Part shown: positions 1-16,052 of the stretch, one piece after another
Position numbering within the stretch: the first letter of the stretch is position 1
Layout: each line of letters starts with the position of its first letter
Virus record (IMG/VR): IMGVR_UViG_3300045988_092011
Length of the DNA: 16,052 nucleotides
DNA from: a virus
Taxonomy: Duplodnaviria; Heunggongvirae; Uroviricota; Caudoviricetes
Direction: 5' to 3' (one strand)
The notes under the pieces: model-generated
The model's database searches: none
The model's input: only the letters and a program-made list of their open reading frames with translations
What the model was told of the DNA's origin: nothing
Made by a program: the position numbers and the translations under genes

Positions 1-19
1 AAGAAGGATTTTTGGCCTC

Positions 20-1102
20 TCATAGTCCAATACGGCGTAATGCGTTTCCCTCTGGGCAGGAGCTTAGCCAATCCAAGTTCTTGGGAACAAGGTCAGGGAT
101 TTCACGTAATGCAAGTGCTGCGCCAACAGCGAGAGATTCGAATCTAACTCGAGGTGTAGATTTTGCAGTAATAGTTTTCTTGAATCCTGCTGGGAAATAG
201 TTATCAACAAAAGATAGAACATTAGCAAACTCTTGTTTCATTGAGTTTTGTTTAGTTTCGTCTATATCTCGATTTTCTAACATATAGTCATTTAGAAAAT
301 CCCGTACGGAATGATCAAAGTTCTTGTACTTATCTAAGTAGGCAAAGAATCTTAATGTAAATTCTAACCGTTCATCTCGTTTTTCTTTAGTCTGAGATAA
401 AGGTGCTAATTCTTTAAATTTAGGTATTGTTGAGCATGGCTTAATAACCTGTGTATATAAATTTGTTGAACCAAGTTCTGATCCTTTACGGACTTCCATA
501 TCTTTCAATATATCGCTGCCAGAGTTAATACGTTCAAAAAGATCTCTACGGGTTTCTTCATTGCATTTAGAACTCAATTCTATAACGCGGACAGGAATTC
601 TCATGAAACGACGTTGACGTGATAATGGTAAATCTTGGAATTTGAAACCATTAAGGGCGTCTAAAGATTTCAGATCTTGTAAAACTAATTCATTTTGGAT
701 AAAAGCGTGTATAGTCCTAACTCGCTGTGAGCCATCAACAATCTCAATTCGCCCATCTAAATCGGGATCTTCGGAGAGAACATCTGCTGTAAATATATAT
801 GGTATAGGAAAACCCAAAATCAAAGACTCTATCAATCTTGATTGTCTTTTTTCACTCCAAACAAAATCCCTTTGATAATCAGGAACAAAGAGTTCGTTAG
901 TATCATCCTCTAATCCGCTATGATACTTATTAACTAATAACTCAACGGTAAATTCTTTGGTCTCAAAATCCACATCCTTTTGCTCAGCACGAATTTGCTC
1001 TTCAGCGTTTTGCTTTATCACCTCTAGCTGAGCAAGCAACTCTGCTCTTTTCTTGGCATTATCTTCATTTTCTAGTTGAGATTTTAAATCAATAATGTCC
1101 AT
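20..1102 (-). CDS. DUF262 / ParB-like nuclease-domain protein (GmrS-like N-terminal domain family); candidate anti-phage defence protein
   Basis: 366-aa ORF; start trimmed from TTG at 1120 to ATG at 1102 (MDIIDLK...), which is preceded by AGGGAG with a 6-nt spacer. Motifs PDYQRDFVW...LILGFPIPYIF...IVDGSQRVRTI match the DUF262 hallmark (QR..W and DGQQR-like). About 25-33% GC in the body versus 55-60% in the flanking phage genes. Sits in the old/tin slot beside cos. Confidence 0.75.
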   Translation of the reverse strand: MDIIDLKSQLENEDNAKKRAELLAQLEVIKQNAEEQIRAEQKDVDFETKEFTVELLVNKYHSGLEDDTNELFVPDYQRDFVWSEKRQSRLIESLILGFPIPYIFTADVLSEDPDLDGRIEIVDGSQRVRTIHAFIQNELVLQDLKSLDALNGFKFQDLPLSRQRRFMRIPVRVIELSSKCNEETRRDLFERINSGSDILKDMEVRKGSELGSTNLYTQVIKPCSTIPKFKELAPLSQTKEKRDERLEFTLRFFAYLDKYKNFDHSVRDFLNDYMLENRDIDETKQNSMKQEFANVLSFVDNYFPAGFKKTITAKSTPRVRFESLAVGAALALREIPDLVPKNLDWLSSCPEGNALRRIGL

Positions 1103-1287
1103 GTCTAGCTCCCTTAACAAGTGTTAAAAATTGAAGCGGATAGCATACCGCATAGATCATGAAAAATGCCATCATGTGCATGGATTTGCATGCGTCAGAA
1201 GTCGCTTTTATTGTTAGTTATCACTAGCGATGGTGTGCTCTTGGAGTGTTCATGCAACTGCATTAAAAACGCCCCATGAAGCGGGCG

Positions 1288-1306
1288 GGCGAGGCGGGGA
1301 AAGCAC
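1288..1306 (+). other. cos: cos site: P2-type 19-nt cohesive-end sequence GGCGAGGCGGGGAAAGCAC
   Basis: The exact 19-mer I recall as the P2 cohesive end is present in a GC-rich non-coding region, at the expected position beyond the 3' end of Q. Confidence 0.7.
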
Positions 1307-1448
1307 TGCGCGCTGGCGGTGGTGCTGATTTTATTTTTTCAGCGTCTCAGCGCGTCGTAATGGCGTTTAGATTGTGCGCCGAGGCGTTGGTGTGTCTGCG
1401 GGCTGTTTTGTGCGGTGGTGAGCGTGTGAGGGCATGATGACGGGGTGT

Positions 1449-1470
1449 AAAAAAGCCGCCCGCAGGCGGC
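1449..1470 (-). terminator. Rho-independent terminator of the P-Q late operon
   Basis: On the minus strand: 6-bp GC stem (1455-1460 with 1465-1470), 4-nt loop, then TTTTTT (plus-strand A-tract 1449-1454). The hairpin starts 5 nt after the Q stop codon. Confidence 0.6.
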
Positions 1471-1475
1471 GATGT

Positions 1476-2510
1476 TCAGCCGTTGTCAGTGTCCAGTGAG
1501 TAGTTTTTAAAGCGGATGACCTCCTGGCCGAGCCAGCCGTTTATTTCCCGAATCCTGTCCTGTAACGGGATTAGCTCATTGCGGACAAAGACCTTTGCCA
1601 CTTTCTCAATATCGCCCAGTGACCCGACGTTCTCCGGCTTGCCGCCCATCAACTGAAAGGGGATGCGGTGCGCGTCCAGCAGGTCAGCGGCGCTGGCTTT
1701 TTTGATATTAAAAAAATCGTCCTTCGTCGCCACTTCACTGAGGGGGATAATTTTAATGCCGTCGGCTTTCCCCTGCGGGGCATAGAGAAACAGATTTTTA
1801 AAGTTATTGCGGCCTTTCGACTTAACCATGTTTTCGCGAAGCATTTCGATATCGTTGCGATCCTGCACGGCATCGGTGACGTACATGATGTATCCGGCAT
1901 GTGCGCCGTTTTCGTAATACTTGCGGCGGAACAGCGTGGCCGACTCATTCAGCCAGGCAGAGTTAAGGGCGCTGAGATATTCCGGCAGGCCGTACAGCTC
2001 CTGATTGATATCCGGCTCCAGCAGGTGAAACACGGAGCCGGGCGCGAAGGCTGTCGGCTCGTTGAAGGACGGCACCCACCAGTAAACATCCTCCTCCATG
2101 CCACGGCGGGTATATTTTGCCGGCGAGGTTTCCAGCCTGATAACCTTACCGGTGGTGCTGTAACGCTTTTCCAGAAACGCATTACCGAACACCAGAAAAT
2201 CCAGCACAAAGCGGCTGAAATCCTGTTGAGAAAGCCACGGATGCGGGATAAATGTCGAGGCCAGAATATTGCGTTTAACGTAAATCGGTGAGCTGTGATG
2301 CACGGCAGCACGCAGGCTTTTCGCCAGACCGGTAAAGCTGACCGGTGGCTCATACCATCTGCCGTTACTGATGCATTCGACGTAATCCAGAATGTCACGG
2401 CGGTCGAGTACCGGCACCGGCTCACCAAAGGTGAATGCCTCCATTTTCGGGGCGCTGGCGGTCATTTTTTTTGCCGCAGGTTGCGGTGTTTTCCCTTTTT
2501 TCTTGCTCAT
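1476..2510 (-). CDS. Q: portal protein (P2 gpQ-like)
   Basis: 344 aa, N-terminus MSKKKGKTPQPAAKK; length and position match P2 Q. Its ATG overlaps the stop of P (ATGA). Confidence 0.93.
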   Translation of the reverse strand: MSKKKGKTPQPAAKKMTASAPKMEAFTFGEPVPVLDRRDILDYVECISNGRWYEPPVSFTGLAKSLRAAVHHSSPIYVKRNILASTFIPHPWLSQQDFSRFVLDFLVFGNAFLEKRYSTTGKVIRLETSPAKYTRRGMEEDVYWWVPSFNEPTAFAPGSVFHLLEPDINQELYGLPEYLSALNSAWLNESATLFRRKYYENGAHAGYIMYVTDAVQDRNDIEMLRENMVKSKGRNNFKNLFLYAPQGKADGIKIIPLSEVATKDDFFNIKKASAADLLDAHRIPFQLMGGKPENVGSLGDIEKVAKVFVRNELIPLQDRIREINGWLGQEVIRFKNYSLDTDNG

Positions 2511-4282
2511 CAGTAAAACTCCAGAATGGTGGATGTCAGCGGGGTGCTGATACCGGCGGTGAGTGGCTCATTTAACAGGGCGTGCATGGTCGCCCAGGCG
2601 AGGTCGGCGTGGCTGGCTTCCTCGCTGCGGCTGGCCTCATAGGTGGCACTGCGTCCGCTGCTGGTCATGGTCTTGCGGATAGCCATAAACGAGCTGGTGA
2701 TGTCGGTGGCGCTGACGTCATATTCCAGACAGCCACGGCGGATAACGTCTTTTGCCTTGAGCACCATTGCGGTTTTCATTTCCGGTGTGTAGCGGATATC
2801 GCGCGCGGCGGGATAGAACGAGCGCACGAGCTGGAACACGCCGACACCGAGGCCGGTGGCATCAATACCGATGTATTCGACGTTGTATTTTTCGGTGAGT
2901 TTGCGGATGGATTCCGCCTGAGTGGCAAAGTCCATGCCTTTCCACTGGTGACGCTCAAGTATTCTGAATTTGCCACCGGCCACCACCGGCGGTGCCAGCA
3001 CCACGCATCCGGCGCTGTCGCCACGGTGTGACGGGTCGTAACCAATCCATACCGGGCGGGAGCCGAACGGATTCGCGGCAAACGGCGCATAGTCTTCCCA
3101 TTCTTCCAGCGTGTCGACCATGCAGCGTTGCAGCTCCTCGAACGGGAATACCGACGCCTTGTCGTCAACAAATTCACACATGAACAGGTTTTTAAAATCG
3201 TCGGCGCTGTTTTCGCGTTTGAGCTGTTCAATGTCGAACAGCGTGCAGCCGCCTTTCAGGGCGTCCTCAATGGTGACAATCTGCCGCCACTGACCGTCCG
3301 CACAGAGAAGCCCACCGGAAAGGGCGTTATGACTGACGTCGATTTCCACGCGTTCGGCGGCGCTGGCGCGTCCCCGGTTGAACAGTTCACCGGACCAGAA
3401 CGGGTAGGCGTCGTGCGCCAGCGTGGACGGGGTGGAGAAATAGGTCGAGCGCAGGTGACTCTGTGAGGCCATACCTGATGCCACCTTACGCAGTACCTGA
3501 AAATTCGGGATCCAGAAAATCTCGTCGACGTACAGGTCGCCGTTATGGCTCTGCGCGGTGTTGGAGTTGGTGCCGAGAAAAATCAGTTTTGCGCCGTTAT
3601 TGCCCAGGACAATCGGGTCACCGGTCAGGTCAACGTCAACCAGCCGGGCAAAGGCGATGATGTATTCGCGGAACACATACGCCTGCGTTTTACTGGCCGA
3701 CAGAAAAATCTGGTTATGGCCGGTTTTCAGGGCGCGCAGCAGCGCTTCGCGGGAAAAATAAAACGTTGCGCCAATCTGGCGGGATTTCAGGATATCGCGG
3801 ATGCGGTGCTCAAGCCCGGCGCGATACCAGTGCAACTGATAGTCGAAAGACTGCTCAAAGAAAATCTGCTCCAGCTTTTCGATGGCCTCGTCACTGAAAA
3901 AATTCTTTTTCGGTTTGCGCCGCCCGTCTTTGTTGCGGTTAGCAACGTTCGGATTAAGGTCTGCCTCGTTGCCGGTCTGACTGTAACGGTTGACCCGTGC
4001 CAGTCGTTCAATCTGGCGTCCGAGCAGGTCAATTTCCTTGAAGTCACCGCCGGTTTTCTGCGGTTTGATGATGAGCTGGGTCAGTCGCGCTTCCAGACTC
4101 ATTTCGACACGGCTGATGGGGGCAACGCTGTCCCAGCCGTCGCGCTGTTTCCAGCTCTGCACCGTCGGGCGTTTCATCTGCAACATGGCGGCAATCTGCG
4201 GCACGGAAAACCCCTGCCAGTACAGCAGCGCCGCCTGACGACGCGGGTCGTGTAAAAGAGTGGTGTCTGTGGTGATGGTCAT
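2510..4282 (-). CDS. P: terminase large subunit / ATPase (P2 gpP-like)
   Basis: ORF track gives 600 aa; trimmed to the second ATG (MTITTDTTLLHDP...), preceded by GAGG, giving 590 aa, which matches my recollection of P2 P. Divergent from O. Confidence 0.9.
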   Translation of the reverse strand: MTITTDTTLLHDPRRQAALLYWQGFSVPQIAAMLQMKRPTVQSWKQRDGWDSVAPISRVEMSLEARLTQLIIKPQKTGGDFKEIDLLGRQIERLARVNRYSQTGNEADLNPNVANRNKDGRRKPKKNFFSDEAIEKLEQIFFEQSFDYQLHWYRAGLEHRIRDILKSRQIGATFYFSREALLRALKTGHNQIFLSASKTQAYVFREYIIAFARLVDVDLTGDPIVLGNNGAKLIFLGTNSNTAQSHNGDLYVDEIFWIPNFQVLRKVASGMASQSHLRSTYFSTPSTLAHDAYPFWSGELFNRGRASAAERVEIDVSHNALSGGLLCADGQWRQIVTIEDALKGGCTLFDIEQLKRENSADDFKNLFMCEFVDDKASVFPFEELQRCMVDTLEEWEDYAPFAANPFGSRPVWIGYDPSHRGDSAGCVVLAPPVVAGGKFRILERHQWKGMDFATQAESIRKLTEKYNVEYIGIDATGLGVGVFQLVRSFYPAARDIRYTPEMKTAMVLKAKDVIRRGCLEYDVSATDITSSFMAIRKTMTSSGRSATYEASRSEEASHADLAWATMHALLNEPLTAGISTPLTSTILEFY

Positions 4283-4455
4283 GAATACCTCGCCGTGATG
4301 AATACACGGCAAGGCTACTGAGTCGTGCCCTGCGATTCGCTAAGGTGCTGTTGTGTCAGTGATAAGCCATCCGGGACTGATGGCGGAGGATGCGCATCGT
4401 CGGGAAACTGATGCCGACATGTGACTCCTCTAATCACTATTCAGGACTCCTGACA
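4283..4455. promoter_or_regulatory. divergent P/O intergenic region, expected site of the late promoters for the P-Q and O-onward operons
   Basis: A 173-bp non-coding gap between divergently oriented P and O. In P2 this region carries Ogr-activated late promoters, but I found no exact TGT-N12-ACA element, so the assignment is positional only. Confidence 0.4.
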
Positions 4456-5310
4456 ATGGCAAAAAAAGCATCAAAATTCTTTCGTATCGGCGTTGAGGGT
4501 GACACCTGTGACGGGCGTGTCATCAGTGCGCAGGATATTCAGGAAATGGCCGAAACCTTTGACCCGCGAGTCTATGGTTGCCGCATTAACCTGGAACATC
4601 TGCGCGGCATCCTGCCTGACGGTATTTTTAAGCGTTATGGCGATGTGGTCGAACTGAAGGCCGAAAAGATTGACGATGATTCGGCGCTGAAAGGCAAATG
4701 GGCGCTGTTTGCGAAAATCACCCCGACCGATGACCTTATCGCGATGAACAAGGCCGCGCAGAAGGTCTATACCTCAATGGAAATTCAGCCGAACTTTGCC
4801 AATACCGGCAAATGTTATCTGGTGGGTCTGGCCGTCACCGATGACCCGGCAAGCCTCGGCACGGAATACCTGGAATTCTGCCGCACGGCAAAACACAACC
4901 CCCTGAACCGCTTCAAATTAAGCCCTGAAAACCTGATTTCAGTGGCAACGCCTGTTGAGCTGGAATTTGAAGACCTGCCTGAAACCGTGTTCACCGCCCT
5001 GACCGAAAAGGTGAAATCCATTTTTGGCCGCAAACAGGCCAGCGATGACGCCCGTCTGAATGACGTGCATGAAGCGGTGACCGCTGTCGCTGAACATGTG
5101 CAGGAAAAACTGAGCGCCACTGAGCAGCGCCTCGCTGAGATGGAAACTGCCTTTTCCGCTCTTAAGCAGGAGGTGACTGACAGGGCGGATGAAACCAGCC
5201 AGGCATTCACCCGCCTGAAAAACAGTCTCGACAGCACCGAAAGCCTGACCCAGCAGCGCCGCAGCAAGGCCACCGGCGGTGGCGGTGACGCCCTGATGAC
5301 GAACTGCTGA
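4456..5310 (+). CDS. O: capsid scaffolding protein (P2 gpO-like)
   Basis: ORF trimmed to ATG at 4456 (MAKKASKFFRIGVEGDTCDG...), giving 284 aa; AGGA lies 9 nt upstream. Matches P2 O in length and sequence. Confidence 0.9.
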   Translation: MAKKASKFFRIGVEGDTCDGRVISAQDIQEMAETFDPRVYGCRINLEHLRGILPDGIFKRYGDVVELKAEKIDDDSALKGKWALFAKITPTDDLIAMNKAAQKVYTSMEIQPNFANTGKCYLVGLAVTDDPASLGTEYLEFCRTAKHNPLNRFKLSPENLISVATPVELEFEDLPETVFTALTEKVKSIFGRKQASDDARLNDVHEAVTAVAEHVQEKLSATEQRLAEMETAFSALKQEVTDRADETSQAFTRLKNSLDSTESLTQQRRSKATGGGGDALMTNC

Positions 5311-5368
5311 CCGGCGTCAGCCAGTCCGGGCAAACCTTCACGATTAACCCTTAATTTCAGGAAAAACT

Positions 5369-6442
5369 ATGCGCCAGGAAACCCGCTTTAAATTTAATGC
5401 CTACCTGTCCCGTGTTGCCGAACTGAACGGCATCGACGCCGGTGATGTGTCGAAAAAATTCACCGTTGAACCGTCGGTCACCCAGACCCTGATGAACACC
5501 ATGCAGGAGTCCTCTGATTTTCTGACCCGCATCAACATTGTGCCGGTCAGCGAAATGAAAGGGGAAAAAATTGGTATTGGTGTCACCGGCTCCATCGCCA
5601 GCACCACCGACACCGCCGGTGGCACCGAGCGTCAGCCGAAGGACTTCTCGAAGCTGGCGTCAAACAAGTACGAATGCGACCAGATTAACTTCGATTTTTA
5701 TATCCGCTACAAAACGCTTGACCTGTGGGCGCGTTATCAGGATTTCCAGCTCCGTGTCCGTAACGCCATTATCAAACGCCAGTCCCTTGATTTAATCATG
5801 GCCGGTTTTAACGGCGTGAGGCGTGCCGAAACCTCTGACCGCAGCAGTAATCCGATGCTACAGGATGTGGCGGTCGGCTGGCTGCAGAAATACCGCAATG
5901 AAGCACCGGCGCGCGTGATGAGCAAGGTCACTGACGAGGAAGGGCACACCACCTCTGAGGTTATCCGCGTGGGTAAGGGCGGTGATTATGCCAGCCTTGA
6001 TGCACTGGTGATGGATGCGACCAACAACCTGATTGAGCCGTGGTATCAGGAAGACCCTGACCTTGTGGTGATTGTGGGGCGTCAGCTACTGGCGGACAAG
6101 TATTTCCCCATCGTTAACAAAGAGCAGGACAACAGCGAAATGCTGGCCGCTGACGTCATCATCAGCCAGAAACGCATCGGTAACCTGCCGGCGGTACGCG
6201 TCCCGTACTTCCCGGCGGATGCGATGCTCATCACGAAGCTGGAAAACCTGTCCATCTACTACATGGATGACAGCCATCGCCGCGTGATTGTGGAAAACCC
6301 GAAACTCGACCGCGTGGAGAACTACGAGTCAATGAACATTGATTACGTGGTGGAAGACTACGCCGCCGGTTGTCTGGTGGAAAAAATTAAGGTCGGTGAT
6401 TTCTCCACACCGGCTAAAGCGACCGCAGAGCCGGGAGCGTAA
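5369..6442 (+). CDS. N: major capsid protein (P2 gpN-like)
   Basis: 357 aa; AGGA 6 nt upstream of the ATG; position after O and length match P2 N. Confidence 0.93.
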   Translation: MRQETRFKFNAYLSRVAELNGIDAGDVSKKFTVEPSVTQTLMNTMQESSDFLTRINIVPVSEMKGEKIGIGVTGSIASTTDTAGGTERQPKDFSKLASNKYECDQINFDFYIRYKTLDLWARYQDFQLRVRNAIIKRQSLDLIMAGFNGVRRAETSDRSSNPMLQDVAVGWLQKYRNEAPARVMSKVTDEEGHTTSEVIRVGKGGDYASLDALVMDATNNLIEPWYQEDPDLVVIVGRQLLADKYFPIVNKEQDNSEMLAADVIISQKRIGNLPAVRVPYFPADAMLITKLENLSIYYMDDSHRRVIVENPKLDRVENYESMNIDYVVEDYAAGCLVEKIKVGDFSTPAKATAEPGA

Positions 6443-6445
6443 CTG

Positions 6446-7189
6446 ATGACGAGTCCCGCACAGCGCCACATGATGCGGGTCTCGGCAGCGATGGCCGCGC
6501 AGCGGGAAGCCGCCCCGCTGCGACATGCAACTGTCTATGAGCAGATGCTGGTTAAGCTCGCCGCAGACCAGCGCACACTGAAAGCAATTTATTCAAAAGA
6601 GCTGAAGGCCGCGAAAAAACGCGAACTGCTGCCGTTCTGGTTGCCGTGGGTGAACGGCGTGCTGGAGCAGGGCAAAGGTGCACAGGATGACATTCTGATG
6701 ACGGTCATGCTGTGGCGTCTGGATACCGGCGATATTGCCGGTGCGCTGGAGATTGCCCGTTATGCCCTGAAGTACGGTCTGACCATGCCGGGGAAACACC
6801 GCCGCACCCCGCCGTACATGTTCACCGAGGAGGTGGCGCTTGCGGCCATGCGCGCTCACGCTGCCGGTGAGTCTGTGGATACCCGCCTGCTGACGGACAC
6901 CCTCGAACTGACCGCCACGGCTGACATGCCTGATGAAGTGCGCGCAAAGCTGCACAAAATCACCGGTCTGTTTCTGCGTGACGGTGGTGATGCCGCCGGT
7001 GCGCTGGCACACCTGCAACGTGCGACACAGCTCGACTGTCAGGCAGGCGTCAAAAAAGAGATTGAACGACTGGAGCGGGAGCTGAAACCGAAGCCGGAGC
7101 CGCAGCCAAAAGCGGCCACCCGCGCCCCGCGTAAGACCCGGAGCGTGACACCGGCAAAACGTGGACGCCCGAAAAAGAAAGCCAGTTAA
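6446..7189 (+). CDS. M: terminase small (endonuclease) subunit (P2 gpM-like)
   Basis: 247 aa, starts MTSPAQRHMMRV, GGGAG 8 nt upstream; begins 4 nt after the N stop. Confidence 0.9.
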   Translation: MTSPAQRHMMRVSAAMAAQREAAPLRHATVYEQMLVKLAADQRTLKAIYSKELKAAKKRELLPFWLPWVNGVLEQGKGAQDDILMTVMLWRLDTGDIAGALEIARYALKYGLTMPGKHRRTPPYMFTEEVALAAMRAHAAGESVDTRLLTDTLELTATADMPDEVRAKLHKITGLFLRDGGDAAGALAHLQRATQLDCQAGVKKEIERLERELKPKPEPQPKAATRAPRKTRSVTPAKRGRPKKKAS

Positions 7190-7288
7190 CAACCGAATGC
7201 GCCCCGCGCCAGGGCGGCACGCCGGTCAGTGAGGGTGAATCACCTGACACTGCACCGGCGTCCACCGCCCGACTTTTCAGAGGTAGTC

Positions 7289-7798
7289 ATGATGACGCTG
7301 ATTATTCCGCGAAAGGAGGCTCCCGTGTCCGGTGAGGGTACGGTGGTCATCCCGCAACCGGCAGGCGACGAGCCGGTGATTAAAAACACGTTCTTTTTTC
7401 CCGATATCGACCCGAAGCGCGTCCGGGAACGTATGCGCCTTGAGCAGACCGTCGCCCCCGCCCGTCTGCGTGAGGCCATCAAGTCAGGCATGGCTGAAAC
7501 AAATGCGGAGCTGTACGAGTACCGCGAACAGAAAATTGCCGCCGGTTTTACGCGTCTGGCGGACGTTCCGGCGGACGACATCGACGGTGAAAGCATCAAA
7601 GTTTTTTACTACGAGCGCGCTGTGTGTGCGATGGCGACCGCGTCGCTTTATGAGCGTTACCGCGGCGTGGATGCCAGTGCCAAGGGCGACAAGAAGGCCG
7701 ACAGCATTGACAGCACCATTGATGAGCTGTGGCGGGATATGCGCTGGGCGGTGGCGCGCATCCAGGACAAGCCGCGCTGCATCGTGAGTCAAATCTGA
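7289..7798 (+). CDS. L: head completion/stabilisation protein (P2 gpL-like)
   Basis: ORF track starts at GTG 7229; trimmed to ATG 7289 (MMTLIIPRKEAP...), with GAGG 8 nt upstream, giving 169 aa as in P2 L. Confidence 0.88.
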   Translation: MMTLIIPRKEAPVSGEGTVVIPQPAGDEPVIKNTFFFPDIDPKRVRERMRLEQTVAPARLREAIKSGMAETNAELYEYREQKIAAGFTRLADVPADDIDGESIKVFYYERAVCAMATASLYERYRGVDASAKGDKKADSIDSTIDELWRDMRWAVARIQDKPRCIVSQI

Positions 7799-8001
7799 TG
7801 AAGACCTTTGCGCTACAGGGCGACACGCTCGACGCCATTTGTGTCCGGTATTACGGGCGCACTGAGGGCGTGGTTGAGACCGTGCTCGCCGCAAATCCGG
7901 GACTGGCTGAACTGGGTGCGGTGCTGCCACACGGCACCGCCGTCGAACTGCCCGACGTTCAGACCGCGCCCGTGGCTGAAACTGTCAATCTGTGGGAGTA
8001 A
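7798..8001 (+). CDS. X: tail protein X (P2 gpX-like)
   Basis: 67-aa product MKTFALQGDTLDAICVRYYGRTEG...; its ATG overlaps the L stop (TGATG). Falls below the ORF-track length cutoff as a stand-alone ORF, so it was recovered from inside the 7729..8001 ORF. Confidence 0.85.
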   Translation: MKTFALQGDTLDAICVRYYGRTEGVVETVLAANPGLAELGAVLPHGTAVELPDVQTAPVAETVNLWE

Positions 8002-8004
8002 CGC

Positions 8005-8286
8005 ATGACAGCAGAAGAAAAAAGCGTCCTGTCGCTTTTCATGATTGGGGTGCTGATTGTTGTCGGCAAGGTGCTTGCCGGTGGTGAACCCATCACCCCG
8101 CGTCTGTTTATCGGGCGCATGTTGCTTGGTGGTTTTGTCTCGATGGTTGCCGGTGTTGTTCTGGTGCAGTTTCCTGACCTGTCACTGCCTGCGGTGTGCG
8201 GCATTGGCTCCATGCTGGGTATCGCCGGTTATCAGGTGATTGAGATTGCCATTCAGCGCCGCTTTAAGGGCAGGGGGAAACCGTAA
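8005..8286 (+). CDS. Y: holin (P2 gpY-like)
   Basis: 93 aa with hydrophobic membrane-spanning segments and a charged C-terminus; GGGAG upstream; first gene of the lysis cassette. Confidence 0.9.
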   Translation: MTAEEKSVLSLFMIGVLIVVGKVLAGGEPITPRLFIGRMLLGGFVSMVAGVVLVQFPDLSLPAVCGIGSMLGIAGYQVIEIAIQRRFKGRGKP

Positions 8287-8783
8287 TGCCGGTAATTAAC
8301 ACACATCAGAATATCGCCGCCTTTCTCGACATGCTGGCCGTGTCCGAAGGGACGGCGAATCATCCGCTGACGAAAAACCGGGGCTATGACGTGATAGTCA
8401 CCGGACTGGACGGGAAGCCGGAAATTTTCACCGACTACAGTGACCACCCGTTCGCGTATGGCCGACCGGCGAAGGTGTTTAACCGTCGCGGTGAAAAATC
8501 CACGGCCTCCGGTCGCTATCAGCAGCTTTACCTGTTCTGGCCGCATTACCGCAAACAGCTTGCCCTGCCGGATTTCAGTCCGTTGTCACAGGACAGACTC
8601 GCCATTCAGTTGATCCGCGAACGCGGTGCACTGGATGACATCCGGGAGGGACGCATTGAGCGCGCCATTTCACGCTGTCGCAATATCTGGGCGTCCCTGC
8701 CGGGTGCCGGTTACGGTCAGCGTGAGCATTCACTGGAAAAACTGGTCACCGTCTGGCGTACCGCTGGCGGCGTACCGGCTTAA
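8286..8783 (+). CDS. K: endolysin / lysozyme (P2 gpK-like)
   Basis: 165 aa; its ATG overlaps the Y stop (TAATG); position and length match P2 K. Confidence 0.92.
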   Translation: MPVINTHQNIAAFLDMLAVSEGTANHPLTKNRGYDVIVTGLDGKPEIFTDYSDHPFAYGRPAKVFNRRGEKSTASGRYQQLYLFWPHYRKQLALPDFSPLSQDRLAIQLIRERGALDDIREGRIERAISRCRNIWASLPGAGYGQREHSLEKLVTVWRTAGGVPA

Positions 8784-8797
8784 ACGGAGTAAACACC

Positions 8798-9223
8798 ATG
8801 AAGAAATTATCCCTTTCACTGATGCTGAACGTGTCGCTGGCGCTGATGCTGGCACTGTCCCTGATTTACCCGCAGAGCGTGGCCGTCAGTTTTGTCGCTG
8901 CCTGGGCGATTCTGGTGACGGTTATCTGTGTGGTTGCCGGTGGTGTCGGCGTGTATGCCACTGAGTATGTGCTGGAACGCTACGGGCGGGAGCTGCCGCC
9001 GGAATCGCTGGCCGTGAAGATTGTCACGTCGCTGTTTTTGCAGCCGGTGCCGTGGCGCAGACGGGCGGCGGCTCTGGTAGTGGTGGTGGCGACGTTTATC
9101 TCGCTGGTCGCTGCCGGGTGGATTTTTACCGCGCTGATTTATCTTGTGGTGTCGCTGTTTTTCCGGCTGATACGTAAAGCCTGTCGTCAGCGTCTTGAGG
9201 GGCGGGAACTATGTCAAAGCTGA
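8798..9223 (+). CDS. lysA: lysis regulatory membrane protein LysA
   Basis: 141 aa, strongly hydrophobic with several predicted transmembrane segments; ACGGAG 8 nt upstream; matches P2 lysA in position and length. Confidence 0.8.
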   Translation: MKKLSLSLMLNVSLALMLALSLIYPQSVAVSFVAAWAILVTVICVVAGGVGVYATEYVLERYGRELPPESLAVKIVTSLFLQPVPWRRRAAALVVVVATFISLVAAGWIFTALIYLVVSLFFRLIRKACRQRLEGRELCQS

Positions 9224-9636
9224 TGATTGTGCTGGTCGTGTTGCTATCGCTGGCGGTGGCCGGTCTGTTTCTGGCGAAGCATGAAAACGCCAGGCTGCGC
9301 GTCTCGCTGGACAGGGCGAACAATGTCGCCAGCGGGCAGCAGACGACCATCACCATGCTGAAAAATCAGCTTCATGTTGCGCTCACCAGGGCAGACAAAA
9401 ACGAGCTGGCGCAGGTGGCACTGCGTCAGGAACTGGAGAACGCCGCGAAGCGTGAAGCACAGCGCGAGAAAACCATCACGAGGTTACTTAATGAAAACGA
9501 AGATTTTCGCCGCTGGTACGGTGCTGACCTGCCTGATGCTGTGCGCCGGTTGCACCAGCGCCCCGCCTGCACCGACGCCAGTGATTGTCGCCAACGCCTG
9601 CCCGAAAGTGAGTCTTTGCCCGATGCCGGGCAGTGA
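9211..9636 (+). CDS. lysB: LysB, Rz-like inner-membrane spanin
   Basis: 141 aa, N-terminal membrane anchor (MSKLMIVLVVLLSLAVAGLF) followed by a charged helical periplasmic region; overlaps the lysA 3' end. Confidence 0.8.
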   Translation: MSKLMIVLVVLLSLAVAGLFLAKHENARLRVSLDRANNVASGQQTTITMLKNQLHVALTRADKNELAQVALRQELENAAKREAQREKTITRLLNENEDFRRWYGADLPDAVRRLHQRPACTDASDCRQRLPESESLPDAGQ

Positions 9637-9781
9637 CCCGGAGACGAACGGCGATTTAAGTGCCGATATCCGGCAGCTTGAGAACGCGCTGGCACGCTGT
9701 GCCAGCCAGGTAAAAATGATTAAACACTGTCAGGACGAAAACGATGCTCAAACCCGACAGCCTGCGCAGGGCGCTGACTGA
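9491..9781 (+). CDS. lysC: LysC, Rz1-like outer-membrane lipoprotein spanin, embedded in the +1 frame of lysB
   Basis: 96-aa product MKTKIFAAGTVLTCLMLCAGCTSAPPAPTP with a signal peptide, lipobox-like Cys and a Pro-rich region; GAGG 8 nt upstream; starts inside lysB and runs past its stop into R. Confidence 0.75.
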   Translation: MKTKIFAAGTVLTCLMLCAGCTSAPPAPTPVIVANACPKVSLCPMPGSDPETNGDLSADIRQLENALARCASQVKMIKHCQDENDAQTRQPAQGAD

Positions 9782-10211
9782 TGCCGTCACGGTGCTGAAA
9801 ACCAGTCCAGAGATGCTTCGGATATTCGTGGATAACGGGAGTATTGCCTCCACGCTGGCGACGTCGCTGTCGTTCGAAAAGCGTTACACGCTCAATGTGA
9901 TTGTGACCGACTTTACCGGTGATTTTGACCTGCTCATCGTGCCGGTGCTGGCGTGGCTGCGGGAAAATCAGCCCGACATCATGACCACCGACGAAGGTCA
10001 GAAAAAAGGTTTCACGTTTTATGCAGACATCAACAATGACAGCAGCTTTGATATCAGCATCAGCCTGATGCTGACCGAGCGCACGCTGGTCAGTGAGGTT
10101 GACGGCGCGCTGCATGTGAAGAATATCCCGGAACCTTCGCCGCCGGAGCCGGTTACCCGCCCGATGGAGCTGTATATCAATGGCGAACTGGTGAGCAAGT
10201 GGGATGAATGA
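9744..10211 (+). CDS. R: tail completion protein (P2 gpR-like)
   Basis: 155 aa; position and length match P2 R; overlaps the S start. Confidence 0.88.
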   Translation: MLKPDSLRRALTDAVTVLKTSPEMLRIFVDNGSIASTLATSLSFEKRYTLNVIVTDFTGDFDLLIVPVLAWLRENQPDIMTTDEGQKKGFTFYADINNDSSFDISISLMLTERTLVSEVDGALHVKNIPEPSPPEPVTRPMELYINGELVSKWDE

Positions 10212-10656
10212 GTTTAAGCGTTTTGAAGACCGGCTGACCGGACTTATTGAATCGCTGTCACCGTCAGGGCGTCGGCGACTGAGCGCCGAACTGGCGAAAC
10301 GTCTGCGGCAGAGTCAGCAGCGCCGGGTGATGGCACAGAAAGCCCCGGACGGCACACCCTACGCACCACGCCAGCAGCAGAGCGCCAGAAAAAAGACCGG
10401 TCGCGTTAAGCGAAAAATGTTTGCGAAACTTATCACCAGTCGTTTTTTGCATATCCGCGCCAGCCCTGAACAGGCATCAATGGAGTTTTACGGCGGGAAG
10501 TCACCGAAAATAGCCAGTGTGCATCAGTTCGGTCTGTCGGAAGAAACCCGGAAAGACGGTAAGAAAATTGATTATCCGGCGCGTCCTCTGCTCGGCTTTA
10601 CCGGTGAGGATGTGCAGATGATTGAAGAGATTATCCTGGCTCACCTCGACCGTTAG
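10204..10656 (+). CDS. S: tail completion protein (P2 gpS-like)
   Basis: 150 aa; position and length match P2 S. Confidence 0.88.
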   Translation: MNEFKRFEDRLTGLIESLSPSGRRRLSAELAKRLRQSQQRRVMAQKAPDGTPYAPRQQQSARKKTGRVKRKMFAKLITSRFLHIRASPEQASMEFYGGKSPKIASVHQFGLSEETRKDGKKIDYPARPLLGFTGEDVQMIEEIILAHLDR

Positions 10657-10722
10657 TTGTGCCATTCCCGACACCTCATCGTTACATTGCCGCCGGTATG
10701 ACCCGGCGGCATCCTTCCCGTT
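10657..10722 (+). promoter_or_regulatory. S-V intergenic region with a GC-rich hairpin; expected location of the late promoter for the V operon
   Basis: 66-bp gap containing a perfect 8-bp inverted repeat GCCGCCGG / CCGGCGGC (10689-10696 and 10703-10710, 6-nt loop) with no T-tract after it. P2 has a late promoter ahead of V, but no exact Ogr-site consensus was found. Confidence 0.35.
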
Positions 10723-11358
10723 ATGAACACTCTCGCAAATATCCAGGAACTCGCGCGCGCACTGCGCAACATGATCCGCACCGGCCTTGTCGTCGAAACC
10801 AACCTTAAAGCCGGTCGCTGCCGTGTGCAGACCGGCGGCATGTGCACCGACTGGCTTCAGTGGCTGACCTGTCGTGCCGGGCGTTCGCGCACATGGTGGG
10901 CACCTTCCGTGGGGGAGCAGGTGCTGATTCTGGCCGTGGGCGGTGAACTTGACACGGCGTTTGTTCTGCCGGGGATTTATTCCGGCGATAACCCCGCGCC
11001 GTCTGCGTCGGCGGATGCCCTGCATATCCGTTTCCCTGACGGGGCGGTGATTGAGTATGAACCCGAAACCAGTGCACTCACGGTAAGCGGAATTAAAACG
11101 GCCAGCGTGACGGCTTCTGATTCTGTTACTGCCACGGTGCCGGTGGTCATGGTGAAAGCATCAACCCGCATCACCCTGGACACACCGGAGGTGGTCTGCA
11201 CCAACAGGCTGATTACCGGCACGCTGGAAGTGCGGAAGGGCGGGACGATGCGCGGCAACATTGAACACACCGGCGGTGAACTCTCATCAAACGGTAAGGT
11301 ACTGCATACCCATAAACACCCCGGCGACAGCGGCGGCACAACCGGGAGCCCTCTATGA
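10723..11358 (+). CDS. V: baseplate spike / assembly protein (P2 gpV-like)
   Basis: 211 aa; position and length match P2 V. Confidence 0.9.
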   Translation: MNTLANIQELARALRNMIRTGLVVETNLKAGRCRVQTGGMCTDWLQWLTCRAGRSRTWWAPSVGEQVLILAVGGELDTAFVLPGIYSGDNPAPSASADALHIRFPDGAVIEYEPETSALTVSGIKTASVTASDSVTATVPVVMVKASTRITLDTPEVVCTNRLITGTLEVRKGGTMRGNIEHTGGELSSNGKVLHTHKHPGDSGGTTGSPL

Positions 11359-11702
11359 CAGCGCGTTATCTCGGAATGAATCGCAGTGATGGCCTGACTG
11401 TCACTGACCTTGAGCATATCAGCCAGAGTATCGGCGATATCCTGCGCACACCGGTCGGCTCACGGGTGATGCGTCGTGATTACGGCTCGTTGCTGGCGTC
11501 AATGATTGACCAGCCGCAGACCCCGGCGCTTGAGTTGCAGATTAAGGTCGCCTGTTACATGGCCGTGCTGAAATGGGAACCCCGCGTCACCCTGTCATCC
11601 GTCACCACGGCGCGCAGTTTTGACGGGCGAATGACGGTCACGTTAACCGGTCAGCACAACGACACCGGCCAGCCACTTTCGTTAACCATCCCTGTGAGTT
11701 GA
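11355..11702 (+). CDS. W: baseplate wedge protein (P2 gpW-like)
   Basis: 115 aa; its ATG overlaps the V stop (ATGA). Confidence 0.9.
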   Translation: MTARYLGMNRSDGLTVTDLEHISQSIGDILRTPVGSRVMRRDYGSLLASMIDQPQTPALELQIKVACYMAVLKWEPRVTLSSVTTARSFDGRMTVTLTGQHNDTGQPLSLTIPVS

Positions 11703-11706
11703 AACC

Positions 11707-12615
11707 ATGCCGATTATCGACCTGAACCAGCTACCCGCACCGGATGTGGTCGAGGAGCTGGACTTTGAAACCATTCTTGCCGAACGCAAGGCGACACTGA
11801 TTTCCCTTTACCCGGAAGACCAGCAGGAGGCGGTCGCCCGTACCCTGACGCTGGAATCTGAGCCTCTCGTCAAACTGCTGGAGGAAAATGCTTATCGTGA
11901 GCTTATCTGGCGTCAGCGTGTGAATGAGGCTGCACGGGCGGTGATGCTGGCCTGTGCCGCCGGTAATGACCTTGATGTGATTGGTGCCAATTACAACACC
12001 ACACGCCTGATTATCACCCCGGCAGATGATTCGACCCTCCCGCCGACACCGGCCGTGATGGAATCTGACACCGATTATCGTCTGCGTATTCAGCAGGCGT
12101 TTGAAGGTTTAAGCGTCGCCGGGTCGGTGGGGGCCTATCAGTATCATGGTCGAAGTGCCGACGGGCGTGTCGCAGATATCTCTGTCACCAGTCCTTCTCC
12201 GGCCTGCGTCACCATCTCTGTGCTGTCACGTGAAAATAACGGTGTGGCATCCGAAGACCTGCTGGCGGTGGTGCGCAACGCCCTTAATGGTGAGGACGTC
12301 AGACCGGTGGCCGACCGCGTGACCGTGCAGTCTGCCGCCATCGTTGAATACCAGATAAACGCCACGCTTTACCTTTACCCTGGCCCCGAAAGCGAACCCA
12401 TCCGCGCTGCTGCCGTGAAAAAACTGGAAGCGTACATCACGGCACAACACCGGCTGGGGCGTGACATCCGTCTGTCTGCCATTTATGCCGCTTTGCATGT
12501 GGAAGGCGTGCAGCGTGTCGAGCTGGCCGCACCACTGGCCGACATCGTGCTCAACAATACGCAGGCGTCTTTCTGTACCGAATACCGCGTCGTGACCGGA
12601 GGCTCGGATGAGTGA
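11707..12615 (+). CDS. J: baseplate protein (P2 gpJ-like)
   Basis: 302 aa; position and length match P2 J. Confidence 0.9.
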   Translation: MPIIDLNQLPAPDVVEELDFETILAERKATLISLYPEDQQEAVARTLTLESEPLVKLLEENAYRELIWRQRVNEAARAVMLACAAGNDLDVIGANYNTTRLIITPADDSTLPPTPAVMESDTDYRLRIQQAFEGLSVAGSVGAYQYHGRSADGRVADISVTSPSPACVTISVLSRENNGVASEDLLAVVRNALNGEDVRPVADRVTVQSAAIVEYQINATLYLYPGPESEPIRAAAVKKLEAYITAQHRLGRDIRLSAIYAALHVEGVQRVELAAPLADIVLNNTQASFCTEYRVVTGGSDE

Positions 12616-13138
12616 TTCGCGACTGCTGCCGACCGGCTCATCACCGCTTGAAGTTGCCGCCGCAAAAGCCTGTGCGGAAATTGAAAAGACACCGGTCAGG
12701 ATTCGTGAGCTGTGGAACCCGGACACCTGCCCGGCAAATCTGCTGCCGTGGCTGGCGTGGGCGTTTTCGGTCGACAGGTGGGATGAAAAGTGGCCGGAAG
12801 CGACAAAACGCGCCGTTATCCGCGATGCCTATTTCATCCACTGTCATAAAGGCACTATAGGTGCAATCCGGCGTGTGGTGGAGCCGCTGGGCTATCTCAT
12901 CAACGTGACGGAGTGGTGGGAAACCAGTGACCCGCCGGGCACCTTCCGGCTTGATATTGGTGTACTGGAAAGCGGCATCACAGAGGCAATGTATCAGGAA
13001 ATGGAACGGCTGATTGCTGATGCCAAACCTGCAAGCCGCCACCTTATTGGCCTGAACATTACCCGGGACATTCCCGGCTACTTGTTCGCCGGTGGTGTGG
13101 CTTATGACGGCGATGTAATTACGGTTTACCCAGGATAA
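12608..13138 (+). CDS. I: baseplate protein (P2 gpI-like)
   Basis: 176 aa; GGAGG upstream; overlaps the J 3' end by 8 nt. Confidence 0.9.
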   Translation: MSDSRLLPTGSSPLEVAAAKACAEIEKTPVRIRELWNPDTCPANLLPWLAWAFSVDRWDEKWPEATKRAVIRDAYFIHCHKGTIGAIRRVVEPLGYLINVTEWWETSDPPGTFRLDIGVLESGITEAMYQEMERLIADAKPASRHLIGLNITRDIPGYLFAGGVAYDGDVITVYPG

Positions 13139-13148
13139 GTGAGGAATA

Positions 13149-15398
13149 ATGAGCACAAAATTCAGAACCGTTATCACCACTGCCGGTGCAGCAAAGCTGG
13201 CAGCGGCAACCGCACCGGGAGGGCGGAAGGTCAACATTACCACGATGGCCGTCGGGGATGGCGGTGGTAAATTGCCTGTCCCGGATGCCGGACAGACCGG
13301 GCTTATCCATGAAGTCTGGCGACATGCGCTGAACAAAATCAGCCAGGACAAACGAAACAGTAATTATATTATCGCAGAGCTGGTTATTCCGCCGGAGGTG
13401 GGCGGTTTCTGGATGCGTGAGCTTGGCCTGTACGATGATGCGGGAACGTTAATTGCTGTGGCGAACATGGCCGAAAGTTATAAGCCTGCCCTTGCCGAAG
13501 GCTCAGGGCGTTCGCAGACCTGCCGCATGGTCATCATCGTCAGCAGTGTGGCCTCAGTGGAGCTGACCATTGACACCACAACGGTGATGGCGACGCAGGA
13601 TTACGTTGATGACAAAATTGCAGAGCACGAACAGTCACGACGTCACCCGGACGCCTCGCTGACCGCAAAAGGTTTTACTCAGTTAAGCAGTGCGACCAAC
13701 AGCACGTCTGAAACACTGGCCGCAACGCCGAAAGCGGTAAAGGCCGCTTATGATCTTGCTAACGGGAAATATACCGCGCAGGATGCCACCACAGCGCGAA
13801 AAGGCCTTGTCCAGCTCAGTAGCGCCACCAATAGCGATTCTGAAACGCTCGCCGCAACGCCGAAAGCGGTAAAGGCAGCATATGACCTTGCTAACGGGAA
13901 ATACACTGCACAGGACGCCACCACAACGCGAAAAGGCCTTGTTCAGCTCAGTAGCGCCACCAACAGCGATTCTGAAACGCTTGCGGCAACGCCAAAGGCG
14001 GTTAAGACAGCATATGACCTTGCTAACGGGAAATACACTGCACAGGATGCCACCACGGCGCGAAAAGGTCTTGTCCAGCTCAGTAGCGCCACCAACAGTG
14101 ATTCTGAAACGCAGGCTGCAACGCCAAAGGCGGTGAAGTCTGCCTATGACAATGCTGAAAAACGTCTTCAGAAAGATCAGAACGGTGCGGATATCCCTGA
14201 TAAAGAACGCTTCCTGAGTAACATTAATGTTTACAGCAAAGGTGAAGTGGATAAGAAAAAGGGAATGCGAAAGTATTCGTTTGCAGCCCCTGCAAATGTC
14301 GTTGCCGGGAAGTGGTACCCCGTTATCTTTCGCCGTGCTGCCAGCTTTTCAGGAGAAATGGCATCCCGCGTTGTTATTTCCACTGGTTGTTATAACGGCG
14401 ATTATGTAATGAATAACTGCGAGTTTAATGGCATGGTTATGCCCGGAGGCTGGACTGATCGTGGTTCATATGCGGCAGGTTATTTCTGGACGTATCAGAC
14501 TAATGAGCGTTCAATCCATTCCATTGTTACAAGCCTGAAAGATGATGATGTATGTAGTGTTTTTTATGTTGAAGCCAGAGCTTTCCCTGTACAAATTCTT
14601 GCAGAGGAAGGGCTAACGGTTATTGTTCCGACAGAGGATTATGTCGTCGGTCAAACGACATATAAGTGGGGGGCAACTAATCCCGCTACAGAAAGCACGA
14701 ACGCACAGGCTATTCTGGATTTTAAAAATGGGCGCGGTTATTACTGCTCACATCCATTTATTTCCAGCCTTTCAGGAAATGCTGCAACAGCAACGAAGTT
14801 AGCGAATGCAAGAAATATTAATGGTGTCAGATTTGATGGTTCTGCCGATATAAATATTAATACACTGGTATCCAGAAACCGTGTTACTGCATTAGGTGGG
14901 AGCTCAAAGGGTACACCAGGTATTCAGATGTATGAGGCATACAACAATGGCTACCCAACAGCCTATGGTAATGTGCTTCATCTCACTGGCGTAACTGCAG
15001 TAGGAGAGGGTGAGTTACTTATTGGCTGGAGTGGAACCAGCGGTGCTCATGCTCCGGCATATATTCGCTCCCGACGAGATACCACAGATGCTAACTGGTC
15101 TGGATGGGCGCAACTATATACAACTGCTCATAAACCCTCAGCGGGAGATGTTGGTGCATACACCAAAGCTGAGTCAGATTCACGTTATGTGAGAGACATG
15201 CGGCTGGGCGGTGCATCTACATATAAACCAGCAAATAATGGTATTACATGGACGCATCAGGCTCCGTCAGGTTGCGTATATACCGGCATTATTGTTCAGG
15301 ATACCGGCTCAAACTCTGCCGATAACATTGGTGGCGTATATTACAGACCGGTGCAGAAATACATTAACGGGACATGGTATAACGTGGCGCAGGTATAA
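13149..15398 (+). CDS. H: tail fibre protein (P2 gpH-like) with an internal tandem repeat array and a divergent AT-rich distal (receptor-binding) region
   Basis: 749 aa; GAGG upstream. N-terminus is P2 H-like, the middle carries 44-aa repeats, and the C-terminal region contains a GNAATATKLANARNINGVRFDGSADI motif that I recall from Mu S / lambda Stf-type side tail fibres. Confidence 0.92.
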   Translation: MSTKFRTVITTAGAAKLAAATAPGGRKVNITTMAVGDGGGKLPVPDAGQTGLIHEVWRHALNKISQDKRNSNYIIAELVIPPEVGGFWMRELGLYDDAGTLIAVANMAESYKPALAEGSGRSQTCRMVIIVSSVASVELTIDTTTVMATQDYVDDKIAEHEQSRRHPDASLTAKGFTQLSSATNSTSETLAATPKAVKAAYDLANGKYTAQDATTARKGLVQLSSATNSDSETLAATPKAVKAAYDLANGKYTAQDATTTRKGLVQLSSATNSDSETLAATPKAVKTAYDLANGKYTAQDATTARKGLVQLSSATNSDSETQAATPKAVKSAYDNAEKRLQKDQNGADIPDKERFLSNINVYSKGEVDKKKGMRKYSFAAPANVVAGKWYPVIFRRAASFSGEMASRVVISTGCYNGDYVMNNCEFNGMVMPGGWTDRGSYAAGYFWTYQTNERSIHSIVTSLKDDDVCSVFYVEARAFPVQILAEEGLTVIVPTEDYVVGQTTYKWGATNPATESTNAQAILDFKNGRGYYCSHPFISSLSGNAATATKLANARNINGVRFDGSADININTLVSRNRVTALGGSSKGTPGIQMYEAYNNGYPTAYGNVLHLTGVTAVGEGELLIGWSGTSGAHAPAYIRSRRDTTDANWSGWAQLYTTAHKPSAGDVGAYTKAESDSRYVRDMRLGGASTYKPANNGITWTHQAPSGCVYTGIIVQDTGSNSADNIGGVYYRPVQKYINGTWYNVAQV
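13668..14150 (+). repeat. in-frame tandem repeat, 132-bp unit (44 aa), about 3.7 copies inside H
   Basis: Copies at 13668-13799, 13800-13931, 13932-14063 and a partial copy 14064 to about 14150. Each encodes KGLVQLSSATNSDSETLAATPKAVKAAYDLANGKYTAQDATTAR with small variations. Copies 2 and 3 differ at about 11 of 132 nt, mostly synonymous. Confidence 0.9.
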
Positions 15399-15401
15399 TT
15401 T

Positions 15402-15929
15402 ATGCAGCATTTAAAAAATATTACGGCGGGTAATCCAAAAACGGTTGAACAATATCAATTGACAAAGGACTTTGATGTTGTCTGGTTTTTTTCAGAAGAT
15501 GGTAAGAACTGGTACGAAGAACAAAAGTATTTTGCTGATGACACGATAAAAATAGCGTACGACAAAGATAATATTATCCGCTATGTGGAAAAGGATGTGA
15601 CAGCTATAAGACCGGATGGATTAAGTGTGGTTGAAGTGGCGGATATTACTGCTAACCGACGGGCGGACATTTCAGGGAACTGGATGTTTAAGGATGGCAA
15701 AGTGATTAAACGCATTTATACGGCAGAGGAATTGCAGCAGCAGGCAGAAAACCGGAAAGCCAGACTTCTTGCAGATGCTGAATCCGTGATTTTGCCGCTG
15801 GAGCGCGCTGTCAGGTTGAACATGGCAACAGAGGAGGAGCGCACACGGCTGGAGGCTTGGGAACGCTACAGCGTTGTGGTCAGTCGTGTGGATCCTGCAA
15901 ATCCTGAATGGCCGGAAATGCCGCAATAA
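15402..15929 (+). CDS. G: tail fibre assembly chaperone (P2 gpG-like, Tfa family)
   Basis: 175 aa immediately downstream of H; AT-rich 5' two-thirds and a more GC-rich 3' third; length matches P2 G. Confidence 0.88.
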
Positions 15930-15964
15930 GTTGTATGAACTCTGGTGTGAGCTTACATATCTAT

Positions 15965-16004
15965 GGCACAGAGTAAAGCCTAATCTGACAGTCCGCTCTG
16001 TGCC
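15965..16004. other. 9-bp inverted repeat (GGCACAGAG ... CTCTGTGCC) with a 22-nt spacer, downstream of G
   Basis: Perfect 9-bp arms at 15965-15973 and 15996-16004; no T-tract follows, so it is not a classic intrinsic terminator. Function unknown. Confidence 0.3.
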
Positions 16005-16052
16005 AGGAGCGGAAGTTGCCAAGAGAACTCTTGCAAAGGTATGATAACGTAG

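What the first reader, a model, noticed from the sequence alone, without database searches (positions are those of the whole stretch)
1..22. The DUF262 gene reads toward the left window edge; any partner gene(s) lie off-window
The gene is transcribed away from cos and its stop codon is at 20-22, leaving only 19 nt before the window ends. In known DUF262 systems the partner is usually a DUF1524/HNH nuclease (GmrS + GmrD as separate polypeptides) or Dnd/Ssp-type modification genes. A short protein lacking an obvious nuclease domain is therefore plausibly gene 1 of an operon that continues into the rest of the accessory slot, between here and the replication gene. The window alone cannot say whether this is a one-gene or multi-gene system.
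Basis: inference. Interest (0 to 1): 0.5.

Follow-up and report, generated by a model that had tools for sequence, protein, structure and literature searches.

The report
Truncated DUF262 gene; partners HEPN and methylase
The stop codon at the window's left edge is not the gene's real end: the first 59 bases are foreign (Bacteroidales) DNA, probably an assembly artefact, and in every relative the DUF262 gene runs on and sits in a three-gene phage-defence cassette with a HEPN nuclease and a cytosine methylase.

Summary
The reading frame and the in-frame TGA at 22-20 are really there, but the stop is not native. Window 60-16052 is essentially identical (2 SNPs in 13,712 compared bases) to a P2-like prophage of E. 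coli O169:H41 2014EL-1345-2. Window 1-59 matches nothing in 5,426 complete E. coli genomes. It is a 59/59 match to the inside of a polysaccharide-locus gene on a human-gut contig whose closest relatives are Bacteroidales. There is no microhomology at the 59/60 junction, so this is most likely a chimeric contig tip. The window protein is 348 native residues plus 12 foreign ones. The native protein is 380 aa with a conserved tail.

In the near-identical prophage the native stop is followed 1 nt later by a co-directional HEPN_MAE_28990 gene (226 aa, RNDLSH motif). After that come a bidirectional terminator, a convergent C5-cytosine methyltransferase, and gpA. The trio is present in 69 of 69 viral contigs with enough flank, down to 36% identity. 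It moves as one 2.95-kb block between P2-like and lambdoid prophages.

The partner type (HNH/DUF1524, Dnd/Ssp) and the gene end are wrong. The closest validated system is PD-T4-2. The ParB-HEPN-methylase operon was noted in 2013. Interest is low to moderate.

The parts
1..59 (+). Foreign 59-nt tip. It is identical to an internal piece of a 344-aa ORF in a polysaccharide-biosynthesis locus of an uncultured gut Bacteroidales-type organism. It is not part of the prophage.
   Evidence: 59/59 exact match to L003 5388-5446, in frame with ORF 4491-5525 (+). Neighbouring genes are GT1, epimerase and ATP-grasp. The closest genomes are Bacteroidales MAGs at 90% aa identity. No match in E. coli genomes, IMG/VR or GTDB representatives.
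20..22 (-). Accidental in-frame TGA inside the foreign tip. It is not the native stop of the DUF262 gene.
   Evidence: The native stop in L001 is 100 nt further on (L001 8901-8903).
60..1102 (-). Native part of the DUF262 (ParB-like) gene. The first 348 residues match the native 380-aa protein; the last of these codons spans the junction (61-59) and is synonymous by chance.
   Evidence: 100% DNA identity to NZ_CP024223.1 from position 60 on. The 348-aa prefix is identical to WP_000351260.1/P0001. PADLOC NsnA 4.8e-54 and PD-T4-2_A 6.5e-34.
485..916 (-). GmrSD_N / DUF262 ParB-fold NTPase domain (aa 63-206). It includes the DGSQR motif at aa 123-127 (nt 722-736).
   Evidence: Pfam PF03235. D123, G124, Q126 and R127 are invariant in 34 homologues. 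The AF2 model resembles ParB/Noc/KorB, BrxU and SspE.
1109..1115 (-). Shine-Dalgarno AAGGGAG, 6 nt upstream of the ATG at 1102.
   Evidence: Read directly from the sequence.
1288..1306 (+). P2-type cos cohesive-end sequence GGCGAGGCGGGGAAAGCAC, 186 nt upstream of the DUF262 start.
   Evidence: The sequence is read. Its identity with P2 cos is from memory and was not tested.
1476..2510 (-). Portal gene (P2 Q), the right-hand boundary of the accessory slot.
   Evidence: Pfam Phage_portal. Annotated as portal protein in L001.

Best explanation
Shown:
- The window is a P2-like prophage whose left 59 nt are unrelated DNA from a gut Bacteroidales-type organism, joined bluntly at 59/60 to the 3' part of the DUF262 gene.
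- The apparent stop at 20-22 is an accidental antisense stop in that foreign piece.
- The native gene encodes 380 aa and is the first gene of a conserved cassette. The order is DUF262/ParB-like protein, then a HEPN_MAE_28990 protein starting 1-4 nt later, then a terminator, then a C5-cytosine DNA methyltransferase (convergent). The cassette fills the slot between cos/Q and gpA.

Inferred:
- The foreign tip is an assembly or read chimera at a contig end.

Mechanism (inferred, about 0.35-0.4 on its own):
- The methyltransferase marks resident DNA with m5C at a specific motif.
- The DUF262 protein has a ParB-fold NTPase domain plus a helical DNA-binding domain, like Menshen NsnA. It acts as an NTP-dependent DNA sensor that tells marked from unmarked DNA.
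- On sensing foreign DNA it activates its partner, the Rx4H HEPN nuclease, probably an RNase.
- That nuclease stops phage development, by abortive infection or growth arrest.
For: Foreign tip:
- Identity to NZ_CP024223.1 starts exactly at position 60, with zero shared bases beyond the junction.
- Window 1-59 is absent from E. coli, IMG/VR and GTDB representatives.
- It equals L003 5388-5446 exactly.
- The same gene position in four other Bacteroidales-type genomes and an Alistipes MAG aligns at 41-49 of 59 nt, so the piece is native there.
- No protein with the window's tail is on record.
- The lost 32-aa tail carries 9 invariant residues.

Cassette:
- L001 and L002 annotation.
- Pfam HEPN_MAE_28990 2.8e-29 and DNA_methylase 4.4e-58.
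- The junction reads GAGGATTAACATG, with stop and start 1 nt apart, and the HEPN protein has an RNDLSH motif.
- A bidirectional hairpin lies between HEPN and Dcm.
- The same trio occurs in gut metagenome contigs, a Klebsiella lambdoid prophage, Methylomonas, Pseudomaricurvus, Photobacterium, Peduovirus P24B2 and Moraxella phages.
- A single 2,953-nt block at 76.8% identity runs from the DUF262 ATG to about 63 nt upstream of the Dcm ATG in L001 versus L012.
- All 69 IMG/VR loci with enough flank have HEPN directly downstream and a Dcm adjacent. Three of them have the gene order rearranged but the linkage kept.

Literature:
- PD-T4-2 is DUF262+HEPN and protects against T4 (PMC9519451).
- The NsnA sensor model (PMC12065111).
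Against: - The chimera is inferred from sequence alone. No reads or source assembly were available, so a real rearrangement cannot be excluded.
- The mechanism is untested.
- PD-T4-2 works, and is tolerated in K-12, without a cloned methylase.
- In Peduovirus P24B2 the methylase reads as two overlapping ORFs while DUF262 and HEPN are intact. If that is real, it argues against a strictly protective methylase.
- Characterised DUF262 sensors (GmrSD, BrxU) recognise modified rather than unmodified DNA (PMC10952713).
- PADLOC has no model matching the HEPN partner.
Confidence: 0.8

Rival explanations
1. The 59/60 junction is a real genomic event in the source organism. Foreign DNA was inserted or recombined into the prophage, truncating the DUF262 gene and removing or displacing HEPN and Dcm.
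For: The junction exists in the sequence given. Nothing available here can show that reads do not support it.
Against: The 59-mer is an internal, in-frame piece of an ordinary glycan-locus ORF, not the end of a mobile element. It comes from a different phylum. It is absent from 5,426 E. coli genomes. The junction has no microhomology. The rest of the window differs from a sequenced isolate at only 2 of the 13,712 positions compared. Only 59 nt sit at the extreme end of the sequence, which is typical of a chimeric tip.
Confidence: 0.08
2. The window carries a natural short allele of a stand-alone, single-gene DUF262 defence protein that really ends at 20-22.
For: There is an intact ORF with a good Shine-Dalgarno sequence and a stop codon.
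Against: No protein in a 5.8-billion-sequence collection shares the tail. All 120 listed relatives are 378-395 aa. The replaced tail is conserved. 69 of 69 relatives have HEPN directly downstream. DNA identity to the full-length allele ends abruptly at position 60.
Confidence: 0.02
3. Mechanistic rival: the DUF262-HEPN pair is a type IV-like sensor of hypermodified phage DNA, as suspected for PD-T4-2 and GmrSD. The linked methylase does not protect self from it. It might license the sensor in the way phosphorothioate licenses SspE, or it might serve the phage as anti-restriction.
For: PD-T4-2 protects against T4, and the T4-selected systems of that screen generally also protected against T2 and T6. 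It needs no cloned methylase. Characterised DUF262 domains sense modified DNA. The P24B2 methylase appears split while its partners are intact.
Against: Linkage to a C5 methylase is 69 of 69 across 36-100% identity, survives a change of gene order, and the three genes transfer as one block. That is hard to explain if the methylase were unrelated cargo. A sensor of modified cytosine next to an m5C methylase risks self-targeting.
Confidence: 0.25
4. The locus is a Menshen (NsnABC) system whose NsnB and NsnC genes lie off-window.
For: The best PADLOC hit of the DUF262 protein is NsnA, full length (4.8e-54 for the window protein, 2e-54 for the native one).
Against: In the near-identical prophage and in all relatives the downstream gene is a HEPN protein, not an ABC ATPase, and there is no NsnC.
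Confidence: 0.02

Closest known systems
PD-T4-2 (Vassallo et al. 2022, E. coli ECOR65)
   Same: It is a two-gene DUF262 + HEPN operon and a validated anti-phage system. The DUF262 protein is homologous over almost its full length (PADLOC PD-T4-2_A 5e-35, profile 55-355 of 363). The partner also scores above threshold on Pfam HEPN_RiboL-PSP, the family reported for PD-T4-2.
   Different: The HEPN partner here is longer: 226 aa, against roughly 150 aa implied by the 1,540-nt two-ORF span. It belongs primarily to HEPN_MAE_28990 and no PADLOC model matched it. A C5 methyltransferase is invariably linked here, whereas none was in the PD-T4-2 clone.
MAE_28990 HEPN - ParB nuclease - DNA methylase operons (Anantharaman et al. 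2013, comparative genomics)
   Same: It has exactly the three components found in the relatives: HEPN_MAE_28990, a ParB-like (DUF262) protein and a DNA methylase.
   Different: It was only a table entry from genome context. There was no experiment, no name and no mechanism. In the window itself only the truncated ParB/DUF262 gene is present.
Menshen NsnA (Millman 2022; NAR 2025 analysis)
   Same: The sensor protein has the same architecture, a ParB-DUF262 domain plus a helical C-terminal domain, and NsnA is its best PADLOC match.
   Different: There is no NsnB ABC ATPase and no NsnC effector. The effector here is a HEPN protein, and a methylase is linked.
GmrSD / BrxU / SspE type IV-like enzymes
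   Same: They share the DUF262 N-terminal NTPase domain with a DGxQR motif, and there is weak fold similarity to BrxU and SspE.
   Different: There is no DUF1524/HNH domain in cis or in the neighbouring gene. The protein is much shorter (380 aa against 560-770 aa).
P2 defence hotspot between gpA and cos/Q (old, tin; Rousset 2022, Vassallo 2022)
   Same: The genomic slot is the same: gpA - cargo - cos - Q.
   Different: The cargo is different. DUF262 is not mentioned in the main text of Rousset 2022.

Membership tests
GmrSD-family type IV restriction enzymes | N-terminal DUF262 (GmrSD_N) domain with a DGQQR-type NTP-binding motif | tested here: met
   PF03235 at 4.2e-26. The motif is DGSQR, with D123, G124, Q126 and R127 invariant.
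GmrSD-family type IV restriction enzymes | DUF1524 / His-Me (HNH) nuclease domain, fused or encoded by the adjacent gene | tested here: not met
   There is no such Pfam hit in the window protein, the native 380-aa protein or the downstream gene of relatives, which is HEPN.
PD-T4-2 | PD-T4-2_A-like DUF262 protein | tested here: met
   PADLOC PDLC04027 at 6.5e-34 (window protein) and 5e-35 (native protein).
PD-T4-2 | Adjacent downstream HEPN protein of the PD-T4-2_B type | tested here: inconclusive
   A HEPN gene lies directly downstream in 69 of 69 relatives. It passes Pfam HEPN_RiboL-PSP (36 bits against a cut-off of 28.4). No PADLOC model matched it at E<=0.01. The gene is absent from the window itself.
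PD-T4-2 | Protection against T4 / T-even phages | not testable with these tools
   This needs plaque assays.
Menshen (NsnABC) | NsnA-like ParB-DUF262 + ParBDB protein | tested here: met
   PADLOC NsnA at 4.8e-54 for the window protein (profile 23-304 of 385) and 2e-54 for the native protein (profile 23-376 of 385).
Menshen (NsnABC) | NsnB ABC ATPase followed by an NsnC effector immediately downstream | tested here: not met
   The downstream genes in the near-identical prophage and in relatives are HEPN and a convergent Dcm.
ParB - HEPN_MAE_28990 - DNA methylase operon class (Anantharaman 2013) | ParB-like (DUF262) gene | tested here: met
ParB - HEPN_MAE_28990 - DNA methylase operon class (Anantharaman 2013) | MAE_28990-family HEPN gene with an Rx4-6H motif in the same operon | tested here: met
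   Met in the near-identical prophage and in relatives, not in the window. PF18737 at 2.8e-29, RNDLSH at aa 174, start 1 nt after the DUF262 stop.
ParB - HEPN_MAE_28990 - DNA methylase operon class (Anantharaman 2013) | Linked DNA methylase gene | tested here: met
   Met in relatives, not in the window. PF00145 at 4.4e-58. It is adjacent in 69 of 69 loci.
Classical restriction-modification logic (methylase protects self from the effector) | Loss of the methylase is toxic, and the effector acts on unmethylated DNA | not testable with these tools
   There is only indirect evidence. Strict linkage favours it. The split methylase in P24B2 and the methylase-free PD-T4-2 clone weigh against it.

The most novel reading that the evidence does not exclude
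The DUF262-HEPN-Dcm cassette, of which the window holds only a truncated first gene, would be a distinct and so far uncharacterised defence system. It would use restriction-modification-style m5C self-marking, but read the mark with a ParB-fold NTPase sensor and respond with a HEPN RNase rather than a DNA endonuclease. It spreads as a 3-kb unit between P2-like, lambdoid and other prophages.
Probability: 0.3. Interest if true: 0.6.

Novelty: new member of a known kind. Interest (0 to 1): 0.3.

Why it matters
For the scan, it matters because a gene end read from the last 59 nt of a window or contig was not biological. A 12-residue foreign tail and a false stop would have produced a wrong protein model and a wrong 'short, nuclease-less' description.

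A HEPN nuclease and a C5 methylase accompany this DUF262 family in every locus examined. The trio hops as a unit between unrelated prophage backbones. It is a clear and cheap experimental target, a 3-kb cassette available in a sequenced E. coli isolate. It could show how a ParB-type sensor couples DNA modification status to an RNase effector. That question is still open for PD-T4-2, Menshen and Dazbog.

Tried and rejected
- I tested whether window 1-59 is a shuffled copy of the native 59 nt. The base composition differs, so it is not.
- I tested whether it repeats elsewhere in the window or in the reference prophage. Only chance 10-12-mers turned up.
- I considered an IS or transposon end. It is absent from all complete E. 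coli genomes, and in its only source it is an internal in-frame piece of an ORF. Rejected.
- Exact-pattern scans of IMG/VR and GTDB representative genomes found nothing. Only the metagenome scan hit.
- An exact-protein look-up of the 360-aa window product found no record.
- Sequence search of the PDB gave nothing useful for the DUF262 or HEPN proteins: BrxU at E 0.4, and chance hits to polyhedrin.
- NCBIfam has no model for either protein.
- Searching the literature for PF18737 / HEPN_MAE_28990 found no paper.
- Promoter scans upstream of the DUF262 gene were no better than shuffled controls, so I name no promoter.
- My first automated count of 'HEPN downstream' missed 10 loci, because stop-to-stop ORFs began upstream of the match end. 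I corrected this.

Full report
**1. What the window shows**

The window is the late-gene half of a P2-like (Peduovirus) prophage. It carries portal (1476-2510, -), large terminase (2510-4312, -), scaffold, capsid and so on.

Left of the portal gene lie a P2-type cos sequence (1288-1306; its identity with P2 cos is from memory) and a low-GC gene on the minus strand. That gene is 30-38% GC against 50-60% for the backbone.

The ORF starts at ATG 1102, with AAGGGAG 6 nt upstream, and reaches an in-frame TGA at 22-20. This gives 360 aa. Pfam finds only GmrSD_N/DUF262 (aa 63-206, E 4e-26).

**2. The stop is not the gene's end**

A megablast of the window against 5,426 complete E. coli genomes finds E. 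coli O169:H41 strain 2014EL-1345-2 (NZ_CP024223.1) at about 100% identity. The match covers 60-16052, never 1-59. Only two substitutions (window 1740 and 13938) were seen in 13,712 compared positions.

Alignment shows that identity stops abruptly at position 60, with no shared base beyond the junction.

Window 1-59 has no match in any complete E. coli genome, even with sensitive blastn at E<=10. It has none in IMG/VR and none in 185,579 GTDB species representatives. It is not a shuffle of the native sequence and is not repeated elsewhere in the window.

One scan of metagenome contigs found a single hit: ENA contig UEQL01002448, from a human gut metagenome (L003). Window 1-59 equals L003 5388-5446 at 59 of 59 positions.

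In L003 the piece lies in frame inside a 344-aa plus-strand ORF. That ORF is flanked by a glycosyltransferase, an epimerase, an ATP-grasp enzyme and a nucleotidyltransferase, so this is a polysaccharide-biosynthesis locus. The closest genomes encoding that ORF are uncultured Bacteroidales MAGs (90% and 84% aa), an Alistipes MAG and a Porphyromonadaceae genome. The homologous position in those genomes aligns at 41-49 of 59 nt. The 59-mer is therefore native to that gene, not to E. coli.

The TGA at 22-20 is a stop that happens to occur when this foreign coding sequence is read antisense.

The window product is 348 native residues followed by CPEGNALRRIGL. The native protein (WP_000351260.1 = P0001) continues with EEFKRLTTSDGANSRVKVIERIEYVRDKLLED, for 380 aa in total.

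No protein with the window's tail is on record. All 120 best homologues are 378-395 aa and align only to the first 97% or so of the query. The lost tail carries nine invariant residues across 34 homologues of 59-100% identity.

**3. What the 59-nt tip most likely is**

Six observations bear on this:
- The junction is blunt, with no microhomology.
- The tip sits at the extreme end of the sequence.
- It comes from a different phylum that shares the human-gut habitat.
- It comes from the middle of an ordinary gene.
- It is absent from all E. coli genomes.
- The remaining 15,993 nt are nearly identical to an isolate genome.

Together these point to a chimeric read or contig tip in a metagenome-type assembly. 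This is an inference. I had no reads. A real rearrangement remains possible at roughly 5-10%.

**4. What lies beyond the native stop**

In NZ_CP024223.1 the order is as follows:

| Gene | L001 coordinates |
|---|---|
| gpA replication endonuclease | 4786-7080 + |
| DNA cytosine methyltransferase | 7167-8189 + |
| MAE_28990/MAE_18760-family HEPN-like nuclease | 8219-8899 - |
| DUF262 protein | 8901-10043 - |
| cos | not annotated |
| portal | 10417-11451 - |

An 88%-identical E. coli prophage has the same arrangement.

The DUF262 stop and the HEPN start are 1 nt apart (GAGGATTAACATG). A GAGGA sequence sits inside the last DUF262 codons, which suggests translational coupling. There is no terminator between the two genes.

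A 7-bp GC-rich hairpin that reads as a terminator on both strands (L001 8196-8212) sits in the 29-nt gap between the convergent HEPN and methylase genes.

The partner scores 2.8e-29 on Pfam HEPN_MAE_28990 and 8.5e-9 on HEPN_RiboL-PSP. It has an RNDLSH (Rx4H) motif at residue 174. The methylase is a standard C5 enzyme: PF00145 at 4e-58, TIGR00675, and M.HaeIII as the closest solved structure.

That condition is not met.

**5. The three genes are one module**

The same trio accompanies homologues in very different settings:
- gut metagenome contigs carrying the identical protein;
- a Klebsiella pneumoniae lambdoid prophage, between the replication genes and the Q-antiterminator region;
- chromosomal loci of Methylomonas, Pseudomaricurvus and Photobacterium;
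- Peduovirus P24B2 and nine Moraxella catarrhalis phages, at 43-45% identity.

E. coli L001 and Klebsiella L012 share one uninterrupted 2,953-nt block at 76.8% identity. The block begins at the DUF262 ATG and ends about 63 nt upstream of the methylase ATG. The flanks are unrelated.

I also fetched 79 IMG/VR loci with a profile of the family. I scored their ORFs with HMMs built from the HEPN and methylase proteins of seven and six loci respectively. Results for the 69 loci with at least 2 kb downstream:
- 69 have a HEPN ORF directly downstream.
- 66 have the convergent methylase after it.
- The 3 most divergent loci (36-39% identity) have the methylase immediately upstream on the same strand.
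- None lacks a methylase.

Linkage that survives a change in gene order and a change of phage backbone is strong evidence for a functional unit.

**6. How it probably works (inferred)**

An AlphaFold2 model of the native protein has mean pLDDT 85. It shows a long N-terminal helix (aa 3-40), a ParB/sulfiredoxin-type core and a helical C-terminal domain. Its best structural neighbours are nucleotide-bound ParB, Noc and KorB N-domains, BrxU and SspE, all at weak scores (E 2e-3 to 0.1).

D123, G124, Q126 and R127 of the DGSQR nucleotide-binding motif are invariant; S125 is nearly so.

The protein matches the Menshen sensor NsnA over its full length (2e-54). NsnA has been analysed as ParB-DUF262 plus a DNA-binding 'ParBDB' domain and is proposed to be the DNA sensor (PMC12065111).

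In GmrSD, BrxU and SspE the DUF262 NTPase reads DNA modification status and switches on a nuclease (PMC10952713). HEPN domains with Rx4-6H motifs are mostly RNases. [quoted passage not shown]

My preferred model has three steps:
- The methylase marks resident DNA.
- The DUF262 protein senses unmarked incoming DNA in an NTP-dependent way.
- It activates the HEPN RNase, which halts infection.

The main rival is a type IV-like sensor of hypermodified DNA, as suspected for PD-T4-2. In that model the methylase plays a licensing or anti-restriction role. Two points favour the rival. The PD-T4-2 clone has no methylase. The P24B2 methylase reads as two overlapping ORFs next to intact partners, although that could be a sequencing error. 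I put the preferred mechanism at about 0.35-0.4 and the rival at about 0.25.

**7. Comparison with what is known**

PD-T4-2 (DUF262+HEPN, from ECOR65) is validated both in a K-12 host and by deletion in ECOR65. It is the closest characterised system.
- Same: the DUF262 proteins are homologous (5e-35).
- Different: the HEPN partner here is longer. It is primarily of the MAE_28990 family. No PADLOC model matched it. It always comes with a methylase.

The locus is not GmrSD, because no DUF1524/HNH domain is present. It is not Menshen, because there is no NsnB or NsnC.

The slot is the well-known P2 hotspot between gpA and the portal gene (PMC9519451; PMC9122126). The three-gene association was recorded by comparative genomics in 2013 but has no name and no experiment. 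No paper in the searchable library mentions PF18737.

I therefore file it as a new member of a known kind. It is ordinary as a 'gene at the edge of a window'. It is moderately interesting as an uncharacterised, strictly linked, modification-associated DUF262-HEPN cassette.

**8. Verdict**

- Observation: partly confirmed. The ORF and stop exist, but the stop is non-native.
- Interpretation: partly supported. The locus is multi-gene, but with different partners. This sequence cannot be extended to them if the tip is chimeric.
- Interest: 0.3.

Noticed in passing
window 16052 (right edge); L026 3430-4773: The window ends 123 nt after the tail-fibre assembly gene (15402-15929). That is at the entry to the second P2 accessory hotspot (the Z/fun position). 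In the near-identical prophage that slot holds a 447-aa hypothetical protein (WP_000257039.1), which was not examined.
   Followed up: no
L027 1994-2404 and 2337-3041 (Peduovirus P24B2, NC_049387.1): The C5 methyltransferase of the homologous cassette reads as two overlapping ORFs (234 aa and 136 aa), while DUF262 and HEPN are intact. It is either a sequencing error or a methylase-defective cassette in a viable phage. The second reading would bear on whether the methylase protects self.
   Followed up: partly
L095, L098, L100 (IMG/VR contigs, 36-39% identity class): In the most divergent relatives the gene order is Dcm -> DUF262 -> HEPN, all on one strand, instead of DUF262 -> HEPN -> <- Dcm. 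Linkage is kept despite the rearrangement.
   Followed up: partly
L001 7104-10043 versus L012 6001-8949: The three-gene cassette is shared between an E. coli P2-like prophage and a Klebsiella pneumoniae lambdoid prophage. It is one 2,953-nt block at 76.8% identity, with boundaries at the DUF262 ATG and about 63 nt upstream of the methylase ATG.
   Followed up: yes
window 1740 and 13938: These are the only two differences from NZ_CP024223.1 in 13,712 compared bases: G vs A in the portal gene and C vs T in the tail-fibre gene. The source is a very close relative of that O169:H41 prophage, which sits between cpxP and fieF.
   Followed up: partly
L004-L011 (gut metagenome and Logan contigs carrying P0001): Several independent assemblies break 200-530 nt upstream of the DUF262 start, near cos. 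This is presumably because the flanking P2 backbone is shared by co-occurring strains. It shows that this region is assembly-fragile in metagenomes.
   Followed up: no
window 1270-1287 and 1455-1470 (minus strand): Two terminator-like hairpins lie downstream of the portal gene. One of them (CGCCCGCTTCATGGGGCG + T-run) abuts the cos sequence. The region has 6 terminator-like sites against 1.3 expected.
   Followed up: no
window 983-1096 (aa 3-40 of the DUF262 protein): The model predicts a long N-terminal helix, rich in charged residues, ahead of the ParB-fold core. It is a possible coiled-coil or dimerisation element. It lies upstream of the region matched by the PD-T4-2_A profile, which starts at aa 73.
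   Followed up: no

Follow-up and report, generated by a model that had tools for sequence, protein, structure and literature searches.

The minus-strand reading frame at the left end of the window (the whole stretch of 16,052 nucleotides of DNA analysed here) is probably the sensor subunit of a three-gene cassette, consisting of genes for a DUF262 protein, a HEPN_MAE_28990 nuclease and a C5 cytosine methyltransferase, which occupies the P2 hotspot between gpA and cos/portal and whose DUF262 gene is truncated in the window. The predicted role of the protein, assigned by analogy with related systems, is most likely that of a DNA-sensing NTPase subunit controlling the HEPN nuclease. The DUF262 gene is rare, horizontally moving hotspot cargo and is almost certainly defence-related; its partner genes are located just beyond the left window edge.

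The DUF262 gene and its location beside cos

Inspection of the left end of the window revealed the minus-strand open reading frame that an earlier note on this DNA, made from the sequence alone, had described, running from an ATG at 1102 to a TGA stop at 20-22 and encoding 360 aa, while an alternative TTG start at 1120 gives a 366-aa product of the same DUF262 frame. Positions 60-16052 of the window are 100.0% identical to positions 2526278-2542270 of the genome of E. coli O169:H41 strain 2014EL-1345-2 (NZ_CP024223.1), in which the DUF262 protein has 380 aa (WP_000351260.1). Both motifs quoted in the earlier note, PDYQRDFVW and DGSQR, are present (Table 1), and among 28 homologues the residues P74, D75, Y76, Q77, R78, F80 and W82 of the former and D123, G124, Q126 and R127 of the latter are invariant, with S125 being at least 90% conserved.

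Table 1. Coordinates of the features at the left end of the window.
Feature	Position	Strand	Basis or remark
Unrelated DNA flush-joined to prophage sequence	1..59		Junction 59/60; 59/59 identity to UEQL01002448
DUF262 gene, codons 1 to ~348 of 380	60..1102	-	Identical to WP_000351260.1 (ParB-DUF262 + ParBDB-type)
DGSQR (aa 123-127), equivalent of the DGQQR NTP-hydrolysis motif in GmrSD/BrxU	722..736	-	Sequence reading; role from literature
PDYQRDFVW, first DUF262 signature (aa 74-82)	857..883	-	Sequence reading
Cargo-side leader with ribosome-binding site AAGGGAG at 1109-1115	1103..1250	-	Cargo/backbone boundary within ~1163-1253
Ribosome-binding site (Shine-Dalgarno) AAGGGAG	1109-1115	-	Upstream of ATG 1102
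P2 cos cohesive-end sequence, GGCGAGGCGGGGAAAGCAC	1288..1306	+	Single exact match, 0 expected by chance
P2 portal gene Q, conserved hotspot flank	1476..2510	-	ORF; annotated phage portal protein in the identical reference

Regarding the identity of the protein, the earlier assignment to DUF262 and the ParB fold was confirmed by a profile search, in which Pfam PF03235 (GmrSD_N) matched aa 63-206 of the window protein (E 4.2e-26; 92.7 bits against a cut-off of 33.2), and the DUF262 signature motifs (PxYQRxxxW and DGxQR) occur together with the ParB/Srx fold. No match to DUF1524 (PF07510), HNH or any other nuclease domain was detected in Pfam even at E<=1, in agreement with the view that the protein falls outside the canonical GmrSD type. 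The earlier note had also read the C-terminal half as free of a nuclease; this half is nevertheless not empty, as it aligns to the NsnA profile and corresponds to the ParBDB-type helical DNA-binding domain defined for NsnA.

Comparison with defence-system models, which the earlier note had proposed, returned NsnA as the best PADLOC model, with E-values of 4.8e-54 (window copy) and 2e-54 (full-length protein; profile positions 23-376 of 385), followed by PD-T4-2_A, with 6.5e-34 (window copy) and 5e-35 (full-length protein; profile positions 55-355 of 363), and the matches to the GmrSD-like PADLOC models HEC-05, HEC-06, SspE and Orf5 were limited to the first motif region. A search of NCBIfam with the DUF262 protein gave nothing meaningful. 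The AlphaFold model (pLDDT 85, pTM 0.50) comprises an N-terminal helical hairpin (aa 3-40), an alpha/beta domain of the ParB/Srx fold (~aa 46-193) and an all-helical C-terminal domain (~aa 197-378), the limits of these three regions being placed alternatively at aa 1-45, ~aa 46-210 and ~aa 214-378. The structure comparison suggested at the outset was carried out with Foldseek and recovered the same families with weak E-values (>=0.012), which, together with the pTM of 0.50, make the packing of the domains uncertain; a sequence-profile search of the PDB gave marginal DUF262 matches only (E 0.001-0.006) and no solved close relative.

Regarding genomic context, the P2 cos sequence GGCGAGGCGGGGAAAGCAC and the portal gene Q on its far side place the DUF262 gene in the accessory slot next to cos, and the location of gpA on the other side of the cassette in NZ_CP024223.1 shows this slot to be the one from gpA to cos/portal. 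The published P2 hotspot lies "between the replication endonuclease and portal protein". The GC content of the ORF body (60-1102) is 35.8% and that of the remainder of the window 55.3%; the contrast that had been claimed is thus real, although the 25-33% quoted for the gene was too low, as 300-nt windows over the ORF body range from 32 to 37%. This position and composition support the earlier reading of the gene as cargo of the old/tin hotspot that was gained by horizontal transfer.

Other P2-like prophages and phages begin to match the window only from 1163, 1174 or 1244-1253 onward. The DUF262 gene was detected in 9 of 5,426 complete E. coli genomes, while matches to any portion of window 1-1480, for the most part to the end near the portal gene, were obtained in 2,153 of these genomes. 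The gene therefore shows the gpA-cos/portal position, the variation between P2-like prophages and the atypical composition that characterise hotspot cargo. A sigma-70 scan between cos and the ATG found no convincing promoter, and an Rfam search of the window detected no RNA family.

Partner genes and predicted role of the cassette

The gene order in NZ_CP024223.1 is gpA, C5 cytosine methyltransferase, HEPN nuclease, DUF262, cos and portal. The HEPN gene (WP_000373633.1) begins 1 nt past the DUF262 stop, and the methyltransferase gene (WP_001697730.1) is encoded on the plus strand, convergent to the DUF262-HEPN pair. The HEPN partner, a protein of 226 aa, belongs to HEPN_MAE_28990 (Pfam PF18737, 2.8e-29) and has a secondary RiboL-PSP-HEPN match, while the reference methylase matches Pfam PF00145 (4.4e-58). 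With PADLOC, the HEPN partner had no match at E<=0.01 and none at E<=10.

The same three genes are found beside gpA on all six of the contigs listed, out of 13 with the exact 380-aa protein. The comparison of the same slot across P2-like prophages that the earlier note had called for placed the cassette in the E. coli reference and also in a Salmonella P2-like prophage, in which an 86% identical allele occupies the same slot (portal, cassette, DinI, gpA). A Klebsiella allele, likewise 86% identical, has the three genes in a lambdoid-type prophage, flanked by replication genes on one side and by RusA/antiterminator Q on the other, and in Peduovirus P24B2 the whole module is present at the end of the genome as a 45%-identical allele. 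The three genes move as a unit between P2-like and lambdoid prophages.

Gene neighbourhoods were surveyed at 80 loci from Cyanobacteria, Planctomycetota, Acidobacteriota, Bacteroidota, Verrucomicrobiota, and Gamma- and Betaproteobacteria, with HEPN adjacency counted over the 77 loci with enough downstream sequence and the methylase over the 51 with enough flank. A same-strand HEPN gene abuts the DUF262 gene in 75/77 loci, the other two having fragmented HEPN ORFs, and most of the gaps between the two genes fall in the range from -11 to +9 nt. Of 76 HEPN partners, 75-76 retain the catalytic motif R174-N-x-L-[SA]-H179-G (R-x4-H). At 39/51 loci the module includes a C5 methylase, with no methylase nearby at the remaining 12; 20 of the 39 methylase genes are convergent and downstream of HEPN, whereas among those on the same strand 18 lie upstream and one downstream, and 33 of the 39 match the E. 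coli methylase at E<1e-100.

Thus, the HEPN adjacency and the methylase linkage indicate that the DUF262 gene encodes one subunit of a conserved two-gene core that usually has its own methylase. The reference and the related loci show the arrangement of the ParB-methylase-MAE_28990 operon type, the HEPN and methylase genes being located outside the window. This is the split architecture that the earlier note had considered as an alternative, with the nuclease encoded separately by the adjoining HEPN gene.

Regarding the mechanism, the DUF262/ParBDB protein would, by analogy with SspE, BrxU, Menshen and PD-T4-2, bind DNA and hydrolyse NTP via DGSQR; SspE, BrxU and HEC-06 depend on the corresponding motif, DGQQR, for both NTP hydrolysis and defence. 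The trigger may be invading DNA that lacks the m5C mark of the cassette or that carries a foreign mark, upon which the HEPN nuclease would be licensed, and this nuclease would most likely cleave RNA, in keeping with the general RNase nature of HEPN domains (Anantharaman 2013), halting phage growth. The methylase would mark resident DNA as self. The full R-M-like version of this scheme, with a self mark made by the methylase, is suggested by analogy and is a serious possibility, judged just short of evenly balanced; methylase self-marking is not obligatory for such systems, given that 12/51 loci have no methylase and that PD-T4-2 works without one.

That the complete cassette follows a distinct R-M logic, in which the methylase marks self, a ParB-like NTPase clamp reads methylation and the effector is a HEPN RNase instead of a DNase, is possible though rather unlikely. 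If true, the cassette would be a modification-gated abortive system whose three genes travel together through P2-like and lambdoid prophages and across bacterial phyla; such modification-gated logic has been predicted from gene neighbourhoods since 2013.

Alternatively, the cassette could be type IV-like, with the DUF262 protein sensing modified phage DNA (e.g., hmC or glc-hmC) and triggering the HEPN nuclease, and with the methylase present as a hitch-hiking anti-restriction gene. This would be consistent with GmrSD, BrxU and SspE, which are DUF262 proteins sensing modified DNA, with the block of T4 by PD-T4-2 in the absence of a methylase, with the loci that have no methylase (12/51), and with the placing of a Vibrio DUF262 + HEPN_MAE_28990 locus in 'Type-IV restriction' (Rousset 2022). 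However, one orthologous methylase (33/39 at E<1e-100) recurs across phyla and in two gene orders, and it accompanies the pair when the latter passes from one prophage type to another, unrelated one. Orthology across phyla and joint mobility make hitch-hiking hard to argue, and the type IV-like reading is regarded as doubtful.

The junction at 59/60 and the remaining readings

In contrast to the start of the sensor gene, its 3' end as given in the earlier note is chimeric. The last 12 codons and the stop of the window ORF (20-58, minus strand) come from bases 1-59, which have a GC content of 49%, whereas the genuine protein of the identical reference has 380 aa. The best 120 homologues are each ~380 aa long and cover only 97% of the window protein, which matches this 380-aa family through residue 348 (DWLSS), after which CPEGNALRRIGL and a stop replace EEFKRLTTSDGANSRVKVIERIEYVRDKLLED. 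The window copy is without 32 conserved C-terminal residues of the family, and the missing segment includes the family-invariant residues F351, T356, D358, N361, S362, R369, E371 and V373. Thus, the chimeric junction accounts for the 360-aa length, for the stop codon and for the seeming downstream start coupled through ATGA, and the window copy, cut at 59/60, would as written miss both partner genes as well as helices that are conserved at the C-terminus. Neither the 360-aa nor the 366-aa window protein was found on record by exact-sequence look-up.

Regarding the origin of bases 1-59, no match was detected by blastn in 5,426 complete E. coli genomes, nor among 72,556 plasmids or in viral contigs; an exact 36-mer search found them absent from the GTDB species representatives, and there is no second match within the window or the reference locus. 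Among the databases tried, only a metagenome scan gave a source, the human-gut metagenome contig UEQL01002448, to which the bases are 59/59 identical at 5388-5446 of the examined stretch. This contig carries a polysaccharide-type locus, whose genes include epimerase, BNR-like and ATP-grasp genes, and the 59 bases fall within one of its ordinary coding regions. At 59/60 the two sequences abut directly, and neither microhomology nor a repeat nor the end of a mobile element was detected. An IS or transposon end, a group II intron and a divergent partner allele were rejected as explanations of the junction on the grounds that there are no repeats, that nothing in E. coli matches and that the 59 bases lie in such a coding region of the metagenome contig. 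The ATGA start/stop overlap at 20-23, considered as translational coupling to another partner gene, was set aside as a by-product of the junction.

The junction is most likely an assembly or stitching artefact. It is unlikely that it is biological, i.e., that the cassette was broken in the source by a rearrangement or foreign insertion and left a decaying sensor pseudogene. Defence cargo does turn over fast in the P2 hotspot, and degraded partner copies are known at three other loci; however, a contig of an unrelated gut bacterium carries the identical 59 bases, which occur in 0/5,426 E. coli genomes and 0/72,556 plasmids, the join is flush without microhomology, repeat or mobile-element end, the other 15,993 bases are 100% identical to one reference, and the exact truncated protein is without any record.

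R-M-like modules with a linked methylase can act as addiction systems. The cassette might on this ground serve primarily to stabilise the prophage, as an addiction or epigenetic module, and not to act against phages; the methylase would be the antidote and the ParB-like protein would gate a HEPN toxin, and HEPN nucleases are indeed common as toxins (Anantharaman 2013). Such a role is improbable, however, as the tested cargo of the P2 hotspot is overwhelmingly anti-phage and PD-T4-2 and Menshen, which are its nearest relatives among tested systems, both serve in defence.

The stand-alone architecture put forward in the earlier note, an undescribed 360-aa DUF262 defence protein acting without a nuclease partner, is highly improbable: although the window itself shows no partner gene and no nuclease domain, its apparent novelty arises from the window edge and the chimeric 59-base end, the homologues (best 120) are ~380 aa long, a HEPN gene directly follows in the 100%-identical prophage and in 75/77 loci, the methylase is usually linked, and the cassette has already been catalogued.

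Prior descriptions and comparison with known defence systems

The sensor subunit of the preferred reading thus belongs to a cassette that is already catalogued, of an architecture that was predicted in 2013 and with close functional relatives that have been validated, and the description of the gene as undescribed in the earlier note was not sustained. The P2-hotspot table of Rousset 2022 lists WP_000351260, WP_001697730 and WP_000373633, which are the proteins of the reference locus, and the ParB-methylase-MAE_28990 HEPN operon type was noted by Anantharaman 2013; in addition, the NsnA and PD-T4-2_A models match the full-length protein. Both published entries are computational listings that give no phenotype, target or mechanism. 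The table of tested systems in Rousset 2022 has no DUF262 entry and the cassette is absent from it, the cassette is not treated in the DARNA preprint or in the 2026 P2/P4 hotspot paper, and no experiment on the DUF262-HEPN-methylase cassette was found in the literature.

DUF262 proteins without a fused nuclease (PD-T4-2, Menshen and Dazbog) are validated defences, and the present cassette is a compact three-gene version, easily cloned from E. coli and with tightly conserved partners. It could reveal how a ParB-like NTPase reads DNA and activates a HEPN nuclease, and could show whether the linked methylase gives self-marking. Since the PADLOC models miss the HEPN partner, the cassette would stay uncalled by current defence-finder models.

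Regarding known systems, the GmrSD, BrxU and SspE proteins have 580-820 aa as opposed to the 380 aa found here, and the cassette protein differs from them in having no DUF1524/HNH domain and in relying on a nuclease in trans, of the HEPN type; the lack of DUF1524 excludes it from this group. The P2 genes old and tin, placed in the same gpA-cos/portal accessory slot as the DUF262 cassette, encode proteins unrelated to it, Old being an ATPase-TOPRIM nuclease and Tin a ssDNA-binding-protein poison.

The best match among the defence models is the NsnA protein of Menshen, a ParB-DUF262 + ParBDB protein that has the same two-domain plan and has been proposed to be the sensor (Millman 2022; Li et al. 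2025). However, the genes for the NsnB ABC-ATPase/DUF3696 and the NsnC inPIN effector are missing, the next gene here encoding a HEPN nuclease, and the absence of NsnB and NsnC means that the cassette is not Menshen.

PD-T4-2 from E. coli ECOR65, a validated defence that stems from the E. coli pangenome, consists of DUF262 and HEPN proteins and protects against T4 in its native strain (Vassallo et al. 2022). The likeness lies in a two-gene core, in which a ~360-380-aa DUF262 protein without DUF1524 is followed just downstream by a separate HEPN protein, and the sensor matches PD-T4-2_A and has an adjacent downstream HEPN gene in the reference and related loci. The ORFs of PD-T4-2, however, span 1,540 bp in total, while the HEPN partner of the present cassette is longer (226 aa) and is best placed in HEPN_MAE_28990 rather than RiboL-PSP, a C5 methylase is linked, and the sensor scores higher on NsnA than on PD-T4-2_A. 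The HEPN partner matches no PD-T4-2_B model, and the cassette is therefore not a PD-T4-2 orthologue.

The HEPN-ParB-DNA methylase operons of the MAE_28990 type (Anantharaman 2013) have the same architecture as the cassette, of which the window holds the truncated first gene only. By analogy, the cassette would work most like PD-T4-2; it belongs to the ParB-methylase-MAE_28990 operon type.

Chimeric left end of the window and apparent start codon

At its left end the window is a chimera: positions 1-59 are identical over 59 bases to a human-gut metagenome contig (UEQL01002448) carrying a polysaccharide-type locus, and abut flush DNA that is 100% identical to a P2-like prophage of E. coli O169:H41. 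The 26-mer used as query was present in a single record among the 241 million metagenome records scanned. The ATG at the end of the DUF262 sensor ORF begins a reading frame (MRGQKSF...) that leaves the window, and the ATGA has the look of a site where translation of a downstream partner gene would be coupled to that of the sensor; this reading was rejected, the overlap being a product of the chimeric junction.

Features of the sensor gene and the cos region

In many distant homologues the sequence does not start until roughly query residue 30, and the N-terminal extension of the sensor is thus variable within the family. Two GC-rich hairpins with T-runs flank cos, and terminator-like sites are enriched around cos (six found vs 1.3 expected).

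Features in and around the sensor gene
Feature	Window position	Strand	Remarks
Helical hairpin, N-terminal (confident prediction)	~968-1102 (aa 1-45)		Ahead of DUF262 domain
ATGA stop/start overlap	20-23	minus	TGA stop of ORF shares bases with ATG
GC-rich hairpin then T-run	1270-1287	minus	Just beyond cos, cargo side
GC-rich hairpin then T-run	1455-1470	minus	Directly after portal gene Q

The cassette in other phages

In Klebsiella pneumoniae (loci L090-L092), a prophage of lambdoid type houses the same three-gene cassette, with an 86%-identical sensor; DnaC-like/ParB-HTH replication genes border it on one side and the RusA/antiterminator region on the other. The cassette is hence mobile across phage backbones that are unrelated to each other. 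In the hotspot of a Salmonella enterica P2-like prophage (L093-L094), DinI is present besides the C5 methylase of the cassette, and a second methyltransferase, of the Dam type (MethyltransfD12), adjoins gpA.

The HEPN gene is reduced to 160 aa in one Klebsiella pneumoniae locus (L092) and broken up into several short ORFs in two cyanobacterial MAGs (L021 and L043), of which L043 also has a short DUF262 ORF (211 aa); these cyanobacterial ORFs may represent decaying copies or sequencing frameshifts.

Peduovirus P24B2 (L083; LR595873.1, 27397-32118), an ICTV-listed P2-like phage, has a diverged allele of the complete module at the end of its genome (DUF262 45% and HEPN 30% identity, C5 methylase also present), with the genes annotated only as hypothetical proteins or methyltransferase.

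Follow-up and report, generated by a model that had tools for sequence, protein, structure and literature searches.

The cohesive-end (cos) site of P2-type phages is a textbook element and, in its published context, already known. Like the cos of phage lambda (cosN/cosB), it combines staggered nicks and 5' cohesive ends with a recognition sequence on one side, whereas the overhang is 12 nt long in lambda and 19 nt in P2-type sites, and the sequence and the terminase small subunit of the two are unrelated. P2 reportedly packages from monomeric circles. In the curated P2 record (NC_001895), bases 1-19 ('cosL; left cohesive end') and bases 33575-33593 ('cosR') both read GGCGAGGCGGGGAAAGCAC, and satellite P4 (NC_001609) carries exactly these letters as its bases 1-19. 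Phage 186 (NC_001317) opens with GGCGTGGCGGGGAAAGCAT, which its record labels 'cos; top strand cut at 5' end and bottom strand cut at 3' end'. A passage of PMC9594776, citing Ziermann & Calendar 1990, gives '55 bp' for the cos sequence shared by P2 and P4, and the same paper reports that longer cos flanks raise cosmid transduction >1000-fold. A P2 lysogen from which cos has been deleted no longer produces phage (PMC9942202). The P2 genes tin (30684-31445) and old (31620-33380), both on the minus strand, lie between A/orf91 and cosR, and a cos-adjacent hotspot between gpA and gpQ has been described (Rousset et al. 2022, PMC9122126; Vassallo et al. 2022; PMC9519451).

Here we analysed a stretch of 16,052 nt, referred to in full as the window. 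Sequence comparison leads us to conclude that the following 19 bases are, almost certainly, the cohesive-end site of a P2-type (Peduovirus) E. coli prophage:

1288-1306, plus strand: 19-nt cohesive-end sequence (cosN equivalent); an exact, unique match, equal to P2 cosL/cosR and to the P4 end

The window holds GGCGAGGCGGGGAAAGCAC as a single copy. No further match to it was found on either strand of the window when up to 3 mismatches were allowed, and the number expected from shuffled sequence was 0.01. The first-pass annotation had taken this 19-mer for the P2 cohesive end and had stated that it occurs once; the curated cos annotations of P2, P4 and fiAA91-ss bear out the identification, and the search confirms the single occurrence. 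When the site was compared with the cos regions of both P2 and 186, it proved identical to the former and different from the latter at 2 bases.

The likeness to P2 extends beyond the 19-mer. The two sites share 29 of the 30 bases to the left of the nick and the TGCGCGC to the right of the 19-mer, their terminases are 99% identical, and both sites occupy the same place relative to tQ/Q and to a leftward-transcribed accessory gene. The window departs from P2 in having a DUF262 gene where P2 has old/tin, in a C-to-A change at 1269, and in the sequence more than ~40 bp left of the nick, which has diverged with the exception of a TGCAT pair. P4 and P4-like elements share the identical 19-mer, the core of ~56 bp and a TGCAT-N5-TGCAT at the same distance from the nick, but in these elements the conserved arm follows psu and variable cargo lies to the right of cos, where the window has the P2 late region. 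The 186 site resembles that of the window in its architecture and its annotated nick geometry, whereas several changes in the core, added to those in the 19-mer, set 186 apart and leave the window with the P2 type. Compared with the published gpA-gpQ hotspot, the locus differs in nothing of kind: cargo stands beside cos in the same three-gene arrangement, of which the window has the first gene alone, truncated by a join.

Alignment places the end of the virion genome at this site. In a blastn comparison with the first 16 kb of P2, the alignment starts at window position 1288, opposite P2 base 1, and continues from there at 97.6% identity across 9371 nt. When the segment 1101-1480 was compared with phage records by megablast, at least seven linear records were found to open at the base equivalent to 1288 (S164, HQ103, vB_YpM_476A, fiAA91-ss, P24A7b, R18C and L-413C), and the fiAA91-ss record annotates that base as cosL. 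The earlier proposal that the site marks the virion end is therefore well supported by the start of the linear P2 alignment and by the starts of these phage records, and the end of this virus would be expected there too.

For the nick geometry of the window site we relied on the annotation of the 186 record. Following excision and replication, the P2-type terminase (gpP plus gpM) would recognise a cos region of ~60-140 bp (about 1174-1313) and would nick the DNA with a stagger of 19 bp, just before 1288 on the top strand and just after 1306 on the bottom. Melting of the 19 bp between the nicks would leave a protruding 5' overhang of 19 nt on each end, and the linear virion DNA would be packaged with Q on the left and the cargo slot, which here houses the DUF262 gene, on the right. 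After injection, the cohesive ends would anneal and be ligated. That these cut positions and this packaging act in the present prophage we infer from the biology of P2, 186 and P4. The attP site lies elsewhere, between ogr and int, so that cos is internal in the prophage, where it would adjoin the variable gpA-gpQ 'old/tin' hotspot. The cos site thereby orients the prophage map, showing annotators where the linear virion genome would start and stop, and the element is expected to be capable of mobilisation and of serving as a helper for P4-like satellites with the same core.

The genes to the right of cos are those of a P2-type late region, beginning with Q, P, O, N, M and L and reaching as far as the H and G genes of the tail fibre. 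The features that bear on packaging are:

1455-1470, minus strand: tQ-type intrinsic terminator of the P-Q operon, from scan and fold (P2 tQ lies at 160-181)
1476-2510, minus strand: Q, portal protein (Pfam Phage_portal), 98.8% identical to P2 gpQ
2510-4282, minus strand: P, terminase large (ATPase) subunit (Pfam Terminase_6N, Terminase_6C and Terminase_5), 99.7% identical to P2 gpP
6446-7189, plus strand: M, terminase small/endonuclease subunit (Pfam Phage_term_smal), 98.8% identical to P2 gpM

The tQ-type hairpin adjoins the Q stop at 1476, and the succession of tQ and then Q directly right of cos is the layout of P2. The products gpP, gpM, gpQ, gpN and gpO share 98.6-99.7% identity with the P2 proteins and contain no internal stops, and the cognate terminase pair, gpP and gpM, is encoded at full length in the same window as the cos site. 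No ORF of 60 aa or longer was found in 1121-1475, and the GC content, ~35% within the cargo gene, increases to 54-58% near the cos site. These ORF and GC data, together with the hairpin, agree with the initial description of a non-coding, GC-rich block between the Q terminator and an AT-rich gene. A search of the whole window for Rfam families at gathering score returned none. From base 60 to base 16052, the window matches, at 100% identity, a prophage in the genome of E. coli O169:H41 strain 2014EL-1345-2 (CP024223), an element of ~32 kb that is complete from int (beside cpxP) to ogr (beside fieF) and shows no obvious deletion.

To compare cos regions across the family, the right and left ends of P2, fiAA91-ss, 186 and P4 were joined and set, anchored at the nick, against the window and eleven E. 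coli prophages and satellites; such nick-anchored comparisons were run on 9 and on 16 cos regions. Among these sequences the conserved block spans about -30 to +26 around the nick, and in the window it contains:

1258-1313, no strand assigned: conserved cos core of ~56 bp, consisting of CTGCATTAAAAACGCCCCATGAAGCGGGCG, the 19-mer and TGCGCGC, from the nick-anchored comparison
1270-1287, no strand assigned: GC-rich dyad (CGCCC..GGGCG) abutting the top-strand nick, from a scan for terminator-like sequences

The core of the window agrees with the consensus of 8-15 other cos regions at all positions but 1269, where the window has A and the consensus C. The equivalent base is G in a prophage that carries Dcm cargo, so 1269 is not invariant and tolerates change. 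In P4-like satellites in E. coli genomes, matches to the window are limited to the core. The size of the conserved block, ~56 bp, agrees with the '55 bp' of P2/P4 cos homology given in that passage of PMC9594776. The dyad is kept in P2, 186 and P4, and a TTTTT run follows it on the minus strand. When folded as RNA, it showed no stability beyond that of shuffled sequence (z about 0). We therefore dropped it as a back-up terminator or RNA hairpin, and regard it as a feature recognised in duplex DNA.

The conservation of the core and of the late genes also bears on other readings of the site. One is that the cos is genuine and P2-type by descent but a dead relic, in a prophage that is never packaged, so that it fixes no physical end. 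The window itself holds no evidence of activity and the core does carry one substitution, at 1269; P2-type prophages, moreover, are not SOS-inducible and many prophages are cryptic. Yet all the compared genes for head, terminase, lysis and tail functions keep their full length and share 98.6-99.7% identity with P2, no obvious deletion interrupts the identical CP024223 prophage between int and ogr, and apart from 1269 the cos core equals the consensus of the compared sequences, which makes a relic very improbable. A second reading would derive the cos from a P4-like satellite inserted beside the prophage, not from a P2-like phage. P4 does share the identical 19-mer and the 56-bp core, and the E. 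coli sequences that match in the core alone often prove to be P4-like elements. To the right of TGCGCGC, however, P2-type sequence continues for 9.4 kb (through tQ, Q and P and further) in place of P4 gop/cargo, the left flank is a cargo gene and not psu, and none of psu, delta, sid and alpha was identified among the genes of the window; we consider a satellite origin to have almost no chance of being right and reject it.

Equally far-fetched, and likewise rejected, is the reading of the 19-mer as part of a small coding gene with an incidental likeness to cos, for although an ATG-started ORF of 53 aa (1276-1437, plus strand) crosses the site, and its equivalent is annotated as 'hypothetical protein' in several deposited P2-like genomes, this ORF would be cut in each virion genome, the curated P2 record has cosL and non-coding sequence there, conservation peaks in the core, and in P4-like elements conservation ends after TGCGCGC, with the downstream part of the ORF replaced. 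The ORF is probably spurious, because it would be severed in virion DNA. We accordingly keep to a P2-type cos site in a P2-like prophage in what follows.

Left of the core, the comparison brought out two pairs of short repeats:

1253-1263, no strand assigned: proximal TGCA pair (TGCAACTGCAT), at -35 and -29 from the nick
1177-1191, no strand assigned: distal TGCAT pair, TGCATGGATTTGCAT (TGCAT-N5-TGCAT), at -111 and -101 from the nick and extending from -111 to -97

In the proximal pair, the TGCA at -29 is present in all 12 independent arms and that at -35 in 8 of the 12. Over -130 to -40 the left arms are 45-60% identical without gaps, which identifies them as diverged homologues and not as unrelated DNA. 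The distal pair is the best-kept island in this diverged arm, and the ~60 bp between it and the core vary rather little in length but show poor sequence conservation. Within -125 to -91, either TGCA-N5-7-TGCA or TGCATGCA occurs in 11 of 12 arms treated as independent, a count that none of 20000 shuffles reached. The pair is kept at the same distance whether the neighbouring cargo is old, DUF262, an R-M system, an OLD-like nuclease, DprA or P4 psu, and in the Dcm and SIR2 arms TGCATGCA stands in its place.

The conservation of the distal pair (1177-1191) makes it a candidate second recognition element, a further site at which the small subunit of the terminase, or else a host factor, may bind. 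By extension, the packaging signal of P2/P4-type elements could be bipartite, with the ~55-bp core complemented by a TGCAT-N5-TGCAT pair fixed at -111 to -97; this we put forward tentatively, as an idea more likely wrong than right. The >1000-fold effect of longer flanks on cosmid transduction (PMC9594776) fits a function outside the core but is no proof of one. If the signal were bipartite, the cargo slot would have its true inner limit at the distal pair, and cargo promoters beginning just past the pair would be explained. A sigma-70 consensus scan of 1103-1250 gave no convincing cargo promoter.

Where the slot begins was surveyed in 60 E. coli records, sampled at even intervals from the 2158 with a match to 1101-1480. 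In the P2-like prophages of this sample homology begins at 1244-1259, that is, 29-44 bp left of the nick, and in a smaller group, mostly prophages with cdt-type cargo, it begins at 1163-1175. A third group matches within ~1244-1315 only and consists of P4-like satellites or of P2-like prophages with extra cargo between cos and Q. Such cargo comprises ParA in CP109953 (locus positions 4035-5335) and the reverse transcriptase of retron Ec48 plus its effector in CP110511 (locus positions 2544-4783); both of these prophages also carry cargo on the usual side, and in some relatives the hotspot thus straddles cos. From the points at which homology starts, cos is the fixed point of the hotspot, and the border is the outer edge of the cos arm. 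The first-pass annotation, in which cos was itself the boundary of the accessory slot, was right that the site adjoins the slot, but the border lies at the left edge of the cos arm and not at the nick.

Two features occupy the window to the left of this arm:

60-1102, minus strand: DUF262/GmrSD_N (ParB-like) cargo gene (Pfam PF03235, 6e-26)
1-59, no strand assigned: foreign segment outside the prophage, ending at a chimeric or concatenation join at 59/60

The start codon of the DUF262 gene, at 1102 on the minus strand, is 186 nt left of cos, and the gene reads away from cos. In P2, the start of old is 195 nt from the 19-mer and has the same orientation, so the placement of the DUF262 gene in the old/tin position, already suggested from the sequence, holds in both distance and direction. 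The CP024223 prophage shows the fuller order A - Dcm - HEPN - DUF262 - cos - Q, with the cargo at locus positions 7167-10043. Its DUF262 protein, WP_000351260, is the authentic product of 380 aa, to which the window is 100% identical from base 60 on. Among otherwise syntenic prophages the content between A and cos/Q is variable, which is what marks a hotspot (gene A itself lies outside the window), and the same slot holds cdt, old/tin, an R-M system, an OLD-like nuclease, DprA, SIR2, ImmA or retrons in other prophages. The AT-rich gene left of cos therefore sits in a well-described, cos-adjacent defence hotspot of P2-like phages. The cargo of Dcm, HEPN_MAE_28990 and DUF262 at the gpA-gpQ hotspot is already catalogued: WP_000351260 (DUF262), WP_001697730 (Dcm) and WP_000373633 (HEPN_MAE_28990) are all in a supplementary table of Rousset et al. 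2022 (PMC9122126).

Among the PADLOC models, the DUF262 protein matched NsnA best (5e-54), followed by PD-T4-2_A (7e-34 / 5e-35), and its HEPN_MAE_28990 partner had no match at E<=0.001. Two known systems were ruled out. Menshen (NsnABC) does not fit, as the neighbour of the DUF262 gene encodes the HEPN_MAE_28990 protein and there is no NsnB ATPase; nor does a GmrSD type IV restriction enzyme, as Pfam found PF03235 alone in the DUF262 protein, with no C-terminal DUF1524 HNH nuclease domain. With no NsnB ATPase, a HEPN protein lacking a PADLOC match and no DUF1524, the locus is neither Menshen nor GmrSD. Its content, a sensor-like DUF262 protein, a nuclease-like HEPN protein and Dcm, suggests a candidate defence module. 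We found no record of a defence assay on the Dcm, HEPN and DUF262 arrangement.

The left edge of the window belongs to other DNA. Bases 1-59 were absent from 5,426 complete E. coli genomes and had no match in plasmids, GTDB species representatives or viral contigs, and a metagenome scan spanning the 59/60 junction found no match either. A rearranged copy of nearby sequence was also ruled out, in the forward, reverse, complement and reverse-complement senses. A metagenome scan by 28-mers found one contig matching 1-59, UEQL01002448 from human gut (43% GC), which encodes sugar-nucleotide and ATP-grasp enzymes; 59 of the 59 bases are identical to an internal stretch of this contig, and the two sequences diverge at once thereafter. 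The window is thus a join of two unrelated sequences at 59/60, which leaves the cos site unaffected, and annotators should treat its left 59 bases as lying outside the locus. The foreign bases supplant the last 33 codons of the DUF262 gene and leave 347 authentic codons at its start; as it reads in the window, the ORF therefore has an artefactual end (its last 13 codons and stop). An exact-protein look-up of this ORF (360 aa, ending at base 20) returned no record, which is consistent with an artefactual C-terminus.

Elsewhere in the window, the non-essential P2 orf30 (786 nt, between S and V) is absent at window 10659-10722, where blastn skips from P2 9369 to 10308 over just 64 window bases. 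The C-terminal part of the tail fibre gene H (13875-15343) has no blastn match to P2, and H encodes 749 aa in the window against 669 aa from the P2 coordinates. Identity to P2 is just 78.8% over the segment 15344-16013, which runs from the last part of H through the whole of G to 84 nt past it. The divergence across 13875-16013 indicates, as judged from these alignments, a swapped host-range module. Homology to P2 and to most E. coli relatives ends at 16005-16018, ~84 nt past G, and it is at window positions ~16013-16052 that the second P2 hotspot (Z/fun) begins. The Z/fun slot of the CP024223 prophage carries a hypothetical protein of 447 aa, WP_000257039.

Follow-up and report, generated by a model that had tools for sequence, protein, structure and literature searches.

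The presence of several nearly identical coding units within a phage tail fibre gene raises the question of what their number means: are the units of gene H old or newly duplicated, is their number held by selection, and what would they contribute to the fibre? The account that we consider very probable as a whole is that the units belong to the PF03406 repeat family and would form a fibre shaft, that the repeat peptide is under purifying selection, that the unit types are old, and that the array evolves by recombination, with copy number altering fibre reach additively.

Gene H and its repeat array

Within the window (the whole stretch of 16,052 nucleotides analysed here), gene H is an ORF on the + strand (13149-15398) encoding a P2-type tail fibre protein of 749 aa, with 96% identity to P2 H over its first 726 nt and 100% identity to a CDS annotated as 'tail fiber protein' in the chromosome of E. 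coli O169:H41 2014EL-1345-2. The gene occupies the fifth place of a V-W-J-I-H-G operon (ORFs at 10723, 11355, 11707, 12608, 13149 and 15402), in which the V, W, J, I and G ORFs have the same lengths as those of P2. Gene I (12608-13138, + strand) encodes the fibre-holding wedge protein of the baseplate (PF09684 Tail_P2_I, E 8e-56), and gene G (15402-15929, + strand) encodes the tail fibre assembly chaperone (PF02413 Caudo_TAP, E 3.9e-34), in agreement with the position and length of P2 G. The N-terminal baseplate-adaptor domain of H (aa 1-151; 13149-13601, + strand) matches PF12571 Phage_tail_fib with an E of 1.6e-58 and is followed by a linker and helix that run to aa 173. On the basis of this adaptor domain and the late-operon position, H is a P2-type (Peduovirus) gpH and the host element is a P2-like prophage. 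The distal receptor-binding part (14229-15398 including the stop codon, + strand) is similar to P2 H only at aa 677-749 by BLASTP. Residues 638-748 match the PDB entries 8ju3, 5yvq and 9cuy, and the distal tip is similar to Mu S/S' and to a phage short tail fibre.

The repeats lie between these two parts of the protein. Tandem Repeats Finder reports a single array at 13695-14150, with a period of 132, 3.5 copies, 89% matches, no indels and a score of 688, and the protein register set by KG[FL]xQLSS gives 3.66 units within 13668-14150, that is, three full units of 132 bp and one truncated unit in an array of 483 bp. All four lie on the + strand. Unit 1 (13668-13799, aa 174-217) begins KGFTQLSS, is of positional type 1 and is common to P2; unit 2 (13800-13931, aa 218-261) is a chimera of a type-3 5' third and a type-2 remainder; and unit 3 (13932-14063, aa 262-305) is of positional type 3. 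Unit 4 (14064-14150), the last in the array, is a truncated core of 29-31 aa (KGLVQLSSATNSDSETQAATPKAVKSAYD). It resembles the others for approximately 29-31 codons from 14064, ending at about 14150-14156, and an HMM of the unit aligns aa 306-336 with profile positions 1-31. Each unit consists of a 27-residue core (KGxxQLSSATxSxSETLAATPKAVKxA) and a 17-residue connector, with the final unit reduced to the core, and a terminal partial unit of ~27-36 aa is found in the array of every relative. The array is already known as the 'phage tail fibre repeat' of Pfam PF03406 (Phage_fiber_2), which has four matches in H (269.2 bits against a curated cut-off of 22, E 6.9e-82), and the four-unit form is an ordinary, previously described variant.

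Between units 2 and 3 there are 11 differences in 132 nucleotides and 2 in 44 residues, with nine changes synonymous and two non-synonymous (dS 0.34, dN 0.02, dN/dS 0.06); the probability of at least 9 synonymous changes among 11 under neutrality is 1.3e-4. These values agree with the first-pass annotation, which had described ~3.7 tandem 44-aa units with near-identical peptides and had put copies 2 and 3 at ~11 of 132 nucleotides and one or two residues apart; the unit peptides also agree with the consensus given there. Unit 1 is 24-26 nt and 4 aa away from units 2 and 3 (dN/dS 0.08-0.10), and of the minor alleles that 56 loci show within the array, 121 of 161 are synonymous. The repeat peptide is thus under strong purifying selection (dN/dS 0.06-0.10 between full units), and it is for this reason that the paralogous units diverge mainly at synonymous sites.

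Old unit types and exchange between units

The unit types predate the diversification of the E. coli Peduovirus H genes. In 56 four-unit relatives, units at the same position differ between loci at 4-7 of 93 nt, and units at different positions within a locus differ at 11-23 of 93 nt. In P2, unit 1 is present together with 25 codons from the start of unit 2, and P2 unit 1 shows no differences from the type-1 consensus over the first 75 nt; unit 1 of the window differs from the same consensus (56 loci) at few sites. A fresh duplication as the origin of the window array is rejected by these position-specific units across the 56 relatives, and the earlier view that the array is not newly duplicated is borne out both by this positional identity and by the presence of unit 1 and part of unit 2 in P2.

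Positional identity coexists with exchange between neighbouring units. Contiguous patches pass between units 2 and 3, and unit 2 of the window is a chimera, with the diagnostic-site pattern '33332222222', in which type-3 bases at sites 24 and 37-39 are followed by type-2 bases; the closest unit 2 in the other 55 four-unit loci is still 3.8% of sites away. Contiguous type-2/type-3 tracts are found in many loci, with 58 switches of state against 100.7 in shuffled data, and 54 against 82.5 once one codon is merged; in both cases none of 10,000 shuffles was as low. Unit sites that differ between paralogues are polymorphic in 69% of cases, against 16% elsewhere, and 75 of 91 minor alleles at such sites are the base of the paralogue, although this statistic is inflated, as third-codon sites are the likeliest both to differ between paralogues and to be polymorphic. 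The units have a nucleotide diversity of 5.6-7.3%, against 1.8% for the N-terminal domain, a three- to fourfold difference. Over longer times the units homogenise within genera, by concerted evolution: Buttiauxella units are 4-10 of 75 nt apart within an array and 18-23 from E. coli units, and the residues SEVL are present in all four Buttiauxella units.

Homologous recombination between misaligned units accounts for these patterns, and neighbouring units share exact in-register tracts (40, 26, 26 and 23 bp) on which it could act. Such recombination leads to gain or loss of whole internal units, giving the 2, 3, 4 or 5 units of close relatives, to patchy conversion of units 2 and 3 by one another and, over longer times, to homogenisation of all units of a lineage. 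The array offers a compact picture of the evolution of a coding tandem repeat, with positional identity in the short term, internal conversion together with gain and loss, and homogenisation in the long term. Taken alone, the finding matters little, as Pfam already has a curated family for the repeat, and sequenced phages have the same four-unit fibre.

Proposed exchange of distal modules beside the array

The array is followed by a conserved junction (14151-14228, + strand; NAEKRLQKDQNGADIPDKERFLSNIN) that is common to phage Mu S, of which aa 99-173 align with H aa 288-362. When H is aligned with Mu S and with two further distal clusters, identity ceases at approximately column 160, and homology among distal clusters ends just past NGADIP..NI(G/N), which is the position annotated as the G-segment boundary in Mu. 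At this point the window contains a remnant of an inversion crossover site (14211-14239, + strand; TTCCTGAGTAACATTAATGTTTACAGCAA), which aligns with Mu TTATCCAAAACCTCGGTTTACAGGAA, a sequence at the G-segment boundary that we take, from the boundary annotation, to be the one named gix. Only one half of a complete Mu-type crossover site, GTTTACAG..AA, is retained. Distal modules would thus be swapped downstream of the array at a Mu-like NGADIP...NI(G/N) junction.

Mu S (gp49; PDB 5yvq, 9ki1, 8ju3) resembles H in having the repeat core, at aa 117-143, followed by the NGADIP junction, in its related C-terminal tip and in a variable part that starts at the homologous position, the G-segment boundary. 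It differs in having one unit only and another N-terminal attachment domain, and in the switching of its distal part by Gin-mediated inversion, of which the window keeps the half-site remnant; no inverted second gene set is present within the window, which stops 123 nt past G (at 16052). In PDB sequence searches with whole H and with a 15-unit profile, the motif was carried by Mu S only; the Mu paper mentions 'the N-terminus' as having been built. The fibre proteins of Peduovirus P22H4 and Escherichia phage 9W (748 aa) have four units and the same distal shaft as H, with 96.7% nt identity over H nt 1-1643, but their unit 2 is pure type 2 where that of the window is a type-3/type-2 chimera, and they differ in the region at about aa 540-650, before the tip. 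Lambda Stf and the collagen-like fibre proteins of EHEC prophages ('Pf2' domain) share the ~40-residue PF03406 motif, which the literature describes as a repeat conserved in the side tail fibres of phages. Their units sit between collagen or coiled-coil segments, whereas those of H adjoin the P2-type adaptor.

Given this distribution, the array could serve mainly as a shared block of homology, or recombination adaptor, for the swapping of distal modules among P2, Mu, P1 and lambda-like fibres, with change in copy number a by-product. P2-type and Mu-type distal parts do join the array at one point of the unit, after TPKAVK; Mu S has its single unit, and its alignment to H runs through NGADIP and beyond; the repeat occurs also in Stf-type fibres; and the diversity of the units exceeds that of the N-terminal domain, as given above. 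Megablast homology breaks inside the array, at query positions 726, 805, 854 and 870, and further breaks lie at or just past its end, at 990 and 1046-1049. However, the NGADIP-type fibres, which are the majority, swap ~75 nt downstream of the array and not inside it, and the strong conservation of the peptide points to a structural role beyond DNA homology. We regard such a primary role as a real possibility, if somewhat less probable than its opposite, and one that complements the recombining shaft proposed here more than it competes with it.

Copy number and shaft length

The structural setting of the array comes mainly from P2. In a P2 cryo-EM preprint, the P2 fibre is described as an adaptor, 'two repeat domains (RBPseg-D19)' and distal domains, with a length of ~54 nm, and the repeat domains are placed in the proximal fibre shaft by an AF3-based model. 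According to the same preprint, the trimer of gpH is joined to the C-terminus of gpI, and the gpH N-terminal domain binds gpI; for P2, the retracted fibre is also reported to dock its distal anchor on the sheath lattice. Class D19, to which the preprint thus assigns both repeat domains of P2, is located by the RBPseg paper in T4 gp34-like (proximal) fibres, in regions that it likens in structure to the short tail fibre of T4; a PDB profile search with the 15-unit profile gave no sequence match to T4 proteins. An AlphaFold2 monomer of H (aa 1-353, 42-sequence alignment) is confident for the N-terminal domain (pLDDT 74-95), and the repeats (aa 161-325) reach a pLDDT of only 27-45, too low for use of the fold. 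The array would accordingly be expected to form the proximal shaft of trimeric gpH, with the gpI-attaching N-terminal domain on one side of it and the exchangeable distal receptor-binding part on the other. One unit would add one structural module of ~3-4 nm, assuming fibre length to be spread evenly over residues, and it is plausible, by inference from this model, that copy number sets shaft length, each unit lengthening it; both the per-unit length and the trimeric fold rest on the AF3-based model of the preprint and on arithmetic.

Comparison with P2 gpH (AF063097) is consistent with a contribution of the array to length. The lengths of 749 aa for H and 669 aa for P2 H given in the first-pass annotation are both correct (+80 aa in the window). 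The two proteins share the V-W-J-I-H-G operon; the stretch made up of the adaptor, unit 1 and residues 1-25 of unit 2 is collinear in both, with 96% aa identity over aa 1-242, and their tips, the last ~73 aa (aa 677-749 of H), are 45% identical. P2 gpH differs in having two repeat cores against four and, past TPKAVK of unit 2, an unrelated shaft (TVMDETNKKAPLNSPALTG...), such that residues 252-604 of P2 H and 337-676 of H in the window are non-homologous (-8 aa). The array contributes +88 aa to the difference of +80 aa. The proposal that the gap is close to two units thus holds for the count (2 against 4, +88 aa), and the length difference does not lie outside the array, but the closeness of the total is partly coincidental, given the -8 aa of the unrelated distal part.

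Among relatives the array has 1-5 units; only individually verified loci are cited for each copy number, as classes of megablast coverage become ambiguous where repeats misalign. The distal domain of the window occurs, at 98.4% aa identity, with five units in a protein of 793 aa in the complete genome of E. coli EH01-18-02, and with three units in a protein of 705 aa in the complete genome of PapRG-06-3. Units 3 and 4 of EH01-18-02 are 1 of 132 nt apart and are a fresh duplication. Two complete genomes match the five-unit query at 99.9% identity, and it is therefore unlikely that the three- and five-unit variants are assembly errors. Propagated phages have two units (P2, P2_AC1), three (Yersinia phage P37, PSP3) or four (P22H4). 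Five-unit arrays read 1-2-3-3-4 or 1-2-2'-3-4 and three-unit arrays 1-2-4; unit 3 is the copy doubled in most five-unit relatives and absent from three-unit relatives. The total length of H ranges from 505 to 874 aa and correlates with copy number (rho 0.57), and compensation of length, with more units accompanied by a shorter distal part, is ruled out (rho -0.04, p 0.82). Full-text literature searches found no earlier account of variable copy number for this repeat among P2-like phages.

These data bear on the suggestion that four units are an old state kept by selection, the length of the shaft having to be fixed. Four is the commonest number, in 55 of 100 complete H genes of an E. coli-type sample and across at least six distal clusters, although this is not a population estimate, as the loci are non-independent and many of the IMG/VR entries are near-identical prophages from draft assemblies; the unit types are also kept by position. 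Nevertheless, one distal type is found with three, four and five units, viable phages have two, three or four, H varies widely in length with no compensation by the distal part, and one complete genome contains a fresh duplication. In addition, the mode has a simpler explanation in the linkage of the array, upstream of the swap junction, to the conserved N-terminal part: four units would be the commonest count if the array travels with this 'constant' part, as we infer. Selection for a fixed length is thus unlikely, and the first-pass claim that repeat number is selectively maintained is not upheld, although some selection could still lie behind the prevalence of four units in six distal types. 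In the account favoured here, copy number would instead alter fibre reach additively within a tolerated range.

A stronger functional reading is that repeat number is not neutral variation and serves as a tuning knob, either for reach matched to sheath layers or as a fast-switching host-range trait; we consider this improbable, and slightly more so than selection for a fixed length. Contractile tails rise by roughly 4 nm per sheath layer. A 54-nm P2 fibre spread evenly over 669 residues gives ~3.6 nm per unit, and on this estimate a unit of ~44 residues may add about one sheath-layer rise. If so, fibres of 2-5 units would still dock on the sheath lattice and reach different depths of O-antigen or capsule. 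In the second version, gain and loss driven by recombination would make host range or adsorption a fast-switching trait in prophage populations. The natural occurrence of one receptor-binding type with three, four and five units is useful for the engineering of P2 and tailocin fibres, since the shaft appears to tolerate changes in length.

It is a still weaker proposition that the synonymous differences were themselves selected as 'recoding' that lowers recombination or slippage between units and so stabilises the array. Such a process would fit the overwhelmingly synonymous nature of the inter-unit differences and the limit of 26 bp on in-register exact tracts between unit 1 and any other unit. 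It is very improbable, however, as exact tracts of 23 to 40 bp persist between units, conversion tracts and gains and losses of units are common, and purifying selection on the protein together with time suffices for the pattern. An assembly artefact or chance similarity is refuted, with practically no probability remaining, by the TRF score, by the identical sequence in a complete chromosome, and by the four-unit arrays of phages P22H4 and 9W and of 56 further loci with position-specific differences.

For assembly and annotation, it is of use that draft genomes may break at the array, and it is partly supported that some draft assemblies do so in or beside it. The 120 best-scoring clusters of database proteins retrieved with the N-terminal domain and one unit as query do not exceed 380 aa, are annotated for the most part as 'partial' and are unusable for unit counts; 34 of the 120 stop within 15 aa of a unit.

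The repeat array of gene H

The window represents the late region of a P2-like prophage. Its ORFs at 10723, 11355, 11707, 12608 and 15402 equal P2 V, W, J, I and G in length, and genes I and G match the Pfam families Tail_P2_I and Caudo_TAP, respectively. Across the tail fibre gene H the window shows 100% identity with the chromosome of E. coli O169:H41 strain 2014EL-1345-2. Residues 1-151 of H correspond to PF12571, the tail-collar fibre N-terminal domain, and the repeat array is matched in four stretches by PF03406 (Phage_fiber_2; E 6.9e-82), so that the repeat is a curated, named family. The array is thus shown to consist of PF03406 repeats and to belong to the proximal part of the shaft of a P2-type fibre. 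The earliest description of this repeat is from side tail fibres of the lambda Stf type. A 2026 P2 cryo-EM preprint describes the P2 fibre as a gpH homotrimer of ~54 nm, whose N-terminal adaptor is gripped by gpI and whose other domains comprise 'two repeat domains (RBPseg-D19)', extension and anchor domains, a knob and a tip; domain class D19 is also present in T4 gp34-like fibres. The finding is real but ordinary, and the repeat family, the gene and the four-unit architecture were already known from databases and sequenced phages.

Tandem Repeats Finder returned a single strong array (13695-14150; period 132, 3.5 copies, 89% matches, 0 indels, score 688), lying inside the 749-codon ORF at 13149-15398 on the + strand. 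In protein register, units 1 to 4 start at 13668, 13800, 13932 and 14064 (all +), the fourth being like the others over about 29-31 codons only. Units 2 and 3 differ at 11/132 nt and 2/44 residues, with 9 synonymous and 2 nonsynonymous changes (dS 0.34, dN 0.02), a synonymous excess with a chance of 1.3e-4 under neutrality. Unit 1 is 24-26 nt but just 4 residues away from units 2 and 3 (dN/dS 0.08-0.10). These codon comparisons show purifying selection on the protein that the array encodes. Tandem Repeats Finder and the unit comparison bear out the first-pass annotation of the repeat in all details, including the peptides that it quoted. An 84-codon ORF beginning with ATG (13882-14136, +, in another frame) lies wholly inside the array and is, most likely, a side effect of the repetition.

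Copy number and fibre length

P2 gpH (669 aa) and the window H are collinear at 96% identity up to residue 242, which takes in the adaptor, all of unit 1 and 25 residues at the start of unit 2. They are divergent afterwards, and similarity returns only in the last ~73 residues (45%); in P2-type fibres the distal junction falls within unit 2, directly after TPKAVK. There are two repeat cores in P2 against four in the window H (+88 aa), as the earlier count had it; the distal part, taken to begin with the last unit, has 452 aa in P2 and 444 in the window H (-8 aa), and the sum is the +80 aa observed. The length difference therefore lies in the array, although the match of total length to repeat count is partly coincidental because the two distal shafts are mostly unrelated.

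Units were counted with an HMM built on the window's own units in 80 viral contigs whose N-terminal domains were at least 98% identical and in 23 genomes of other species. In all of these relatives the first unit began at residue 173 or 174, and the last was truncated. Of the 100 complete H genes, which are non-independent samples, four units were found in 55, two in 21, five in 10, and one and three in 7 each. Sequenced phages carry two (P2, P2_AC1), three (Yersinia phage P37, Salmonella phage PSP3) or four units (P22H4). H was 642-772 aa long with four units and 505-874 aa with one, so total length is not set by copy number alone. Across complete H genes copy number showed no correlation with distal length (rho -0.04) and a positive one with total H length (rho 0.57), and there is therefore no sign of a constant total fibre length. 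Clustering of distal parts showed that one distal type can occur with differing unit numbers. That of the window (98.4% amino acid identity over 444 aa) occurs in complete genomes with five units in E. coli EH01-18-02 (H of 793 aa, its units 3 and 4 differing at 1/132 nt) and with three in E. coli PapRG-06-3 (H of 705 aa). With one to five units in relatives, and three or five beside the window's own distal type, the earlier suggestion that the number is selectively maintained is unsupported.

Each unit may form one structural module stacked on the trimer axis, in which case fibre length would change additively with copy number and a range of lengths would be tolerated. It is plausible on this model that unit number sets shaft length. 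Spreading 54 nm over the 669 residues of P2 gives a rise of ~3.6 nm per unit, as a rough guide only; a predicted monomer model has a pLDDT of 27-45 across the array.

Several observations concern the databases themselves. Enterobacterial P2-like H genes with N-terminal domains 74-79% identical occur in records titled Vagococcus sp. WN89Y and Chryseobacterium sp. 18061 (L092 and L098), probably through assembly contamination or mislabelling. The best-scoring 120 protein clusters for the N-terminal domain (P0001-P0120) are all 212-380 aa long and mostly annotated 'partial', with no full-length H among them. In 34 of them the end is no more than 15 aa from a repeat unit, and some draft assemblies therefore probably break in or beside the array. 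In the fibre fragment P0072 (353 aa, partial) seven units were detected, in two arrays split by ...AGKAPSSHTHPWNQITGVPTASLTA..., so that the same repeat is here built into a longer and different architecture.

Age of the units and exchange between them

In 56 four-unit loci, units at the same position differ between loci at 4-7 per 93 nt and from other units of their own array at 11-23 per 93 nt. The unit types therefore predate the diversification of these prophages, and the view that the repeats are old and not fresh holds. Mapped to these positional types, five-unit arrays read 1-2-3-3-4 or 1-2-2'-3-4, three-unit arrays 1-2-4 and the P2 array 1-2(partial).

Types 2 and 3 are distinguished by 11 sites, and many loci carry contiguous blocks of the other type; unit 2 of the window is itself a chimera (3333-2222222). 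State switches numbered 58, against 100.7 in shuffles, and 54 against 82.5 when one three-base codon was merged; in neither test did any of 10,000 shuffles give so few switches, and the blocks are thus far more contiguous than shuffling yields. Sites at which paralogous units differ were polymorphic between loci in 69% of cases, against 16% of other sites, and the minor allele was the paralogue's base in 75 of 91, a figure that is inflated because both kinds of variation cluster at third-codon positions. The units have a nucleotide diversity of 5.6-7.3%, compared with 1.8% for the adjacent N-terminal domain. Exact identity in register extends up to 40 bp (units 2-3), 26 bp (1-2, 2-4) and 23 bp (3-4), and runs of 23-40 bp are sufficient for homologous recombination. 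Several of these sequence measures point to exchange between units, and the array is shown to evolve by unit gain and loss together with inter-unit conversion. In one contig (L039; IMG/VR UViG_2693429734_000004) unit 2 has all type-3 diagnostic bases and unit 3 mostly type-2 bases, and the order of the two types appears swapped. In other genera, lineage-specific residues are common to all units of an array; Buttiauxella units are 4-10/75 nt apart within the array, against 18-23/75 from E. coli units, and such similarity is a signature of concerted evolution or independent expansion.

The distal junction and cargo loci

In E. coli-type loci identity holds through the array and the NAEKRLQKDQNGADIP..F..NI(G/N) segment and collapses thereafter. 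The array is thus part of the 'constant' proximal portion of the gene, which offers a simple, non-selective reason for the occurrence of four units with several distal types. In the tail fibre protein S of phage Mu the same junction comes after a single repeat unit, and the annotated boundary of the invertible Mu G segment lies at the homologous position. The window sequence at 14211-14239, TTCCTGAGTAACATTAATGTTTACAGCAA, aligns with the Mu sequence at that boundary, TTATCCAAAACCTCGGTTTACAGGAA, presumably gix, of which it keeps only the right half. By this alignment, 14211-14239 looks like what is left of an inversion crossover site, and it lies where the distal fibre types begin to differ.

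A 366-aa ORF at 20-1120 (-) adjoins the portal gene Q (1476-2510, -) and matches the defence-system models NsnA (E 5e-54) and PD-T4-2_A (E 7e-34) and Pfam GmrSD_N (E 6e-26), and probably represents anti-phage cargo in a variable locus beside the P2 cos/Q end. Immediately downstream of G in E. coli EH01-18-02 is a gene annotated 'GapS4a family protein' (L110:5196-5860), where P2 has Z/fun, a further position at which P2-like prophages carry variable cargo.

Follow-up and report, generated by a model that had tools for sequence, protein, structure and literature searches.

That the distal part of P2 H and the adjoining gene G are exchanged horizontally with P1, Mu and lambda-type fibres has stood in textbooks since 1992. 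The finding that unrelated phages pass P2 tail-fibre genes to one another is credited to Haggard-Ljungquist et al. 1992 in passages of PMC13100340, PMC3945230 and PMC9594776. The receptor of P2 is LPS, and engineering of chimeric P2 fibres has already been attempted (PMC9594776). For Tfa proteins, a passage of PMC9608196 that cites the TfaMu structure assigns fibre binding to the N-terminal domain and oligomerisation to the C-terminal domain.

We analysed a stretch of 16,052 nucleotides (the window) from a P2-like (Peduovirus) prophage of E. coli O169:H41 strain 2014EL-1345-2. Gene H lies after J and I in the V operon, the gene order of the window follows that of P2 with 96-98% identity, and the RefSeq annotation of the prophage is concordant. 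Residues 1-151 of H matched the Pfam family PF12571 Phage_tail_fib (E 1.6e-58; 197 bits, cutoff 23), and the shaft matched PF03406 Phage_fiber_2 in four stretches (E 6.9e-82; Pfam). A Pfam scan of H residues 341-749 at E <= 10 returned only noise. Gene G starts 4 nt past the H stop codon, i.e. directly downstream of the fibre gene, and is followed in the prophage (RefSeq) by a gene for a hypothetical protein and then by the tail sheath gene. A promoter and terminator scan of 13900-16052 stayed below shuffle expectation. Feature coordinates are given in Table 1.

Table 1. Features of the H/G region (positions in the window)
Feature	Coordinates	Strand	Basis
Gene H, P2-type tail fibre, 749 aa	13149..15398	+	ORF, Pfam, RefSeq WP_099490883.1 (tail fiber protein)
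Tandem array, 3.5 copies x 132 nt (44-aa Phage_fiber_2 shaft repeats)	13695..14150	+	Tandem Repeats Finder, 89% matches
Junction motif 1, EKRLQKDQNGADIPDKERFLSNI, H aa 337-359; left edge of non-P2 DNA	14157..14225	+	Sequence comparison
Module A, H aa 360-542, beta-sandwich domain	14226..14774	+	Fibres of many unrelated phages
Junction motif 2, GNAATATKLANARNINGVRFDGSADI, H aa 543-568, exact match	14775..14852	+	Sequence comparison
Module B, H aa 548-661, P1-S-like, 340 nt	14792..15131	+	Nucleotide comparison with P22H4 and P1
Junction motif 3, KPSAGDVGAYTKAESDSRYVRDMRLGG, H aa 662-688; right breakpoint of module B and start of tip	15132..15212	+	Sequence comparison
Fibre tip, H aa 677-749, Mu S / P2 H-type C-terminal receptor-binding domain	15177..15398	+	Homology
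Gene G, 175 aa, fibre-assembly chaperone	15402..15929	+	ORF, Pfam, PHROG
G N-terminal domain, aa 1-100, 39% GC	15402..15701	+	phrog_24494 (stand-alone 93-aa profile) over aa 1-92
G C-terminal domain, aa 101-175 + stop, 54% GC	15702..15929	+	phrog_3792 over aa 101-175
Return to P2-like sequence; true right edge of non-P2 block	15882..16013	+	60-nt identity windows vs P2

The H/G region is laterally exchanged host-range DNA composed of at least four modules (A, B, tip and G) and not of one block. Distal H and G very probably form a host-range determinant in which these modules are linked as a chain and exchanged at three motifs. Nucleotide identity to P2 was 96-98% from cos to the repeat array of H (96% within H up to 13874). 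Beyond the array the sequence was unrelated to P2 or ~75% identical, and close similarity returned for the last 50 nt of G. Since identity of 96-98% switched abruptly to no similarity, vertical divergence does not account for the region. This bore out part of the first-pass annotation, a model's reading of the letters and open reading frames, which had proposed lateral exchange of the receptor-specificity part of H and its chaperone G; these differ from P2, whereas the late module is otherwise 96-98% identical to it, and their relatives come from other phage lineages. The breakpoints varied with the relative that was compared and fell at 14139-14197, 14792, 15131-15177 and ~15882. At the left edge, similarity to P2 stopped at ~14138 and similarity to fiAA91-ss at 14197, and similarity to HdSG1 began at 14169. 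The breakpoints relative to P2, fiAA91-ss, P22H4, P1 and HdSG1 coincided with the three junction motifs. Matching E. coli genomes numbered 1,299, and nearly the whole cassette occurred in 67 genomes at ~98% identity or more.

Motif 1 was common to the H proteins of P22H4 and fiAA91-ss, Mu S and the lambdoid Stf-type fragments P0013 and P0027. Module A had relatives in Nonagvirus, lambdoid, T5-like and rV5-like fibres and occupies a mid-fibre position in six or more unrelated phage groups. It belongs to no Pfam family and lacks a convincing homologue among solved structures, and a search of a 5.8-billion-protein set gave 28 matches, mostly E. coli fragments, with a shallow alignment and varied downstream partners. 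Module A could conceivably be a second, laterally displayed receptor-binding domain giving this fibre class two binding specificities, a reading that we consider unlikely; if it held, replacing module B would adjust the spacing or the specificity between module A and the Mu S-type tip. Motif 2 was shared by P22H4 H and by S and S' of P1 (83% over 41 aa), and Nonagvirus HdSG1 had three copies of it. No copy turned up in Mu S/S', the lambda stf region, fiAA91-ss H or P2 H. The first-pass annotation had placed this motif in Mu S, P1 S and lambda Stf, which was correct for P1 alone.

The left breakpoint of the module B swap, 14792, lies inside motif 2. The module B interval was 43% identical to P22H4 and 72% identical to P1 S, while its flanks were 98% and 97% identical to P22H4. 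The protein stretch from residue 543 was 75-78% identical to SSU5 and Ro157c2YLVW and 58-62% identical to S and S' of P1/P7, and homologues of module B (~78%) were found on P1-size plasmids. No near-identical donor of module B was found among phage records (best 72-78%). Within motif 3, which also occurs in Mu S' (PDB 8ju3), identity to P22H4 resumed, as did identity to fiAA91-ss at 15177. The tip was 96% identical to that of fiAA91-ss at the amino acid level, 50% to Mu S, 44% to P1 S and 42% to P2 H, and its PDB matches were the phiTE short tail fibre (9cuy_c, E 2.6e-19) and Mu S (5yvq_A, E 7.6e-12). Homology of the last 73 residues suggests that the tip, like those of P2 and Mu, probably uses the LPS core as its receptor; the phiTE paper is silent on the receptor of the homologous tip.

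G was 72% identical to TfaMu (5yvq_B) over its full 175 aa (E 1e-82), and its residues 40-175 corresponded to Pfam PF02413 Caudo_TAP (E 3.9e-34). Mu U and P1 U were related to it over the full length (72-75%). Separate PHROG profiles for residues 1-92 and 101-175 indicated a two-domain build. By homology to TfaMu, the N-terminal domain is the predicted fibre-binding domain, and the roles assigned in the cited Tfa work make the C-terminal domain the putative conserved helical oligomerisation/assembly domain. Identity of the N-terminal domain was 0.96-0.99 within a tip class and 0.68-0.72 between classes, and that of the C-terminal domain was 0.92-0.93 and 0.77-0.85, respectively; the N-terminal two-thirds of G followed the tip class more tightly than the C-terminal third. 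In the G/U/U' subfamily, U' differed most in the C-terminal domain (0.32 identity, versus 0.69 in the N-terminal domain), and the rule that the N-terminal domain carries specificity thus fails in places.

The first-pass annotation had read distal H and the first two-thirds of G as one contiguous low-GC foreign cassette, and import of such a block in a single event from a low-GC donor was weighed against the modular chain. The low GC at synonymous sites is unbroken from ~14170 to ~15700, and relative to P2 the region is one uninterrupted non-homologous or diverged stretch. However, each relative gave different breakpoints, and the modules differed in lineage affinity and in frequency; among E. 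coli records at >=95% identity, module A was found in 74 and module B in 51. Nor was the proposed right edge at 15720, by the GC step in G, an exchange boundary, since identity to P2 in 60-nt windows was 62-82% over 15342-15881 and reached 97% and 93% only from 15882, so that divergence from P2 runs beyond the step. The idea that the 3' third of G is native P2 DNA was rejected, as P2 identity in this part was 73-82% up to that point. The GC profile, too, was the same in P2 and in all other carriers of G/U. The mosaic breakpoints largely refute a single import, which we regard as very unlikely.

The AT-rich tract itself was real. GC content was 44.0% in 14170-15720 versus 57.0% in the upstream P2-type late operon (1476-13148), with z = -8.1 relative to 1551-nt windows of 1476-14169 (mean 57.2%, sd 1.6%, minimum 53.4%). 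As had been claimed, the drop comes right after the shaft repeat array, which ends at 14150 and adjoins it on the upstream side. The values of 40-43% given for distal H held at local minima but not as an average, since the mean over 14170-15398 was 45.6%; those given for G were reproduced, with 35.8% at the 5' end (15360-15599) and 54-56% in the 3' third. GC3 fell from 0.646 in the late genes to 0.374 in H residues 341-749 (Fisher p 2e-25) and 0.39 in G residues 1-100 (p 4e-7), and was 0.547 in G residues 101-175 (not significant).

Such AT-richness could be a by-product of the encoded amino acids (beta-rich, Asn/Lys/Tyr/Ile-rich) or of sequence selection, and would then be uninformative on origin. 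In agreement with this, GC2 of the G N-terminal domain was merely 0.24-0.32, and an island of 52% GC within distal H (14940-15120) was due to Gly/Ala-rich codons, because GC3 there was low (0.28-0.35). The step in G also fell at the domain boundary in 13 of 13 relatives, whatever the flanking GC. On the other hand, GC3 was 0.31-0.44 across modules A, B, tip and the G N-terminal domain, versus 0.646 in the late genes, and a GC3 that is significantly low indicates that the shift is not solely one of amino acid composition. The sudden loss of all similarity after stretches of 96-98% identity also speaks against this explanation, which we find scarcely credible.

The compositional profile was not special to this prophage. 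The fall in GC along the distal fibre was also seen in P2, P22H4, fiAA91-ss, Wphi, L-413C, P1 and Mu. All 13 G/U genes examined, that of P2 included, contained the internal step (0.38-0.41 to 0.52-0.54), which coincided with the boundary between the N- and C-terminal domains, and the fibre-flanking DNA of these phages spans 47% (P1) to 58% GC (P2-like). Module B had 53.9% GC in P1 versus 46.1% in the studied prophage, indicating that composition is not carried along with every module. Low GC is a property of the shared module pool and of the G/U gene family, and not the mark of a single recent import. It is conceivable, though unlikely, that the invariant step marks the conserved C-terminal domain as a general landing site for the recombination that exchanges tip and chaperone.

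We also considered that the region is a frozen remnant of an invertible segment (the P1 C-segment or Mu G-segment), exchanged by Din-family invertases and not by homologous recombination. Homology to P1 S starts ~100 nt into the C-segment and matches both Sv and Sv', G shares 72-75% identity with U genes of invertible segments, and invertase-driven exchange of stf-type genes is proposed in a passage of PMC3945230, citing Sandmeier 1994. The observed breakpoints, however, lie on coding junction motifs, and we judge such a remnant highly improbable. The cix/gix-like core AAACCNNGGTTT with <=2 mismatches gave 6 matches versus 7.7 expected and none in distal H, inverted repeats of >=14 nt were absent from 14100-16052, no Din-family invertase was annotated in the prophage and no second, oppositely oriented S'/U' set was found near G, which refutes a present-day invertible segment.

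Under the preferred reading, a chain of modules exchanged at shared motifs, the N-terminus of H and the shaft repeats are P2's own, and the modular chain starts at the end of the repeat array. The junction motifs, present in the fibres of unrelated phages, would serve as crossover points for homologous recombination, and the studied allele is a 9W/P22H4-type H in which a 340-nt internal cassette was exchanged for a P1-S-like one. In the virion, the trimeric fibre would attach to the baseplate through the H N-terminus and to the cell-surface receptor through its Mu S-type tip. The N-terminal domain of G may dock on the tip and its C-terminal domain may gather three chains, so that folding would begin at the C-terminus. 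The studied H/G is an ordinary new allele of a known phenomenon and introduces no new principle. It provides a base-resolved example of P2-like prophages altering host range through short cassettes at three motifs, and not through whole genes, and the design of chimeric P2 fibres could draw on the positions of the motifs and the limits of the modules.

Compared with P2 gpH/gpG, the locus has the same operon position (V W J I H G), 96% nucleotide identity in the H N-terminus and repeats, a G that is likewise 175 aa long and 74% identical, a homologous tip (42% over 73 aa) and an identical GC profile along both genes. P2 H, however, is 80 aa shorter, has no detectable similarity to residues ~340-676 of the studied H, has none of motifs 1-3 and neither module A nor module B, and carries a tip of another class. 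The isolated P2-like phages Escherichia phage 9W and Peduovirus P22H4 share the architecture, with an H of 748 aa, and are 96-98% identical at the nucleotide level over 12600-14791 and from 15132 on (module A 99% and G 96% at the amino acid level); they differ in 14792-15131 (aa 548-661), which is unrelated (43%) and is P1-S-like in the studied H. P1 S shares motif 2 and module B (58% aa, 72-74% nt), Mu S shares the tip (50%; 5YVQ is the Mu S C-terminus with TfaMu), and P1 U and Mu U resemble G over the full length (72-75%), including the internal GC step. Unlike the P1 and Mu host-range loci, the studied locus has no invertible segment, cix/gix, invertase or S'/U' pair, and unlike their fibres H has P2's N-terminal baseplate-attachment part. 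The side tail fibres of Nonagvirus siphoviruses (JenK1, HdSG1) and the lambdoid Stf proteins have other N-termini and other distal ends, e.g. tail-collar and gp53-like domains, but share motif 1, module A and motif 2 with the studied H (61% aa, 77% nt).

The window matched a P2-like prophage in E. coli O169:H41 strain 2014EL-1345-2 (NZ_CP024223.1), in which fieF adjoins the prophage, and identity was 100% across the queried cassette (14170-15929). P2 nt 1-9369 (cos through gene S) aligned to window 1288-10658 at 97.6% identity, with P2 nt 1 (cos) at 1288, and the P2 genes from V to the first third of H aligned to 10723-13874 at 96.3%. The colinear match skipped from P2 nt 9369 to 10308, leaving only ~64 nt in the window (10659-10722), where the nonessential orf30 of P2 (P2 nt 9439-10224, minus strand) was missing. 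Left of the cos site lay an AT-rich stretch (1-1287; 36.8% GC) with a minus-strand ORF (20-1120), which is a DUF262 protein in RefSeq; beyond the window, RefSeq places a MAE_28990/MAE_18760 HEPN-like nuclease and then a DNA cytosine methyltransferase after this gene. Since the position presumably corresponds to the old/tin cargo locus of the P2 map, the stretch may be a candidate anti-phage defence cargo. Some 280 nt past the right end of the window, between the tail-fibre assembly chaperone gene G and the tail sheath gene, lies the gene for a hypothetical protein of 447 aa (WP_000257039.1; L006 18042-19385). P2 has fun(Z) at this spot, which varies among sampled relatives (a SMEK-domain protein in 12474III, orf44 in Wphi). 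A 116-aa TTG-start ORF antisense to the 3' end of G (15672-16022, minus strand) has no RefSeq annotation; nothing supports it and it is probably spurious.

Pfam identified the P2 fibre N-terminal domain and four Phage_fiber_2 repeats in the tail-fibre gene H, and Caudo_TAP in G. Relatives carried varying numbers of the 44-aa Phage_fiber_2 repeat (13695-14150), with apparently fewer stretches in P2 (P2 H aa 1-311 aligned to window H aa 1-318), and H ranged from 642 to 919 aa among sampled P2-like phages.

Coordinates of H, G and the modules and junction motifs (m1-m3) of distal H
Feature	Window nt	Length or H residues	Sequence
H	13149-15398	749 aa	
G	15402-15929	175 aa	
m1	14157-14225		EKRLQKDQNGADIPDKERFLSNI
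Module A		aa 360-542	
m2	14775-14852	aa 543-568	motif of the first-pass annotation (exact)
Module B		aa 548-661	
m3	15132-15212		KPSAGDVGAYTKAESDSRYVRDMRLGG
Tip		aa 677-749	

The first-pass annotation had read 14170-15720 as one AT-rich exchanged block, distal H plus the 5' two-thirds of G. The low-GC interval was real, at 44.0% GC versus 57.0% in the late operon (z = -8.1; lowest upstream 1551-nt window, 53.4%), and its start did directly follow the end of the 132-nt repeat array at 14150. The drop was clearest at third codon positions: GC3 was 0.646 in late genes, 0.374 for H aa 341-749 (p 2e-25), 0.39 for G aa 1-100 (N-domain, G-N) and 0.547 for G aa 101-175 (C-domain, G-C). The 40-43% GC proposed for distal H was too low, the mean being 45.6% with a 52% island at 14940-15120; as GC3 within the island was still 0.28-0.35, we ascribe it to Gly/Ala codons. 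The composition did not set the locus apart from P2. In P2, P22H4, fiAA91-ss, P1 S/U and Mu S/U (U is the counterpart of G), GC fell in the distal fibre, reached a minimum of ~0.35 at the chaperone gene start and was 0.50-0.55 at its 3' end. In each of the 13 G/U genes that we examined, GC was 38-41% in the first 300 nt and 52-54% in the remainder, despite fibre-flanking DNA of 47% GC (P1) to 58% (P2-like phages). The low-GC profile is a family trait, common also to P2 itself, with the caveat that module B has 53.9% GC in P1 versus 46.1% in the window. The step within G fell at the border of two PHROG profiles (aa 1-92 and 101-175), also found as separate families, and therefore sits where, in the two-domain build described for TfaMu, a fibre-binding N-domain meets a conserved C-domain for oligomerisation; in Tfa proteins the former binds the fibre C-terminus and the latter drives oligomerisation (PMC9608196). 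The step is thus a domain boundary and 15720 is not the right exchange boundary in this prophage, since P2 similarity returned from 15344 at only 62-82% and reached 97% only from 15882, where 50 nt remain to the stop codon of G.

We located breakpoints by pairwise blastn of the window against five reference phages. P2 similarity ended within the repeat array (~14138), while that to fiAA91-ss ended at 14197 and restarted at 15177. P22H4 and 9W were 96-98% identical outside 14792-15131, an interval with 43% identity to P22H4 versus 72% to P1 S. For P1, Sv and Sv' both aligned to 14773-15121, and the end of S together with U aligned to 15344-15929; the Nonagvirus siphovirus HdSG1 was 77% identical, limited to 14169-14855. 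The breakpoints coincided with three short conserved peptide motifs, m1-m3. As they differ per reference phage, the host-range block is a mosaic of several modules and not a single contiguous cassette; the earlier interpretation is partly supported, in that the region is laterally exchanged.

Motif m1 was also present in Mu S, fiAA91-ss H and lambdoid Stf-type fragments, and m3 in P22H4 and Mu S' (PDB 8ju3). Motif m2, attributed in the annotation to Mu, P1 and lambda fibres, did occur in P1 S/S', and also in P22H4 and HdSG1, but was not found in P2 H, Mu S/S' or the lambda stf region. HdSG1 (L005 3000-3930) carries m2 three times in tandem; its module A and m2 homologue straddles two annotated overlapping CDSs (side tail fibre and 'tail collar domain protein'), and the annotation splits its chaperone, with a putative frameshift, into two ORFs that correspond to G-N and G-C.

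Module A was 99% identical to phage 9W, 61% to Nonagvirus JenK1 and 30-41% to fibres of T5-like, rV5-like, lambdoid, Aeromonas T4-like, Vibrio and Campylobacter phages; in protein-database fragments the distal domain that followed it varied, tail collar and gp53-like domains being among those found. Relatives of module B were P1/P7 S and S', SSU5, Ro157c2YLVW and jumbo phage Goslar. Over 5,426 complete E. coli genomes, modules A and B gave 74 and 51 records, respectively, at at least 95% identity. Nearly the whole cassette was present at ~98% identity or more in 67 genomes. Diverged copies of module A lay in lambdoid Stf-type genes and on ~100 kb plasmids, those of module B mostly on P1-size plasmids.

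The tip was 96% identical to fiAA91-ss, with homologues in the phiTE short tail fibre (9cuy), Mu S (5yvq_A), P2 H and P1 S. G was 96% identical to P22H4 G and, at full length, 72-75% to P2 G, P1 U and Mu U. The sampled P2-like phages fell into two tip classes. Within the window's class, identity was 0.96-0.99 for G-N and 0.92-0.93 for G-C; between classes it was 0.68-0.72 and 0.77-0.85, respectively, and G-N therefore discriminates tip class better than G-C. The proposal that the tip travels with the 5' part of G holds in part on this account, but G differs from P2 G along its whole length and G-C has its own breakpoints. In U' the C-domain was replaced (0.32 identity versus 0.69 for the N-domain).

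The gene order, the domain content and the mosaic structure were directly observed, as was the homology to Mu S and TfaMu (Mu U) in their solved complex. An invertase-based origin, proposed for stf-type genes (PMC3945230), was not supported by the present locus, in which we looked for cix-like sites, inverted repeats and an invertase and found none. The modules would instead be exchanged through homologous recombination at m1-m3. P2 adsorbs via LPS using gpH and requires gpG for assembly (PMC9594776); the receptor of the tip is probably an LPS-core structure. Horizontal swapping of P2 tail-fibre genes with unrelated phages is described in Haggard-Ljungquist 1992 (as cited in PMC13100340, PMC3945230 and PMC9594776), and the locus is a new allele of this well-known kind.
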